NCBI GenBank assembly: GCA_045600525.1
Contig: JAZRYC010000162.1
Span: 1-62,802 of the forward strand
From: Bacteroidales bacterium
Lineage (GTDB): Bacteria; Bacteroidota; Bacteroidia; Bacteroidales; WCHB1-69
DNA: 62,802 nt
Direction of reading: 5' to 3'
A program made the translations under genes and the position numbers. This document shows positions 1 through 62,802 of this stretch, piece after piece. Below the pieces are notes generated by a model. The model was not told the origin of the DNA. It did not search any database and saw only the letters and a list, made by a program, of their open reading frames with translations. The stretch's first letter is position 1; the number at the start of each line of letters is the position of its first letter.

Positions 1-755
1 CCGAAATGATAAAGCCGTTCGGCATCAATAAGTAGGAATCTGTCGTGGACTTTTTCAATTGGCTTGATGGCAACAGCCGGATACTGGGCGTTGTGTTTGC
101 GTAGGTCCAGCTTCAGTTGCTGAGTGATTTTCTCTGTGAAAACAGTGGCACCAACAGCTTCGTTTCGTTTGCTCAACATCAGCAAAACGCTCTCGTCTAT
201 GTAATTGTCCACCAATTGGATGCTCTCAGTCGCAGATTTAATCAAATCTACAACAAAGACGTATGCGTCGAAAACCTGTCCGTCGAAAAACAGACCGTAC
301 TTGGGCGGCAGGGCAGTCTGGGTGAGTTCCTGAATTACTGCTTCTGTTTTGCAAACTCTTGCTTCAAGTTGCACGATTTTTTGTTGAATAAAGCCTCCAT
401 TGAAGATATAGTTCTTTAAAATAATATTTGCCCACTGGCGAAATGCGACACCTTTGGGTGATTTTACCCGATAGCCAATGGAGATGATCATATCTAAATT
501 GTAGTATTCAACCGCTCTGTTCACCAAACGTTTACCCTCATTTTGAACTGTCGCAAATTTTGCGACAGTTGAAATGTCTCGCAACTCTTCTTGCTTCGCA
601 TTGGAAATATGTTTACCGATTGTTTTAACATCCCGACCAAACAGTTGGGCAATTTGTTGACGATTCAGCCAGACCGTGTCTTCGGCCACCCTGACTTCAA
701 GGTTGATGTCTTCCGATGGATTGTAAATGATAATGTTGTTTTCTAGTTCTTCCAT
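1..755 (-). CDS. RhuM-family protein, partial (C-terminus lies beyond the window start)
   Basis: Absent from the ORF track because it runs off the window. My reverse-strand translation from ATG at 755 reads MEELENNIIIYNPSEDINLEVRVAEDTVWLNRQQIAQLFGRDVKTIGKHI...YYNLDMIISIGYRVKSPKGVAFRQWAN, the hallmark N-terminal block of RhuM-family proteins. The + strand ORF 117..419 is its shadow. Confidence 0.75.
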   Translation of the reverse strand, partial: MEELENNIIIYNPSEDINLEVRVAEDTVWLNRQQIAQLFGRDVKTIGKHISNAKQEELRDISTVAKFATVQNEGKRLVNRAVEYYNLDMIISIGYRVKSPKGVAFRQWANIILKNYIFNGGFIQQKIVQLEARVCKTEAVIQELTQTALPPKYGLFFDGQVFDAYVFVVDLIKSATESIQLVDNYIDESVLLMLSKRNEAVGATVFTEKITQQLKLDLRKHNAQYPAVAIKPIEKVHDRFLLIDAERLYHF

Positions 756-783
756 AGTGCTGTATCTATAAAATTTCCATCGC

Positions 784-791
784 CAAAGATA
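784..791 (-). promoter_or_regulatory. Bacteroidetes-type -7 box (TATCTTTG) for the RhuM-family gene
   Basis: The reverse complement of caaagata matches TAnnTTTG, about 28 nt upstream of the ATG at 755. Confidence 0.4.
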
Positions 792-1034
792 CAACAATGA
801 AAATGTGAAATCAAGTGCAAAAAATTGTGTAACAAAAAATTAGGAAATGCAGAAAATCTTCATTTTTTTGCATAAAAATTTCAGAAACCTGTAGATTTTG
901 ATTTTTTGACAAATTCGAAAAATGTCATGGCGGGGAGGCGATTTCGGAGAAAATCGAAAATACGAACGCTATACCCAATGCGTAGGAATGTCGAAATGAT
1001 TTATAAATCCTTTTTGCTGCATTGATATTTTGTT

Positions 1035-1042
1035 TATATTTG
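1035..1042 (+). promoter_or_regulatory. -7 box TATATTTG upstream of ackA
   Basis: Exact TAnnTTTG match followed by C, about 53 nt upstream of the ATG at 1096. Confidence 0.45.
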
Positions 1043-1095
1043 CCACCGCTAAAAAAAAGCGTGATAGATTTTATACATTTACTAATACACATAAT

Positions 1096-2295
1096 ATGAA
1101 AATTTTAGTTTTAAACTGTGGCAGTTCCTCCATCAAATACCAATTGCTGGAAATGGAACCGCAACCCGAATTATTGGCTAAAGGTCTTGTTGAACGCGTA
1201 GGTTTGGAAATGGGCGAATTCACCCACAAACCGGTCGGCAAAGACAAATATTACACCCAAACCCCTATCGCCAACCACGAAGTCGGCGTGAAGTTAGTAC
1301 TCGAAGCTTTGATGGATCCGAAACACGGTGTCATCAAATCCGTGGATGAAATCAACGCTGTTGGTCACCGCGTAGCTCACGGTGGTGAATACTTTGACAA
1401 GAGTATGATTCTTGGCCCGAAGGAAATTGAAGAAATTGAAAAGCTTTGTGAATTGGCCCCATTGCACAATCCCGCATCCCTGCTTGGTATCAACGTGATG
1501 ATGAAACTCTTACCGAACATCAAGCACGTCGGTATTTTCGACACCTCCTTCCATCAGACCATGCCGCCTGAGGCTTTCCTATACGCACTTCCTTACGAAA
1601 TGTACAAGGAAAAGAAAATCCGTCGTTACGGTTTCCACGGCACCAGCCACAAATATGTCGGCCCGAAAGCTGCTGAAATCGCAGGTCTTGATTACAACAA
1701 CTGTAAGATCGTCAGCTGCCACCTCGGCAACGGCGCTTCCATCACCGCTATTAAAAATGGCAAGTCCATCGACAACTCTATGGGATTCACTCCGGTAGAA
1801 GGCTTGATGATGGGTACCCGTTGTGGTGACATCGACGCCGGCGCGCTCATTTACATCATGGATTCCGAAAAGATGGATACCAAACAACTCAACACCTTCA
1901 TCAACAAGAAATGCGGTTTGCTCGGTATCTCCGGCAAGAGCGTGGATATGCGCGACATCCGTGCCGGTCGTGATGCTGGCGACGAACGCTCCACCTACGC
2001 TTTCAATATGTTCGCTTATCGCGTGAAGAAGTACATCGGCGCTTATGCTGCTGCTATGGGCGGTGTTGACCTCATCCTCTTCACCGGCGGTATCGGCGAA
2101 AACGCTTGGTTCCAGAGAGAGGCCATCTGTGACGACCTTGACTGGCTCGGCACTAAATTGGACATCGAAGCCAACAAGAAATATGCTGGCGAAGACGGCA
2201 TTATCTCTACCCCGGATTCCAAGGTGAAACTCGTTTCCGTCACCACCAACGAAGAACTCGTGATGGCAATGGATACTTATAAATTGGTAAAATAA
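1096..2295 (+). CDS. ackA: acetate kinase
   Basis: ORF 1030..2295 begins with TTG and is trimmed to the ATG at 1096. MKILVLNCGSSSIKYQL... and the HRVAHGG and GFHGTSH motifs are typical of acetate kinase. Confidence 0.93.
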   Translation: MKILVLNCGSSSIKYQLLEMEPQPELLAKGLVERVGLEMGEFTHKPVGKDKYYTQTPIANHEVGVKLVLEALMDPKHGVIKSVDEINAVGHRVAHGGEYFDKSMILGPKEIEEIEKLCELAPLHNPASLLGINVMMKLLPNIKHVGIFDTSFHQTMPPEAFLYALPYEMYKEKKIRRYGFHGTSHKYVGPKAAEIAGLDYNNCKIVSCHLGNGASITAIKNGKSIDNSMGFTPVEGLMMGTRCGDIDAGALIYIMDSEKMDTKQLNTFINKKCGLLGISGKSVDMRDIRAGRDAGDERSTYAFNMFAYRVKKYIGAYAAAMGGVDLILFTGGIGENAWFQREAICDDLDWLGTKLDIEANKKYAGEDGIISTPDSKVKLVSVTTNEELVMAMDTYKLVK

Positions 2296-2344
2296 TTTAT
2301 CGACATATTAATGAGAAGGTGCATGCATCGTCTCTACAAAAAAC

Positions 2345-2380
2345 AAAACGGGCGGACAAAGGGTCGCCCGTTTTGCTTTT
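2345..2380 (+). terminator. rho-independent terminator after ackA
   Basis: Perfect 10-bp stem aaaacgggcg / cgcccgtttt with a 10-nt loop, followed by gctttt. Confidence 0.7.
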
Positions 2381-2508
2381 AACAGAATGTTTTTTACCAA
2401 AATGCCATTTTTTGGCAAATTATTTGCAAGATAAAGCCCGGCGAATCTGTGCAAAATCAGGTTCGCACCTTTTGATATGCATTATAAAACGCTATAAACA
2501 AATAGATT

Positions 2509-3132
2509 ATGGAAAACGACAATACTCAAGACCAAGTACTCGAAAACGAAGAAAAACAGATGGAAGAAATGGAAAATACACCGCAAACTGACAATTTGTC
2601 GGAAGAAACTGACAATAAGAAGAAAGGTGGCATATTTTCAAAGAAAAATAATAAAGATAAGGAAAAAATCCAGGAACTGGAAGCAGAAATAGAAAAGATG
2701 AAGGAGGAAAAGGCAGAGTTGAATGACAGATTTCTGCGTCTTTTTTCTGAATTCGACAATTATAAAAAACGGGTGAACCGCGAAAAGTTGGAAATGCTGT
2801 CTACCGCCTCAGAAAAGGTGATTGTGAGTTTGCTTCCTGTTGTTGATGACTTTGAGCGCGCCATTGCCGCTAATGAGAAGGTGGAGGATATTGCCGCTAT
2901 TAAAGAGGGCTTCAATATCATTTACAACAAACTGATACAGATGCTCAAACGTTTTGACGTGGAAGAAATTGCTGCCAAGGGAGAAGTTTTTGATACCAAC
3001 TTCCATGAGGCTGTGACGCAATTTCCCACAGACAAGGAAGAAGATAAAGGCAAAGTTATCGATGTGACGGAAAAAGGTTATAAGATTAAGGAAAAGGTTA
3101 TCCGTTACGCAAAAGTCGTTGTGGCCCAGTAG
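2509..3132 (+). CDS. grpE: nucleotide exchange factor GrpE
   Basis: Acidic N-terminus, then the LRLFSEFDNYKKRVNRE and VVDDFERA motifs. It sits directly upstream of dnaJ. Confidence 0.92.
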   Translation: MENDNTQDQVLENEEKQMEEMENTPQTDNLSEETDNKKKGGIFSKKNNKDKEKIQELEAEIEKMKEEKAELNDRFLRLFSEFDNYKKRVNREKLEMLSTASEKVIVSLLPVVDDFERAIAANEKVEDIAAIKEGFNIIYNKLIQMLKRFDVEEIAAKGEVFDTNFHEAVTQFPTDKEEDKGKVIDVTEKGYKIKEKVIRYAKVVVAQ

Positions 3133-3148
3133 AGACTTATTGCCGATA

Positions 3149-3163
3149 GTTTCAGGTTTCAAG
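3149..3163 (+). repeat. heptamer pair GTTTCAG-GTTTCAA(G)
   Basis: The same 15-mer occurs at 16625..16639 and, inverted, at 12523..12537. Confidence 0.6.
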
Positions 3164-3180
3164 GAAGAAACAACAATATT

Positions 3181-4362
3181 ATGGCAGAGAAAAGAGATTA
3201 TTATGAAGTATTGGGGGTGGACAAGAGTTCATCCGCTGATGAGATAAAGAAAGCCTACCGAAAGAAGGCCATGCAATATCATCCCGATCGTTGGGTGAGC
3301 GGTACCGAAGAAGAGAAAAAGGATGCCGAGGAGAAGTTCAAAGAGGCGGCTGAAGCATACGATGTGCTGAGCAATCCCGATAAGAAGGCGCGTTACGACC
3401 AGTTCGGTCATGCCGGTATGGGTGGTGCCGCATCCGATTTCTCAGGATTCAACATTAACGACATTTTCAGCCATTTCGCCGATGTGTTTGGCGGTGGCGG
3501 CGGCGGTTTTGGCTTTAATATGAGCGACCTCTTTGGCGGTGGCGGCGGACAGGGCCAGCGTGCCGTTCGCAAGGGAGGCAATATCCGTATCAAAGTTAAG
3601 ATGACTTTGGAGGAAGTGGCCACTGGAGCGGAAAAGAAGGTTAAAATCAATAAGTATGTGGCTTGCGAGCACTGCCATGGAACGGGTGCGAAAGATGAAC
3701 ATAGTAAGGAAACTTGTCCGGTTTGCCATGGCTCAGGACAGGAAGTTCGTCAGCAACGCAGTATGTTTGGCATTATGCAGCAGGTGATGGTTTGCTCCCG
3801 TTGTAATGGTACTGGGGAGATTATCAAAGATCCTTGTCCCCATTGTCATGGGAATGGCATTGTTCAAGGCGAGGAGGTGATACCCATTTCCATACCGGCC
3901 GGCGTGGATACAGGCATGCAATTGACTATTCGGGGTAAAGGCCATGCGGCAGCCAATGGTGGTGTGAATGGCGATTTGTTGGTGGTGATAGAGGTCGTGG
4001 ACCATGATGTTTTTGAACGCGACGGTAATAATCTCTATTTGAACTATTATATCAGCTTCCCGCAGGCGGCATTGGGTGCTTCTGTGGAAATCCCCACCTT
4101 GTCGGGAAAAGCCAAAGTGAAGATCGCCGCCGGCACACAGGGAGGTCAGATTTTACGTCTGCAAGGCAAAGGGCTTCCCCAGGTACAATCTCACAATGTG
4201 GGTGATCTCATTGTCAATGTGAATGTTTGGACTCCGAAATCGCTGACGAAGGAAGAAAAGGAAATGATAGAAAAACTGAGCACACACGAAAATTTTATAC
4301 CCAAGCCGGGGAAAAACGAACGTAGCGTCTTCAATAGGGTGCGTCAGTTTTTTAGAGACTAA
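3181..4362 (+). CDS. dnaJ: molecular chaperone DnaJ
   Basis: J-domain (YYEVLGV...HPDR), a G/F-rich linker, and four CxxCxGxG zinc-finger repeats. Confidence 0.96.
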   Translation: MAEKRDYYEVLGVDKSSSADEIKKAYRKKAMQYHPDRWVSGTEEEKKDAEEKFKEAAEAYDVLSNPDKKARYDQFGHAGMGGAASDFSGFNINDIFSHFADVFGGGGGGFGFNMSDLFGGGGGQGQRAVRKGGNIRIKVKMTLEEVATGAEKKVKINKYVACEHCHGTGAKDEHSKETCPVCHGSGQEVRQQRSMFGIMQQVMVCSRCNGTGEIIKDPCPHCHGNGIVQGEEVIPISIPAGVDTGMQLTIRGKGHAAANGGVNGDLLVVIEVVDHDVFERDGNNLYLNYYISFPQAALGASVEIPTLSGKAKVKIAAGTQGGQILRLQGKGLPQVQSHNVGDLIVNVNVWTPKSLTKEEKEMIEKLSTHENFIPKPGKNERSVFNRVRQFFRD

Positions 4363-4384
4363 GAGTCTTCATAAAAGAATTAGG

Positions 4385-4417
4385 GCGGAAGCGAGGAACC
4401 TCGTTTCCGCTTTTTTT
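4385..4417. terminator. hairpin plus T-run between the convergent dnaJ and HsdR_N genes
   Basis: gcggaagcgagg aa cctcgtttccgc followed by T7. Confidence 0.65.
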
Positions 4418-4423
4418 ATGATT

Positions 4424-4828
4424 TTAAAGGGGAGTGATGGTTTCGGTATCGAAGTCGATGTTGAAGAAGAACCGTTCTTTTCCGTTGGTGACGCCTACAA
4501 TGGGAGCATGGAGGGTTTTATTGTATCTTCCAACTTGTTCCACAACCGTTTGCGTGATGGGGACGTCAGGAGCTTTGCATTCTATGACGATTTCTGGTTT
4601 CATCTGTTCGTTGAAGACAACTAGGTCGTATCGTTTGGTAAGGCCGTTTACGCAGATGGCCTTTTCAACGGAAATGTGGGAGGCTGGAATCTGTTTGACA
4701 TTCAAGAGGAAGAGAATGAGTTGCTGCCGCACGCGTTCTTCAGGCGTGAGTAATAGCCACTTTTTGCGGATGGGGTCGAAGACCTCTGTCTGCCCTGATA
4801 GTTCCCGTTGTTTGAAAGGGTATTCCAT
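4424..4828 (-). CDS. type I restriction enzyme HsdR N-terminal domain-containing protein (small, stand-alone)
   Basis: 134 aa with ...PEERVRQQLILFLL...YDLVVF...PEIVIECKAP..., a PD-(D/E)xK-like HsdR_N pattern. The start overlaps the nspC stop (TAATG). Confidence 0.6.
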   Translation of the reverse strand: MEYPFKQRELSGQTEVFDPIRKKWLLLTPEERVRQQLILFLLNVKQIPASHISVEKAICVNGLTKRYDLVVFNEQMKPEIVIECKAPDVPITQTVVEQVGRYNKTLHAPIVGVTNGKERFFFNIDFDTETITPL

Positions 4829-5982
4829 TAACTCAGTTTGGCTTTATAGGAAGCGTAGTCGCCAGGCTCAGAGAGCAGCTCAAATTCTCCGTCTTTATGG
4901 ATGATGCCGATAGCGGGATGATGCACGCCATTGAAGAAGGTTGTTTTGACCATGGTGTAATGAATCATATCGTCAAATACAACACGGTCGCCAATTTCCA
5001 GTGGTTCTGGGAACGCGAAGTCGCCCATGCCGATAAAGTCGCCGGCGAGACAGGAGCAGCCACCCAATCGATAGACGTACTTGCTATCTGCATTGGGTTC
5101 GGAGGCGCCCAATACAGTAGGTTTGTAAGGCATTTCAAGGCAGTCGGGGAGGTGGCAGGAAAAGGAGATGTTCAACATGGCGATTTGAATGCCTTTATTG
5201 ACAACAATGTCTTCCACGGTGGAAGTAAGTACACCTGTCTGCCAGCCGACTGCTTCGCCGGGCTCAAGGATGACTTCTTCGATGTTGGGGTATTTTTCTT
5301 TGAATGCCTTAAGAATCTGGATGAGGTGCGGGACATCATAGTCTTGTCGTGTGATGTGGTGGCCGCCGCCGAAGTTCACCCATTTGCATTGTTTGATATA
5401 GTGGTCAAATCGTTTTTCAAAAGCTTCCAAACAGTGTTCCAGCGCGTAGCTGTCGTTTTCGCAGAGGGCGTGGAAATGGAGGCCTTCAATACCTTCCGGA
5501 AGGTCTTTGGGCATGTCTTCTGCCAAAATTCCTAAGCGGGATCCGGGAAGGGCGGGATTGTAAAGGTCGGTCTCTATTTCAGAATATTCGGGGTTTACCC
5601 GTAGTCCGAAACTAACCTTCTTGGGAATTTCCCTGATGATGGGTTGGAATCTCTGCCATTGGCTGAGGGAGTTGAAAGTAAGATGACTGCTGTAGATGAG
5701 CAACTGTCGAAACTCTTCTTCAAAGTACACAGGGGCGTAGGTATGTGCGTCACAACACATTTCTTCGGAAATGAGTCTGGCCTCGTTCAGGGAGGAGGCT
5801 GTGGCACCGGCCAGGTAGTTTTTGATTAAAGGAAAGGAATGCCAAAACGACATTCCTTTCAAGGCGCATATAATAGATACACCGGCCTCTTTTTGGACCA
5901 GGTCTAATAGTTGCAGGTTGGCCTCCAATGCTTCTTCTGAAAGAATATAGCAGGGAGATGGGCAATGGTCAAAAGCCGACAT
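4828..5982 (-). CDS. nspC: carboxynorspermidine decarboxylase
   Basis: 384 aa. The N-terminal PSPCYILSEEALEANLQLL and the overall length are typical of NspC/CANSDC. Confidence 0.8.
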   Translation of the reverse strand: MSAFDHCPSPCYILSEEALEANLQLLDLVQKEAGVSIICALKGMSFWHSFPLIKNYLAGATASSLNEARLISEEMCCDAHTYAPVYFEEEFRQLLIYSSHLTFNSLSQWQRFQPIIREIPKKVSFGLRVNPEYSEIETDLYNPALPGSRLGILAEDMPKDLPEGIEGLHFHALCENDSYALEHCLEAFEKRFDHYIKQCKWVNFGGGHHITRQDYDVPHLIQILKAFKEKYPNIEEVILEPGEAVGWQTGVLTSTVEDIVVNKGIQIAMLNISFSCHLPDCLEMPYKPTVLGASEPNADSKYVYRLGGCSCLAGDFIGMGDFAFPEPLEIGDRVVFDDMIHYTMVKTTFFNGVHHPAIGIIHKDGEFELLSEPGDYASYKAKLS

Positions 5983-5985
5983 GGC

Positions 5986-7299
5986 CTATTGGTGGTTTTC
6001 GTGGAACAATTTGAGGCGTTCTTCCAAGATGGGGAATTGGCTTCTCGGAGTAAGGGAGACGCAAGCGCGAAGACCTTCGGTTCTTTCGCTGCCGCAGGTA
6101 CCCAATGAAATGGCGCTAATGCCGTAGTAGAGGAATTCGCCCAGAAGTTCGTCGCTGCTCATGCCCGGATAGGCCACGGTGAAATAAAATCCGTCGGCAA
6201 GGTCTTTGTCGCCGTCTTTATCATAGACAATGACAAAGCCGTTGTCGGTGAATAGCTTTTTCATGATAGTGGCTTTCTCACCATATTCCTTGACGTCATC
6301 AATATAGTTGTAGGTTCCGTCGTTGCAGGCTTTCAGGATGGCGGCCATGGCGTATTGAGCGGAATGTGCCACACCGGAGCTGATGGCGTAAACGGTGCCG
6401 TAGACAATGGCTCTGCCCAGTTGTTTCATTCTGAAATAGGGCATCAGGTCGTCAAATTCGCGTTTGTACATTTTATTGGAAAGTACCATCATGGCAATAC
6501 GTTCGCCGGCGTAGCTGAAGGCTTTTGAACCGGAAATCAGCAGGGCGTAGTTGTCGGTGTATTTTCCAACGGAAGGTTGATAAGGCGGAACGCCCGGAGT
6601 GGAAATGTTGTTGCGGAAGTCCATGCCGAAATAGGCGAGGTCTTCAAAAACAAAGACATCATATTTGTTGGCCATTTCGCCGATGATTTGAAGTTCTTCT
6701 TCGGTGAAGCAGATCCAGGAAGGATTGTTGGGGTTGGAGTACATGATGGAGTGGATGTTGCCTTTCTCCAGGTAGCTTTCCAATTTGGCTCTGAGTTTTT
6801 GCCCTCTGAAGTTATAAACGTCAAAGGTTTCGTATTTGAGGCCGAGAACGCGGTGTTGTTGCTTTTGGACGGGGAAGCCGGGGTCAATGAAAAGGGTGGT
6901 GTCACGTTCCTGACGGCAGCGTACAAAGGTCATGAAGCCTGCCATACCGCCCATCATAGAGCCGACGGTGGGAATACAGTTTTCAGGTTGGACATCGAGG
7001 TCGATGAAGTTCTTTACAAAACGGGCCGTTTCCTTTTTGAGATCGGGAATGCCTTCAATGTCGGGATAGAGGGCGGCAACTCCGTTTTGGAGGGCTTTGA
7101 TTTGGGCTTCAACGCCGACTTTGCAGGCGGGAAGGCCTGGAATACCCATTTCCATGCGTACGAATTCCTTTCCGGATTCTTTTTCAATTTCATTAATTAA
7201 CCTTTTGACTTCGCGGATAGAGGCTTTGCCAACTGATTGAACGCCGCTGGCGGCAACTACTTTGTCAACGATTTCTACGGGAATGGGTGTGTTTTTCAT
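5986..7299 (-). CDS. PLP-dependent aminotransferase (class I/II fold), specificity unknown
   Basis: 437 aa with YSNPNNPS and the SGSKAFSYAGERI lysine region. It ends 3 nt upstream of nspC. Confidence 0.75.
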   Translation of the reverse strand: MKNTPIPVEIVDKVVAASGVQSVGKASIREVKRLINEIEKESGKEFVRMEMGIPGLPACKVGVEAQIKALQNGVAALYPDIEGIPDLKKETARFVKNFIDLDVQPENCIPTVGSMMGGMAGFMTFVRCRQERDTTLFIDPGFPVQKQQHRVLGLKYETFDVYNFRGQKLRAKLESYLEKGNIHSIMYSNPNNPSWICFTEEELQIIGEMANKYDVFVFEDLAYFGMDFRNNISTPGVPPYQPSVGKYTDNYALLISGSKAFSYAGERIAMMVLSNKMYKREFDDLMPYFRMKQLGRAIVYGTVYAISSGVAHSAQYAMAAILKACNDGTYNYIDDVKEYGEKATIMKKLFTDNGFVIVYDKDGDKDLADGFYFTVAYPGMSSDELLGEFLYYGISAISLGTCGSERTEGLRACVSLTPRSQFPILEERLKLFHENHQ

Positions 7300-7345
7300 A
7301 TAAGATACTAATTTATTGGTAAATGTTTTTTTCAGTTATGGGCGG

Positions 7346-7353
7346 CAAATATA
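7346..7353 (-). promoter_or_regulatory. -7 box TATATTTG for the aminotransferase-nspC operon
   Basis: Reverse complement of caaatata, about 46 nt upstream of the ATG at 7299. Confidence 0.45.
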
Positions 7354-7358
7354 CAAAA

Positions 7359-7385
7359 AAAGGGCAATCGTTGAGATTGCCCTTT
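7359..7385 (-). terminator. terminator after the lipoprotein gene 7402..7728
   Basis: aaagggcaatc gttga gattgcccttt, with a T-run on the minus strand. Confidence 0.65.
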
Positions 7386-7401
7386 TATGATAATATAAGA
7401 A

Positions 7402-7728
7402 TTATCTTCTTTTCTTACCAGCGTTTACTACAGATTGAGTAGCGTTCTGTTCAGCCTGGTCAATAGCCTTGTTAGCTACATTGGTAGCAGCTTCTTCAGC
7501 ATGTTCTTTGATGGTCTGAGCAGGTTTTTTAGGAGTAGTGGTTTTCTTAGCGGGAGCAGCTTGTTCTTGAGCAGGAGCGGGTTCTTCAGCTACAACAGCT
7601 TCTTCTTGAACAGGTTCTTCAGCGATTTCTACCATAGTAGAGTCAACAGCAGGTTCTTCTTGTTTGTTTTTGTTACCGCAAGCTACGAAGAGGCCGGCGC
7701 AAAGTAAAACTAAAAATAATTTTTTCAT
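7402..7728 (-). CDS. small lipoprotein with a low-complexity Glu/Ala/Pro-rich region
   Basis: Lipobox MKKLFLVLLCAGLFVAC; no recognisable domain. Confidence 0.6.
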   Translation of the reverse strand: MKKLFLVLLCAGLFVACGNKNKQEEPAVDSTMVEIAEEPVQEEAVVAEEPAPAQEQAAPAKKTTTPKKPAQTIKEHAEEAATNVANKAIDQAEQNATQSVVNAGKKRR

Positions 7729-7764
7729 TGTTTATGAATTTTAAAAGGTTAAAGACGCATTAAA

Positions 7765-8256
7765 TTATTTTACAGGAACATAGGTTAAAGAGAAAGTGTA
7801 GGTTCCCTTTGCACCTGGTTCATCATCATTGATGGTGCAGCTGATTTTGAATTCTTCTTCGGTGAGGTTTACGATACGGCACAATTCAAGTTCGTCATCA
7901 TAGAAGAAGGGAACTTGCATTTTGATGTATTCGTGACCATCTTCCAAAGTAACGAGGCTGCAGTTTGCGCTGTATGCAGCAAGGCTGTCGTCACCAGGTT
8001 TAACGGTTTGGATAAGGTCAGTTGTGAAGGAGATAACGTCATTCATTTCATCTTCATAGAGGTAGCCTTCCATGAGGTTTTCAACGATTTCGCCTGATTC
8101 CATTACATAACCCGGAGCGGATGTTGCAGCGGAAAGAATCCAACCGTTCTTCGGAGAAGCGAGAAGTTCAGCGGTGGTTTTTTCAGTAGGAACACAAGCT
8201 GCAAAGCTTAAAACTAACATAGCAGCAACTGCTAATACAGATAATGTTTTTTTCAT
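7765..8256 (-). CDS. lipoprotein of unknown function
   Basis: Signal peptide plus lipobox (LSFAAC); 163 aa. Confidence 0.65.
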   Translation of the reverse strand: MKKTLSVLAVAAMLVLSFAACVPTEKTTAELLASPKNGWILSAATSAPGYVMESGEIVENLMEGYLYEDEMNDVISFTTDLIQTVKPGDDSLAAYSANCSLVTLEDGHEYIKMQVPFFYDDELELCRIVNLTEEEFKISCTINDDEPGAKGTYTFSLTYVPVK

Positions 8257-8314
8257 TGTTTTTTGATTTTTTAGTTATTAAATAAGGTGAAAAAATTCAT
8301 TTTATCAAAGTGTG

Positions 8315-8322
8315 CAAAAATA
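8315..8322 (-). promoter_or_regulatory. -7 box TATTTTTG for the lipoprotein genes
   Basis: Reverse complement of caaaaata, about 58 nt upstream of the ATG at 8256. Confidence 0.4.
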
Positions 8323-8440
8323 TATTTTTTTTCATAACCTTTTTCTTAAAAAAACAAAAAAATACATAGTTGAAAAAAAAGCATGTCAGCTTTGTGTGTA
8401 ATTATAAAAAAAATGTACTTTTACGCCCTTAAAAAGCGTT

Positions 8441-8528
8441 GGAGAGATGGCCGAGTGGTCGAAGGCGCACGCCTGGAGAGCGTGTAAGCGCCAAAAGCGC
8501 TTCCTGGGTTCGAATCCCAGTCTCTCCG
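8441..8528 (+). tRNA. tRNA-Ser (anticodon GGA)
   Basis: Cloverleaf folded by hand: acceptor GGAGAGA/TCTCTCC, anticodon stem CACGC/GCGTG with loop CTGGAGA, a long variable arm AGCGC-CAAAA-GCGCT, and T-arm CTGGG-TTCGAAT-CCCAG. Confidence 0.93.
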
Positions 8529-8618
8529 CGACAAAATTATTGCATTGGTAATCAATAAAATAAATTAAAAATAAAGAGTATTAATTAAATTATTCAAAAA
8601 TCAAATCAAAAAGTTATT

Positions 8619-9434
8619 ATGAAAAAATTAGTCTCATTACTTGCCGTTTTAGGTTTCTTAACCTTCGGTATTGCAAACACGACATTTGCAGCAAATGACG
8701 CAAAAACTGACAAGGCAGCTACCGAGCAGGTTGCTGATTCCGCTCAAGCTGAAGCTCCCGCCGCCGCACAGGCAGAACTCACAGAAGACCCTGATGACGC
8801 TGTCAGCCAAGGTTTACACTATGTTTTGAAAGAAAAATTCATCCAGGGTGGTGCAGTGTGGATGACCCCGGTGCTCATCTGTTTGATTTTAGGTCTTGCT
8901 TTCGTCATCGAACGTATATTCTATCTGAACCTTTCCTCTGTTAATTCCAAGAAATTATTGGATAAGGTTGAAGATGCTCTTAAAACCGGTGGTGTAGAAA
9001 AAGCTAAAGATCTCTGCCGCGACACAAAAGGACCTCTTGCCGCTGTATTCTATCAAGGTCTCGACCGCTATGACGAAGGCCTCGAATCAGTAGAAAAATC
9101 CGTTGTCTCCTATGGTGGCGTTCAAATGGCTAAACTTGAAACGAACCTTACTTGGATCAACCTTTTCATCGCCCTTTCTCCTTCCTTGGGATTCTTGGGT
9201 ACGGTCATCGGTATGGTACAGGCATTCGACGATATCGAGCGCGCAGGTGATATCTCTCCGACCATCGTCGCTGGTGGTATGAAAGTGGCTTTGTTGACCA
9301 CCGTCTTCGGTTTGATCTCCGCTATGATCCTCCAAGTGTTCTACAACTATCTGCTTACTAAAGTGGACAGCATCGTGAACGATATGGAAGATGCTACGAT
9401 CTCCTTCATGGATATCTTAGTGAAAAACAAATAA
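8619..9434 (+). CDS. exbB: MotA/TolQ/ExbB proton-channel family protein
   Basis: Signal peptide and an Ala/Glu-rich extension, then three TM segments and the conserved ...PSLGFLGTVIGMVQAF... block. Confidence 0.85.
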   Translation: MKKLVSLLAVLGFLTFGIANTTFAANDAKTDKAATEQVADSAQAEAPAAAQAELTEDPDDAVSQGLHYVLKEKFIQGGAVWMTPVLICLILGLAFVIERIFYLNLSSVNSKKLLDKVEDALKTGGVEKAKDLCRDTKGPLAAVFYQGLDRYDEGLESVEKSVVSYGGVQMAKLETNLTWINLFIALSPSLGFLGTVIGMVQAFDDIERAGDISPTIVAGGMKVALLTTVFGLISAMILQVFYNYLLTKVDSIVNDMEDATISFMDILVKNK

Positions 9435-9474
9435 TTTAAAATAGTTACTATATTATTATAAATACCATATAATA

Positions 9475-10422
9475 ATGAAGGATAAAATCGTAAAATTCAT
9501 AATATTTGCAGTTGCGATTCTGGACTGTATCCTCGCACTCGTATTTGCCTTTGGCTTCAACGAGGATAAGAAGGATAACTTCTCCCAGACTCAACTTATC
9601 AAAGCACATAATTCAGCCATGCTGAATGACTTTGAAACTGCAACCCCTGAAAATCTTCCCAAAGTGGTCGCCACTTATCAGGAAACCCTTAAAAATTATG
9701 GCGATTCCCTTAAAGACGTTCAATTGCAAAAGGATATTCTCTATACTTATCTGCAGGATTTGAAAGGTCTAAACGACAAGAACTTTGAACAATACAAAGC
9801 TGATTTTTCTGCTCGCGCAACGGCCCTTTTCGCAAAGTGCGACAATAAACAGGCTTATGTAGATGGATTCAAAGGCGTACAATCTTATAAGGATTTGGAA
9901 GCCTATGTCTCTAAAATCGATGACGAGTATGCTGCCTGCAAACAGAGCTATCTTACCGAGCGTAATTATCTCAAGGCCGCTAACTCTCTCGTTTCACGTG
10001 CTGATCAGATCAACGCAACAGCTTCCGCTAATAAGAAGGCTACTGATCTTGAAGAAATGCAGAACGACCTCAAGAGCTTTAACAAGAGCGCTGGTCTTCA
10101 GAATGCCTTCATCGTGATTGCCTATATTCTTGGCGCCGTCACCTTGTTGCTCATGCTCTTCTTCGCCCTCATCAAGATTGTGAAGAACTTCAAGTCTTCT
10201 TATAAGATACTTGTTGTATTGGCTCTCTTCGTCCTCATCGTATTCATCGGATACGCTGTCGGTTCCTCTGAATTGACCCCGTCCGCTATCAAGGATGGAA
10301 TGTCAGTCTCTACGTTCAAGATGGTTAATGCCGCTTGCTTCACACTGTATATTTGTTTGTTGTGCGCAATCTTGTCTATTGTTGTGACAGGTATTATCAG
10401 CGCCATTAAAAATAGAAAATAA
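9475..10422 (+). CDS. membrane protein of unknown function embedded in the exbB/exbD cluster
   Basis: 315 aa: an N-terminal TM segment, a roughly 180-aa coiled or helical soluble region, then three C-terminal TM segments. Tightly spaced with its neighbours. Confidence 0.6.
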   Translation: MKDKIVKFIIFAVAILDCILALVFAFGFNEDKKDNFSQTQLIKAHNSAMLNDFETATPENLPKVVATYQETLKNYGDSLKDVQLQKDILYTYLQDLKGLNDKNFEQYKADFSARATALFAKCDNKQAYVDGFKGVQSYKDLEAYVSKIDDEYAACKQSYLTERNYLKAANSLVSRADQINATASANKKATDLEEMQNDLKSFNKSAGLQNAFIVIAYILGAVTLLLMLFFALIKIVKNFKSSYKILVVLALFVLIVFIGYAVGSSELTPSAIKDGMSVSTFKMVNAACFTLYICLLCAILSIVVTGIISAIKNRK

Positions 10423-10423
10423 A

Positions 10424-11017
10424 ATGGCAAAAAGAAAAACACCAGGATTAAATACAGGCTCAATGTCAGATATTTCCTTTCTGTTGTTGACCTTCTTCTT
10501 GTTGACTTCTTCCATCAATACCGAACAGGGTATTCCTCGTAAGCTTCCGCCCCCAAAGACGGATGACACCCCGGAAATGAAAGCCGACATCAACAGACGT
10601 AACGTTTTGAACGTGTTGGTGAACTTCCGCGACGAAATCTCTGTCAATGGCGAAGTGATGATGATTTCCGAATTGAAGGACAAGGCCAAGGAGTTTTTCT
10701 CAAACCCTTCCAACGACCCTTCTCTTCCTGAAAAAGTCAGTAAACCCATTGAAGGTATTGGCGACTTTGCCGTATCCAAGGGCGTGGTCTCTCTGACCAA
10801 CGACCAGGGTACCAGCTATAATATGTATGTGCAGGTGCAGAACGAACTTCAACGCGCGGTAAACGAATTGCGTGACGAGGCTTCCCTCCAATATTTTGGA
10901 AAGAAATACACCGCACTTGATTCCGCTTCCCAAAGAGCCATCTCCCAGGCTATTCCTATGAGTATTTCCGAAGCTCCCCCAATGGACTATAGTAAAACTG
11001 GCGCTGCTGCTAATTAA
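10424..11017 (+). CDS. exbD: biopolymer transporter ExbD/TolR family
   Basis: N-terminal ...LNTGSMSDISFLLLTFFLLTSS TM signature. Confidence 0.8.
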   Translation: MAKRKTPGLNTGSMSDISFLLLTFFLLTSSINTEQGIPRKLPPPKTDDTPEMKADINRRNVLNVLVNFRDEISVNGEVMMISELKDKAKEFFSNPSNDPSLPEKVSKPIEGIGDFAVSKGVVSLTNDQGTSYNMYVQVQNELQRAVNELRDEASLQYFGKKYTALDSASQRAISQAIPMSISEAPPMDYSKTGAAAN

Positions 11018-11035
11018 TTTTAAATTTTCTTAGTT

Positions 11036-11518
11036 ATGTCAAGATTTAAAAAGCAAGGAAGTAAAGAGACCCCCGAACTGAACATGGGATCTATGTCCGA
11101 CATTATCTTCATGTTCCTGTTCTTCTTCATGGTGATTACCACGATGCGTGAGGCCTCTCTGAAAGTGAAATTCCAACCGCCACAAGCTACGGAAATTCAA
11201 AAGCTTGAAAAGAAATCCCTCGTGGCCAACATCTACGTGGGTGCTCCTATCAGCAAAAATGAAAATACTCTCCCACCCGGTGAAGTTTCTGTTCAGTTGA
11301 ACGACCAAACCATCAAGGCTGAAGAATTGGTCGCTGATGTTCGTGATTTCATCGGTACCGAGAAGGAATCACGCGATGCTCAGGATCGTGATAAGCTGAC
11401 CTTCTCCTTGAAAGTGGATAAAGATGTTCAGATGCGTTACGTGAATACGATCAAACAGGAATTGCGTAAAAACAACGCACTGAAAATCAATTACGCAGCA
11501 GGTAAACGTGCAAATTAG
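11036..11518 (+). CDS. exbD: biopolymer transporter ExbD/TolR family (second copy)
   Basis: N-terminal ...LNMGSMSDIIFMFLFFFMVITT signature. Confidence 0.8.
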   Translation: MSRFKKQGSKETPELNMGSMSDIIFMFLFFFMVITTMREASLKVKFQPPQATEIQKLEKKSLVANIYVGAPISKNENTLPPGEVSVQLNDQTIKAEELVADVRDFIGTEKESRDAQDRDKLTFSLKVDKDVQMRYVNTIKQELRKNNALKINYAAGKRAN

Positions 11519-11540
11519 TACTTGCTGGTATATCAAATCA

Positions 11541-11570
11541 AAGGGCGGATCTTGGATCTGCCCTTTTTTT
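11541..11570 (+). terminator. terminator after the exbD cluster
   Basis: aagggcggatc ttg gatctgccctt followed by T7. Confidence 0.7.
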
Positions 11571-11571
11571 G

Positions 11572-11579
11572 TATTTTTG
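11572..11579 (+). promoter_or_regulatory. -7 box TATTTTTG upstream of the YicC-family gene
   Basis: Exact TAnnTTTG followed by C, about 22 nt upstream of the ATG at 11602. Confidence 0.45.
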
Positions 11580-11601
11580 CAGGCTTTAAAAACAATAGAT
11601 T

Positions 11602-12474
11602 ATGATTAAGTCAATGACTGGCTTTGGCCGTACACAGGTCGAGGTAACCGGTAAAAATGTCACCGTTGAAATTCGTACCCTGAATAGCAAGCAATTAGAT
11701 CTCAATACTCGCATTGCTTCCCTTTTTCGAAATAATGAAAACGAAATTCGCACGATTGTTTCCCGTGAATTGGAAAGAGGTAAGATTGACTTCAATCTCT
11801 CCATTGAAAAAAACGCCGTTTCCACGGTGTCGATAGATTCCGCTCTGGCTAAATCATACTTTGAAGCGCTCTCTAATCTTTCGAAGGAACTCGGCAATCC
11901 AGTGAATAGTGATATTTTCATGCAGGTACTTCGCATGCCGGACGTGCTTTCCACTCCTCAGGAAGAACTTTCTGACGAACTCTGGAGCGCCGTTCGCGAT
12001 GCTATTGAGGAAACTTGCCGGAAAGTCAATGACTTCCGTGAAACAGAAGGTGCCGTTTTAGCGCAGGACTTTAAAAAGCGCATTCTCTTGATTCGCGATA
12101 TGATTGACGAAGTAACCCCGTTTGAGGAAAACAGAATTGTGACGTTGCGTGCCAAATTTGAAAAAGCCCTTTCCGAATTGGCCACGAAGACGCAGTATGA
12201 CCCTTCCAGATTGGAGCAGGAAATATTCTATTACATTGAGAAATTGGATATTACAGAAGAAAAAGTGCGTCTGCGAAAACACTGCGATTATTTTTTGCAA
12301 ACCATGGAGGAACCTCAGGCCAATGGCAAGAAGTTGGGCTTCATTGTTCAAGAATGCGGACGTGAAATCAATACGATGGGCTCTAAAAGCAACGACTTCA
12401 ATATACAGCAGATCGTTGTCCGCATGAAGGACGAACTTGAAAAGTTGAAGGAACAGCTGGCCAATATCTTGTAA
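11602..12474 (+). CDS. YicC family stress-induced protein
   Basis: MIKSMTGFGR...RTLNSKQLD and the C-terminal REINTMGSKSND motifs. Confidence 0.88.
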   Translation: MIKSMTGFGRTQVEVTGKNVTVEIRTLNSKQLDLNTRIASLFRNNENEIRTIVSRELERGKIDFNLSIEKNAVSTVSIDSALAKSYFEALSNLSKELGNPVNSDIFMQVLRMPDVLSTPQEELSDELWSAVRDAIEETCRKVNDFRETEGAVLAQDFKKRILLIRDMIDEVTPFEENRIVTLRAKFEKALSELATKTQYDPSRLEQEIFYYIEKLDITEEKVRLRKHCDYFLQTMEEPQANGKKLGFIVQECGREINTMGSKSNDFNIQQIVVRMKDELEKLKEQLANIL

Positions 12475-12546
12475 TCAGTGAACAGCGAGGTGAAGTTAAG
12501 AAACCATCTCTTAGGCCTGAAACTTGAAACCTGAAACTTGAAACTT
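12475..12546 (-). repeat. composite heptamer-array intergenic element, inverted copy
   Basis: The reverse complement reads (GTTTCAA/GTTTCAG)x2 ... GTTTCTTAACT ... TGTTCACTG, the same block order as 16625..16751. Confidence 0.7.
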
Positions 12547-13851
12547 ATGTCAAATATACTTTCTCTTATAGGCAGACCCAATGTAGGAAAGTCCACATTG
12601 TTCAATAGATTGATAAAGGCGCGGGAAGCCATTGTGGATTCCGTTGCCGGCGTCACCCGTGACCGCCATTACGGCAAGTCTGATTGGAACGGCTACGAGT
12701 TTTCCGTTATTGACACGGGTGGCTATGTGGTCGGCTCCGATGATATTTTTGAGGCTGAAATCCGTAAGCAGGCAGCTTTGGCCATAGATGAATCCGATGT
12801 CATTGTGCTGATGGTCGATGGTAGGGAAGGACTTACTCCTTTGGATGAGGAAATCGCACAAATCCTCCGTCGCTCGAAGAAACCCTACTATCTGGCAGTG
12901 AATAAGATTGACAGCCCTAGTAATTTCTTTGACTATGCGGAGTTCTATGCCCTCGGTGTGGATCAGATATTTCCGATTTCTGCTGCGTCTGGCGGTGGAA
13001 CCGGCGAGTTGCTGGATGAAGTGGTGAAGCATTTTTCCAAGGATAAGGATAATCTTCCGGATGATTTGCCGAGAATTGCCATTGTGGGTAAGCCGAATGT
13101 GGGCAAATCCTCTATTATCAATGCCTTTTTGGGCGAAGACAGACACATTGTAACGCCCTTGGCGGGAACTACGCGCGACACAATTTTTACCCGCTACCGC
13201 AGCTTTGGTTTCGACTTCTATCTGATTGACACGGCTGGACTTAGAAAGAAACGTAAAGTTGAGGAGGATCTCGAGTTCTATTCGGTGATGCGTGCCGTGC
13301 GTTCCATTGAGAATGCGGATGTCTGCATTGTCATGGCGGATGCCTCTCAGGGCTTTGACCAACAGGATCTTAATATTTTTGGTTTGGCCGCACGCAACCA
13401 CAAAGGCGTGGTCGTGGTCATGAATAAGTGGGATCTTATTGAAAAGGACAATCACACGCACAAACAGTATGAAGACCTTATTAGGAATCGTATTGCACCT
13501 TTTAACGATGTGCCCATTATTTTCACTTCTGTGTTAGAGAAGCAGAGGATTTTCAAAGTGCTGGAAACGGCTGTCCAGGTTTATCAAAATCGTACGCGAC
13601 GCATTTCCACATCCGAACTCAACGATGCCTTGTTGCCCATCATCCAGCAGACACCTCCCCCTATGAACAAGGATAAGGTTATCCGCATTAAGTATGTAAC
13701 GCAGTTGCCGTTGGCTTATCCCGCCTTTGCGTTTTTCTGCAATTTGCCACAATATGTAGTGGATTCATATAAGCGTTTTCTTGAAAATCAAATACGTAAG
13801 ATATGGGATTTCTCAGGCGTGCCAATGGAAATCTATTTTAGAAGGAAATAA
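12547..13851 (+). CDS. der: ribosome biogenesis GTPase Der (EngA)
   Basis: Two tandem G-domains (GRPNVGKST and GKPNVGKSS) plus a KH-like C-terminus. The ORF-track TTG start at 12538 is trimmed to the ATG at 12547. Confidence 0.94.
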
Positions 13852-13852
13852 T

Positions 13853-13882
13853 AAAAAAGAGTCGCTTTAGCGACTCTTTTTT
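13853..13882. terminator. bidirectional terminator between der and the LysR gene
   Basis: aaaaagagtcgc ttta gcgactcttttt, with A/T runs on both sides. Confidence 0.7.
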
Positions 13883-13889
13883 CATTCTC

Positions 13890-14816
13890 TCATAAGCGTA
13901 TTGGATATTTTAGAAGATGTTCGTCAATCATCTCTATGGGAATGATGCGTTTGATTCCCTCCGCAATGATATTGAGAATCCGTTCGCGAACGAAGTCCTT
14001 CCGTACGAAGATCGATACGGTTCGCGAGGGCATGGGATTGACAATCGGGCGGATGTGGGCGCGCATACTTTCGCGTAGTAGGTTCACATGGAGCTCGGGA
14101 ATGGCCGTGTAGCCTCCGTTTTCGTCCACAATCATCATAACCGTGCAGATACCGCCTGCCTCGTAAATGGAAGAGTGCTCGTAGTCCAAGTCACAGAGAT
14201 CGGGTGTCTGGCGCTGCAGGCTCACTTCCTCTTTCAAACCCCAAAGATGCTCGCTCGGCATGGTCTGTAAGTCCAAAACTTCTTCTTTGTATAGGGGTGA
14301 CATGGGGGATACGTAGGCAACAAATTTCTCCTGATAGAGAGGGATTTCAAGTAGATCTTCGTCCTCATGTGGGTACGACATGATGGCGAGATCGATCTCA
14401 GCTCGCTTTAGTTTATATAGAATGTGTCCGCGTGTCATTTCATGGGCTCTCACCTTGATATTGGGATAGGTGACGCTCATGAACTTGAATAGCTTCGGCG
14501 TGATATATGGCGCAATGGTCGGACTGATGCTCATGTTCACCTCTCCCGTGTTGCGCTTTTTCTCCGACTGCACCAATTCCTCCAACTGGCGGACATTGTA
14601 CAGGGCTACTTTCGCTTGATCAATGAGTTGCTCACCCATCTGGGTGGGACGGATAGGACGGCTGTTTCGGTCAAAGATGATCACGTCCAGTTCAGATTCC
14701 ATTTTCTGCACCAAGGTGCTGAGGGTGGACTGTGTGACACCACAACTTTCGGCTGCCTGCACGAAGGAGCGATGCTTGTCCACGGCTACAATGTATTCCA
14801 GTTGTTGTAAAGTCAT
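13890..14816 (-). CDS. LysR family transcriptional regulator (OxyR-like N-terminus)
   Basis: From the ATG at 14816: MTLQQLEYIVAVDKHRSFVQAAESCGVTQSTLSTLVQKMESEL... is a LysR HTH, and the protein is 308 aa. The ORF-track upstream extension is rejected. Confidence 0.85.
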   Translation of the reverse strand: MTLQQLEYIVAVDKHRSFVQAAESCGVTQSTLSTLVQKMESELDVIIFDRNSRPIRPTQMGEQLIDQAKVALYNVRQLEELVQSEKKRNTGEVNMSISPTIAPYITPKLFKFMSVTYPNIKVRAHEMTRGHILYKLKRAEIDLAIMSYPHEDEDLLEIPLYQEKFVAYVSPMSPLYKEEVLDLQTMPSEHLWGLKEEVSLQRQTPDLCDLDYEHSSIYEAGGICTVMMIVDENGGYTAIPELHVNLLRESMRAHIRPIVNPMPSRTVSIFVRKDFVRERILNIIAEGIKRIIPIEMIDEHLLKYPIRL

Positions 14817-14889
14817 AGTCTTGTTGTTTATAAGTGAATGATTGGGTTTAGAATGGGTGGCGCACATTCCGGTCCGCCACCCGGGTTAT

Positions 14890-15288
14890 CTATTTGCAAC
14901 GGCATTTCGGACATTCCACATCCGTTTTCCATAGACCGTGAATGTTGCAGTATTCGTACACGGCGATGGGCTTGTCGTTGCATACGCAGATGTCTGCTTC
15001 CGGTTTGTCCTTCAGCCAGACAATCCGCCCGCCATGTTCGGTTTGCAGATAGATGAAGGCAATGTGGTGCTCGGGAAGCATGGGATGTTCCACACTTCCC
15101 ACCTTTACGTGGATGGTGTGTTCGTCCTTCCAAGTCACCACGGGAAGGTGCTTCTCATGATACTCTTCCTGACGATGGGGGATGAGTTCTTCCATTTGTT
15201 CTCCACAACAGGAGACACTGAGGCCGGAGTCAACGGCTTTTACAATGACGTTGCCGCATAGTGCGCAGCGATAAAATTTAGGTTCCAT
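14890..15288 (-). CDS. dfx: desulfoferrodoxin (2Fe superoxide reductase)
   Basis: Centre I CxxC...CC (CALCGN...SCCGE) and centre II ligands (EKHLPV, HPM..EHHI, CNIHGLW). Confidence 0.88.
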   Translation of the reverse strand: MEPKFYRCALCGNVIVKAVDSGLSVSCCGEQMEELIPHRQEEYHEKHLPVVTWKDEHTIHVKVGSVEHPMLPEHHIAFIYLQTEHGGRIVWLKDKPEADICVCNDKPIAVYEYCNIHGLWKTDVECPKCRCK

Positions 15289-15385
15289 TTTGTTTGATTT
15301 TTTTGTTAATAATGTTGATAATTGAAAAAGGGTTTGTTCGTTGATGTTTGATTTTTTTCGATATCGATGATGTGCTTAAGCGGGG

Positions 15386-15393
15386 CAAAAATA
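15386..15393 (-). promoter_or_regulatory. -7 box TATTTTTG upstream of dfx
   Basis: Reverse complement of caaaaata, about 97 nt upstream of the ATG at 15288. Confidence 0.35.
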
Positions 15394-15452
15394 AAATCTT
15401 TTTAATATCTACAAAACATTATTCATTGATTATTGTATTGATGAAATAGATA

Positions 15453-16397
15453 TTATATTTTTTCGGCCTTTATGTCCATGAAAGCGGGTTCGTCGTAGTT
15501 GATTTCCGTGGTAAGCGGGTTGCGTTTGAAGGAGAATATTTTCCAACAATGGTAGGTGAGTACCATGATATTGACTAGGAGTGCGGCAAAGCTGACGGCG
15601 AAGAGGGCTTTGGGGTTGTGTGAGGCATCGACGCTGAAGACGGATTCCTGCACGAAATTAGGCACGCTCATGGTGAACATCATCCAGAGGGCAAGGGTGT
15701 GGGCGCGGTGCTGCAGCCATGCCCCACGTCGGATGAAGAAGGCGGGAATGGTGCAGGAAACCAGTAGTGCGGCGCCCGCGTAGAAGGCGTGATCGGATAC
15801 GCAGTTATAGACGTAGGCGAAGTTCCAGAGGTCGTAGGCGATGATCCACCACCAAAGCATGTCGGGCCAAAGCATGTCGCGGTTGGTATCGCGACTGATG
15901 AAAATGCCCATCCATCCCGAAATGGCCAGAATATTCAGGATGCCTGCAATGCCGTTCATGAGGTTCCAGGGGCCGGAAATCATGACGACGCCGTCAATGA
16001 TCTGTCCCTGGGCGTGCATGGCATAAACCTGAAAATCTCGAATACAGGCTTCCAGAATATTGATAGATAAGATAATGGGTGGAAAGAGCAGGGCATACTT
16101 GTTAGCACTGAGCTTGGGATTATATCGAATCAACATAAAACCCACACAGCCAATGAGGGCGGAATAGACTTTCACCCAGTGAAACCAAGTGCCCGTACTG
16201 GATCCCGAGCCCGGCGTCGCCGTATGGGGCAGCCATAGGGCAAAGGTGAGAATGAGCGGAAGAATAATGAAAAACAAAACGGCCAGGTCCTTGAACCGAC
16301 GAGTGATTTCGTTGAGGAAGATAAGTCCCAGCGTGACGCCGCACCACATTAACAAATTGTACAACGTCAATCCGTGAAATAGAAAACCATTGAACAT
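15453..16397 (-). CDS. multi-pass membrane protein of unknown function
   Basis: 314 aa with about 8 hydrophobic segments and Trp-rich loops; no family recognised. Confidence 0.65.
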   Translation of the reverse strand: MFNGFLFHGLTLYNLLMWCGVTLGLIFLNEITRRFKDLAVLFFIILPLILTFALWLPHTATPGSGSSTGTWFHWVKVYSALIGCVGFMLIRYNPKLSANKYALLFPPIILSINILEACIRDFQVYAMHAQGQIIDGVVMISGPWNLMNGIAGILNILAISGWMGIFISRDTNRDMLWPDMLWWWIIAYDLWNFAYVYNCVSDHAFYAGAALLVSCTIPAFFIRRGAWLQHRAHTLALWMMFTMSVPNFVQESVFSVDASHNPKALFAVSFAALLVNIMVLTYHCWKIFSFKRNPLTTEINYDEPAFMDIKAEKI

Positions 16398-16441
16398 AAC
16401 TTTGATTTTTAAGATGGAACATTGTGTTTGATTTGACGCCG

Positions 16442-16449
16442 CAAAAATA
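16442..16449 (-). promoter_or_regulatory. -7 box TATTTTTG for the membrane protein gene
   Basis: Reverse complement of caaaaata, about 44 nt upstream of the ATG at 16397. Confidence 0.4.
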
Positions 16450-16624
16450 TAATGGCCGCAATATCGTCAATACCTAATTTGATGATGCACATATTGAATT
16501 TGTCAATAAATGGGAGAAAGGACGTGTTAGGGTTTCAGGTTTATTCACTTCGTTCATATTCTCCTTGCAGCTCAGCAAAGCCAAACAAGTTGTGTCTTTG
16601 CTTTCGCTTGCTGCGTCGAAGCAA

Positions 16625-16751
16625 GTTTCAGGTTTCAAGAAGCGCCTCCGGAATATCTTAATTTCATTAACCCTTAACCCTTAACCCTTAACCCTTAACT
16701 TCTTAATGTCTTCGTTTCTTAACTCCTTTCTGTTCACTGCTCACAGTTCAC
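16625..16751 (+). repeat. composite heptamer-array intergenic element, forward copy
   Basis: GTTTCAG-GTTTCAA, then TTAACCC x4, then GTTTCTTAACT, then TGTTCAC-TGCTCAC-AGTTCAC. The blocks are shared with 12475..12546 in inverted order. Confidence 0.7.
16668..16701 (+). repeat. tandem heptamer TTAACCC x4 plus a degenerate fifth unit
   Basis: Read directly: ttaaccc ttaaccc ttaaccc ttaaccc ttaact. Confidence 0.9.
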
Positions 16752-16759
16752 TAATTTTG

Positions 16760-16767
16760 TACTTTTG
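16760..16767 (+). promoter_or_regulatory. -7 box TACTTTTG upstream of the 5-FCL gene
   Basis: Exact TAnnTTTG followed by C, only about 18 nt upstream of the ATG at 16786, so the leader would be very short. Confidence 0.4.
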
Positions 16768-16785
16768 CATCCTAAATTTGAAGCA

Positions 16786-17307
16786 ATGACGAAACAGGAA
16801 TTGAGAAAACAGATTCGGTTATTGAAGAAACAATATTCGACGGAGCAGCTTTTGGAAAAATCGCAGGCGATATGCGCCCATTTGGAGGAATGCCCTGAAT
16901 TTCAGATGGCCGGCACCGTAATGCTGTACAGTGCGCTTCCCGACGAAGTGCAGACACAGGCCCTTTTGGAAAAGTGGTGCCGAACAAAGCGCATCATTTT
17001 GCCCACTGTGGTGGGCGACGACATTGTGCCGGTGGAACTTACAGAGGATACGGCATTCGTCGTGGGAGATTTCAATATCCTTGAACCGCAAAACGAACCC
17101 TATACAGGCTCCTTCGACCTAATGGTGGTGCCGGGCATGGCTTTTGACCATGACGGGAACCGCTTGGGCCGTGGGCGCGGATACTACGACCGCTTCCTTA
17201 GCAAACATTTGTCTGTACCCAGAATAGGAATATGCTTTGATTTCCAACGGGTGCCGTCTGTCCCCGTGGAACCTACCGATATCCGCATGAACAGGGTGAT
17301 TTTCTAA
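16786..17307 (+). CDS. 5-formyltetrahydrofolate cyclo-ligase
   Basis: MTKQELRKQIR..., ILPTVVGDD and VVPGMAFDHDGNRLGRGRGYYDRFL motifs. The TTG extension from 16765 is rejected. Confidence 0.88.
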   Translation: MTKQELRKQIRLLKKQYSTEQLLEKSQAICAHLEECPEFQMAGTVMLYSALPDEVQTQALLEKWCRTKRIILPTVVGDDIVPVELTEDTAFVVGDFNILEPQNEPYTGSFDLMVVPGMAFDHDGNRLGRGRGYYDRFLSKHLSVPRIGICFDFQRVPSVPVEPTDIRMNRVIF

Positions 17308-17370
17308 TAATTTTTCAAATTGTTAAAAACTTTTTTTGGTAGGATAAAAACAGAGTATGGTAAATATTTG

Positions 17371-17378
17371 TACCTTTG
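17371..17378 (+). promoter_or_regulatory. -7 box TACCTTTG upstream of giant gene 1
   Basis: Exact TAnnTTTG followed by C, about 102 nt upstream of the ATG at 17481. Confidence 0.4.
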
Positions 17379-17480
17379 CCCCCTGTTTTCCCAAATATGG
17401 GATAGGTATATTATTTAAGACGCTTATTTTGAGACAATAACATTTTACAATTCACTTATTATTAACCAAATTCTTTTCTT

Positions 17481-20400
17481 ATGAAAAAGTTTCTATTTTT
17501 GATGCTGACGGTGATTATGATGTTGCCGGCGGTATTGCGGGCACAGGAAACCCTGACGATCGCAGATGGAACGACAACCAATGGTTATGTTCCCATCTAT
17601 GGCCTTTATGTGGACGAATATGTGCGTGCACAGACCATCTATCCCGATGTTATGTTGGAAGACATGGTTGGGGCATCTATCAGTTCAATGACCTATTATT
17701 TAAGCTCTACTTCTACAGTTTCTTCAACGGATGCATGGGGATGTCCTTTCCGTGTGCGTATGGCTGTGGTGGACGACGAAACGTTTGCCTCTAGCGCTTT
17801 TAATAGCACTACACTGACGGAAGTTTATTATGGTACCATTACGGTTGAAACAGACCTAACCATGCGTATTGAATTTGATGAACCCTTCCAGTATGATGGC
17901 GGCCATTTGATGGTTGACATTATCAATGAAAATACGGGAACTTACCATTCATCTTACTATTATGGAGCACCGTATGAAAATGCCAGTATTGCTGGTCATA
18001 ATTCTTCAAGTACCTCTAGTATTTCTTCTCTTAGTATTTATAATTTCATTCCGAAAACTACTTTTGAATACACCGCAGGTGGCGGCCCCATCTGTAGGTC
18101 TACTTCTGGTATTACGGTGACGGATGTGGATGAACAATCTGCCACTATTTACTGGTCTCCCAAAGGAGATGAGTCTTCTTGGGATATCTATTTAGCCGAA
18201 TCCGAAGATGATGTTCCAGATGCTACAACTGATGCCACCTATACTTCCAATGATACCAGTTACACTCTTTCCGGCTTGAATTCTTCCACTAGCTATATCG
18301 TATATGTCCGTGCCAATTGTGGTGATGGCGTGAGTTCTTGGAAACAGGTTTCTTTTACGACTTCCCAAATTCCTGGTATGCTGCCTTATCTTTGCGATTT
18401 TGAGGACGAAGCCGAAAATGAAAGTTGGACTATTATCACTGGTACGCCTAACTCCTGGTACATTGGCTCCGCTGTGAATACGACGGAATCTGGTGAAAAC
18501 GCCCTCTATGTGTCCAATGACAATGGTACGAGCAATGCCTATACCAATAGCACTTCCTGTACTTCATGGGCTTATCGCGATATTGATTTTGACCAAATGG
18601 CTGAATACGCTATTCGCTTTAAATATAAATGTGTTGGCGAATCTAGTTATGACTATTTGAAGGTGTTCGTTGGCGCACCGGCTACTCCTTCCGGAAGTAA
18701 TACGCCCGCAGGTGCAACCCTTCTTGGAACGTATAATACACACTCTTCTTGGACGGATGTGGAACTTTCTCTTAATTCTCAATACGCCGGTATTCAGCGT
18801 GTGTATTTCTTATGGAGAAACGATGGCTCTGGTGGTTCCAACCCACCTGCCGCTGTGGATGACATTGAGATTACGGGATCCAACTGCGGAGCTCCTTTAG
18901 GACTTGCTTTGGGAGATATTACGTCTAATGAAATTACCATCCATATCACTCCCGCTCTGGAAACCGATGGCGCTTGGGAAGCTCAGATCGTTTCCGGTAC
19001 CGATACCATGACGGAGTCTATTAACGAATTGGAATATACGTTTACCGGTCTTAATTCGGATACCTATTATCAAATTAGAGTGAGAACCGACTGTGGCGGC
19101 GAATACAGCAATTGGTCAAATGGTATTGGTGCTCGCACTGACTGCGAAACGATGGTTGCTCCTTATGAAGAAAACTTTACTGGCTTCGATAGCAATCCTT
19201 CTGCCTGCTGGGGAAGATATACCGGCTTGGCTTCTTCCGTTTTCAATGGCGGCGCGCTTACTTCCACTACTTCTGGTTGGATTTTCACCAGCAGTAATGT
19301 GTTCCCAATGGGTCACCCGAAGATCAATGTATATGGTTCTTCTACCGCTAAAACGTGGTTGGTTTCTCCTGAAATTGACTTGAGCAACCTGAGCAATCCG
19401 ACTTTGATGTTCTCTTTGGCATTGACCGATTATGGTAGTGCTGATCCTATTGAAGATGTTACAAACCAGGGTGACGATAAGTTTATGGTGATTATTTCCA
19501 CAGATGGTGGTGCTACTTGGACAGAAGAAAATGCCACAATTTGGAGTGATGACAATACGGTGGGCGACTATGCCTACAGTACCATCAGCAGTACGGGTGA
19601 AGACGTTACCATTTCTTTGGAACAATATGCTGGAGAAACCATTAAGATAGCCTTCTACGCTGAATCTACCCAAAGCAATGGCGATAATGACCTCCATATC
19701 TATGATGTGATTGTGAATGAACCCGTTGCTTGTGTAAGACCGAATGCTCTTACGGTTACTGACGTTACTTCTTCTTCCGTTACCCTTGAATGGGAGGAAA
19801 TGGGCGAAGCTTCTTCCTGGAATGTGGCTTATGGTCCTGAAGGATTTACGATTGATGACGAAACAATGGTGGTGAATGTTTCTGAACCTACGGCTACGAT
19901 TGACGATTTGGAAGGTGGTACTAAATATGATTTCTATGTTCAAGCCGACTGCGGTGGCGAAACCAGCTTGTGGAGAGGTCCTATTCTCGGTGTTCCGGGA
20001 ACCTATACCTTTGGCAATACGGGTAGCGATACTGTGACAGCTTGTGGCCTTGTTATTTATGATGAAGGTGGTGCCACGGGTGTATATAACAATAATTCAG
20101 ACTTTGTATTGGTAATCTATCCTGAAGAAGAAGGTTCCTATGTGGCTGTATATGGTGAACTGACCACTGAAAGTGTTGACTATCTCCGTATTTACGATGG
20201 TGTGGGTACTTCTGGCTCATACACTGAATATAGCGGTTCTGGTGTTACGATTCCTGTTACGATTTCCACCACGGGTCCGCTCACACTGAAATTCCATTCT
20301 GATTATTCTGTTACCTATGCGGGTTTTGAACTTCATCAGGCCTGTGTATCCTGTGTGGCTCCTGCTATTCAGCTTGAAAACCTTACTACCGAATCGGTTA

Positions 20401-23400
20401 CTTTGAGTTGGAGTGATAATGATGGTGAAACTTCTGCTTGGCAGTTGGTTTATGGTCCTGCCGGCATCAATCCTGAAACAGCAGAACCGGAAGATGTTTT
20501 CACCAACACCTACGATCTTACCGATCTTACCGCCAACACCGTGTACGATGTATATATTAGAACCAATTGTGGTGATGAATATAGTTTATGGTCATCGGTT
20601 ACCCGCTTCCGCACGCCTTGTGATGCTATAGATGAATTACCATTTGAAGAAGGCTTTGATAGCTATACCGCTTCCAGCTCTTCCATGTTTAATGACTGCT
20701 GGACGACTTACACTACGGGTAGCTATTATTATCCGTATGTGTCTTCTTCTTATGGACATAATGGTTCATCTAAGAGTCTTTATTTTGGTTATAGTTCCAA
20801 CTACTATGTTGCCCTTCCTCAGTTTGAAGAAGAAATTACTGCTTTGCAGTTGAGCTTCTATCAGAAGTATAATACTACTTCAACTTATGAATATGCTGTT
20901 GGTGTGATGTCCAATCCTAGTGACCTTTCCACCTTTGATACGATTTATGTAGGTACTGTGTCAACTGATTGGACGCTTTGCGAAGTTCCTTTGGCTTCCT
21001 ATACGGGAACGGGTCGCAACCTGGCTATTCGTACCGATAAATATATGTACATTGACGACATCGTTGTGGATTATATGCCTGACTGTCCGACACCTACCCT
21101 ATTTAGAGCAGATGCTATTTCCACTAATAGCATTTCCTTGTCTTGGTTTGAAAATGGTACGGCTACGTCTTGGGACATCACCTATTTCGATGGTACGGAC
21201 ACGGTCACTGTTACCGCTGATGTGAATGAAATGTTTGAAATCTCCAACTTGGAATCCAGTACATCCTATACGTTTACCTTAACCTCTGATTGCGGTAGCA
21301 ACCCGGTATCCCTTACCGTTCGCACGGCATGTGATGCGTTCCCGATTCCTTACACGGAAGATTTCGAAAGCTATTCAACCAGTACGAATATTCCTTGCTG
21401 GAACGTATTGAGCGGTACGGTGCAACCTTCTACCTCTTATCCGTGTGGCGGAACACAGGCTCTTAAGTTCTCCGGTACATTGAACAATATGGTGGTGATG
21501 CCTGCTTTCACTTCGGAAATCAGCGAATTGGAAATTTCCTTCAACACACGTCCTGAAAGTTTCACTTCTGATTACTCAGGTACTTTCCAAGTAGGTTATG
21601 TAACCAACGCAGCAGATGCTTCCACCTTTGTACCTACGGCAACCTTTACATGGTCTGACTTCGCTGATTGTGACGAACGCGTTGCTCTATTCCCAGATGC
21701 TCCTGCAGGCAGCCAAATTGCCTTCCGTCACCAGCCTACTTTGGACAACTGGTATTGGTTTGTGGACGACATCAATGTACATGATATTCCGACCTGCCCG
21801 AGACCTGCCAACCTCACCTTGGCTTCCGCAGAAACAAACAGCTTGTTCTTAAGCTGGACGGAAACAGGTGATGCCACTTCTTGGATTATCTCCTATTTCG
21901 ATGGTACGGATTCCGTTTATGAAACGGCTACGACCAATGAAATGTATGAACTCGCTGGTTTGAACAGCAATACAGCCTATGCGATTAGTGTTGTGGCCGA
22001 CTGTGGTGGCGAAACCAGTATGCCTATTTTCGGTACCTTCCGCACTGCCTGCGGTGAAATCAGCATTCCTTACACGGAAGATTTCGAAAGCTATGCAACC
22101 AGTGCAGATCTTCCTTGTTGGACCGTATTGGGCGGCACGGTACAACCGAGCACAAGTTATACACATTCTGGCGCAAGAAGCCTCAAGTTTTCAGGCAGCA
22201 CAAACAATATAATTGCAATGCCTTCCACAGAAGATGAAATCAATACGCTTGAACTTACATTCTTCACACGTCCTGAAAGCTTCTCAACTGCATCTTGCGG
22301 ATCCTTCCAAGTAGGTTATGTAACCGATTTGACTGACGCTTCTTCCTTCGTGGCTGTAGATAACTATACGTATTCTGATTTCTCAGACTATGAAGAAAAA
22401 ACGGTTGTATTTACGTCTGCACCTGCAGGAAGCTATGTCGCTTTCCGTCATCAAGCCGGCTCTTCCGCTTGGTATTGGTTTGTAGATGATATTGACCTCC
22501 ATGAAGTTCCTTCTTGTCCGAAACCTTCTCAGCTGACTGTGACGAATGTTACTTCTACGGATGTTACCCTTGAATGGAACGAGAATGGTTCTGCTTCAGA
22601 ATGGGAAATTGAATATGGTCCTATTGGCTTCACCCATGGTAACGGTACAACGGAAACCGCTACGGATCATCCTTATACCGTACAAGGTCTTGACATGGAT
22701 AATTATGAATTCTATGTGCGCGCCAATTGTGATGCCAATGACCAAAGTGATTGGGTAGGTCCTGTTTTTGCAGCACCTGGCTCCTTCAATATTCCTGCTA
22801 CGGGTACGGCTACCGTGTCTATGTGTGGTGGTAGTATCTATGATAACGGTGGTATCAATGGAAACTATTCTACCTCCTGCAATGCCACGGTGGTTATCAA
22901 TCCTGACACCCCGGGTATGCTGGTGCAGATCTCCGGTACATTTGATCTGGAACATGGATATGACTATCTTGAAGTATATGATGGAACAGACGCTACCGGA
23001 ACATATGTATTCAGAAGTTCTACTTCGACTTCTGATCCACAGTCGGGAGCTATTCCTACGATTACTTCCACTACGGGATCACTGACCTTACATTTCTATT
23101 CAGATGGTTCTAATCAGTATACAGGTTTCGCTATCAGCGTGGAATGTGTTAATGGTTCTGGCCCTGGTCCTCAACCTGTAGATACCTGCAATGCTCCTAC
23201 GCAACTTGCCGCATCTGAAATAACACACTCTTCTGTGAAATTGGATTGGGCACAGGAAGGTGATGTAAACAGCTGGACGGTTTACTACAAGAAAGCTACG
23301 GCTACCTCTTGGAGCACTATTCCTGCTGCTACACATCCTATGACCATCACGGATTTGGAAGCTGAAACCGCATACGAAGCTTATGTTAAAGCTAACTGCG

Positions 23401-23708
23401 CAGAAGGCGAAAGCGAACCTTCCAACACGGTTACCTTCACCACGAATCCTGACGGTGTGAACGACTACGTTTTGGAAAACAGCATCAGCCTGTATCCTAA
23501 CCCTGCCAACGAACAACTCACCATCAGCCGTGCTCAAGGTATGATGAACGAAGTGATTGTTTACGATGTTTACGGTAAGACCCTCCGCACGATGTCCGTC
23601 AATGACAACACGGTAGTGGTGAACGTAAATGACCTCGCTGCAGGTATGTACTTCGTACGCATCATCACCAACGAAGGTATGGCTACGAAGACCTTTGTGA
23701 AGAAATAA
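17481..23708 (+). CDS. giant secreted multidomain T9SS cargo protein 1 (2075 aa; FN3, jelly-roll and CUB-like modules, T9SS C-terminal domain)
   Basis: Uninterrupted 6.2-kb ORF with signal peptide MKKFLFLMLTVIMMLPAVLRA. By eye it has about 8 FN3-like units, about 5 jelly-roll units (PY.E.F...CW ... DD..V) and 2 CUB-like units. The C-terminal ...SLYPNPANEQLTIS...GMYFVRIITNEGMATKTFVKK is typical of type-A T9SS CTDs. Confidence 0.85.
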   Translation: MKKFLFLMLTVIMMLPAVLRAQETLTIADGTTTNGYVPIYGLYVDEYVRAQTIYPDVMLEDMVGASISSMTYYLSSTSTVSSTDAWGCPFRVRMAVVDDETFASSAFNSTTLTEVYYGTITVETDLTMRIEFDEPFQYDGGHLMVDIINENTGTYHSSYYYGAPYENASIAGHNSSSTSSISSLSIYNFIPKTTFEYTAGGGPICRSTSGITVTDVDEQSATIYWSPKGDESSWDIYLAESEDDVPDATTDATYTSNDTSYTLSGLNSSTSYIVYVRANCGDGVSSWKQVSFTTSQIPGMLPYLCDFEDEAENESWTIITGTPNSWYIGSAVNTTESGENALYVSNDNGTSNAYTNSTSCTSWAYRDIDFDQMAEYAIRFKYKCVGESSYDYLKVFVGAPATPSGSNTPAGATLLGTYNTHSSWTDVELSLNSQYAGIQRVYFLWRNDGSGGSNPPAAVDDIEITGSNCGAPLGLALGDITSNEITIHITPALETDGAWEAQIVSGTDTMTESINELEYTFTGLNSDTYYQIRVRTDCGGEYSNWSNGIGARTDCETMVAPYEENFTGFDSNPSACWGRYTGLASSVFNGGALTSTTSGWIFTSSNVFPMGHPKINVYGSSTAKTWLVSPEIDLSNLSNPTLMFSLALTDYGSADPIEDVTNQGDDKFMVIISTDGGATWTEENATIWSDDNTVGDYAYSTISSTGEDVTISLEQYAGETIKIAFYAESTQSNGDNDLHIYDVIVNEPVACVRPNALTVTDVTSSSVTLEWEEMGEASSWNVAYGPEGFTIDDETMVVNVSEPTATIDDLEGGTKYDFYVQADCGGETSLWRGPILGVPGTYTFGNTGSDTVTACGLVIYDEGGATGVYNNNSDFVLVIYPEEEGSYVAVYGELTTESVDYLRIYDGVGTSGSYTEYSGSGVTIPVTISTTGPLTLKFHSDYSVTYAGFELHQACVSCVAPAIQLENLTTESVTLSWSDNDGETSAWQLVYGPAGINPETAEPEDVFTNTYDLTDLTANTVYDVYIRTNCGDEYSLWSSVTRFRTPCDAIDELPFEEGFDSYTASSSSMFNDCWTTYTTGSYYYPYVSSSYGHNGSSKSLYFGYSSNYYVALPQFEEEITALQLSFYQKYNTTSTYEYAVGVMSNPSDLSTFDTIYVGTVSTDWTLCEVPLASYTGTGRNLAIRTDKYMYIDDIVVDYMPDCPTPTLFRADAISTNSISLSWFENGTATSWDITYFDGTDTVTVTADVNEMFEISNLESSTSYTFTLTSDCGSNPVSLTVRTACDAFPIPYTEDFESYSTSTNIPCWNVLSGTVQPSTSYPCGGTQALKFSGTLNNMVVMPAFTSEISELEISFNTRPESFTSDYSGTFQVGYVTNAADASTFVPTATFTWSDFADCDERVALFPDAPAGSQIAFRHQPTLDNWYWFVDDINVHDIPTCPRPANLTLASAETNSLFLSWTETGDATSWIISYFDGTDSVYETATTNEMYELAGLNSNTAYAISVVADCGGETSMPIFGTFRTACGEISIPYTEDFESYATSADLPCWTVLGGTVQPSTSYTHSGARSLKFSGSTNNIIAMPSTEDEINTLELTFFTRPESFSTASCGSFQVGYVTDLTDASSFVAVDNYTYSDFSDYEEKTVVFTSAPAGSYVAFRHQAGSSAWYWFVDDIDLHEVPSCPKPSQLTVTNVTSTDVTLEWNENGSASEWEIEYGPIGFTHGNGTTETATDHPYTVQGLDMDNYEFYVRANCDANDQSDWVGPVFAAPGSFNIPATGTATVSMCGGSIYDNGGINGNYSTSCNATVVINPDTPGMLVQISGTFDLEHGYDYLEVYDGTDATGTYVFRSSTSTSDPQSGAIPTITSTTGSLTLHFYSDGSNQYTGFAISVECVNGSGPGPQPVDTCNAPTQLAASEITHSSVKLDWAQEGDVNSWTVYYKKATATSWSTIPAATHPMTITDLEAETAYEAYVKANCAEGESEPSNTVTFTTNPDGVNDYVLENSISLYPNPANEQLTISRAQGMMNEVIVYDVYGKTLRTMSVNDNTVVVNVNDLAAGMYFVRIITNEGMATKTFVKK
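17544..18095 (+). other. unclassified ~185-190-aa module 'A' (copy in protein 1)
   Basis: ...NGYVPIYGLYVDEYVRAQTIYP... ends at a Cys (GGGPIC). Related to 25520..26089, 30459..31028 and 32061..32624. Confidence 0.5.
19995..20354 (+). other. CUB-like domain (protein 1, copy 1)
   Basis: TACGLVIYDEGGATGVYNNNSD...VDYLRIYDGVGTSG...GPLTLKFHSDYSVTYAGFELHQAC follows the CUB pattern CG..I...G.Y.N......YD.L.IYDG.....L.F.SD.S....GF. Confidence 0.55.
21084..22514 (+). repeat. in-frame tandem duplication (711 + 720 nt) of an FN3 + jelly-roll unit inside gene 1
   Basis: Unit boundaries fall at Cys codons 21084, 21795 and 22515. The identical 30-mer attccttacacggaagatttcgaaagctat occurs at about 21345 and about 22065 (720-nt period). 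Confidence 0.8.
22776..23147 (+). other. CUB-like domain (protein 1, copy 2)
   Basis: SMCGGSIYDNGGINGNYSTSCN...YDYLEVYDGTDATG...GSLTLHFYSDGSNQYTGFAISVEC. Confidence 0.55.
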
Positions 23709-23762
23709 TCTTCTCAAAAAATAATACGATGAAAGGGCGGAAGTTTTTTCCGCCCTTTTTTT
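23178..23762 (+). repeat. conserved 3' cassette (FN3 + T9SS CTD + stop + terminator), copy 1
   Basis: Collinear without indels with 28868..29452 at a constant offset of 5690 nt. The last ~194 nt show about 5 mismatches by eye. Confidence 0.85.
23733..23762 (+). terminator. terminator of giant gene 1
   Basis: aagggcggaa gtttt ttccgccctt followed by a T-run. Confidence 0.75.
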
Positions 23763-23823
23763 GTCGCCAATTGGCCGGTCCGCGGTGCCCCTTCTTTTTT
23801 TGTAGCGCAAATCATAAATTTTG

Positions 23824-23831
23824 TATTTTCG
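23824..23831 (+). promoter_or_regulatory. near-consensus -7 box TATTTTCG upstream of giant gene 2
   Basis: One mismatch to TAnnTTTG. The context ttttgtattttcgcc resembles the gene 3 upstream context tttttgtatattcgcc. Confidence 0.3.
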
Positions 23832-23896
23832 CCCGCCTAATATTGAAGTGTATTATAATATAATGACAATCTTTATTAATATTTAAATCTTATTTT

Positions 23897-26800
23897 ATGA
23901 AAAGAAATTTATTGTTTACCTTGTTGCTGCTTGTGATGGCGGTTTTTGCCAAAGCACAGGCACCGATCTTCCAAGAGGATTTCGAGGGTGGCACACTTCC
24001 TGCGGGATGGACCACCATTGATGCCGACGGAGACGATTATGATTGGATGAATTCTGCCTTTCTTCTGGGTCCGGGAGCCGGACATGCGGGCAGTGATTAC
24101 TGTATGCTATCGCAGTCTTACGACAATGATACATATAGTGCCCTTTTCCCAGACAACTGGCTGATTACCCCGCCCATTACTTTGGATAATAGTTCCATGC
24201 TCCATTTCTGGGTGTGTGGGCAAGACCAAGACTATCCCGAAGAACACTATGGGGTCTATGTATCCTATAACTCCGCTACAGACACCAACGATTTCAACCT
24301 TGTTTATGAGGAAACCATCGGCCGTCGTATGACTCGAGGCCAATCCACCTGGGTGGAGCATATTGTCGATCTTTCCGAGTTTACGGGCGCTACCGTGTAT
24401 ATTGCCTTTAGACATTTTAACTGCACTGATGCGTTTTATTTGGACTTAGACGACGTTTCCGTGATTCCGAATCCAACCTCGCCCGCCATTATGGCATATC
24501 CTTCAACGTTGGATTTCAACACGGTCTTTTTATTCGATACGTCTGTTGTGAAAACCGTTCAAGTAACGGGATTCTTTCTTTCATCAGACATTACCGTTCA
24601 AACATCCATTCCCTTTGAGGTCTCTGAAGACAACGTCAATTATAGCGATATGATTGTTCTTCCCGATACAGGTGGTGTGTTTTATGTGAGATATGTTCCC
24701 TACGCAGAAGGTACGGACAATCAAACCATTCAACTTTCCTCTGGTTCAACAAGTGCTTCCTGCAGTCTCACCGGCCAGTGTCTGGATTGCGGTTTTCCCA
24801 TACATGAAAGCTTTGAAAGCGAGTTGTCTGCCTGCTGGAAGTTGGCAAATGAAAGCATGGCCAATATCAATGTGATTGATTATTCGACCGATTATGCCAG
24901 CGATGGTGCGCAAAGCCTTGTCTTTTCCTCCTATTTTACGGCAGCGGACTACAATTATAACCAGTATTTGATTTCTCCGATGCTGCCTACCGATGTGGCA
25001 AAGATGATGTCTTTTGACTATCGGTCAGGCGATGTGGATCCCGAAACCTTCCAAGTGGGATTTTCCACCACGACCGCGGATTTTACCGCCTTTACTTGGA
25101 GTGATGAAATCATCATTGATCCGGCCGATGGTTGGAAAAGCTATCTTAATACAACTATTCCTGCCAATGTGAAGTACGTAGCCATCAGATACACCTCCTA
25201 CTATTCCTATTATTTATATATTGATAATTTGAAGATTGAGGAAGTGTCCAGCTGTATGTATCCTTCCAATCTCGTGGTGGACAACATTAAAGGAACTTCC
25301 GCCAGAGTGGCCTGGACGCCGGCCGATGGTTTGGACGGTACGGAATCCTTCATGGTGGAATATGGTGAAAGCAGTGATCTGAACTTTAATTCCATGAGCA
25401 CATCCGATAACTATGTGCTTTTATCCGGATTGAGTCCGAATACAGAATATGAAGTGATGCTGTATATGCTTTGTTCCGGCGGAACCAGCGATACGGTTTC
25501 CACTACCTTTACCACCGGCTGTCTCAGCGGCGGTCCTCAAACCATTGGCAGTGGCAGTGCTACAAGCTACATTTACCCTATCAATAACTACTATAGTTAC
25601 TCCTATTCTCAACAGATCTATCTGTCTGACGAAATTGGTACCTCTGGTGAAATCAATACGATTTCTTTTGACTATGCCTATTCCAATCCCTATAGCAGCG
25701 ACGATGTGGTGGTTTATTTAGGACATACTTCCCAATCTGAGATTGTTAATACGTCATCATCTGTACCCTTCAGTGATTTGACGAGGGTGTATTCCGGCAG
25801 TTTCAACTTTGCACAGGGTTGGAATGAAATCACGTTGGATAGTTCCTTCTACTACAACGGCCAGGACAATTTGGTGTTGGCTATTGATGTCAATAGTGAA
25901 AATTACCATGGTATGAGTTATGTCTTCCGCGTACACAGTACGGGAGATGTGAATAGGGCTATATGCTATGTTTCCGACTATAACGATGTGGATCCGGAGG
26001 ATTTAACGACCAGTGCTTATGCAGATTATTCCTCTATGGTGCGTAATAATGTGATTTTCGGTATGGCCTGCGATTCCACGGTGAGCTGTCTGCCTCCTAA
26101 TATGATCGTGGCGGATGCGCTTCCAGAAGAAGTAACCATAGACTGGGTGCCCGGCAATAGTGAGTCATCCTGGACTTTGGAATATCAGATCCAAGGTGAT
26201 TCCTCTTGGACCATGGAAGGGGTGGTGACCTCTTCGCCCTATACGATTTCCGGTTTGGAAAGCAGTACAGCCTATCGTATTCGCATGTACTCCAACTGTG
26301 AATCAGGTGAAGCCAGCTCAATGGCTATGGCCGTCGTAACTACGCCTTGTGAGGGTATTTCCATAGATGATCTTCCCTTTGTGGAGAATTTCAACGATGC
26401 CGTGGGACGTTATCTCCCTTGCTGGAGTAGAGGCACCAATTATCCTTATTTGGATTATCCGTATATTGTAGAAGATGCCGCTTCCGCTTCTCAAAAGTAT
26501 CTTTCTTTCTATGGATATCCCACTTATTATTCATACGCCGCCCTTCCTGCCATGGATGAGGAAATCTCTATGGATAACCTAATCATTAAGTTCGACATGT
26601 ATATGTCTGACGAAGACTACTTTGTTGAAGTGGGTGTGATGACGGATCCCGAAGACTATAGTACGTTTACGTCTATAGCTCAGCTTTCCGCCTCTTCCTT
26701 AAATGTTTGGGAACCCGTGGAATTAGTCACTTCCGCCTACACGGGAACGGGTAGAAATATTGCCTTCCGTACCCCCATGGGCTATTACAATACCATATAT

Positions 26801-29398
26801 TTGGACAATATCAGTGTGGATGTCGTTCCTTCCTGCTTCCATGTGAACGATATTACCGTTTCCAATGTTACCACTTCCACGGCCGACATCCATTGGATGC
26901 CCGGTGCAGGCGAAACCTCATGGCAGTATGTGTACGCACCCTATGGCACGATTGATGTTGATAACGACATGATTTATGACGTGTTTGAGGATTCTGTAAA
27001 CCTTATCGACCTTGCCGGAAACACCTATTATGAAATCCTTATCAGGGCCAATTGCGGCAATGGTGAATATAGTGAATGGGCATCTGCCACCTTCCGTACG
27101 GGCTGCGTGGCCATCACCAATTTACCCTATGAGGAGAATTTTGATACCTATGTGGGTATGACTTCCACTTCTCCTTCCCAAAACGTCTTACCTAATTGTT
27201 GGGAACAGTATTTTACCGGACCAACTACTTCCACATACGCCCATTATCCATATATCTATCAATCTCAAAGCAATGCGGCATCGGGTCGTAATGCCATGCG
27301 CTTCTATATCTACAATACCACCTATACAACCAGTGCGGGTGACCAGATGGCCATCCTTCCGGAAATAGACGCCTCGCTGCCTATCAGCATTCTGCGCCTT
27401 GGTTTTAGTGCGAGAAGGGCCTTTGAAAACGATGATTTTGTCTTAGTAGTGGGTGTTATGGAAGACACAACCTTTGTTCCTATGGATACGATAAATGTTT
27501 TGACAAACACGTACGAAGATTTTGAAGTGAACTTCGGCTCTTATGTGGGAACGACGGGCAACCGTATAGCTATTTTGGCAGCCAGGAGTTTTGCCAATAA
27601 CTACAATGCCGGATATGTGGATAACATTGTTATTTCCTCTATTCCCAATTGTGACCGTCCTTCTGAAATCCATGTGGTTAATATTTCCGACAATACGATT
27701 GAAGTGGCATGGACGCCTAATATTGTAGATGACCATTCCTGGATTTTGGAATACAAGGAATCTACTGACAATGAATGGATAAGCATGAATGTTGCCAATA
27801 CTCCTTCTGCCGTTATCAGCGGTCTTATTCCCTCTACGGCTTATGATATCAGAGTGAGAACGGATTGTGGTGTGGAAGGTATTAGTGACGAAAGAAATCT
27901 GAATGGTTCTATTTTCACCAATGCCTGTCCTTCTTCTGAACAATGTTCTTACACGTTTATCTTGGGAGACCAATATGGTGACGGATGGAGCGGCAATCAG
28001 TTGGTGGTAATTCAAAATGGCAATCCGATTGCCACTTTGACAGCCCAAAATCATGGTGGCAGTAGCTATAATGATGCTGCAACGGACACCATCACATTGG
28101 CTGTTTGTGACAATATGGACCTGCAGTTCCAATGGGTGGAAGGTTCCTATTCGTACGAGGCATTCTTCTCTGTATATGATATCAATGAAAATCTGATATT
28201 CTCTTGTACGGATGGCTCTACTCTTGATGAGGGTGTTATTTTCACCGGTACGGTGAACTGTGCCCTTCCTACTTGCCCGAGACCTAGAAACATTGCGGTA
28301 AGCAATATCACAACTACCTCTGTGGATGTGAATTGGACAGAAGTTGGATCCGCTACGGAGTGGCTTTTGGAATATAGAGAGGAAATGGATGCTTCTTGGC
28401 AGTCCGTTTCAGTAACTTCATTGTCATATACCCTTAACAACTTGACTTTGAATACCACTTATGAGATACGTGTTTCATCGGTTTGTGGCTCTGACGAAAC
28501 AAGTGAGCCCACTGACTCTGTCGTGGTAACTACGGCTCCTTGCGATGACGCCTGTGTTTATCGCATTGAGATGGAGGACAGCTACGGTGATGGTTGGAGT
28601 GGAAACGCCATTTCCATTTTGGTCAACGGCACCGTGGACACCACGGTTGCAGTGCCCGATGCGGAAAGTACGGCTTCCTTTACTTTCTACCAGTGTACGT
28701 CTGGCGAAGTGTCCTTTGTATGGAGTGAAGGCAGCTATTCTTATGAGGCTTCATTTGCAATCTATGATGGCGATGGCAATGAATTGTTCTCCGCCATTGG
28801 AGAGTCTCTAACGGAAGATGAGGCATTCTATGTGGACACCTGTGGTAATGTGACACCTCCGACGCCTGTTGATACCTGCCACGCTCCTATGCAGCTTGCC
28901 GCATCCAATGTGACCCATTACTCTGTGGATTTGGATTGGGCACAGGCAGGCGATGTGAACAGTTGGACGGTTTACTATAAGGAGGCTGCGGCCGCTGCTT
29001 GGAATACTATCCCTGCTACTACGCATCCTATGACTATTTCTGATCTGACGGCAGAAACCACATATATGGCATACGTAACCGCCGTTTGTGAGGAAGGCGA
29101 AAGCGAACCTTCCAACACAGTGACTTTCACCACGGAACCTGACGGTGTGAACGACTACGTTTTGAAAAACAGCATCAGTCTGTATCCGAATCCCGCCAAG
29201 GAACAATTCACCATCAGCTGTGCCGATGTTGTGATGAACGAAGTGGTGGTTTACGACGTTTACGGTAAGACCCTCCGCACGATGTCCGTCAATGACAACA
29301 CGGTGGTGGTGAACGTAAACGACCTCGCTGCAGGCATGTACTTCGTACGCATTATCACCAACGAAGGTATGGCTACGAAGACCTTTGTGAAGAAATAA
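23897..29398 (+). CDS. giant secreted multidomain T9SS cargo protein 2 (1833 aa; N-terminal cleaved-adhesin-like domain, FN3, jelly-roll and GDGW modules, T9SS CTD)
   Basis: Uninterrupted 5.5-kb ORF with signal peptide MKRNLLFTLLLLVMAVFAKA. The C-terminal 177 aa are nearly identical to protein 1. Confidence 0.85.
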   Translation: MKRNLLFTLLLLVMAVFAKAQAPIFQEDFEGGTLPAGWTTIDADGDDYDWMNSAFLLGPGAGHAGSDYCMLSQSYDNDTYSALFPDNWLITPPITLDNSSMLHFWVCGQDQDYPEEHYGVYVSYNSATDTNDFNLVYEETIGRRMTRGQSTWVEHIVDLSEFTGATVYIAFRHFNCTDAFYLDLDDVSVIPNPTSPAIMAYPSTLDFNTVFLFDTSVVKTVQVTGFFLSSDITVQTSIPFEVSEDNVNYSDMIVLPDTGGVFYVRYVPYAEGTDNQTIQLSSGSTSASCSLTGQCLDCGFPIHESFESELSACWKLANESMANINVIDYSTDYASDGAQSLVFSSYFTAADYNYNQYLISPMLPTDVAKMMSFDYRSGDVDPETFQVGFSTTTADFTAFTWSDEIIIDPADGWKSYLNTTIPANVKYVAIRYTSYYSYYLYIDNLKIEEVSSCMYPSNLVVDNIKGTSARVAWTPADGLDGTESFMVEYGESSDLNFNSMSTSDNYVLLSGLSPNTEYEVMLYMLCSGGTSDTVSTTFTTGCLSGGPQTIGSGSATSYIYPINNYYSYSYSQQIYLSDEIGTSGEINTISFDYAYSNPYSSDDVVVYLGHTSQSEIVNTSSSVPFSDLTRVYSGSFNFAQGWNEITLDSSFYYNGQDNLVLAIDVNSENYHGMSYVFRVHSTGDVNRAICYVSDYNDVDPEDLTTSAYADYSSMVRNNVIFGMACDSTVSCLPPNMIVADALPEEVTIDWVPGNSESSWTLEYQIQGDSSWTMEGVVTSSPYTISGLESSTAYRIRMYSNCESGEASSMAMAVVTTPCEGISIDDLPFVENFNDAVGRYLPCWSRGTNYPYLDYPYIVEDAASASQKYLSFYGYPTYYSYAALPAMDEEISMDNLIIKFDMYMSDEDYFVEVGVMTDPEDYSTFTSIAQLSASSLNVWEPVELVTSAYTGTGRNIAFRTPMGYYNTIYLDNISVDVVPSCFHVNDITVSNVTTSTADIHWMPGAGETSWQYVYAPYGTIDVDNDMIYDVFEDSVNLIDLAGNTYYEILIRANCGNGEYSEWASATFRTGCVAITNLPYEENFDTYVGMTSTSPSQNVLPNCWEQYFTGPTTSTYAHYPYIYQSQSNAASGRNAMRFYIYNTTYTTSAGDQMAILPEIDASLPISILRLGFSARRAFENDDFVLVVGVMEDTTFVPMDTINVLTNTYEDFEVNFGSYVGTTGNRIAILAARSFANNYNAGYVDNIVISSIPNCDRPSEIHVVNISDNTIEVAWTPNIVDDHSWILEYKESTDNEWISMNVANTPSAVISGLIPSTAYDIRVRTDCGVEGISDERNLNGSIFTNACPSSEQCSYTFILGDQYGDGWSGNQLVVIQNGNPIATLTAQNHGGSSYNDAATDTITLAVCDNMDLQFQWVEGSYSYEAFFSVYDINENLIFSCTDGSTLDEGVIFTGTVNCALPTCPRPRNIAVSNITTTSVDVNWTEVGSATEWLLEYREEMDASWQSVSVTSLSYTLNNLTLNTTYEIRVSSVCGSDETSEPTDSVVVTTAPCDDACVYRIEMEDSYGDGWSGNAISILVNGTVDTTVAVPDAESTASFTFYQCTSGEVSFVWSEGSYSYEASFAIYDGDGNELFSAIGESLTEDEAFYVDTCGNVTPPTPVDTCHAPMQLAASNVTHYSVDLDWAQAGDVNSWTVYYKEAAAAAWNTIPATTHPMTISDLTAETTYMAYVTAVCEEGESEPSNTVTFTTEPDGVNDYVLKNSISLYPNPAKEQFTISCADVVMNEVVVYDVYGKTLRTMSVNDNTVVVNVNDLAAGMYFVRIITNEGMATKTFVKK
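23960..24470 (+). other. cleaved-adhesin (gingipain/HagA haemagglutinin-type) domain
   Basis: FQEDFEGGTLPAGWTTIDADGDDYDWMN...DNWLITPPITL...HFWVCGQDQDYPEEHYGVYVS...FNLVYEETI parallels the known Kgp/HagA adhesin-domain pattern (F.E.FE....P.GW..IDADGDG.GW...DN.LI.P......YA..........EHYAV..S). Confidence 0.7.
25520..26089 (+). other. unclassified module 'A' (protein 2)
   Basis: Cys-bracketed 190 aa: CLSGGPQTIGSGSATSYIYPINNYYSYSYSQQIYLSDEI...VYLGHTS...GWNEITLDSSFYYNGQDNLVLAID...VSC. Confidence 0.5.
27926..28261 (+). other. unclassified Cys-bracketed 'GDGWSGN' module, copy 1
   Basis: CPSSEQCSYTFILGDQYGDGWSGNQLVVIQNG...QWVEGSYSYEAFFSVYD...GTVNC. Confidence 0.5.
28541..28843 (+). other. unclassified Cys-bracketed 'GDGWSGN' module, copy 2
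   Basis: CDDACVYRIEMEDSYGDGWSGNAISILVNG...VWSEGSYSYEASFAIYD...YVDTC. Confidence 0.5.
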
Positions 29399-29452
29399 TC
29401 TTCTCAAAAAATAATACGATGAAAGGACGGAAGTTTTTTCCGCCCTTTTTTT
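28868..29452 (+). repeat. conserved 3' cassette, copy 2
   Basis: See 23178..23762. Confidence 0.85.
29423..29452 (+). terminator. terminator of giant gene 2
   Basis: aaggacggaa gtttt ttccgccctt plus a T-run. It differs from the gene 1 terminator at one base. Confidence 0.7.
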
Positions 29453-29482
29453 GTTTGAAAAGATGAGACAAACAAATTTTTG

Positions 29483-29490
29483 TATATTCG
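29483..29490 (+). promoter_or_regulatory. near-consensus -7 box TATATTCG upstream of giant gene 3
   Basis: One mismatch to TAnnTTTG, about 83 nt upstream of the ATG at 29574. Confidence 0.3.
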
Positions 29491-29573
29491 CCACCGGTTT
29501 TGTTCAAAATTGAAGAACAAGAAGATAGCAGATAAGAAATACAATCTTTTAATATTAACCAAAATTCGTCATT

Positions 29574-32500
29574 ATGAAAAAATTTTTACTATTTACAATG
29601 ATGATCTTGCTGTCTTTACCTTGGCTGACGAAAGCGCAAAACTGCGTGTCACCGGTAAACCTGCAAGCAACCTTGCATTCGCCGTCATGGTATAATGTGA
29701 CTTTGAACTGGGCCATGGAATCCGATGAATCCACTGACGTTTTGCAGTGGTGTACGAATGATATGTACAGTGCGGTGGGAATGTCCGAAGGTCCTGTCGT
29801 CTTTTCAGCAGCCGTGCGTTTTCCCGTAACAAGCTTGTCTTCCTACATGGATCATTCGTTGGTGTCGGTGTCGTTCTATCCCTATACGGGAGGATCAAAT
29901 GCGGCGGCAGACTACACCATCAACATCTACCAAGGTGGTAGTTTTGTCAATGGAACGTTTAATCCCGGAAACGTGGTCTATACGCAGGCCATACAGAGTT
30001 CCACATTGACGTATGACGCGTATAATACCGTTATGTTGGAAACGCCGGTAGCCATAGATCCCACGCAGGAACTATGGATTACGATACTGGCCTCTTCCGC
30101 TTCTACGCAGGCATGCTATCCTTTCGGTTGTAGCAATAATGGTCCCAGCGCAGGTCTCGGCGCCCTTTTAGTTGAAGAAGACGAATGGGATGACCTTACC
30201 ACAATGTCTGGATTGGAAGAATATAACTGGATTATTGCGGGGAATGTTATTTCCACCGAAAATCTAACTTCAGGCAATATCCTTTCGGGATATAATGTGT
30301 ATCGTGACAACGAACAGTTAAACAGCACGCTGTTGACTGGTACGAGCTATGTGGACACCATTGAGGCAGGCGATTATAATTACGAAGTAACGGCCGTGTA
30401 TGTAAACGGTTGTGAGTCTGCTCCCGTTAGCGTCTCCGTTACGATGGAGGCAAACCCGTGTCTTTCCTGTTTGGACAGTGTTGTGTTTGGAAATAATTCA
30501 ACCAGCACGTCGGGATATATTCCAACGAATCCCTACTATGGATATTCTTATACGCAGCAAATTTATGATGCCGCCACGTTTGGTGAAATCAATGGAGGAA
30601 TCCAATGTGTGGGAATCAACTATATCTATCCGTCTGCTATTACCAGAAATCTGAAGATATATATGGGTAACACGTCGAAGAATAGTTTCGGTTCCAGTAC
30701 AGACTGGGTTCCCCTTTCCGATATGTTCCTGGTTTACGAGGGTCCCGTGACATTTGATCCGTCTTCGGCGGTTAACGGATATGTGAATATTCCGCTGAAC
30801 ACTCCTTTTGAATGGGATGGCTCCAGCAATGTGGTATTCATGGTTTTGGATGAAACCGGCACCTATATCAGCAGTGGTGAGTATTTCGGTACGCATTCAG
30901 CTTCCTCAAAGTCAATCTATGTGTATCGTGATGGTACTCCTTATGATAATGTTTTGGCTTCCGCAACGGGAAGCGTGTATAGTTATCGCAACAACATCCG
31001 CTTCTATGTGGGCGAAGAGATTGTTTGCCCGATGCCGAACAATTTCGCTGTTTCCCATGTGACAGATCAAAGTGCTGAGTTGTCATGGACTGACAGAGGT
31101 TTCGCCAACGATTTCGAATTGGTATTGGTTCCGGAAACCAGCACTTTCGATGATGAATCTCAATCTCCGATTATTGTTTCAGGTACCGACTACGAATTGA
31201 CGGACCTTATGCCCAACACCGAATACACAGTGTATTTGCGTTCCAATTGTTCTTCTGACAATTCCCATTGGGTGAGCCGCAATTTCCATACGGAATGCGG
31301 AATTGTTACGGAATTACCGTATGTTGAGGATTTCGACGCCTATGCGAACAACGTAATGCCGGACTGCTGGCACAGATTGTCAGATTACGATTATCCCTAT
31401 ACATCTTCCAGCTATCATGCCAGTGGTGTGAAATCACTCTACTTCTACGCATATTCTCCTACATACTCCATGGCCAATACGCCGATGATGGATCTGTCAA
31501 CCTACACGCCTGGTTCCTTGGTACTATCCTTCAAAGTGATGAAAACCAGTGATGACTATGGCAGAATTGAAGTTGGCTACATGACGGATGCCAATGATGT
31601 CAGTACCTTCAGCTTGTTGAAATCCATCTATTCCACGGATTATCCCTCTACCAACATTTGGATTGATCAGACGGTTGTCCTGCCCGATGCCGCCTACGCA
31701 GAACCAATCAATATCGCCTTCCGTGTCTCATCAGGCGAATCATATGTGACGAATATTGTCTATTTGGATGATGTGACCGTGGACCTTGTTCCAGAGTGCT
31801 CAAATCCGTCTGTGCTGACGGTTTCCCATATCGAAGGCTCTTCTGCCATAGTTTCTTGGACGGCGGCTCCCTATGGCGTTACCGACTATATTCTGGAGTA
31901 CAGCGAAGCCGGCCAGGAAAACTGGAACATCGTAAATGTTTCCAATGCCACGACCTATTTTCTTTCCGAACTTCTGGAAAACACCCCCTATGAGGTGCGC
32001 GTAAGTTCGGATTGCGCAGGCGAGGAAACCACACCCATTACAACGACCTTTATTACTAACTGCCTTTCTGGCGGAGATTATGAGGTTGGAAACGGAACCG
32101 GTTCAAAATACCAAATTCCTGTAAACAATTATTATAATTATTCTTACACCCAACAGATATTTGAGGCCAACGAGATGAATGGCCCTTCCGACATCCGCAG
32201 TGTCGCCTTCTTCTATAATTATTCTACTGCTTCTACGAGTAAGAATAATGTGAACATCTATTTGGGACATACTTCCAAGTCGGCTTTCTCCGCATCTTCT
32301 GATTATGAAACCGCTGACAGTCTGCATTTGGTTTATTCTGGTGCTTTGAATTGTCAAAACGGATGGAATACTTTTGCCTTTGACAGTGTATTCCATTATA
32401 ACGGAACAGACAACCTGATTTTGGCCGTGGATGACAACTCAGGTAATTATAATGGTAGTTCTTATACGTTTAGGACGCACACCACATCTTCAACGAAGAC

Positions 32501-35500
32501 TATCTATTACTATAGTGATAGCAGTAATCCGACTCCGTCCAATCCCTCAGTAGCTTCAGCATCTGTGGTATCTGACAGAAACGATGTTAAATTCGGTGGT
32601 GAGTGTGATCCAATGGTGGCGTGTGTGAAGCCAAATGCCCTGATTACGGAATATGACTATGAAAGTATTACATTGACATGGGTTCCTGCCGCCTCTGAAT
32701 CTTCTTGGGAAATTGAATATCAGTTGGATGGCGATGATACTTGGGAATCCGAAGGTGTCGTAACTTCCTATCCTTATACGATTTCCGGCTTGCAGTCCAA
32801 CTCCCCATACCATATCCGCATTCGTTCAATCTGCGATGCGAGCGACGCCAGTGATTGGAAGAACTTGGATTGTAGCACGGAATGTGCCGTATTGGAAACA
32901 TTGCCCATTGTGGAGGATTTTGAGAATGTGACGGGTGACTTTATGGATTGCTGGAAACGTTTGACCAATTATTCTTCAGCATCTCCCTATATTACCGAAG
33001 GCTATAATCATACCCCCAATGGCGAAAAGGCATTGCGTTTCTATTGCCCGGGCAGTAGCTATTACGCCTATGCCGTGACACCTAGATTTGATGAAAACAT
33101 TTTCATGAATAACCTTCTCATCCAATTCTATGCTTATAAGCAGAATGATGGTTATATGATGGAAGTGGGTGTGATGACCAATCCTGACGATCCTTCTACG
33201 TTCATCACTTTGGGAACGTTCTCCCCCGAAAATCAGAACCGCTGGGAATTGGAAGAAGTAACGACTGTAAACTATATGGGAAATGGTCATTATGTCGCGT
33301 TCAGAATCCCTGCCTGGTATAGCAATGACATGTATGTGGATGACATTCGTATTGATGTTATTCCGAATTGCCAGCATGTGGCTGACCTTCATGTCAATCC
33401 GGCAACGATATCCACAGAGACTGTGGACATTGAATGGACACCTGTGGGAACGGAAGACGCATGGGATTATGTGGTAAGCGATACCATGGTCAATCCTGAT
33501 GACGAATCTTTCAACACGGTATCATCCAGTTTCGTCACCATTGACGGTCTTGCGGCAAATACAGAATATTATGTTTATGTGAGAGCCAATTGCGGTGGTG
33601 AGGTCAGCGAATGGATGTACACCAATTTCAAAACATCCTGCTATGCCCTGACCAGTGCGGACCTCCCGTATATTGAAAATTTCGATTCCTATACGGGTTC
33701 TACCTCCACATTGCCTTTGGAAGGCAATCTGCCAGACTGTTGGAATAACTATTTTGGCGGTACGGCTTCGGGTTACGAGGTTTATCCGTTCATTTATGAT
33801 GCATCATCTGCTGCCGCTTCCGGAAACAATGCGCTGCGTTATTATCTATATTCAGGTTCCACCTATGGCGATGAAGTAGCCATTCTTCCGGAAATCGATA
33901 CGCTGGAACTCCCGATGTCATCATTAATGCTTTCTTTTGATGCCCGCCAGGTTAATGCCGGCACTAGTTATATGTCGGAATTGGTTGTCGGTGTCGTTAC
34001 GGGTTTGGATATGAGCTCCTTCCAACCTGTCCAGACGATTTCAATCCCTGCCGCAAGCTATACTACGTTTGATGTGTATTTCGCCAATTTCACGGGATCG
34101 GGTAATCGCATCGCTATAAAGATGACTCCGCCGACAGGCAATTATTATTACAACCAATGTTATGTGGATAATGTTTCCATACGCATCGCCTCCAGCTGTT
34201 TGCGTCCTACCGACATTCATCAGGTGTCCACTACTTCAAACTCTATTGAACTGGGTTGGACTTCTATGGGCGAAGAGGAGTCTTGGAATATTGAATATGG
34301 TCCTACGGGATTTGTTTTGGGTGAAGGTACCGCTGTAACGGCTACGACCAATCCTTATATGATTTCCAATTTGGAGGACTCTGTCTATGATTTCTATGTG
34401 AGCGCCGATTGTGGTAGCGAACAGAGTATGTGGACAGGACCGTTTAGCGCACGGCCCGGCACCTATTTTATGCCGGTTTCCGGTACCGCGACGATTTCCC
34501 TTTGCGGTGGACATCTCTATGATGACGGCGGTCCGAACAATCCATACAGTAATTCCAGTAATGCCGTTTTGACGATTATGCCGTCTGCTCCGGGTGCTGT
34601 GGTTAGTTTGTCAGGCTCCGTATATACGGAAAGCTCGTTTGACGAACTCTACATTTATGATGGTGCCTCTGTTACTGGTGCACAGCTGGCCTACCTGACG
34701 GGTAATGTCAATAATGTGTCAGTGACCTCCATCTCGGGTCCGCTCACGCTGAAGTTTACTTCGGATGGTTCTTTAAACTACGACGGCTTTGACTTTGCTG
34801 TTTCCTGCGTCACTTGTCTTGCTCCTGCCGATTTGCAGGTGTCCTCCGTTACCACCAGCCAGATCAACTTCTCATGGAGTGGTGCGAATGTGTCAGGTTG
34901 GGAAATTGAATACGGTCCAGCTGGTTTCACACAGGGATCAGGCACTTCGGTGACAACTTCTTCACCATCCTATTCTTTCACGGGCCTGACACCTTCCACA
35001 AATTATGATTTCTACTTCAGAACCAATTGTGGCGGCGGCGACTACAGCGAGTGGATGCTGATGACGGTGGCTACGGCATGCGATGCGATGCCTGTTCCCT
35101 ATACGGAAGATTTTGACTCTTATGCCGGCACTACGTATGATCAAGAAGGCCCTGTACCGACTTGTTGGAGCTCCTTTACTACAAGTTCCACGTATGAAGC
35201 ACCTCATGTGACCTCTTCCAGTACCGGATGCTATCCGCATAGTGGAACGAATGCTCTTACCTTTGTATCCAATAACGGTTCCAGTGCTTATGCAGTGCTT
35301 CCTATGTTTGACCAACCTCTGAATACCTTAAAGCTTCGTTTCTGGTATGAGTTTGAAAGCGCCTCTTCCGGCACACTCACCGTGGGCTATGTCACAAGTT
35401 CCGCCAATTTGAGTACCTTTGTACCGGTGGCTACGATCAATGGTGTTTCTTCTTTGACAAAGGATTCCGTTGACTTTTCCACGGCAGGAAACGTACCCGC

Positions 35501-36134
35501 AACGGGTAATATCGTATTCTGCTGGTATAAGGAGAGTACTTGGTACACCTGTGGTATTGACGATATCGAAGTTGTTTTGGCAGGCTCTGGCCCAGGACCG
35601 GTAGATCCTGATTGTCCGGCACCTACTGCCTTGACGGTCAGCAATGTGACAAGCACGTCTGTTGCTTTGGACTGGACACAGGCCGATGATGTGAATGGCT
35701 GGATTATTTACTATAAGAAGGCTTCAGCATCATCATGGACTACTATCTCGATGAATGCTCATCCTACAACCATCACCGATTTGGAAGTGGGAACCACCTA
35801 CCAGGCATATGTGAAGGCTCTCTGTGATGAAGGCGAAAGCGAAGCTTCCAACACGGTGACTTTCACCACGGAACCTGACGGTGTGAACGACTACGTTTTG
35901 GAAAACAGCATCAGTCTGTATCCGAATCCTGCTAATAAACAACTTACTATTAGCTGTGCTGATGGTGTGATGAACGAAGTGGTGATTTACGATGTTTACG
36001 GAAAGACTCTCCGCACGATGTCGGTCAATGACAACACGGCAGTGCTGAATGTGAGCGACTTCGCCGCTGGCATGTACTTTGTACGCATTGTCACCAACGA
36101 CGGTATGGCCACGAAGACCTTTGTGAAGAAATAA
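29574..36134 (+). CDS. giant secreted multidomain T9SS cargo protein 3 (2186 aa; two 'A' modules, FN3, jelly-roll and CUB-like modules, T9SS CTD)
   Basis: Uninterrupted 6.6-kb ORF with signal peptide MKKFLLFTMMILLSLPWLTKA. The C-terminal cassette is homologous to proteins 1 and 2. Confidence 0.85.
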   Translation: MKKFLLFTMMILLSLPWLTKAQNCVSPVNLQATLHSPSWYNVTLNWAMESDESTDVLQWCTNDMYSAVGMSEGPVVFSAAVRFPVTSLSSYMDHSLVSVSFYPYTGGSNAAADYTINIYQGGSFVNGTFNPGNVVYTQAIQSSTLTYDAYNTVMLETPVAIDPTQELWITILASSASTQACYPFGCSNNGPSAGLGALLVEEDEWDDLTTMSGLEEYNWIIAGNVISTENLTSGNILSGYNVYRDNEQLNSTLLTGTSYVDTIEAGDYNYEVTAVYVNGCESAPVSVSVTMEANPCLSCLDSVVFGNNSTSTSGYIPTNPYYGYSYTQQIYDAATFGEINGGIQCVGINYIYPSAITRNLKIYMGNTSKNSFGSSTDWVPLSDMFLVYEGPVTFDPSSAVNGYVNIPLNTPFEWDGSSNVVFMVLDETGTYISSGEYFGTHSASSKSIYVYRDGTPYDNVLASATGSVYSYRNNIRFYVGEEIVCPMPNNFAVSHVTDQSAELSWTDRGFANDFELVLVPETSTFDDESQSPIIVSGTDYELTDLMPNTEYTVYLRSNCSSDNSHWVSRNFHTECGIVTELPYVEDFDAYANNVMPDCWHRLSDYDYPYTSSSYHASGVKSLYFYAYSPTYSMANTPMMDLSTYTPGSLVLSFKVMKTSDDYGRIEVGYMTDANDVSTFSLLKSIYSTDYPSTNIWIDQTVVLPDAAYAEPINIAFRVSSGESYVTNIVYLDDVTVDLVPECSNPSVLTVSHIEGSSAIVSWTAAPYGVTDYILEYSEAGQENWNIVNVSNATTYFLSELLENTPYEVRVSSDCAGEETTPITTTFITNCLSGGDYEVGNGTGSKYQIPVNNYYNYSYTQQIFEANEMNGPSDIRSVAFFYNYSTASTSKNNVNIYLGHTSKSAFSASSDYETADSLHLVYSGALNCQNGWNTFAFDSVFHYNGTDNLILAVDDNSGNYNGSSYTFRTHTTSSTKTIYYYSDSSNPTPSNPSVASASVVSDRNDVKFGGECDPMVACVKPNALITEYDYESITLTWVPAASESSWEIEYQLDGDDTWESEGVVTSYPYTISGLQSNSPYHIRIRSICDASDASDWKNLDCSTECAVLETLPIVEDFENVTGDFMDCWKRLTNYSSASPYITEGYNHTPNGEKALRFYCPGSSYYAYAVTPRFDENIFMNNLLIQFYAYKQNDGYMMEVGVMTNPDDPSTFITLGTFSPENQNRWELEEVTTVNYMGNGHYVAFRIPAWYSNDMYVDDIRIDVIPNCQHVADLHVNPATISTETVDIEWTPVGTEDAWDYVVSDTMVNPDDESFNTVSSSFVTIDGLAANTEYYVYVRANCGGEVSEWMYTNFKTSCYALTSADLPYIENFDSYTGSTSTLPLEGNLPDCWNNYFGGTASGYEVYPFIYDASSAAASGNNALRYYLYSGSTYGDEVAILPEIDTLELPMSSLMLSFDARQVNAGTSYMSELVVGVVTGLDMSSFQPVQTISIPAASYTTFDVYFANFTGSGNRIAIKMTPPTGNYYYNQCYVDNVSIRIASSCLRPTDIHQVSTTSNSIELGWTSMGEEESWNIEYGPTGFVLGEGTAVTATTNPYMISNLEDSVYDFYVSADCGSEQSMWTGPFSARPGTYFMPVSGTATISLCGGHLYDDGGPNNPYSNSSNAVLTIMPSAPGAVVSLSGSVYTESSFDELYIYDGASVTGAQLAYLTGNVNNVSVTSISGPLTLKFTSDGSLNYDGFDFAVSCVTCLAPADLQVSSVTTSQINFSWSGANVSGWEIEYGPAGFTQGSGTSVTTSSPSYSFTGLTPSTNYDFYFRTNCGGGDYSEWMLMTVATACDAMPVPYTEDFDSYAGTTYDQEGPVPTCWSSFTTSSTYEAPHVTSSSTGCYPHSGTNALTFVSNNGSSAYAVLPMFDQPLNTLKLRFWYEFESASSGTLTVGYVTSSANLSTFVPVATINGVSSLTKDSVDFSTAGNVPATGNIVFCWYKESTWYTCGIDDIEVVLAGSGPGPVDPDCPAPTALTVSNVTSTSVALDWTQADDVNGWIIYYKKASASSWTTISMNAHPTTITDLEVGTTYQAYVKALCDEGESEASNTVTFTTEPDGVNDYVLENSISLYPNPANKQLTISCADGVMNEVVIYDVYGKTLRTMSVNDNTAVLNVSDFAAGMYFVRIVTNDGMATKTFVKK
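30459..31028 (+). other. unclassified module 'A' (protein 3, copy 1)
   Basis: C..C..VVFGNNSTSTSGYIPTNPYYGYSYTQQIYDAATFG...IYMGNTS...IVC. Confidence 0.45.
32061..32624 (+). other. unclassified module 'A' (protein 3, copy 2)
   Basis: CLSGGDYEVGNGTGSKYQIPVNNYYNYSYTQQIFEANEM...IYLGHTS...GWNTFAFDSVFHYNGTDNLILAVD...VAC. Confidence 0.5.
34455..34817 (+). other. CUB-like domain (protein 3)
   Basis: SLCGGHLYDDGGPNNPYSNSSN...FDELYIYDGASVTG...GPLTLKFTSDGSLNYDGFDFAVSCVTC. Confidence 0.55.
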
Positions 36135-36140
36135 TCTTCT
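35601..36140 (+). repeat. conserved 3' cassette, copy 3 (more diverged; homology ends 6 nt after the stop)
   Basis: VDPDCPAPT...TFVKK. One extra codon relative to copies 1 and 2. The shared taatcttct is followed by a different terminator. Confidence 0.8.
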
Positions 36141-36155
36141 TTGCAATATATCTGT

Positions 36156-36184
36156 AAGGGTGGGGTAATCCCACCCTTTTTTTG
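36156..36184 (+). terminator. terminator of giant gene 3
   Basis: aagggtggg gtaat cccaccctt followed by a T-run. Confidence 0.75.
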
Positions 36185-36192
36185 TACCTTTG
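36185..36192 (+). promoter_or_regulatory. -7 box TACCTTTG upstream of aspC
   Basis: Exact TAnnTTTG followed by C, about 42 nt upstream of the ATG at 36235. Confidence 0.45.
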
Positions 36193-36234
36193 CAGCCCTT
36201 TCATGGAATATCAAAAATTATAAATCTTATAGAT

Positions 36235-37467
36235 ATGGCACAATTATCCAATAGAGTTTCAACCATGGCAGCTTCTGAAACGCTGGCCATGACCGCGCTT
36301 GCCCGCGAATTAAAAGAAAAAGGTAAAGACGTTATCAGTCTGAGCATTGGTGAGCCCGACTTCAATACGCCGGACGTCGTCAAGGAATATGCAAAGCAGG
36401 CTATTGATGACAATTTCACACATTATCCCCCCGTGCCGGGTTATGCAGATCTTTTGAAGGCTATCAGCAAAAAATTCAAAAGAGACAATGGCTTGGACTA
36501 TGCGACCAACCAGATTGTCGTTTCCACGGGCGGTAAACAAGCTATCTACCAAGTGGTGATGGCTTTGGTGAATCCGGGTGACGAGGTTATCATTCCCGCC
36601 CCCTACTGGGTTTCCTATCGTGCGATTGCCGAAATGGCAGAAGGCAAATGCGTGTATATTCCTGCTAAGTTGGAAAATGATTTCAAAATCACACCCGAGC
36701 AGTTGGAGGCCGCCATCACGCCGAAAACCAAACTGATGATGTTTAGCAGTCCATCCAATCCTACGGGTATGGTTTACACTAAGGAGGAACTGCGTGCGTT
36801 GGCCGAAGTGGTACGCAAGCATCCTCAGATGATGATTATGTCTGATGAAATCTACGAACATATCAATTTCGTGGGTGGACATGAGAGCATCGCCCAATTT
36901 GATTTTATCAAAGATCAGGTTGTCACGGTCAATGGTGTGGCCAAGGGCTTTGCCATGACGGGATGGCGAATTGGTTTCATTGGTGCGCCGGTAGAAGTGG
37001 CCAAAGCTTGCAGTAAGTTGCAGGGTCAGATCACTTCGGCTACGGGTTCCATATCTCAACGTGCCGCTCTCCAGGCTATGGAAATGGATCCGACCACCTC
37101 TGAAGACATTATCAATATGCGTAAGATCTTCAAGATGAGAAGAGATCTCGTGTTTGAATTATTGCAGCAGATTCCAGGCTTTGAAGTCCGTCTTCCGCAG
37201 GGGGCCTTCTATTTCTTCCCGAAGGTGAATTCCCTATTTGGGAAACAGGTTCCCGCCGATTCTGAATTTGCCAAAGAATATGGCAGAACGGAAATCAAGG
37301 ATTCCAAAGACTTAGCATTCTACCTGCTGTTGGATGTCGGTGTCTCCACCGTGCAGGGCAGTGCGTTTGGCGATAATGACTGCATCCGCCTGTCGTATGC
37401 AACCTCTGAGGACAAACTGAAAGAGGCGTGTCGCCGAATAAAACAGGCAGTTGAAAATTTGAAGTAA
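36235..37467 (+). CDS. aspC: aspartate aminotransferase (class I PLP-dependent)
   Basis: From the ATG at 36235: MAQLSNRVSTMAASETLAMTALARELKEKGKDVISLSIGEPDFNTPD..., plus SSPSNPTG and the NGVAKGFAMTGWRIG lysine region. Confidence 0.85.
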   Translation: MAQLSNRVSTMAASETLAMTALARELKEKGKDVISLSIGEPDFNTPDVVKEYAKQAIDDNFTHYPPVPGYADLLKAISKKFKRDNGLDYATNQIVVSTGGKQAIYQVVMALVNPGDEVIIPAPYWVSYRAIAEMAEGKCVYIPAKLENDFKITPEQLEAAITPKTKLMMFSSPSNPTGMVYTKEELRALAEVVRKHPQMMIMSDEIYEHINFVGGHESIAQFDFIKDQVVTVNGVAKGFAMTGWRIGFIGAPVEVAKACSKLQGQITSATGSISQRAALQAMEMDPTTSEDIINMRKIFKMRRDLVFELLQQIPGFEVRLPQGAFYFFPKVNSLFGKQVPADSEFAKEYGRTEIKDSKDLAFYLLLDVGVSTVQGSAFGDNDCIRLSYATSEDKLKEACRRIKQAVENLK

Positions 37468-37469
37468 AT

Positions 37470-37497
37470 AAAAAAGGCCGCGAAAGCGGCCTTTTTT
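37470..37497. terminator. bidirectional terminator between aspC and rpmA
   Basis: aaaaaaggccgc gaaa gcggcctttttt (GNRA loop). Confidence 0.75.
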
Positions 37498-37536
37498 AAA
37501 ATCAAACATTATGAACAAAATATCATTACGCCTGTA

Positions 37537-37797
37537 TTATTCCTGAACAGGAATCACAGACACAAATGATCTATCATTATAGGTTTTTTTGAAGCTAACC
37601 GTGCCATCGCAGAGTGCGTATAAGGTGTGGTCTTTACCCATACCTACGTTCTGACCAGGATTATGGACGGTACCTCTTTGACGAACGATGATGTTACCAG
37701 CCTTTGCAAACTGGCCACCAAAAATTTTTAAACCTAATCTTTTACTTGCTGATTCGCGGCCGTTCTGTGAACTACCGACACCTTTTTTATGTGCCAT
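37537..37797 (-). CDS. rpmA: 50S ribosomal protein L27
   Basis: [26 protein letters not shown]...[10 protein letters not shown]. Confidence 0.96.
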
Positions 37798-37828
37798 ATC
37801 TTTTTGTTTTTAATAGTTAATACTTAAA

Positions 37829-38140
37829 TTATAAGGCGATTTCATCAATTTTGATGGCGGTCAAGCACTGACGATGACCATTCAACTTTTGATAACCTTT
37901 TCTTCTTTTCTTCTTGAAGACAAGAACCTTGTCACCTTTGAGGTGTTTGATAACGGTAGCGGTAACAGCTGCTCCTTCTACGGTAGGTGTTCCCACTTTG
38001 ACGGCACCGTCGTTGTCAACTAATAAAACGCGGTCGAATTTAACCTGCGCACCTTCTTCAGCTTTCAGGCGTTGAACATAGACTCTGCGGTCTTTTTCAA
38101 TCTTGAATTGTTGCCCAGCTATTTCTACAATTGCATACAT
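37829..38140 (-). CDS. rplU: 50S ribosomal protein L21
   Basis: [17 protein letters not shown]...; upstream of rpmA. Confidence 0.95.
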
Positions 38141-38177
38141 TTTTTGATGATTTTAGTTTTTAATTTTTAAAGGGCGG

Positions 38178-38185
38178 CAAAAATA
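38178..38185 (-). promoter_or_regulatory. -7 box TATTTTTG for rplU-rpmA
   Basis: Reverse complement of caaaaata, about 37 nt upstream of the ATG at 38140. Confidence 0.45.
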
Positions 38186-38274
38186 GAAAAAAAATCAATT
38201 CCTGCATTTTCTTTTGCAATTTTTTTTACGACTTGTCGTTATCTATCCGTCACGATGTTAAAAATATTCTAGTT

Positions 38275-39387
38275 ATGAAAGCGAAAAAATTTTTTAATGT
38301 GTTGGTTATCATTGGATTATTGTTTGTTTTCACTCCTTCGGAGCTGTTTGCGCAGTCTTCCGGAAAATCCCTCGGTTACGTGGATCTTACGACCGCGGCT
38401 GACAAATCAGTGAATGCCGTTGTCTATATTAAGACGGAATTTACGCAGAAAAATTCCGTTTGGGATGACTTTTTCGGCGGCAGTATCTGGGAAAATCTTT
38501 TTGGTTCTGCTCCCAGCATGTATCCTGTGCAGGCTGCCGGTTCCGGGGTTATTGTCTCTCCTGACGGCTATATTATCACTAACAACCATGTGGTGGAAGA
38601 TGCTGTCAAGGCCACCATCACGCTGAACGACAAAAGAGAGTTCAACGGAACCATTGTCGGTACGGACCCCAGTGCGGATTTGGCACTTATTAAGATTGAT
38701 GCGGAGAATCTGCCTTATTTGGATTTTGCCAATTCGGATTCCGTGCGCATTGGAGAATGGGTCTTGGCAGTTGGAAATCCCATGAACCTCACTTCCACTG
38801 TAACGGCGGGCATTATTAGCGCGAAAGCGCGACAGCTCAACTTCGGTATGGGGACGAAGGGCGCAACGGAGGAATCCTATCTGCAGACAGATGCCGCCGT
38901 GAATTCCGGCAATAGTGGCGGTGCCTTAGTGAATGCCTCTGGCAAGTTGGTCGGAATCAATACCGCCATTGCCTCTGGTAATGGCTATTATACGGGATAT
39001 TCCTTTGCCATTCCCTCCAACATCGTGAAGAAGATTTATTTTGACTTAAAAGAATATGGTATGGTGCAAAAGGCCTATATGGGCGTTTCCATTATGGAAC
39101 TGGATGCTGCCCGCGCCGCCGAATATGAATTGGACGATGTGAAGGGCATCATGGTGGCTGAAGTGGAGGAGGATGGAGCCGCCTCCAAAAATGGCTTTGA
39201 ACAAGGTGATGTCATCACCCATATTGATCGGCAGCCAGTAAACAGCCTGGCCGAGGTGCGCGGCGTCCTTAAAACAAAGTCGCCTGGTGACGTGGTGAAG
39301 GTGGATATTGTCAGAAACCACGAAAAAATCACCAAAAATGTAACTTTATTGAATAATGAAGGTACAACCGACGTGCAGAAAAAATAG
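38275..39387 (+). CDS. HtrA/DegP-family serine protease with one PDZ domain
   Basis: From the ATG at 38275 (signal peptide MKAKKFFNVLVIIGLLFVF...). Catalytic triad contexts TNNHVV, DLALIKI and GNSGGAL, plus a C-terminal PDZ. Confidence 0.88.
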   Translation: MKAKKFFNVLVIIGLLFVFTPSELFAQSSGKSLGYVDLTTAADKSVNAVVYIKTEFTQKNSVWDDFFGGSIWENLFGSAPSMYPVQAAGSGVIVSPDGYIITNNHVVEDAVKATITLNDKREFNGTIVGTDPSADLALIKIDAENLPYLDFANSDSVRIGEWVLAVGNPMNLTSTVTAGIISAKARQLNFGMGTKGATEESYLQTDAAVNSGNSGGALVNASGKLVGINTAIASGNGYYTGYSFAIPSNIVKKIYFDLKEYGMVQKAYMGVSIMELDAARAAEYELDDVKGIMVAEVEEDGAASKNGFEQGDVITHIDRQPVNSLAEVRGVLKTKSPGDVVKVDIVRNHEKITKNVTLLNNEGTTDVQKK

Positions 39388-39426
39388 TGCAAAAAATTTA
39401 TTCGAAAAAATTATACTACATAAATT

Positions 39427-40287
39427 ATGAGACAATTAAAAATTTCAAAATCCATCACCAACCGTGATTCCGCCTCGTTAGATCGCTATCTGGCCGATAT
39501 CGGAAAGGAAAGCATGATCAGTGCGGAAGAGGAAGTTGAGTTGGCACGTAAGATCAAGGCTGGTGACGAGGCTGCGTTGAACAAACTGACCACCACGAAC
39601 CTTCGTTTTGTCGTTTCTGTGGCCAAGCAATACCAAAACCAGGGTATCAGTCTGCAAGACCTTATCAACGAAGGAAATGTGGGTTTGATTAAGGCGGCTA
39701 AGCGTTTTGATGAAACGCGCGGATTTAAATTCATCTCCTATGCCGTGTGGTGGATTAGACAGTCCATTCTCCAGGCTATCGCCGACCAATCCCGTATCGT
39801 GCGCCTCCCCTTGAACCAAGTCGGAGTGATCAATAAGATTAAGAAGGAGACGGCCCGCCTCGAACAGCAGCTCAAGCGCTTGCCCACGACGGAGGAGATT
39901 GCGGAGGCTATTGATATGCCGGTGTATAAGGTTTCTGAAATCATGAAGATGAACAACCACCCGCAGTCTATTGATTCGCCTATTTCTCCGAATGAGGAAA
40001 CTCGTTTTGTGGATATCTTCGTACACGACAACGATGAGGATACCGATACCATTTTGATGCAGGAATCCCTTTCTTCCGAAATCCATGATGTCTTGAAGAC
40101 TCTTCCCGACAAGGAACGCGAAGTGTTGAAATTGTTCTATGGTATAGATACTTCCCATGAACATACCTTGGACGAAATCGGTGACCGCATGGAACTCTCC
40201 CGCGAACGCGTGCGCCAAATCAAGGAACGTGCCCTCAAACGCCTTCGTCAAAACAGCAAAAATAAGAACTTAAAGAGTTATTTATAG
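39427..40287 (+). CDS. rpoD: RNA polymerase primary sigma factor (short Bacteroidetes-type RpoD)
   Basis: 286 aa with region 2 (LRFVVSVAKQYQNQGISLQDLINEGNVGLIKAAKRFD...FISYAVWWIRQSI) and region 4 (LDEIGDRMELSRERVRQIKERAL). Confidence 0.93.
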   Translation: MRQLKISKSITNRDSASLDRYLADIGKESMISAEEEVELARKIKAGDEAALNKLTTTNLRFVVSVAKQYQNQGISLQDLINEGNVGLIKAAKRFDETRGFKFISYAVWWIRQSILQAIADQSRIVRLPLNQVGVINKIKKETARLEQQLKRLPTTEEIAEAIDMPVYKVSEIMKMNNHPQSIDSPISPNEETRFVDIFVHDNDEDTDTILMQESLSSEIHDVLKTLPDKEREVLKLFYGIDTSHEHTLDEIGDRMELSRERVRQIKERALKRLRQNSKNKNLKSYL

Positions 40288-40305
40288 GATAAATTTTACT
40301 TTTTC

Positions 40306-40908
40306 ATGAAGCTTCCGGTATATAAGTCCCTTCTGCTCTTGGGATGGTTGTGTGTGCTGTCGCTCTGTATGGGCTGCCTTCATAGGAAGGAGGCTGCCAC
40401 ACCGAAGCCGGTTGCCTATTTTAGAATAGATCTTCCAGAACATCAGTATCAAATCCTGGATACCTTTCTTCCATGTACTTTCGAACGTTCTGAATGTACG
40501 GAAGTGAAACTTTCCAAACAACCTAATGGTGCTATTTGGATGGATGTGGTATATCCTGATTTGGATGCCGTGATGAAGTGTACCTATTTCCCCATTCGCT
40601 GCGCTGATAGTCTACGGAACTTGATTGTGAATGAGGAAAAAATGGTTAAGTTCCACTATCAGAAGGCTGATGATGTTCAGTTTTCCTTGATTAAGGATCC
40701 CGAAGCGCATGTATGGGGGCAACTCTACGATATTGAGGGTAGGGATGTGGCTACGCCGTTTATGTTCTGGATGACCGATAGTGCACACCATTTTCTGCGT
40801 GGAACCCTCTATTTTAATTTCACGCCTAATAATGACTCTCTGGAACCTGTGATACAGTATCTCCGCGATGATGCTATGCATATTGTCAGTACTTTCCAAT
40901 GGAAGTGA
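40306..40908 (+). CDS. lipoprotein, tentatively GldD-like
   Basis: Lipobox LSLCMGC followed by PKPVAYFRIDLPEHQYQ, which I recall as resembling the GldD N-terminus. Based on memory only. Confidence 0.45.
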   Translation: MKLPVYKSLLLLGWLCVLSLCMGCLHRKEAATPKPVAYFRIDLPEHQYQILDTFLPCTFERSECTEVKLSKQPNGAIWMDVVYPDLDAVMKCTYFPIRCADSLRNLIVNEEKMVKFHYQKADDVQFSLIKDPEAHVWGQLYDIEGRDVATPFMFWMTDSAHHFLRGTLYFNFTPNNDSLEPVIQYLRDDAMHIVSTFQWK

Positions 40909-40924
40909 TTTTACATTAGATACT

Positions 40925-42208
40925 ATGAGAAAGATCCTTATCGCTCTGTGTGTCATAATATGGCTGGCACCTGCCTCCATGGCGCAGGATACGTTGCGCA
41001 TGATGCAGTACAATCTGATGTACTACACCAACAACTCAGGTGTTTCGGATTGTACGCCCTCGACCAACAATCTGGATAGTAAGGACGCCAATATTAAGAC
41101 GATTTTTCACTACGTGCGGCCCGATGTGTTCTGCGTGAATGAAATCGGCAGCAACGTGTCTTATGCCGACCGCCTTTTGAATAACGATATCAATGTGGAT
41201 GGTATTGACTATTATCGCCATGGCCCGATGACTAACTATTCGGGTGGATATATTGCCAATATGATTTTCTACGACTCCCGAAAGTTGTCACTTTATGATC
41301 ATTATTATATCACTACTTCCTATCGGGATATTAACGGGTATAAGATGTATTATAACTCTACCGACCTGGCGCTTGGGGATACGGTCTTTATCACCTTTTG
41401 GGTGATGCATTTGAAGGCGGGTAGTTATGAATCCAATGCGTCGGCGCGAAGAGTCCAGGCACAGCGTCTGATGCAGAAACTTGCCAGTATGGCGCCGGAC
41501 AATCATGTGGTGTCGGGCGACTTCAACCTCTATTCGGCTGAGGAACCCGCCTATCAGGAATTGATCCATTATTCCAATAGTCTGTATTGCCTGTATGATC
41601 CTGTCAATCAAGAAGGGGAGTGGAATAGCAACTACAGCTTTTCGGATTTTCATACCCAGTCCACCCATGGCTTTGAAGGCGGAAGTAGCTGCTTTTCTAC
41701 CGGAGGTATGGATGACCGATTTGACTTCATCCTCGTTTCTCCCTACGTGTATTATGGCAGCAAGAAGGTCCAAGTACTCCCCAATACGTATCATGCCCTA
41801 GGGCAGGACGGCATTCGCTGCTGCAACAACTCTCTGATTTCACCAACCAATACCGCTGTGCCTTCCAATGTGGCCAATGCGCTCTATAATCAGTCTGACC
41901 ACCTTCCTGTGATAACTGATTTCCTTATCGATGCCCATGTGGGCGTGGAGGAGTATCAGAGAAATTTCTATCTCAGTGCGGTTAATCCTGTGCGGGACCA
42001 GCTGACCCTGCATTTTCAGCCTGACCAACCTGATCAGTATCGCTTTGAAATATATTCCGTGGATGGCCGTCTGCTCCAAACTCATGTGGAATCCGTGGAT
42101 GCTGAAGTCTGTACGCTGCATTATCCGTTTGATTTCCCCCACGGAGTGTATTTCCTGAAAGTTTCCAATAGTCACCAACAGCGCCAAATTGTTAAATTGG
42201 TTAAATAA
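40925..42208 (+). CDS. endonuclease/exonuclease/phosphatase (EEP) family protein with a T9SS C-terminal sorting domain
   Basis: From the ATG at 40925 (signal peptide MRKILIALCVIIWLAPASMA). EEP-like blocks (VFCVNEI, GDFNLYS, SDHLPV). The C-terminal ...NPVRDQLTLHF...GVYFLKVSNSHQQRQIVKLVK is CTD-like (about 41966..42205). Confidence 0.75.
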   Translation: MRKILIALCVIIWLAPASMAQDTLRMMQYNLMYYTNNSGVSDCTPSTNNLDSKDANIKTIFHYVRPDVFCVNEIGSNVSYADRLLNNDINVDGIDYYRHGPMTNYSGGYIANMIFYDSRKLSLYDHYYITTSYRDINGYKMYYNSTDLALGDTVFITFWVMHLKAGSYESNASARRVQAQRLMQKLASMAPDNHVVSGDFNLYSAEEPAYQELIHYSNSLYCLYDPVNQEGEWNSNYSFSDFHTQSTHGFEGGSSCFSTGGMDDRFDFILVSPYVYYGSKKVQVLPNTYHALGQDGIRCCNNSLISPTNTAVPSNVANALYNQSDHLPVITDFLIDAHVGVEEYQRNFYLSAVNPVRDQLTLHFQPDQPDQYRFEIYSVDGRLLQTHVESVDAEVCTLHYPFDFPHGVYFLKVSNSHQQRQIVKLVK

Positions 42209-42233
42209 TAAGGGCTTTATTTGGAAAAAAGAC

Positions 42234-42241
42234 TATCTTTG
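42234..42241 (+). promoter_or_regulatory. -7 box TATCTTTG upstream of the DksA-like gene
   Basis: Exact TAnnTTTG followed by C, about 30 nt upstream of the ATG at 42272. Confidence 0.45.
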
Positions 42242-42271
42242 CGCCTCTTTTAACCTTAAAAGTTATCAATT

Positions 42272-42658
42272 ATGGCAGAAACAGTAGTTAATCGATATTC
42301 TGATGAGGACTTGGCTGAATTCAAGGAACTCATTGAGAAAAAAATCGCAGAGGCCAAGAAGGCCATGGAAGTCTATCAGGAGGCATATACGGGAAGTGGT
42401 AATGACACCGCCGACACCGCACCTACCTTTAAAAATTTGGAAGAAGGCAACCAAGTGCTTTCAAAAGAGGAAAACAGTCGTTTGGCCGGACGCCTCGACA
42501 AGTACATTGCCAATTTGGAGGCAGCCCTTGTGCGCATTGAGAACAAAACCTACGGGGTGGACCGTATGACAGGCAAGCTGATCCCGAAGGAACGTCTCAG
42601 AATCGTTCCCCATGCCACCTTGGACGTTACCTCTAAGATGAACGAAAAAAAGAAATAG
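42272..42658 (+). CDS. TraR/DksA-family protein lacking zinc-finger cysteines
   Basis: Coiled-coil N-terminus plus C-terminal ALVRIENKTYGVDRMTGKLIPKERLRIVPHAT. The protein has no Cys at all. It sits immediately upstream of lspA. Confidence 0.7.
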   Translation: MAETVVNRYSDEDLAEFKELIEKKIAEAKKAMEVYQEAYTGSGNDTADTAPTFKNLEEGNQVLSKEENSRLAGRLDKYIANLEAALVRIENKTYGVDRMTGKLIPKERLRIVPHATLDVTSKMNEKKK

Positions 42659-42660
42659 CT

Positions 42661-43335
42661 TTGGCGTTGGATAAGAAGAAAAGATTCTCGCTTATTGCGG
42701 GCTGTGTAATCGTTGTCTTAATCCTTTTGGACCAAGTGCTCAAAATATGGGTTAAGACGCACATGTGCTTAGGAGAGAACATTCCCCTCTTGGGCCAGTG
42801 GTTCAACCTTTATTTTATTGAAAATGAAGGAATGGCTTTCGGTTTGAGTTTTGGACAAAATCTCGGGAAACTCCTTCTCACTTTGGTACGCATTGCGCTG
42901 GTTGTTTTCTTATGCTGGTATGTGCACCGCCTCATCAAAAAGGATAAGATGGATGGTTTGACATTGTCCACGTTCTGTCTTGTCATTGCCGGTGCTTTGG
43001 GTAATATAGTCGACTGCCTTTTCTACGGGGTGGTGTTCAACGAAAGCACTTTCTCAACGGTGGCGTCTCTGTTTCCCGATGCCGGTGGATATGCTCCCCT
43101 GATGTATGGCAGGGTAGTGGATATGATTTACGTGCGACTGTTTCCTATACCGGACGGCTTTCCTTTGTGGGGAGGTAGTTATTTCTTTCCCGCCATCTTT
43201 AATTTTGCCGATTCCTGCGTAACCGTTGGCATTTTCATGATGCTTATTTTTAGTAAGCGTATTTTCAAGAATTTAGATAATAAAACTACAGAAGCGTGTA
43301 GTGGTATGTCGGAATCAGCGTCTATTGAACGCTGA
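42661..43335 (+). CDS. lspA: lipoprotein signal peptidase II
   Basis: LDQVLKIWV, NEGMAFG, ALGNIVD and FNFADS motifs. Only a TTG start is available (42661, or 42667), 2 nt after the upstream stop. Confidence 0.88.
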   Translation: MALDKKKRFSLIAGCVIVVLILLDQVLKIWVKTHMCLGENIPLLGQWFNLYFIENEGMAFGLSFGQNLGKLLLTLVRIALVVFLCWYVHRLIKKDKMDGLTLSTFCLVIAGALGNIVDCLFYGVVFNESTFSTVASLFPDAGGYAPLMYGRVVDMIYVRLFPIPDGFPLWGGSYFFPAIFNFADSCVTVGIFMMLIFSKRIFKNLDNKTTEACSGMSESASIER

Positions 43336-43376
43336 TTTCTTTTTTTGGAAAATTCACATTTTAAAATTACAATACA

Positions 43377-45530
43377 ATGAAAAATCTTACAAAAGGTCTT
43401 TTGCTGTCTTTGCTGACAGTGTTCTGTGCGACCACTTTCGCCATCAATCCGCCGGATGAGGGTATGTGGCTGCCGATGTTCATCAAAAACTACAATTATG
43501 CTCAAATGCAGAAATTAGGTCTGCAACTTACTCCCGAACAACTTTACGACATCAACCATTCCTCTTTGAAGGATGCCATCGTGCAACTCGGCGACGGCTT
43601 CTGCACGGGTGAAATGGTCTCCAAAGATGGTTTGATGTTCACCAACCACCACTGCGGATATTCTTCTGTGGTGGAACTTTCCACAGTTGAACATGACTAT
43701 TTGAGTAATGGTTTCTTTGCCATGAGCAAGGAAGAGGAACTTCCTGCCAATTTCCATGTAAATTTCCTGGAAAGAATGGAAGACGTTACGGCTGTTGTTT
43801 TGGCTAACGTAAAGGACACCATGTCTGAGGCTGCCCGCGAAAAAGCTATCGGAACCGTCATCAAGAAACTCCAAAAGGAAAATTCCCAGGATGGTCGCTA
43901 CAAAGTTGTGGTGAAACCTTTCTACGAAGGCAATGAATACTATATGTTCATCTATACCACTTACGAAGATGTTCGTCTGGTTTGTGCTCCTCCCGCCGCC
44001 ATCGGCAAATTCGGTGGTGACACCGACAACTGGATGTGGCCCCGCCATACGGGCGACTTCACCGTGTTCCGTATCTATACGGCTCCTGATGGTTCTCCGG
44101 CTAAATATTCCAAGGATAATGTCCCTTTCCATCCCAAACACTTCCTCCCAGTCAGCTTGAAAGGTTATCAACCCGGCGACTATACTATGATTTGGGGTTA
44201 TCCCGGAACCACGGAACGTTTCAAAACCTCCTATGAAGTGGAGAACTCTATCAATGTGGATGGTCCTGCTATTTACGAACCTTTGGATATCATTCTTCCT
44301 GTAATCAACGAGGCTATGAATGCCGATGAGGCTGTGCGCCTAAAATATGCCGACGGTTATGCCGGATTGGCCAACTATTGGAAAAATCAAAAGGGTATGG
44401 TTTCCAGTCTGAAGGCCCTCAAGGTGGTGGAAAAGAAACAACAGCAGGAAGATGCCCTCACAAAGTGGATCAACTTCAGCAAGGATCGTCAGAAAAAATA
44501 CGGCAAATGCCTGAATGAAATCAAAGAAGCTGTAGCCGGTATTGATGCTAATGCCTATAAGGCCATGATGAATGCCAATATGACGCTTTCTTCCTCCTCT
44601 TCCATGTTGGCTGCTTGGCGTACGCACAACAGCCTGTCTGTGGAAAAGGGCAAGAAGGGACTCAAAGAAGGTTTGGCAGAAAAACTCATTGCCGCCTATG
44701 ACAACATCAACAGTGACAAGGATCCCAAGACCGAGGCTAAAATCATTATGGCGTCTTTCGACATCTGGAAGAGCCTTCCTCAAAATTACAGACCTGATTT
44801 TGACGCCATGTTGGCAAAGAATTTCAAAGGCAGCAAGGCTAACTTTGAAGCAGCACTGGCTAATTCTATCTTCATCTCCCACGAGAACTTTGAAAACTTT
44901 GTGAAGAACCCTAACAACAAAGTTTTAGACAAGGATCCGTACGTGCTTTATATCAATGCGCTTATGCCTACAGTTATGACCAACCAGGGCGTGTATGAGC
45001 AGATGGAGAAATTAGACGTTCCTCGTCGTACCTATCTTGCCGCTTTGAAGGAAATGAATGCCGAAACACCAATGTATCCTGATGCCAACAGTACCATGCG
45101 TACTACATATGGTACGGTATGCGACTACTATCCTGCTGATGGTGTTCACTACAACTATTTCACGACCACGAAGGGTATCCTCGAAAAGGAAAAACCGGGC
45201 GATCCTGAATTTGATGTTCCCGCCAAACTCAAAAACCTTATTCTGGCCCGCGACTTCGGTCAATATGCCGACAAGGACGGTGATTTGCATGTGTGTTTCC
45301 TCTCCAACAACGACATCACGGGTGGTAACTCCGGCAGCCCGATTATGAATGGAAATGGTGAACTCATCGGTTTGGCCTTCGATGGCAACTGGGAAGCCCT
45401 CAGCAGCGACATCGTGTTCAACACGGAATTGCAGCGTTGTATCAATGTGGATGCCCGCTACGTGCTCTTCATTATCGACAAGTTCGGTGGTGCTGGCTAT
45501 CTGCTTAACGAAATGGATATTAGAAAATAA
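43377..45530 (+). CDS. S46 family dipeptidyl-peptidase (DPP7/DPP11-like)
   Basis: Signal peptide, DEGMWLP, FTNHHCG (His), GGNSGSPIMN (Ser); 717 aa. Confidence 0.9.
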   Translation: MKNLTKGLLLSLLTVFCATTFAINPPDEGMWLPMFIKNYNYAQMQKLGLQLTPEQLYDINHSSLKDAIVQLGDGFCTGEMVSKDGLMFTNHHCGYSSVVELSTVEHDYLSNGFFAMSKEEELPANFHVNFLERMEDVTAVVLANVKDTMSEAAREKAIGTVIKKLQKENSQDGRYKVVVKPFYEGNEYYMFIYTTYEDVRLVCAPPAAIGKFGGDTDNWMWPRHTGDFTVFRIYTAPDGSPAKYSKDNVPFHPKHFLPVSLKGYQPGDYTMIWGYPGTTERFKTSYEVENSINVDGPAIYEPLDIILPVINEAMNADEAVRLKYADGYAGLANYWKNQKGMVSSLKALKVVEKKQQQEDALTKWINFSKDRQKKYGKCLNEIKEAVAGIDANAYKAMMNANMTLSSSSSMLAAWRTHNSLSVEKGKKGLKEGLAEKLIAAYDNINSDKDPKTEAKIIMASFDIWKSLPQNYRPDFDAMLAKNFKGSKANFEAALANSIFISHENFENFVKNPNNKVLDKDPYVLYINALMPTVMTNQGVYEQMEKLDVPRRTYLAALKEMNAETPMYPDANSTMRTTYGTVCDYYPADGVHYNYFTTTKGILEKEKPGDPEFDVPAKLKNLILARDFGQYADKDGDLHVCFLSNNDITGGNSGSPIMNGNGELIGLAFDGNWEALSSDIVFNTELQRCINVDARYVLFIIDKFGGAGYLLNEMDIRK

Positions 45531-45550
45531 GCATAGCGCTTCTTATACGA

Positions 45551-45586
45551 AAGTTCCCCGACCTATGGCCGGGGAACTTTTTTATT
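45551..45586. terminator. bidirectional terminator between the S46 peptidase gene and the valS operon
   Basis: aagttccccg acctatggc cggggaactt followed by a T-run. Confidence 0.7.
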
Positions 45587-45602
45587 ATGTGGGAAGGAAA
45601 GA

Positions 45603-45785
45603 CTATTCTTTATCGGCCTCTACCTTTCGACGCTTTCGTTCAATAATGGAGTAGCTTGCCCAGTAGGCGATGGTGACGGCGATGGTGATGCCCACCATGA
45701 TGGGGAAACGCTCCTTGATTTCCATAAAGGTGAAAGGAATCAGGCAGATGGCCAAAATCATGAAAAAACGTAGGGCGGCTTTCAT
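45603..45785 (-). CDS. small two-TM membrane protein (60 aa), hypothetical
   Basis: The ATG lies 2 nt after the valS stop, there are two hydrophobic helices, and the terminator follows. Confidence 0.4.
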   Translation of the reverse strand: MKAALRFFMILAICLIPFTFMEIKERFPIMVGITIAVTIAYWASYSIIERKRRKVEADKE

Positions 45786-45787
45786 CG

Positions 45788-48421
45788 TTATTGGAGTTTG
45801 GAAAGCTGTTCTTTGATGATACGTATTTTCTCTTCGGCATCGGCCTGCTTCTTACGCTCGATGTCCACGACATTTTGCGGTGCGTTGTTTACGAAACGTT
45901 CATTGGAGAGTTTCTTGAGTACGCCCTGAAGGAATCCTTCGGCATATTTGAGGTCGGCCTGCAACTTCTTGATTTCCTCTTCCGCATTGACCAGTCCTTC
46001 CAAAGGAACGGAGTATTTAACATTCTGTTCAATGAAGGAGGCTCCATTTACTTCGCCGTCGGCACCTACGTAGGTAATGCTTTCCACGTTGGCGAGTTTT
46101 GCAATGACGGCATCCATTTCAGAATGGGCTGTAGCTGCCTCGGCATGTACGTGGAGTTTGAGGGCGTTTTTATTGGCGATGTTCTTTTCGGAGCGGATGC
46201 GTCGGATTTGCTCGATGACGTTGCGGGTGAGGGCAAAGCGGTCTAATAGGTCGCGGTTTACGGGTTCGGCTTTGGGCATCTCACAAAGCATCAGGGATTC
46301 TCCTTCCTGACGTTCGCGGAGAGCGTGCCAAAGTTCTTCCGTGATGAAGGGCATAAACGGATGCAGCAGTTTGGTGAGCTTCTCGAAGATGTCCACAATG
46401 TCATTATAGGTTTTTCCGTCCATGCGTTTTTGGAAGGCGGGTTTCACGATTTCCAGGAAACAGGAGCAGAAGTCGTCCCATACCAATTTATACAGGGCCA
46501 TCAGGGCTTCGGAAAGGCGGTAGCGCTTGAAGTCCTCTTCGGCATCGGCCAGCACCTCGTTGATGCGTTCGTTCATCCATGCGATAGCGGTTTTGGTATG
46601 AATGGGCTGTTCGCCGTTTTCATCTACTTCCCAGCCCATCACTAGGCGGAAGGCATTCCACATCTTATTACTGAAATTACGGCCCTGTTCGCAGAGCGAT
46701 TCGTCAAACAGCAGGTCGTTGCCGGCCGGGGAGCTGAGCAGCATGCCGAAGCGTACGCCGTCGGCGCCGTATTTTTCCATCAGCATGATGGGGTCGGGGG
46801 AGTTGCCGAGCGACTTGGACATCTTGCGGTGCTGGTTGTCGCGCACGGTACCGGTGAAATACACGTCCTTGAAAGGTATGGTGCCTCGCCATTCCAAACC
46901 GGCCATAATCATACGGGCCACCCAGAAGAAGATGATGTCGGGAGCCGTGATAAGGGTGGAAGTGGGGTAGTAGTAGTTGATTTCCGGGTTGTCGGGGTGG
47001 CGGATGCCGTCGAATACGGAAAGGGGCCACAGCCAGGAGGAGAACCAAGTGTCCATAACGTCTTCGTCCTGCTGGAGGTCTTCTTTACGAAGATTCAGTT
47101 CGGGATATTTCTGAACGGCGATATTGAAGGCTTCATCAAGGTTGTGCGCCACCACGTATTCGTGATTGGGCAGATAGAAGGCCGGGATGCGGTGTCCCCA
47201 CCACAGTTGGCGGCTGATGCACCAATCCTTTACGTTCTCCATCCAGTGGGCATAAGTGTTTTTGAACTTGTCGGGATGGAATTTGATGTCGTTGTTCATC
47301 ACGGCATCAAGGGCCGGCTTGGCCAGTTCGCCCATCTTGCAGAACCACTGCATGGACAGTTTGGGTTCAATGACTTCGTTGGTTCTTTCGGAAAAGCCCA
47401 CTTTATTGACGTAGTCTTCAATTTTGACCATGCTGCCGGCTTCTTCCAACAATGGAATGATAGCCTTTCTGGCTTCGAAGCGGTCCATGCCGACGAGGAA
47501 CTGTGCGTTTTCGCTGAGGGTTCCGTTGTCGTTGAAGATGTTGATGGTATCCAAATGGTGTTTGATGCCGAGATTGTAGTCGTTGATGTCGTGGGCGGGT
47601 GTGATTTTGAGGGCGCCCGTGCCGAATTCGCGTTCCACGTATTCATCGTAAATCAAGGGGATGGAGCGATTGACGATGGGAACGATAGCACGTTTGCCTT
47701 TGTATTTGGCATAGCGTTCGTCATCGGGATGCATGCAGATGGCCGTGTCGCCGAGGATGGTCTCCGGGCGCGTGGTGGCAATGGTGATGTATTCGCCAGA
47801 TTCACCTTCGATTTGATAGCGAACGTAGTAGAGTTTGGATTGGAGTTCTTTGTAGACGACTTCTTCGTCGGAAACGGCGGTCAGGGCTTTGGGGTCCCAA
47901 TTGACCATGCGAACGCCACGGTAGATCTTCCCCTTGTTGTAAAGGTCCACGAAGACATCAATGACGGCCTCGGAGAGATCCGGGTCCATAGTGAACTTGG
48001 TACGGTCCCAGTCGCAGGAGGCGCCGAGTTTGCGGAGTTGTTTGAGGATGATGCCGCCGTGTTTTTCCTTCCACTGCCAGGCATGTTCCAGGAATTGCTC
48101 GCGAGTAAGGTCTTTTTTATCAATGCCCTGTTCTTTCAGCAGATTCACCACCTTGGCTTCCGTGGCGATAGAGGCGTGGTCGGTACCGGGCACCCATACG
48201 GCGTTGAATCCCGTCATGCGCGCACGACGGATGAGCACGTCTTGTATAGTGTTGTTAAGCATGTGTCCCATGTGCAGCACGCCCGTTACATTTGGAGGGG
48301 GAATGACAATGGTGTAGGCCGGTTTGTCATTCGGCTCGGAATGAAACATGCGGTGGTCGGTCCAGTATTTGTACCATTTGTCCTCCACTACGGTAGGATC
48401 GTATTTAGTAGCTAATTCCAT
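45788..48421 (-). CDS. valS: valine--tRNA ligase
   Basis: 877 aa with the HMGH and KMSKS motifs and a C-terminal coiled coil. Confidence 0.97.
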
Positions 48422-48442
48422 TGTGATAAACTTTGTGTTCTA

Positions 48443-49438
48443 TTAGTGTATAATCTTGAAAATCATTTCCTTTAATAATTCTGCCTCCTCGCAGTTGGCA
48501 TCCACTCCCTTGGACTTCATATCGTATTCGCGTAAAACGGAAATAATGTTGGTGAGTTGGGGAATGGTGTGATATTGGGCGTATTGCACGTTTTTGGAAA
48601 GAATGGAAGGAGGCAGGTTGCCGAAAATCTTACGTTGGGCATCGGTGTCTTTTTCGGCGGAGAGCTGGTATTTCAACATCTTATGGTAGAAGTTATAGAG
48701 CATCAAAATGGTTTTGATGTTCGGGTTCTCCTTCAGATGCTGGGTGAAGTTGTTGATGATCTTGTAGGTTTTCTGTATGTTTCGGCTGCCGAGAGCGTCC
48801 TGCAGTTCGAAGATGTTGTATTCCTTGCTGATACCGATGTATTTTTCCACCACGTCTGCGGTGATGGTGCTGTTGGGAGGCAAAACAACTTTCAACTTTT
48901 CAAACTCGCTGTATATGCGCGACAGGTCGTTGCCGATCTGCTCGGTGAGTAGGGCGGCGGTGTGCGGGTCGAGTTGGAAATGAAATCGGATGGCCTGCTT
49001 CTGCACCCAGTCGGGAAGATTCCAATCTTTGATTCCCACAGATTCAAAGACCACGCCGTGCTTCTCGAAAGGCTTGTACTGGTTGGCTTTCAATTTCCCA
49101 TATTTATGGCAGATGACCAATATGGTGGAAGCAAGGGGATTCTCCACATAGGATTTCAACTTGTCGATTTCCTTAAGATCCTTGGCCTCTTTGACGATGA
49201 CCAAGCGGTATTCGCTACCGAAAGGAAACTGTTTGGCATTGGCGATCACATCGGCCACATTGGTGTCTTTTCCATAGAGGACGACCTGGTTGAAGTCACG
49301 GTCGGATTCGTCAATTACTTTTGTCTCAAAGAATTTGCATATTTGGTCAATGTAGAAAGGTTCTTCGCCCATGAGAAGATAGACAGGGGCGAATTGACGA
49401 TTTTTCAATTGATTGACAAGTTCTTCGTATTTAATCAT
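48443..49438 (-). CDS. holA: DNA polymerase III subunit delta
   Basis: From the ATG at 49438: MIKYEELVNQLKNRQFAPVYLLMGEEPFYID... The upstream TTG extension is rejected. Confidence 0.8.
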   Translation of the reverse strand: MIKYEELVNQLKNRQFAPVYLLMGEEPFYIDQICKFFETKVIDESDRDFNQVVLYGKDTNVADVIANAKQFPFGSEYRLVIVKEAKDLKEIDKLKSYVENPLASTILVICHKYGKLKANQYKPFEKHGVVFESVGIKDWNLPDWVQKQAIRFHFQLDPHTAALLTEQIGNDLSRIYSEFEKLKVVLPPNSTITADVVEKYIGISKEYNIFELQDALGSRNIQKTYKIINNFTQHLKENPNIKTILMLYNFYHKMLKYQLSAEKDTDAQRKIFGNLPPSILSKNVQYAQYHTIPQLTNIISVLREYDMKSKGVDANCEEAELLKEMIFKIIH

Positions 49439-49459
49439 AGTCGTTTTTACAAAAGCCTG

Positions 49460-49467
49460 CAAAGATA
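49460..49467 (-). promoter_or_regulatory. -7 box TATCTTTG for holA-valS
   Basis: Reverse complement of caaagata, about 21 nt upstream of the ATG at 49438. Confidence 0.4.
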
Positions 49468-49585
49468 CAAAAAAGTAATTTGTCCCATCGTCGCAAACCC
49501 GTGATTTACGCAGGTAACAAATTCTCTTCTTTTAAAGGAAGGATCGAAGGGTGGGGTGGTCTTTGCAAATGCAGAGAGGGGCCCT

Positions 49586-50827
49586 TTACATACTTTTCGC
49601 TTTATAGTAAAGAGTGCAACTGCCGCTTTCGGTGAACACTTCCCTGATGAGACGATGCATTTGCTCTTCGGTGACATTGAAGTAATGTTCGCGCTCGTTC
49701 AGAAAATATTCGGCATTGGAGATGGTCTCGCCCACGGCGATGTTGGAGGCGCGGTCGTCAATCTTGATTTCGTTGTTGAGCAGAATGGATTCGGCGCGGT
49801 TTTTCACTTTTTGCAAATCGTGGGGGAAAGTGGAACCATATTGAAAATGATAGAGATATTCGCACAGGGCATTATCGGCTTCTTCTGCGGACAGTCCCTC
49901 CGATGGGCGTCCGCTAATGAGGAAGAGTCCGTCGTCGGAGGTACCCATAATGGAGGCAGATATGTCGGTGAAGATTTTTCTGTTGGTAACAAATTCCCGA
50001 TACAGATAGGACGATTGCCCAGTGCCGAACATGTCTGAAAGCAGGTCGCAGGCATAGTAGTCTGGGTGTATGCGGTTGCACATGTGCCAACCCTTGAGCA
50101 AGAGATCGGAGGGTACGTCGCGTTCCACTGTCAGGGCACGCGCCTCCGTTTGGGGCAGCTCCTTAGGATAGTTTTTGGCGGGCACGTTGCCCATCGGAAT
50201 ATCACCGAACCATTTTTCCACCAAGGGCATAATCTCGTCGTAGTGCACATTGCCGGCCACAACCAATACGGCATTGTTGGGACGGTAGAAACGGTAGTAA
50301 AAATCTTTGATCATCGTCATATTCACTTCGGCAATGTGCTCCGTCTTTTTGCCAATCGGGAGCCATTGATAGGGATGACGCAGGTAGGCCATCTGGTTGA
50401 AAAGCATGGCCAAATCACCGTATGGTCTGTTCAGATAGCTTTCCTTGAACTCCTCAATGACTACGTGCTTTTGGATGTCAAGCGATTCCTGTTTGAAGGC
50501 GAGCTCGAGCATGCGGTCGGACTCAATCCAGAGGGCGGTCTCAATGTTGTTGGCGGGCAGTACGATGTAGTAGTTGGTAAGATCCTGTGAGGTGTAGGCA
50601 TTGTTGATGGCCCCGACCTTTTGCAGGATGGTGTCATAGTCGGGCACGTTTTTGGAACCACAAAACATGAAATGTTCCATGAGATGGGCAAATCCGGTGT
50701 GGTCCGGGTGCTCGTCGCGAGAACCGACGTTATATACGATATTGCAGGCTGCCAGCGGTGTGGAGTGATCCTCGTGAACCAAAACGCGCAGCCCGTTGTC
50801 CAAGATTTTTCTTCTGATGGTTAGCAT
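49586..50827 (-). CDS. M16 family (pitrilysin/insulinase-like) metallopeptidase
   Basis: From the ATG at 50827. Inverted zinc motif HLMEH in GFAHLMEHFMFCGS. Confidence 0.85.
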   Translation of the reverse strand: MLTIRRKILDNGLRVLVHEDHSTPLAACNIVYNVGSRDEHPDHTGFAHLMEHFMFCGSKNVPDYDTILQKVGAINNAYTSQDLTNYYIVLPANNIETALWIESDRMLELAFKQESLDIQKHVVIEEFKESYLNRPYGDLAMLFNQMAYLRHPYQWLPIGKKTEHIAEVNMTMIKDFYYRFYRPNNAVLVVAGNVHYDEIMPLVEKWFGDIPMGNVPAKNYPKELPQTEARALTVERDVPSDLLLKGWHMCNRIHPDYYACDLLSDMFGTGQSSYLYREFVTNRKIFTDISASIMGTSDDGLFLISGRPSEGLSAEEADNALCEYLYHFQYGSTFPHDLQKVKNRAESILLNNEIKIDDRASNIAVGETISNAEYFLNEREHYFNVTEEQMHRLIREVFTESGSCTLYYKAKSM

Positions 50828-50845
50828 TGCTGAATTTTGAGGGTG

Positions 50846-50853
50846 CAAAAATA
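50846..50853 (-). promoter_or_regulatory. -7 box TATTTTTG for the M16 peptidase gene
   Basis: Reverse complement of caaaaata, about 18 nt upstream of the ATG at 50827. Confidence 0.4.
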
Positions 50854-50997
50854 GTAAAATTGGCATTCTAATAAGCTCTTTCCTCGCTGTGCGAGTTTGG
50901 AACTGAGTATGATTTGACTATGGTCATTGATTTTTTTAAGACAGTAGATGTTGCGAACGTTTTTTTTCATGTATTTCAAATTTTAAATATTGAATTG

Positions 50998-51005
50998 TAT
51001 CTTTG
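50998..51005 (+). promoter_or_regulatory. -7 box TATCTTTG for the patatin-uvrB unit
   Basis: Exact TAnnTTTG followed by C, about 38 nt upstream of the ATG at 51044. Confidence 0.45.
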
Positions 51006-51043
51006 CATTTCAAAAATTTTCACATGGATAATAGTATAATTGT

Positions 51044-51850
51044 ATGGCTATGAATATAGAGCGAACAGAAACCGACGAAAATGGGGGTAAAAAATTCGGT
51101 GTGTCCTTATCTGGCGGTTCCGCTTTGGGATACGCACACTTGGGGTTGCTCCAAGCGATGGAGGAAGCAGGAATCCGACCCGACTGTCTGGTTGGAACTT
51201 CTATGGGAGCCATCATCGGAATGATGTATGCCGCAGGCTATAAGCCGCTGCAGATCAAAGAGATTGTCAAGAAGGAGAAAATGGACAGCCTCATTCATCT
51301 CGTTTTTCCAAATACACCTAATCTGGGTGGGTTGGTAGGTTCCTCTCGTATTCGTAAGATTTTGAAAAAATATGTGCCAGACAATTCGTTTGATAAATTG
51401 CCGACTAAGTTCTACTGCTGTGTCAGCAATATGGACACCCTATTGCCGGAATACCATGGGACAGGCGGTCAGCTGGTCGAGTATGTGATGGCTTCTGCCT
51501 CTATGCCAGGCGTGTTCGCCCCTATGAAAATAAACGATCAATATTATGTGGATGGGGGCATTCACGATCATATGCCCGTGAAACCTCTGATGGATGAGGG
51601 CTGCGATGTGCGCTTTGGTTCCTTGCTTCAGTTGGTGAAGCCTGGAAAGAAGAAAGTCGCTACAATCTGGATGCACGCTTTCCTATATTGTTCTTATATC
51701 ACATATCAACAAAACATAGGACACTTCACTGATGTTCTTACGATTGATCCCGGCAAATACTGGTTATCAGATTTCAAGGCGTTGGATGCCATATACAATA
51801 TTGGCTATAAGACAGGTAAAAAATATTTCAGCGAACACAACATACTATAA
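51044..51850 (+). CDS. patatin-like phospholipase
   Basis: GGSALGYAHLG oxyanion region, GTSMG nucleophile elbow and the DGG motif. Confidence 0.85.
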   Translation: MAMNIERTETDENGGKKFGVSLSGGSALGYAHLGLLQAMEEAGIRPDCLVGTSMGAIIGMMYAAGYKPLQIKEIVKKEKMDSLIHLVFPNTPNLGGLVGSSRIRKILKKYVPDNSFDKLPTKFYCCVSNMDTLLPEYHGTGGQLVEYVMASASMPGVFAPMKINDQYYVDGGIHDHMPVKPLMDEGCDVRFGSLLQLVKPGKKKVATIWMHAFLYCSYITYQQNIGHFTDVLTIDPGKYWLSDFKALDAIYNIGYKTGKKYFSEHNIL

Positions 51851-51858
51851 ATAACAGA

Positions 51859-53892
51859 ATGGATTTCAAACTTGTTTCATCATATCAGCCTTCCGGTGAT
51901 CAGCCTTCTGCCATTAAGCAATTGGTGGATGGACTGAATCGGGGGGATGAGGCGCAGACCCTGCTCGGAGTGACGGGCTCCGGAAAGACCTTCACGATTG
52001 CCAATGTGCTTCAGCAGGTGAATAGGCCCGCCTTGATTCTCAGTCACAATAAAACGCTTGCCGCCCAACTTTATAGTGAGTTCAAGCAGTTCTTTCCCGA
52101 CAACGCGGTGGAATACTATGTTTCATATTACGACTACTATCAACCGGAAGCCTATATTCCTACCACGAACACATATATTGAAAAGGATCTGTCCATTAAC
52201 GATGAGATTGAAAAGCTCCGTTTGCACACCACGGCCTCCCTGCTTTCCGGACGACGCGATGTGATTGTCATTGCTTCGGTTTCATGTATTTACGGCATCG
52301 GCAATCCGGATGATTTTGCCAAGAACGTCATTCATGTCCATACGGGTATGCTCATTGATCGAAACAAGCTTCTGCTGACCTTTGTGAACAGCCTCTATTC
52401 GCGCACGGAGTTGGAACTTCTGCCTGCGCAGTTCCGTGTGAAGGGAGATACAGTGGATATCTATCCTCCCTATAGTGACCATGCCTATCGCATTGTGTTT
52501 TTCGATGATGAGATTGAATCCATTTCGGAAATCGAAGCCCATACGGGGGGAACAATCAGTACGCTGGATCGAATAACCATCTATCCGGCCAGCATCTTCG
52601 TTACGACTCAACAGTCGATGAATGAAGCCATTGACCATATCAAAATAGACCTTGGCGAACAAATAAAATATCTCAAGTCTATTGGAAAACATTTGGAGGC
52701 TAAGCGTTTGGACGACAGAGTGAATTATGATGTGGAGATGATGAAGGAGTTAGGCTATTGCTCCGGCATTGAAAACTATTCCCGCTATTTTGATAAGCGT
52801 AAACCCGGGGAGCGTCCGTTTTGCATTTTGGATTTCTTTCCTGAAGATTTTGTGTTGATTGTTGATGAGAGCCACGTCACGGTGCCTCAGATAGGGGCCA
52901 TGTATGGTGGCGACCGCTCCCGCAAAATCAATTTGGTGGACTATGGGTTCCGACTTCCGGCGGCACTGGACAATCGGCCGCTGAAGTTCGATGAGTTTCA
53001 AAGCCTTATCGGGCAGACGATATTCATGAGTGCCACGCCGGCGGAATATGAGTTGCAGAAGTCTGGCGGGGTGGTTGTGGAACAGGTGGTGCGTCCGACA
53101 GGGCTGCTGGATCCGCCCATAGAGGTGCGCCCGGCCACCAACCAGGTGGATGACCTCTTGGCTGAAATTGAGGACACGGTGGATCAGAATGAGCGTGTGC
53201 TGGTGACGACGCTGACCAAACGTATGGCCGAGGAGCTGAACACGTATTTGATAAACATTGGAATTAAGTCCTGCTATATCCATTCCGATGTGGATACGTT
53301 GGATCGTGTGGAAATCCTAAAAGACCTGCGTTCCGGTGCCATTGATGTATTGGTGGGTGTAAATCTTCTGAGGGAGGGTTTGGATCTGCCCGAAGTGTCT
53401 TTGGTGGCGGTGATGGATGCCGATAAGGAGGGCTTTTTGCGTAATGAGCGTTCCCTGACACAGACGGCGGGAAGGGCGGCGCGCCACGTGAAGGGGCGTG
53501 TTATTTTCTATGCCAACCAGATAACGAAGTCGATGCAGGCCACAATGGATGAGACGGCGCGCCGTCGTGCCAAACAGATGGCCTATAACGATGAACACCA
53601 TATTACGCCACGAGGTGTGGTGAAGTCAGACGAGATGTTCCTTGCCGGAAATATTGAAGAGTCCGTCTCCATACAGATTGAAAAACAGAAGCAGGTGTAC
53701 GAAGCAAAAGAGGGTGCTTCCACAAAGGCGGCAGAAGAAGATATTCATTTGCTGAATTTGGAGCAATTAGAACAGCGCCGCAAGAAACTGCGTAAAGAGA
53801 TGGATAAGGCAGTGAAGGAATTGGACTTTGACGCGGCCGCTTATCTGCGTGATCGGCTGATAGAGGTGGATAGACGTATCAAAGACTATTAG
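51859..53892 (+). CDS. uvrB: excinuclease ABC subunit B
   Basis: 677 aa with GVTGSGKT, helicase motifs and a C-terminal UVR domain. Confidence 0.97.
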   Translation: MDFKLVSSYQPSGDQPSAIKQLVDGLNRGDEAQTLLGVTGSGKTFTIANVLQQVNRPALILSHNKTLAAQLYSEFKQFFPDNAVEYYVSYYDYYQPEAYIPTTNTYIEKDLSINDEIEKLRLHTTASLLSGRRDVIVIASVSCIYGIGNPDDFAKNVIHVHTGMLIDRNKLLLTFVNSLYSRTELELLPAQFRVKGDTVDIYPPYSDHAYRIVFFDDEIESISEIEAHTGGTISTLDRITIYPASIFVTTQQSMNEAIDHIKIDLGEQIKYLKSIGKHLEAKRLDDRVNYDVEMMKELGYCSGIENYSRYFDKRKPGERPFCILDFFPEDFVLIVDESHVTVPQIGAMYGGDRSRKINLVDYGFRLPAALDNRPLKFDEFQSLIGQTIFMSATPAEYELQKSGGVVVEQVVRPTGLLDPPIEVRPATNQVDDLLAEIEDTVDQNERVLVTTLTKRMAEELNTYLINIGIKSCYIHSDVDTLDRVEILKDLRSGAIDVLVGVNLLREGLDLPEVSLVAVMDADKEGFLRNERSLTQTAGRAARHVKGRVIFYANQITKSMQATMDETARRRAKQMAYNDEHHITPRGVVKSDEMFLAGNIEESVSIQIEKQKQVYEAKEGASTKAAEEDIHLLNLEQLEQRRKKLRKEMDKAVKELDFDAAAYLRDRLIEVDRRIKDY

Positions 53893-53902
53893 GGATAAAT
53901 TG

Positions 53903-55471
53903 TTATTTGCTCGGAATCCGAATCTTCTGTCCGATATTCACAGAATTGATGTTTGTGATGTGGTTGTATTTGGCCAATTCCGTGGCAGTTTTATTGTATT
54001 TCCGACCAATGGAGGACAGGGTGTCGCCTTTCTTAACCACGTAGATAATATCCGGTTTTTTCACAGGTGCCGGCTTGACGGTGTCTGTGGGGGCAACGGG
54101 CATGGTGTCCTTGACCACGAGGGTTGAATCAGCTACAACGGTGTTGGTAGAATCGGTGGTTGTGGAAACAGGGACTTTGACCACGGTGGTTTGCGCACGT
54201 CGTACCATCAGTCGCTGTCCTACTTTCAGGTAGTTGCTTCTGAGGTGGTTCATGGATTTCAACGCACTAACGGAAATGCCGTATTTGCGGGCAACAGAGG
54301 ATTGTGTTTCGCCTTTGCGGACGGTATGGTATTTGGCCGGAGTGGTTTGAACGATTTCTCCATCGCTATTGGTAGCAGGGGCGTTGAGGTCTTTTGCCGG
54401 CGCAAAATATTCGTCGTAATGATATTTTTCAATGGAATCTTTCAAATCAATAAAGCGAATCAGGTCGTTGGAACGCAGTCTGAGGGGATATGATTTCTTG
54501 AAGGCAGGGATGATTTCTCTCTTGTATTGGGGGTTTAAAGATTTGATTTCATCCTTGTTGATGTTCAGTACGGCGGCAATTTGGTCAAAATGCAGTTCCT
54601 TGTCCACCATGACGGTGTCCACGTCGGTGGGTATGGATAGGGTGGTGGGGGAGATGCCGTACAGGTTGTGGTAGGTCATCATGTAGTAGGCACCGATAAA
54701 GGCAGGAAAATAGTTCTGTGTTTCCTTGGGCAAATATGGACACACGCCCCAGAAATCCTTTTTCCCACCCGAACGTTGGATGGCTTTACGTACGTTTCCC
54801 GCACCGCAGTTGTAGGCAGAAATGGCTAATCCCCAGTCGTTGAAAATGTTGTATAGGTCGCGGAAGTGTCTGGCGGCAGCCTCGGTGGCCTTGTGGGGGT
54901 CGCGACGGTCGTCCACATAGGTGTCCACCTGCAATCCGTATAGTTTGCCAGTATTGTACATAAACTGCCAAATTCCGGTGGCGCCTGCCCGTGACACGGC
55001 GGTGGGATTCAAGGCGGATTCAATAATGGTGATGTAAATCAGTTCTTCGGGAACGTCGTACTTGTCAAAGATCTCGCGCATCCATGGATAGTAGTATTGA
55101 GCCAGTCCAAGAATGACGGAGGAGGAACGCTGGCGCTGCACGGAGTACAATTCGATAAAGCGCTTTACTCTGTCGTTGAAGGCCATGGGCACGGCAGTGA
55201 CAATCTTTGACAGCCGCTGGAATATCATGGTGTCGTTGTTGTCATATGCTGTAGTGTCGTCTTTTAAGGAAGAAAGAACAGAGTTCTTTTTGCTGATTTC
55301 GCTTTGAACGTACCAAATGTTCAGCATAGAGTCCATCACTCTGATTTCTTCGTCCATGTTTATTGCGGCAACGGGAACTTCCTTTTGAGCCGTATCGGCC
55401 ACAGGTTGTGCTGATAATGTGGCTGTTAGAAAAAATATGCAGAGCGATATGGATAAAAGTCTATATAGCAT
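53903..55471 (-). CDS. lytic transglycosylase (SLT domain) with C-terminal LysM repeats, MltD-like
   Basis: IIESALNP.AVSRAGATGIWQFM SLT motif and two clear LysM units (YHTVRKGETQSSVARKYG..., YVVKKGDTLSSIGRKYN...). Confidence 0.85.
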   Translation of the reverse strand: MLYRLLSISLCIFFLTATLSAQPVADTAQKEVPVAAINMDEEIRVMDSMLNIWYVQSEISKKNSVLSSLKDDTTAYDNNDTMIFQRLSKIVTAVPMAFNDRVKRFIELYSVQRQRSSSVILGLAQYYYPWMREIFDKYDVPEELIYITIIESALNPTAVSRAGATGIWQFMYNTGKLYGLQVDTYVDDRRDPHKATEAAARHFRDLYNIFNDWGLAISAYNCGAGNVRKAIQRSGGKKDFWGVCPYLPKETQNYFPAFIGAYYMMTYHNLYGISPTTLSIPTDVDTVMVDKELHFDQIAAVLNINKDEIKSLNPQYKREIIPAFKKSYPLRLRSNDLIRFIDLKDSIEKYHYDEYFAPAKDLNAPATNSDGEIVQTTPAKYHTVRKGETQSSVARKYGISVSALKSMNHLRSNYLKVGQRLMVRRAQTTVVKVPVSTTTDSTNTVVADSTLVVKDTMPVAPTDTVKPAPVKKPDIIYVVKKGDTLSSIGRKYNKTATELAKYNHITNINSVNIGQKIRIPSK

Positions 55472-55548
55472 GAATTGTATTTTCGTTACAAAAAAGAAGC
55501 AAAGTCGGGAAGATTATTAATCCATATTCCCATCATTGCTTGATGATT

Positions 55549-55583
55549 AAAAAAACTCCCATAGATATGTTTTTATGGGAAAG
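55549..55583 (-). terminator. terminator after the MORN-repeat gene
   Basis: Minus strand: ctttcccata aaaacatatc tatgggag followed by T7. Confidence 0.6.
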
Positions 55584-55609
55584 GTTTAACTATTACTACG
55601 AAAAAAACC

Positions 55610-57106
55610 CTATTTTATTGTGTAGTCGTTCCATTTTATTTCGTTACCTTCTTTAAATAAGGTGGTTAGAACAACCACGCCATCTTCATTATATTGTGTC
55701 CAAGCACCTTCCTGTAGTCCCTTTTCGTATTTTCCAGTGGTTTTAATGTTTCCATTTTCCCAGTAGCTGGTGTATTTGCCATCCCGAATGCCTTGGTCGT
55801 ATCGAATTTCAAAGGCTATTCGACCGTTTTCATAGGTGGTTTTCCAGAGTCCTTCTTTTCTGCCGCCTTCATATTCGCCTTGCTCTTTGGCTTCGCCGTT
55901 ACGATAGAACCAGAGTCCTTCTTCATAGCCGGCGGTGTAGATTCCCTTGGTAAGGATTTGTCCTTCCTCGTCGTATTCCACGTATGGGCCGTCAAAATCC
56001 CCGTCGTCATATTGGGCTACGATCATGGAGTCGCCGGTGGGGTAGAACCAAATCCATTCACCGTCTTTCCGTCCCTTCTTATTATAGCTGCCGGTGATTT
56101 CCACTGTTTTGTCTGTAAAGTAGAATTCCCATTCGCCTACGGGAATGGAATTTTTGTATTTGCCCTTGGAGCGGAGTTCACCGGTGGGATAGTATTCTTT
56201 CCATAGTCCCTGGCGGAGGCCGTTGAGGTCGGTGATGCCTTCGTAGCGCAGCCATCCGTCTTGAAAGACATATCCCTTGATGATGTTTCCCGTGGTGTCA
56301 AATTCGCGTCGAATGCCGTCGGGTTTGTCGTTGTAGTAGGTAGCTTCAATGGAGGGGCGTCCGTTGCTGTGATAGGCCGTGCGCTTTTCCAACTGCTTGG
56401 TTTCCTTGGCGTCGGTAATCAGCAGGTCGTGCTCGTATTTTTCCACAAAGAGGAAGTTTCCGCCTTCGTCGTAGTGTTTGAAGAAACCGTGTTTCTTGTC
56501 GTTTAGGTAGTTGCCTTCCAACCGAAGGAATCCGTTTTCCCAAAAGAACTTCCATCCCCCTTGTTTCAAACCGAATTTGTCGGTTCGATTGATTCGCTCA
56601 CGTCGGCTCATGACGCCGTGGTAATAGTTTGTGACGGCAATCACCAATCCTGTGGAGTCGTATTCCTTCCCCATTCCGTGAGGTTTGCCTTCAAAGTAGG
56701 GAATGGATTTCTTTAGCCATCCAGCTTGATCATAGGTTCGCACAGCACCGATAATGGTGTCCTGCTGCCAGATGGATACGGTGTAGTCTTTGGCGGTATA
56801 TTGTATTTGTTCCCCCTCTTTTCTCCCATTCTGATAATTAACGGTCATCTGTTTCCTGCCTTCGCTGTAGAAGACCCAGATGCTGTCCAGTAGGAAGTTC
56901 TTTCGGTTTCCTTCGGAAAGAAGCCGTCCCTGAGGGTCATACGACTTCCACCAGCCGTCGGGCTTCCCATCTATGAGGATGCCTTCGCTGGATTTCACTC
57001 CCGATGGATAATAGAATATCTTATAGTGGTCGGGCAACAAAGTGTCTTGTGCTTGGCCGAGAAGGCATATTAGGGTTAGAAGAAATACCAGAAAGGGTTT
57101 GCTCAT
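55610..57106 (-). CDS. secreted MORN-repeat-variant (YwqK-like) repeat protein
   Basis: From the ATG at 57106 (signal peptide). The body is a long run of ~23-aa G.W..Y...G......Y..G...G repeats. Confidence 0.75.
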   Translation of the reverse strand: MSKPFLVFLLTLICLLGQAQDTLLPDHYKIFYYPSGVKSSEGILIDGKPDGWWKSYDPQGRLLSEGNRKNFLLDSIWVFYSEGRKQMTVNYQNGRKEGEQIQYTAKDYTVSIWQQDTIIGAVRTYDQAGWLKKSIPYFEGKPHGMGKEYDSTGLVIAVTNYYHGVMSRRERINRTDKFGLKQGGWKFFWENGFLRLEGNYLNDKKHGFFKHYDEGGNFLFVEKYEHDLLITDAKETKQLEKRTAYHSNGRPSIEATYYNDKPDGIRREFDTTGNIIKGYVFQDGWLRYEGITDLNGLRQGLWKEYYPTGELRSKGKYKNSIPVGEWEFYFTDKTVEITGSYNKKGRKDGEWIWFYPTGDSMIVAQYDDGDFDGPYVEYDEEGQILTKGIYTAGYEEGLWFYRNGEAKEQGEYEGGRKEGLWKTTYENGRIAFEIRYDQGIRDGKYTSYWENGNIKTTGKYEKGLQEGAWTQYNEDGVVVLTTLFKEGNEIKWNDYTIK

Positions 57107-57120
57107 GGGAGGGGATATAT

Positions 57121-57149
57121 AAAAGGGCAAAGGAAAACCTCTGCCCTTT
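57121..57149 (-). terminator. terminator after the lipoprotein gene 57171..57620
   Basis: Imperfect hairpin aagggcaaagg aaaa cctctgccctt. Confidence 0.45.
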
Positions 57150-57170
57150 CATGCTGCATATTTGTGAATA

Positions 57171-57620
57171 TTATTTCGTACCCGTAAAACTGATGACTTC
57201 AACTCGGGTATTTAGGAGGTCGTTAAGGAGGGCGATGGTGTAGTACACGGTCATCTCAAGCGTGTTTCCGGTAAACTTAGCCTCAATGGTGATATCCTTT
57301 ACGGTTTCCGTAGCCGTGTCAATGTAGTTGTTAGAACCAGTGATGGATTCCAAGATGGTGGCGATATATTCTACGTTCTCACTTTTGCTTTGATAAACTC
57401 CTTCGGAAACATATTCTAAAGGCAGGCAATAATAAAGAAGGATACCGTTTTGAGATATCGGATTGTTGGAGATGGCCACGGTGCCTTGTTTGGTTCTGCC
57501 GTTTTGTTTGATAAAAGTGAAGGTTCCGGAATATTTGCCGGCATATTGCTTACCTTCGCCGTTTGTACAAGCGGTGAAACCAAGGACTAAAAGCAAAAAG
57601 ATAGGGAAAAGTTTTTTCAT
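57171..57620 (-). CDS. lipoprotein of unknown function
   Basis: From the ATG at 57620: MKKLFPIFLLLVLGFTAC lipobox; 149 aa. Confidence 0.65.
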   Translation of the reverse strand: MKKLFPIFLLLVLGFTACTNGEGKQYAGKYSGTFTFIKQNGRTKQGTVAISNNPISQNGILLYYCLPLEYVSEGVYQSKSENVEYIATILESITGSNNYIDTATETVKDITIEAKFTGNTLEMTVYYTIALLNDLLNTRVEVISFTGTK

Positions 57621-57660
57621 TTGAATGAATTTAATAAGGTTATTATTTTTAATTGAGCGG

Positions 57661-57668
57661 CAAAAATA
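57661..57668 (-). promoter_or_regulatory. -7 box TATTTTTG for the lipoprotein/MORN genes
   Basis: Reverse complement of caaaaata, about 40 nt upstream of the ATG at 57620. Confidence 0.4.
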
Positions 57669-57751
57669 CAAAAAAAACGATAGTGTAAAATGTTAAAAAA
57701 CCTTATATGCAAAATGCTATGAAAGGGAATAGTGAGTTTCATCCTTTTTCG

Positions 57752-57759
57752 TATTTTTG
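57752..57759 (+). promoter_or_regulatory. -7 box TATTTTTG immediately upstream of porQ
   Basis: Exact TAnnTTTG followed by C, only about 9 nt before the ATG at 57769, which would give an almost leaderless mRNA. Confidence 0.35.
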
Positions 57760-57768
57760 CGCCTGCTT

Positions 57769-58869
57769 ATGAAGAATATTCAAAGACATATTTCTTTGCT
57801 ATTGTTGTTGTTCCTATTGGTCACAGGAAGTGCGCAGACGGGAGGCCGCGGTGTCTATAGCTTTTTGAATGTCAGTTATTCGCCTCGACTAACGGCGTTG
57901 GGTGGAAATATGATTTCGGTGCACGATGACGATCCGACGTTGTTGATCATGAATCCTTCCTATATTTCCAGTCGCCATAACAATACTCTTTCGTTGAATT
58001 TCACGGACTATTTTACCAATACCAACTATGCGTCGGCCCTGTATTCCCATACTTTCCAAAAGGTAGGAAGCTTTGCCGTGGAGATGCGGTATCTGGGATA
58101 TGGATCTTTTCGGGGTGTGGATGAGTCGGGCGTGGAGACCGGTAGCTTTTCCGCAGGTGATTATGCGCTGACGCTGGGATGGGGTCGTGAACTTTCTCCC
58201 AACTTTTCCATTGGCGCCAATTTGAAAATGATATACTGTGGATACGAATCTTATAACTCGTTTGGCTTGGCTGTGGATGTGGCGGGCAGCTACTATAATC
58301 CCGAGAAGAATCTTTCGCTGACGTTGTTGGCCAAAAACATAGGTTCCGAACTGAAGCCCTTTACTCCGGGAAACTTCGAGCTTCCGCCCTTTGATTTGCA
58401 GTTTGCCCTTTCGCAGCGCCTGCAACATGTCCCCTTTCGCTATCATATTTCCCTTCATGACCTGTATCGTTGGAATATGAACTATTATGGAGAGGACAAT
58501 CCCTTTATGCAGACAGACGCCATCACCAATACGTTGGTGTATCCTTCAAAGTCTGCGCAGTTCTTTGATAATTTCTTCCGTCACTTTGTGTTCGGGTTGG
58601 AAATAGAGCCGTCGAAGTATTTTTCCATACAGGCGGCCTATAACCATAATGCGCATCAGGAGATGAAAATATTGGCCCGTCGTTCCATGGGTGGTTTTTC
58701 CTATGGTCTGACGGTGCATGTGAAGGGAATATACTTTGGTTTTGCCCGCATGCACTATGCCCCGGGTGCCACCCCAAATTGTTTTTCCTTGGCGCTCAAT
58801 TTCGATGAACTTTCTAAACTGCACAAGCAGCATCAGGAGAAAAAGCTTCAGCGTGTGCAGAGTAATTAA
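57769..58869 (+). CDS. porQ: type IX secretion system outer-membrane protein PorQ (tentative)
   Basis: Signal peptide, then GGRGVYSFLNVSYSPRLTALGGN, which I recall as the PorQ-family N-terminal signature. About 366 aa with alternating beta-strand-like composition and a C-terminal aromatic-rich end. Confidence 0.6.
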   Translation: MKNIQRHISLLLLLFLLVTGSAQTGGRGVYSFLNVSYSPRLTALGGNMISVHDDDPTLLIMNPSYISSRHNNTLSLNFTDYFTNTNYASALYSHTFQKVGSFAVEMRYLGYGSFRGVDESGVETGSFSAGDYALTLGWGRELSPNFSIGANLKMIYCGYESYNSFGLAVDVAGSYYNPEKNLSLTLLAKNIGSELKPFTPGNFELPPFDLQFALSQRLQHVPFRYHISLHDLYRWNMNYYGEDNPFMQTDAITNTLVYPSKSAQFFDNFFRHFVFGLEIEPSKYFSIQAAYNHNAHQEMKILARRSMGGFSYGLTVHVKGIYFGFARMHYAPGATPNCFSLALNFDELSKLHKQHQEKKLQRVQSN

Positions 58870-58887
58870 TGTCTAATTTTGTTAAAA

Positions 58888-60084
58888 ATGATTTCTTTTT
58901 CCCCTCCCCATATTGATGATAAGATTTTGGCGGAAGTAGTTGCCGCCTTGAAATCCGGATGGATTACCACAGGACCGCGTACGAAGCATTTTGAACAGAT
59001 GTTGGCCGATTTCTGCGGTGTGCGTCGCGTGTTGGGCGTATGCTCTGCTTCTGCTGGATTGGAACTCATGCTGCGCTGGTTCGGCATTGGCCCGGGCGAT
59101 GAAGTGATTGTTCCCGCCTATACCTATACCGCCACTGCCGAAGTCGTTGTCCATTGTGGTGCCACACCGGTCATGGTGGATGTGAAGGAGGATTTTTTGA
59201 TTTCAGTGGATAAAATCCGACAGGCAATCACGCCGCGTACGAAAGTCATTATGCCGGTGGATATTGCCGGCATGCCCTGCGATTATGATGAAATTAACGC
59301 TTTGGTGAAGGATCCTGATATCCGCAGAATGTTTGCTCCTTCCAATGATCGTCAGCGACAACTCGGCCGAATCCTTGTGCTATCAGATGCGGCGCATTCC
59401 CTGGGGGCGCATTATAGGGGAAAACGGGCAGGAGCCTTGACGGACATAACTGTTTTTTCCTTCCATGCCGTAAAGAATCTCACCACGGCCGAAGGAGGAG
59501 CGATATGTCTCAACCTGCCTGACCCATTTGAAGCCGATGCTTTATATAAATATCTGTGTACCTATTCTCTCCATGGTCAGTCAAAGGATGCTCTGGCCAA
59601 AACGCAGGTGGGCAATTGGCGCTATGATGTGATGGAATGCGGCTATAAATGCAATATGACGGATATGGCGGCAGCACTCGGCATTGTGGAATTAGAACGA
59701 TATGACCGCGAAATACTGAAGCGCCGCAAAGAGATTTTTGACGCCTACACAAAGGCTTTTCAAGGGGATGACCGATTTCAGATTCCCTCTTATGAAACGA
59801 CCGATAAATGCACTTCTTTCCATGTGTATGCCCTTCGCCTAAAGGGTGTTTCCGAAGCACAACGCGATGCTGTGATGCAGCGTATTTTTGAGCAGGAAGT
59901 CAGTGTCAATGTGCATTTCATACCACTTCCCATGCTCACAGCCTATCGGAATATGGGCTACCGAATGGAGGATTATCCTGTGACGTATGATAACTATTCG
60001 CGGGAGATCAGTCTGCCGGTATATTATGATCTCACAGATGAGCAGGTGCAAACCGTGATAGAGGCGGTTCGCCGCGCTGTTTAG
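58888..60084 (+). CDS. DegT/DnrJ/EryC1/StrS family sugar aminotransferase
   Basis: From the ATG at 58888: MISFSPPHIDD...GWITTGP..., with the PLP-lysine context SFHAVKNLTTAEGGAI. Confidence 0.85.
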   Translation: MISFSPPHIDDKILAEVVAALKSGWITTGPRTKHFEQMLADFCGVRRVLGVCSASAGLELMLRWFGIGPGDEVIVPAYTYTATAEVVVHCGATPVMVDVKEDFLISVDKIRQAITPRTKVIMPVDIAGMPCDYDEINALVKDPDIRRMFAPSNDRQRQLGRILVLSDAAHSLGAHYRGKRAGALTDITVFSFHAVKNLTTAEGGAICLNLPDPFEADALYKYLCTYSLHGQSKDALAKTQVGNWRYDVMECGYKCNMTDMAAALGIVELERYDREILKRRKEIFDAYTKAFQGDDRFQIPSYETTDKCTSFHVYALRLKGVSEAQRDAVMQRIFEQEVSVNVHFIPLPMLTAYRNMGYRMEDYPVTYDNYSREISLPVYYDLTDEQVQTVIEAVRRAV

Positions 60085-61157
60085 TTCAAACTCACTCTCG
60101 GGTCGAGCCACCCGTAAATGATGTCGCACAGGATATTGATGATGATGAGCACAATGGACACATACAGCAGCGAGCCCATCACCACAGGAAAATCGTATTT
60201 GTCCAAAGCATCCACGATAACGACGCCCATTCCTTTCCAGTCGAAGATGTACTCCACAAAGACGGCTCCGGCGAGCAACCCGGCTAGCCAGCCGGAAATG
60301 GCGGTCACTACTGGATTGAGTGCGTTCTTCAAAGCATGTTTCATGATGATGGTGCCTTTGGACAGTCCCTTGGCTTTGGCCGTACGGATGTAGTCTTGCG
60401 ACAAGACATCCAAAAGGGAGTTCTTGGTCAGTTCCACTACGACGGCCAACGGACGGATGCCCAAAGTGACGGCCGGCAGAATCAGGTTCTTTAAATCCAA
60501 GTATTGTCCGGTTCCGTAATCATCTACCGTGTAGAGGCTGCCAAACATACTTAACCCTGTCACATCGGACAACAGGAAGGCAAACACCCACGCAAAGAGT
60601 ATGGCGGCGAAAAAAGAGGGCACGGACATGCCGAGAACTGAAAACACCAGCGCCACGTGGTCAAACCAGGTGTCTTTGAATAGGGCACAGAAAATGCCGA
60701 TGATGATGCCCACGATGAGGGCAAGGACAATGGAGACAATGGCCAGCAACACGGTCTTTGGAAATGCCTCCGTGATAATCTCACCAACAGGTCTTTTACT
60801 TTGGTACGAGCGACGAAGATAGGGTGCTTTTAAAACGACAGCGGATTTGGGCAGTGGCAGAATCTTCACGTAGTGGTAGTCATTGTCGTCCAAGTAGAAG
60901 AAGGATTCCTTGTCTTGGGTTTTGTACCACGACAGGGGCGACACGTCGTTGAGGTAGGCTAAATATTGCACTCCGAGAGGCAGGTCCAATCCCATTTCTT
61001 TGCGGATGGCCTCTTCGGTTTGCAGGTCGCTGCGCTGCCCCATCATCATGCGGGCCGGGTCCGACGGCAGCACGGTGAATAGGAAGAACACCAGCGTCAC
61101 TACGCCGAGCATCAGCAACAAACCATACAATATTTTCTTAACAATGTATCGAAGCAC
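60081..61157 (-). CDS. ABC transporter permease (peptide/nickel DppB/OppB-like family)
   Basis: MLRYIVKKILYGLLLMLGVVTLVFFLF...DP N-terminus and the EAA-like loop DYIRTAKAKGLSKGTIIMKHALKNAL. Confidence 0.8.
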   Translation of the reverse strand: MLRYIVKKILYGLLLMLGVVTLVFFLFTVLPSDPARMMMGQRSDLQTEEAIRKEMGLDLPLGVQYLAYLNDVSPLSWYKTQDKESFFYLDDNDYHYVKILPLPKSAVVLKAPYLRRSYQSKRPVGEIITEAFPKTVLLAIVSIVLALIVGIIIGIFCALFKDTWFDHVALVFSVLGMSVPSFFAAILFAWVFAFLLSDVTGLSMFGSLYTVDDYGTGQYLDLKNLILPAVTLGIRPLAVVVELTKNSLLDVLSQDYIRTAKAKGLSKGTIIMKHALKNALNPVVTAISGWLAGLLAGAVFVEYIFDWKGMGVVIVDALDKYDFPVVMGSLLYVSIVLIIINILCDIIYGWLDPRVSLN

Positions 61158-61179
61158 CGCAAGGGTTTTTGAAAGGGCG

Positions 61180-61187
61180 CAAAAATA
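61180..61187 (-). promoter_or_regulatory. -7 box TATTTTTG for the permease gene
   Basis: Reverse complement of caaaaata, about 22 nt upstream of the ATG at 61157. Confidence 0.4.
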
Positions 61188-61333
61188 CGAAAATAATGTG
61201 GTAGTAAGATAATGTGCTAATGCGATTATATACTAGTTGACCTATTTTTAATAATTTGGGCGGCCCGGCATCGCCCACACACCAATCCTCCTCTATGCCG
61301 TCGCGCTTTCCGCCCTAACTTGCTCCCCCCCGC

Positions 61334-61379
61334 CATTGTTCATTATTCATTGTTCATTATTCATTGTTCGTTGCATTCC
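61334..61379 (+). repeat. tandem heptamer array CATTGTT/CATTATT (about 5 units plus degenerate units)
   Basis: Read directly: cattgtt cattatt cattgtt cattatt cattgtt cgttg cattcc. Confidence 0.9.
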
Positions 61380-61717
61380 TGCGCACACGCAAGTAAATGG
61401 GCTCCAATCGCTGCCGCAGTCCTTCGGGGCAAGACATCGGCATAGGCGGCGACAGCAAGTATTTCCTTCGGTGCAAGATATCCCACGCCGCCTGCTCCGC
61501 ACTTCGCCATTCCTCCCCCAGGTCGCGACCTCCACTGCGTTACGGTCTTACCTGGGGTTATAGAGATTCAACCCCGCTGGGGTTGCTGAAGGTACGGCTG
61601 CGCCGTGAAGCTTTTTAATGGAAAGTCAACGGATATATAGTTTCCTTAGGAAATCGTGTTTTTTGACAATAATTCTATGATTCTCACGTTGTTTCACTGT
61701 TTTAATTCTTTATCAAT

Positions 61718-62152
61718 ATGGAAAAATTATTCTTAACCTTAGTCTTTTCAGGCCTTCTTTTGGCCTCTTTTGCACAAAGCAACACCTCCAATTCCGGCCA
61801 GCCCACACAACAGGAAGTCCAAATGAACAATGTGAACCCGCAATGCCAACTGGGTGATTTAACCGAACACAAGGTGACCAAAGAACAAATTCTCGAACAG
61901 CCGTTTTTAAAAGTTGTCCCTGAAATGAATGAGCCTTTCAAGATGGAAATCACCTCTTTCCGAGTAGTATTCGTTATTGGAGGATTTGAAGATCCATCGA
62001 TGTTATGTCAGGGCAATCAGCTTAGCGAAAAAGTAAAAGAAAAAATCGCTAAACTTCCTGTCGGCTCACTCATGTATTTTGAAGATATCAACGCTAAGTC
62101 CAAAGCTTGTACTCGCAAATTGGATGAAGTGACCTATAGGATTGTAGAATAG
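61718..62152 (+). CDS. small secreted protein of unknown function (possibly GldM C-terminal-like fold)
   Basis: Signal peptide MEKLFLTLVFSGLLLASFA. The C-terminal ITSFRVVFV...GNQLSEKVKEKIAKLPVGSLMYFEDINAK pattern loosely recalls GldM_C. The similarity call is weak. Confidence 0.5.
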   Translation: MEKLFLTLVFSGLLLASFAQSNTSNSGQPTQQEVQMNNVNPQCQLGDLTEHKVTKEQILEQPFLKVVPEMNEPFKMEITSFRVVFVIGGFEDPSMLCQGNQLSEKVKEKIAKLPVGSLMYFEDINAKSKACTRKLDEVTYRIVE

Positions 62153-62198
62153 GTTACAGGCGCATTTAACCACTGTTAGTTACACATAATGCAATAAA

Positions 62199-62224
62199 AA
62201 AGGGATGCGGTATCGCATCCCTTT
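62199..62224. terminator. bidirectional terminator between the secreted-protein gene and the EF-G gene
   Basis: aaagggatgcg gtat cgcatcccttt. Confidence 0.7.
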
Positions 62225-62247
62225 TGTTATTTAAGAGTGAATATTGA

Positions 62248-62802
62248 TTATTCTTCTTCTTCGTGTTCAGCTTCGTATTTCTTAATGATTTCGGATTGAA
62301 CATCAGCAGAAACAGCTTGGTATTCAGCGAACTTCATTGTGTAGGAAGCACGACCGGAAGTGATGGAGCTCAAAGTGGTAGAATATTTGTTCAATTCTGC
62401 CAATGGAATCTTAGCGTGGATCATCTGGAAGGTGCCTTCGCTATCCATACCCATCATGATACCGCGACGGCCTTGAAGGTCGGTCATAACATCACCCATA
62501 CGGTCTGCGGGAACGAAGATGTCAACGTCGTAGATAGGTTCGAGGATCTTCGGACCAGCGTTGGTGAAGGCTTCTTTGAAAGCGTGGCGGGAAGCCAATT
62601 TGAATGCCATTTCGTTGGAATCAACCGGGTGCATTTTACCATCGTAAATGTTTACGACGATGTCGCGAGCGTAAGAACCGGTAAGCGGGCCTTCTTCCAG
62701 TCTTTCCATAATACCCTTCAAGATAGCCGGCATGAAGCGTGCATCGATAGCACCACCGACGATACAGTTGTTGTAGATCAACTTACCACCCCAAGGAAGG
62801 TC
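62248..62802 (-). CDS. elongation factor G family GTPase, C-terminal part (N-terminus beyond the window end)
   Basis: Domains IV and V: ...GGAIDARFMPAILKGI...GPKILEPIYDVDIFVP...GDVMTDLQGRRG...GRASYTMKFAEYQ. The ORF stays open to the window edge. It is not next to rpsG, so it may be the EF-G paralogue. Confidence 0.85.
   Translation of the reverse strand, partial: DLPWGGKLIYNNCIVGGAIDARFMPAILKGIMERLEEGPLTGSYARDIVVNIYDGKMHPVDSNEMAFKLASRHAFKEAFTNAGPKILEPIYDVDIFVPADRMGDVMTDLQGRRGIMMGMDSEGTFQMIHAKIPLAELNKYSTTLSSITSGRASYTMKFAEYQAVSADVQSEIIKKYEAEHEEEE

Follow-up and report, generated by a model that had tools for sequence, protein, structure and literature searches.

Homogenised 3' ends of three neighbouring T9SS surface-protein genes in a gut Bacteroidales point to recurrent gene conversion and to gain and loss of whole units

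In an uncultured Bacteroidales bacterium from a herbivore-gut lineage, three very large genes for surface proteins lie side by side. They differ strongly over most of their length and end in closely similar DNA, and the question is how these ends came to be so alike. The genes, g1 to g3, lie in a window of 62,802 nucleotides, the whole stretch of DNA that was analysed (Table 1). Their passengers are 38% identical at the amino acid level between g2 and g3, and 30% identical for both g1-g2 and g1-g3. All three copies are complete genes, each with its own promoter-like motifs, signal peptide and terminator. The g1 protein, whose N-terminus reads MKKFLFLMLTVIMMLPAVLRAQ, has a signal peptide, multiple FN3 domains, CUB/MAM-like domains and, at its C-terminus, a sorting domain of T9SS type A (Pfam matches to fn3 in eight stretches, to CUB, and to Por_Secre_tail at residues 2004-2072; TIGR04183 score of 47.6 bits versus a cutoff of 23). 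The end module common to the three genes joins the last FN3 domain to a C-terminal domain (CTD) of T9SS type A, identified as a T9SS secretion signal by matches to TIGR04183 and PF18962. These tails have very probably been homogenised by recurrent gene conversion, with the same direct repeats deleting and adding whole units. Neither a dedicated recombinase nor an invertible promoter was observed here.

Table 1. Coordinates of the genes, cassette copies, tracts, terminators and spacers in the window
Feature	Position	Strand	Description and basis
Gene 1 (g1)	17481..23708	+	2075 aa; ORF list
Gene 2 (g2)	23897..29398	+	1833 aa; Cleaved_Adhesin / choice-of-anchor J (N-terminal), FN3 repeats, T9SS type A CTD; ORF and profile matches
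Gene 3 (g3)	29574..36134	+	2186 aa; FN3 repeats, MAM-like domain, T9SS type A CTD; ORF and profile matches
Cassette copy 1	23175..23764	+	Linker, last FN3 (~23193-23438), CTD (~23490-23705), stop codon 23706-23708, 22-nt spacer, terminator; self-BLAST, Pfam coordinates, fixed-offset identity profile
Cassette copy 2	28865..29454	+	Gapless match to copy 1, offset 5690
Cassette copy 3	35642..36140	+	~82% identity to copies 1 and 2; stop codon 36132-36134
Middle tract	23403..23567	+	FN3 end, linker and initial half of CTD; site patterns favour g2=g3; max-chi-square breakpoint at left edge
Putative newest g1/g2 conversion tract	23568..23764	+	197 nt, 5 mismatches, dN = 0; partner 29258-29454; crosses stop codon into terminator
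g1 intrinsic terminator	23731..23764	+	GGGCGG/CCGCCC core stem, then U-run; -22.3 kcal/mol
g2 terminator	29421..29454	+	g1-type hairpin with one A.C mismatch (29427); -15.3 kcal/mol
g3 terminator	36156..36185	+	Hairpin AAGGGTGGGG/CCCCACCCTT, unrelated to g1/g2 type; -21.9 kcal/mol
g1-g2 spacer	23765..23896	+	Promoter/5'UTR of g2; missing in run X8 along with g2 passenger
g2-g3 spacer	29455..29573	+	Promoter/5'UTR of g3; missing in runs X2-X4 along with g3 passenger

The gapless alignment of the g1 and g2 ends at a constant offset of 5690 nt, part of the original prediction, extends in self-BLAST to 590 nt (23175-23764 versus 28865-29454, 85.6% identity, no gaps). Identity is not uniform across its coding and non-coding parts and rises in the steps that had been described by eye, from 73.8% in the FN3 part (23178-23402, 59 of 225 nt differ) to 87.5% at 23403-23570 (21 of 168 nt differ) and then to five mismatches in the 194 nt of 23571-23764 (at 23615, 23630, 23645, 23663 and 23737). 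The main step had been placed at about 23403, and a max-chi-square scan lands on that very position (permutation p = 2e-4); the second step, 21/168 versus 5/194, has a Fisher p of 3e-4. In the last tract, each of the four mismatches in coding sequence falls at a third position and is synonymous, and two uninterrupted matches reach 73 and 47 nt. As predicted, the high-identity stretch takes in the stop codon and the terminator, with a stop-to-hairpin spacer of 22 nt rather than the 24 nt first counted. The non-coding DNA at 23709-23764 is alike in 55 of 56 positions, and the sequence downstream of g3 is unrelated. The single non-coding mismatch, 23737 G in g1 versus 29427 A in g2, disrupts a G-C pair in the g2 terminator stem. 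Past the terminator, the g1-g2 and g2-g3 spacers have short promoter/5'UTR motifs in common, with indels.

The third gene carries the cassette at the lower identity that had been reported for it (~82%; 35667-36140 versus 23241-23714 in g1, and 35642-36140 versus 28906-29404 in g2), and homology ends at 36140, 6 nt past its stop codon, as claimed. At the DNA level the match starts at ~35642-35667 and not at 35601, a position close to its protein-level start (~35604). Identity across all three genes is 90-100% at 23409-23498.

Synonymous divergence (Nei-Gojobori) drops from a dS of ~1.7 in FN3 to 0.26-0.50 in the middle tract and 0.17 in the g1/g2 tail, where dN is 0. The proposed comparison of the CTD with its neighbouring sequence gives 0.17-0.49, far below the FN3 value. 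Between g1 and g2, synonymous third-position differences number 16/37 in FN3 and fall to 5/46 over the last tract (p = 0.001 by Fisher's test), and on synonymous sites alone the middle and last tracts do not differ significantly (8/42 versus 5/46, p = 0.37). Because FN3 synonymous sites are near saturation, the FN3 step mostly reflects protein-level constraint together with older exchange. Along the three-way alignment, site patterns favour g1=g2, g1=g3 and g2=g3 in turn. The GENECONV check that had been suggested yielded only weak significance in GENECONV-style fragment and triplet tests (p 0.009-0.036, uncorrected), and a runs test gave p = 0.03 (p = 0.09 on third positions alone); since these tests are marginal, a fine mosaic with several tracts remains tentative. 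The groupings conflict: by the tail and the last FN3, g1 goes with g2, and by the passengers g2 goes with g3.

These patterns suggest a history in which the CTD-coding DNA would have been homogenised repeatedly by non-reciprocal homologous recombination between copies, presumably dependent on RecA. An older exchange may have given g1 and g2 the same FN3 type from 23175 onward, and older events may account for the ~85-90% identity among the three copies from 23403 on. In the newest event, about 200 nt were probably copied between g1 and g2 (23568-23764 = 29258-29454), a tract that takes in the stop codon and the entire terminator. Under purifying selection, the secretion signal would stay similar enough for recombination to begin (perfect runs of 41-73 nt) and conversion would restore that identity, so that the process could be self-sustaining. 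Reciprocal crossover or deletion at the same repeats would remove or add whole units of passenger plus spacer (5.69 kb for g2, and 6.74 kb), generating structural alleles. We infer the enzymology and the direction of each conversion. Homogenisation may itself be selected, through co-adaptation of the CTD with the T9SS of the lineage, or may be a neutral by-product.

Related strains, represented by public short-read metagenome contigs, bear out the prediction that whole passengers are lost or swapped through the repeats. These contigs have a low depth (4-6x) except in X8, are interrupted within the repeats and may combine several strains. The g2 unit of 5.69 kb is exactly what X8 is missing, with zero depth over 23770-23986 and 23904-29215. 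One of its contigs (6593 nt) spans the shared terminator, the g2-g3 spacer and g3', the g2-g3 spacer following the terminator type of g1 and g2; g1' is the sole other passenger recovered and would be joined to g3' by this path. The g1' and g3' CTDs of X8 collapse on one 99-nt contig (23616-23714) at double depth (55, versus 20 and 29), from which both kinds of downstream sequence follow. Across this same interval in the window, g1 and g3 are unlike at 14 sites, and the homogenised pair thus varies between strains (g1'/g3' in X8, g1/g2 in the window). The X8 assembly graph may alternatively be read with g1' leading to aspC and g3' looped on itself, which would still be a cassette-mediated rearrangement. 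In X2-X4, g1 and g2 are present, and a likeness threshold as low as 80% recovered neither the g2-g3 spacer nor the g3 passenger; the tail in X2 leads into downstream sequence of the g3 type. Over the FN3 region of g2, X2 and the window differ at 4 of 642 nt (99.4% identity), and the sole CTD contig recovered from X2 has 23 differences from the window g2 and 11 from the window g1 over 243 nt. The depth of the shared CTD contig in X2 and X3 is not doubled, contrary to the expectation for a two-copy collapse. On this reading, the population holds the structural alleles g1-g2-g3, g1-g2 and g1-g3.

An artefact of assembly, in which repeat collapse or chimeric joining of strains made the tails or the three-gene order, is extremely improbable. 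The source organism appears to be uncultured, is not represented in the searched genome and protein collections, and short-read assemblers do break at these repeats, but the g1 and g2 copies have five private differences and distinct unique flanks on both sides, all three passengers occur at similar depth in X1, and independent assemblies reproduce every junction, from g1 to the g2 spacer, from g2 to the g3 spacer, and from g3 to aspC in X1, X5, X6 and X8. Exchange between strains is more plausible, yet still unlikely as the explanation: DNA acquired from other strains or species would recombine at the conserved CTD and flanking genes, replacing tails or passengers, with homogenisation as a by-product. 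Divergence is indeed mosaic along the locus, given that X2-X4 share 99% identity with the window in the g2 passenger and X8 only ~92% in g1. Pieces of X9 have 0-1 mismatches to the window in g1 and g2 and are 5-6% divergent in g3, and allelic exchange has been reported to diversify surface genes of P. gingivalis (PMC5266723). Such exchange leaves unexplained why paralog tails are identical or nearly so within a genome (g1/g2 in the window, g1'/g3' in X8, A/B in L097) and differ between genomes. It is compatible with intragenomic conversion and probably acts alongside it.

Two further readings dispense with repeated recombination, and both are very unlikely. Very strong purifying selection on the T9SS signal, perhaps with an mRNA 3'-end element, acting on protein and nucleotides, would fit the function of the CTD in secretion, the low dN throughout the tail and the terminator as functional sequence. 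It does not account for synonymous sites and a non-structured 22-nt spacer being kept in g1 and g2 and not in g3, for the conflict between the tail and passenger trees, or for the change of homogenised pair with strain; moreover, the tail matches no Rfam family (best match 28.5 bits versus a gathering score of 56). The CTD protein sequence is not that constrained, as CTDs of related species are only 38-47% identical in amino acids to those of the window. A single recent event, either a partial duplication or a 3'-end replacement followed by ordinary divergence, could have produced the newest g1/g2 tract, but there are at least three identity levels with different partners, and homogenisation differs among X8, X2 and the window. 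The original prediction had allowed recombination or a very recent duplication; recombinational homogenisation is supported, and protein identities of only 30-38% outside the tails rule out a very recent duplication, as well as duplication of the whole gene. The pattern also recurs in three other species (L097, L121 and L096), where identity jumps from ~50% to ~90% at the CTD start. Their A and B copies within a genome are 82-85% identical in CTD amino acids (80-87% in nucleotides), and FN3 identity in L097 and L121 is 40% (51-53% in nucleotides). The within-genome CTD dS of L097, 0.40, is not above the ortholog dS of 0.44-0.51.

Recurrent conversion and crossover between the tails is ordinary homologous recombination between tandem paralogs, a kind of genome dynamics that is already known. 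In tufA/tufB and the rRNA operons, non-reciprocal homogenisation keeps within-genome paralogs closer than between-genome orthologs. Whole genes are homogenised there, whereas at the g1-g3 locus only the C-terminal signal module is, adjoining strongly diverged passengers. Recombination between repeated segments alters surface proteins in the programmed antigenic variation of Neisseria pilE/pilS; the g1-g3 locus, in contrast, has no silent donor cassettes, and the copied module is the conserved one, not the variable one.

Closer parallels come from tandem genes. In the lpl lipoproteins of S. aureus, homologous recombination takes place in a short conserved segment of each paralog (Tsuru and Kobayashi 2008, PMC2568036). 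Strains there gain, lose or shuffle a unit that extends from one such segment through the intergenic region to the next (PMC2568036), corresponding to the 5.69-kb and 6.74-kb units here. The lpl genes belong to another phylum and another protein family, and their conserved segment is central in the ORF rather than at the 3' end, where for g1/g2 it includes the terminator. In P. gingivalis, surface diversity has been explained by appeal to domain modularity and gene conversion (PMC5266723), and homologous recombination between repeats at hagA-kgp deletes the intervening gene in frame, as in the variants BE1 and BR1 that lost kgp (PMC9328147). The hagA-kgp genes (and rgpA) are likewise tandem Bacteroidales genes for large T9SS cargo, adhesins and gingipains, with repeated 3' coding regions in common that encode near-identical C-terminal repeats, and the Cleaved_Adhesin domain of g2 is typical of HagA and gingipains. 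Unlike these, g1-g3 have no protease domain and carry FN3/CUB/MAM arrays as passengers, and they share ~0.5 kb of DNA (last FN3 and CTD, plus the terminator in two copies) instead of adhesin repeats that span kilobases. For g1-g3, in an uncultured herbivore-gut lineage, the evidence is comparative and not from laboratory variants.

The window comes from the chromosome of an uncultured gut Bacteroidales bacterium, and its housekeeping genes include valS, uvrB, der, an oxyR-like regulator, dpp7, aspartate aminotransferase, htrA, GldD and a sigma-70 factor. The closest genomes are MAGs from horse faeces and ruminants (93-94% amino acid identity for ValS and about 90% for AspC). Three giant surface-protein genes, g1, g2 and g3, are arranged head to tail (Table). 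Their N-termini, as read from the sequence, are basic and hydrophobic, end in AQ or KAQ, and are signal-peptide-like. All three encode numerous FN3 domains plus CUB, MAM or Cleaved_Adhesin modules, the last found only at the N-terminus of g2. At the extreme C-terminus of each protein is a T9SS type A C-terminal sorting domain (CTD), well over the model cutoffs (TIGR04183, 47.6, 50.7 and 50.5 bits against a cutoff of 23; PF18962, 50.5-51.5 bits against 27, covering the last 72 residues). The best PF00041 stretches lie directly upstream of the CTD (amino acids 1905-1986 in g1, 1663-1744 in g2 and 2016-2097 in g3), with whole-protein scores of 163-212 bits (cutoff 25). No core T9SS gene (PorK/L/M/N, Sov, PorU/V) was found in the window. 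A further T9SS cargo protein of 446 amino acids (40868-42208; Exo_endo_phos and Por_Secre_tail) is encoded 5 kb downstream of the array, adjoined by GldD (40306-40908), which overlaps its mechanically called start. This gene has no DNA similarity to the tails of g1, g2 and g3, and thus not every nearby CTD has been homogenised.

Judged by amino acid identity over 1600-1800 aligned residues (30% for g1-g2, 30% for g1-g3 and 38% for g2-g3), the three genes are deep paralogs. Their upstream regions (17400-17480, 23815-23896 and 29475-29573) have in common TTTGTAnnTTCGCC, a AATATTGAAG-like box and TTAATATTAACCAAA right before the ATG, separated by indels; short motifs are also shared by the spacers past the terminators. 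These motifs probably represent a common Bacteroidota-type promoter and 5'UTR, and the ancestral duplicated unit would therefore be a whole transcription unit. A sigma-70 promoter scan was uninformative (41 sites versus 39.7 expected), as expected for Bacteroidota. Within g1, a domain-coding segment of about 650 nt is tandemly duplicated (21162-21806 versus 21873-22526, 66% nucleotide identity, 12 gaps); module duplication therefore also took place inside the passenger, the part of the gene before the shared tail.

Genes, cassette repeats and tracts of the g1/g2 tail (cassette, last FN3 plus CTD, with or without the terminator; copies 1, 2 and 3 lie in g1, g2 and g3; positions on the forward strand, g1 positions for the g1 versus g2 tracts)
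Feature	Position	Strand	Length or identity	Method
g1	17481-23708	+	2075 aa ORF	
g2	23897-29398	+	1833 aa ORF	
g3	29574-36134	+	2186 aa ORF	
Cassette 1 vs 2	23175-23764 vs 28865-29454		590 nt, 85.6%, no gaps	self-BLAST
Cassette 1 vs 3	23241-23714 vs 35667-36140		81.9%	self-BLAST
Cassette 2 vs 3	28906-29404 vs 35642-36140		81.8%	self-BLAST
g1 vs g2	23178-23402		73.8% identity	
g1 vs g2	23403-23570		87.5% identity	
g1 vs g2	23571-23764		5 mismatches/194 nt	
g1 vs g2, non-coding	23709-23764		1 mismatch/56 nt (55/56 alike after the stop codon)	

The three cassette pairs are the only inter-genic repeats that self-BLAST finds in the window. At a fixed offset of 5690 nt, g1/g2 identity is at background until 23174 and again past 23764. 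The original prediction, made by eye, was that identity between the two tails rises in steps and continues past the stop codon as a result of gene conversion; the computed alignment reproduces its coordinates, offset and steps, although the stretch from stop codon to hairpin is 22 nt rather than 24. The four coding mismatches in the last tract are synonymous, and the non-coding mismatch disrupts a G-C pair of the g2 terminator stem, taking the hairpin from -22.3 to -15.3 kcal/mol. The g3 cassette ends, as proposed, 6 nt past its stop codon, from where the downstream sequence is unrelated and the terminator differs from the g1/g2 hairpin; its DNA homology begins about 40-65 nt further in than had been thought. 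The longest stretches of perfect identity measure 73 and 47 nt for g1/g2, 41 nt for g1/g3 and 45 nt for g2/g3, and runs of 41-73 nt suffice to seed homologous recombination.

The steps are sharp and are present at synonymous sites too. A max-chi-square scan places the main g1/g2 breakpoint at 23403 (p = 2e-4), and a second step is significant over all sites (21/168 versus 5/194, p = 3e-4). By the Nei-Gojobori method, dS is about 1.7 in the FN3 part for all pairs and 0.26-0.50 over 23403-23528; over the last 147 coding nt it is 0.17 for g1/g2, with dN = 0, and in the last tract 0.44-0.49 against g3. When only degenerate third positions of conserved codons are counted, the g1/g2 differences number 16/37 in the FN3 part, 8/42 in the middle and 5/46 in the end tract (p = 0.001 for FN3 versus end). 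The conversion tract also reaches non-coding DNA, whose 56 nt are no less conserved than the synonymous sites. Neither uniform identity over coding and non-coding parts nor a CTD synonymous divergence equal to that of the rest of the genes, either of which had been named as counting against the prediction, was found: identity is stepped and dS falls from 1.7 to 0.17.

The history of the tails also conflicts with that of the passengers, which join g2 with g3 (38% versus 30% amino acid identity), whereas the tail and last FN3 join g1 with g2. The FN3 identity of about 74% mainly reflects protein constraint, because synonymous sites are near saturation. In amino acids, the last FN3 domains of g1 and g2 are 78% identical, and either is 61-63% identical to that of g3; this closeness, opposite to the passenger tree, indicates an older exchange that would have begun at the sharp boundary at 23175. 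The predicted FN3 step is therefore present, re-read here as older exchange plus constraint. Of the two origins first offered for the alike tails, homogenisation by recombination is supported and a very recent duplication is excluded.

Along the three-way alignment the favoured partner changes repeatedly: mostly g1=g2 (23229-23342), then g1=g3 (23345-23396), g2=g3 (23399-23501), g1=g2 (23507-23525), g2=g3 (23529-23558) and finally g1=g2 to the end. Our own permutation test of the GENECONV type, uncorrected and with little power for three sequences, gave best-fragment p values of 0.036 (g1/g2), 0.009 (g1/g3) and 0.030 (g2/g3), and our permutation version of the runs test, also uncorrected, gave p = 0.03. 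Both are weakly significant, and a mosaic of multiple tracts is likely, not proven.

Related strains were sought in public gut-metagenome runs assembled into short-read contigs (X1-X6, X8 and X9; g1', g2' and g3' denote their counterparts of the three genes). Contig joints with sides of 20-39 nt or from very abundant unrelated contigs, which were most of those in the read mapping, were disregarded, and a further search for runs, made with the housekeeping flank, turned up none that were deeper or closer. All three genes are present in X1, X5 and probably X6. In the best covered run, X8 (20-30x), a 6872-nt contig holds the upstream gene and g1' as far as 23540. A 6593-nt contig begins within the tail and terminator that are shared (23685-23764 and 29375-29454 in the window), then spans the g2-g3 spacer and the entire g3' passenger into the g3' cassette, and a third contig, which begins in the tail, runs on into g3-type downstream sequence and aspC. 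Depth is zero across the g1-g2 spacer and the whole g2 passenger. Read most simply, these contigs represent a g1'-g3' locus from which exactly one 5690-nt repeat unit is missing, the product expected of a crossover between cassettes 1 and 2. If the assembly graph is followed along another path, in which g3' loops on itself, the result would likewise be a rearrangement mediated by the cassette. In X2, X3 and X4, g1' and g2' are present, with the g2 region about 99% identical to the window, and the g2-g3 spacer and g3 passenger were not found even at an 80% likeness threshold. In one X2 contig, the final 31 nt of a tail are followed by g3-type downstream sequence. Ahead of that sequence, X2 has the stop codon TAG where the window has TAA (A>G at 36134), a substitution that makes the assembly graph split right at the stop codon. 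Forms with a deletion or fusion, as anticipated by the original prediction, are thus found as short-read contigs in public data, without the g2 unit in X8 and without the g3 unit in X2-X4; the exact crossover points in X8 and X2 lie beyond the resolution of such contigs.

The tails themselves differ between strains. In X8, assembly merges both into single contigs of double depth at 23511-23555 and 23616-23714, the sole difference being a 118-nt bubble. Over 23616-23714 the window has 14 sites at which g1 and g3 differ, and therefore X8 shares its tail between g1' and g3' while the window shares it between g1 and g2. Across 642 nt of the g2 FN3 region, X2 has 4 differences from the window (99.4% identity); the sole X2 tail contig recovered has 23/243 differences from the window g2 tail and 11/243 from the g1 tail. 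Such strain-dependent tail states, as read from the contigs, would be predicted by ongoing conversion, not by pure selection or a single ancient event. Short contigs of X1-X4 match only the g3 5'UTR and start codon (29548-29587, about 85%) and continue into other signal-peptide or upstream sequences; these would be further paralogs with the same 5' leader elsewhere.

Three MAG loci of related species (L096, L097 and L121) have the same neighbourhood of array, aspC and htrA, each with two cassette-bearing giant genes, A and B, upstream of aspC. Loci L088-L095, L098 and most others from related Bacteroidales MAGs have no cassette-bearing gene within 10 kb upstream of aspC, so the array adjoins aspC in few lineages only, namely these three and the window. 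In the related species, A/B identity rises from about 50% to about 90% at the CTD start. The FN3 parts of A and B are 40% identical in amino acids in L097 and 39% in L121 (51-53% in nucleotides, with dS saturated), and the CTDs 82-85% (85% in L097; 80-87% in nucleotides). Across species, FN3 groups by position (A-A 87%, B-B 90%) and CTDs group by lineage; the window CTDs are 84-90% identical in amino acids among themselves and 38-47% identical to those of the three loci. The within-genome CTD dS of L097 (0.40) is no higher than the L097-L121 ortholog dS (0.44-0.51); on these identities and dS values, paralogous CTDs within a genome are closer than orthologs between genomes. The jump from FN3 to CTD in other species therefore shows that concerted evolution of the CTD recurs at such loci, and in L096 and L121 homogenisation is older and weaker. 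Both paralogs of L097 (1148-1200 and 9868-9920) and L121 (1147-1200 and 9870-9920) have a near-identical terminator hairpin, GGGGCGA...TCGCCCC, despite differing in the 20-25 nt between stop codon and hairpin, which may reflect patchy conversion or convergent terminators. The cassette protein has only distant relatives in representative genomes (23-45% identity), no relative above 52% identity was found in a search of 5.8 billion proteins, and exact or degenerate cassette DNA patterns had no match in genome contigs or JGI metagenomes. The proteins of the neighbouring MTHFS and aspC genes, looked up as exact sequences from either start, had no match either, which places the source genome outside the collections covered.

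Ordinary homologous recombination between direct repeats is the best explanation for the locus. Non-reciprocal events (gene conversion) would make the tails alike, the newest tract running from about 23568 through the terminator, and reciprocal or deletion events would take out or add whole units. Seeds of identity would be kept by selection on the secretion signal and renewed by conversion. That the events depend on RecA, which way each one ran, and whether a uniform CTD brings a selective benefit are matters of inference. DNA exchange from strain to strain is probably also involved: X9 contigs match the window in g1 and g2 (0-1 mismatch per 200-375 nt over 17833-26374) but differ by 5-6% in g3 (34272-35194), a pattern that suggests g3 allelic replacement among strains otherwise almost identical, or else a sample with mixed strains. 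An artefact of assembly is unlikely, as all junctions recur in independent assemblies and the two copies retain private differences. Programmed variation by an invertase, a shufflon or silent cassettes was rejected, since every copy is a complete ORF and has its own terminator; no promoter-flanking inverted repeats were found, and no recombinase adjoins the array, whose neighbours are MTHFS, DUF5692, aspC and htrA. An RNA element was likewise rejected, the Rfam matches being sub-threshold and terminator-like only (DapZ, 28.5 bits versus a gathering score of 56). Minus-strand ORFs lie opposite the cassettes (23100-23810, 28808-29494 and 35733-36146, of 236, 228 and 137 amino acids); they were rejected as genes, having no Pfam match and a substitution pattern that fits the plus-strand frame, and are probably a by-product of sense-frame codon composition.

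In X1 and X3, depth over the segment at the start of the CTD (23442-23509 in g1, 29132-29199 in g2 and 35868-35935 in g3) is 5-10x that of its flanks, and several contigs join it at about 23435 to another FN3-like end (...SAASETIHFTT); more genes, whether of this genome or of co-resident relatives, therefore have the same CTD start. This, with the FN3-to-CTD jump in three species, hints at a broader reading that we put forward tentatively and with some doubt: CTD-coding DNA in gut Bacteroidales might act as a lineage-specific, genome-wide "portable homology anchor", with continual conversion holding every signal copy in step with the secretion and attachment machinery of its lineage, and the anchors letting giant adhesin passengers as a whole be lost, gained or swapped among paralogs and strains. 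If so, CTD-mediated recombination would be a general engine of surface-repertoire variation and not the peculiarity of one locus.

The locus offers a quantified case in which a secretion-signal module evolves in concert while the attached passengers diverge freely, and in which a repeated module yields gene-content polymorphism of giant surface proteins in natural gut populations. It explains the fragmentation of such loci in short-read assemblies, and for annotation it means that orthology should not be inferred from tail sequences. For the T9SS, it suggests that CTD uniformity within a lineage comes from recombination and not from selection alone, which bears on inferring constrained CTD residues.

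Our search of the full-text literature for T9SS CTDs that evolve in concert or by gene conversion found nothing specific besides work on P. gingivalis, where domain rearrangement and gene conversion have been invoked for surface diversity (PMC5266723). In the tandem hagA-kgp genes of that species, virtually identical C-terminal repeats recombine and kgp is deleted in frame (PMC9328147). In its working, this is the closest precedent: as there, variants are found without the DNA between two repeats (X8 and X2-X4). Unlike hagA-kgp, the window repeats consist of FN3 and CTD and not of gingipain/HagA Cleaved_Adhesin modules; Cleaved_Adhesin lies outside them, and the likeness is therefore one of function, not of locus homology. 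As in the S. aureus lpl cluster (PMC2568036), the unit comprises a conserved segment, the intergenic region and the next conserved segment. The window locus is homologous to neither, its shared DNA being the last FN3 and CTD, with the terminator in two copies; with no new mechanism, it is an unusually well-documented case of an already known process.
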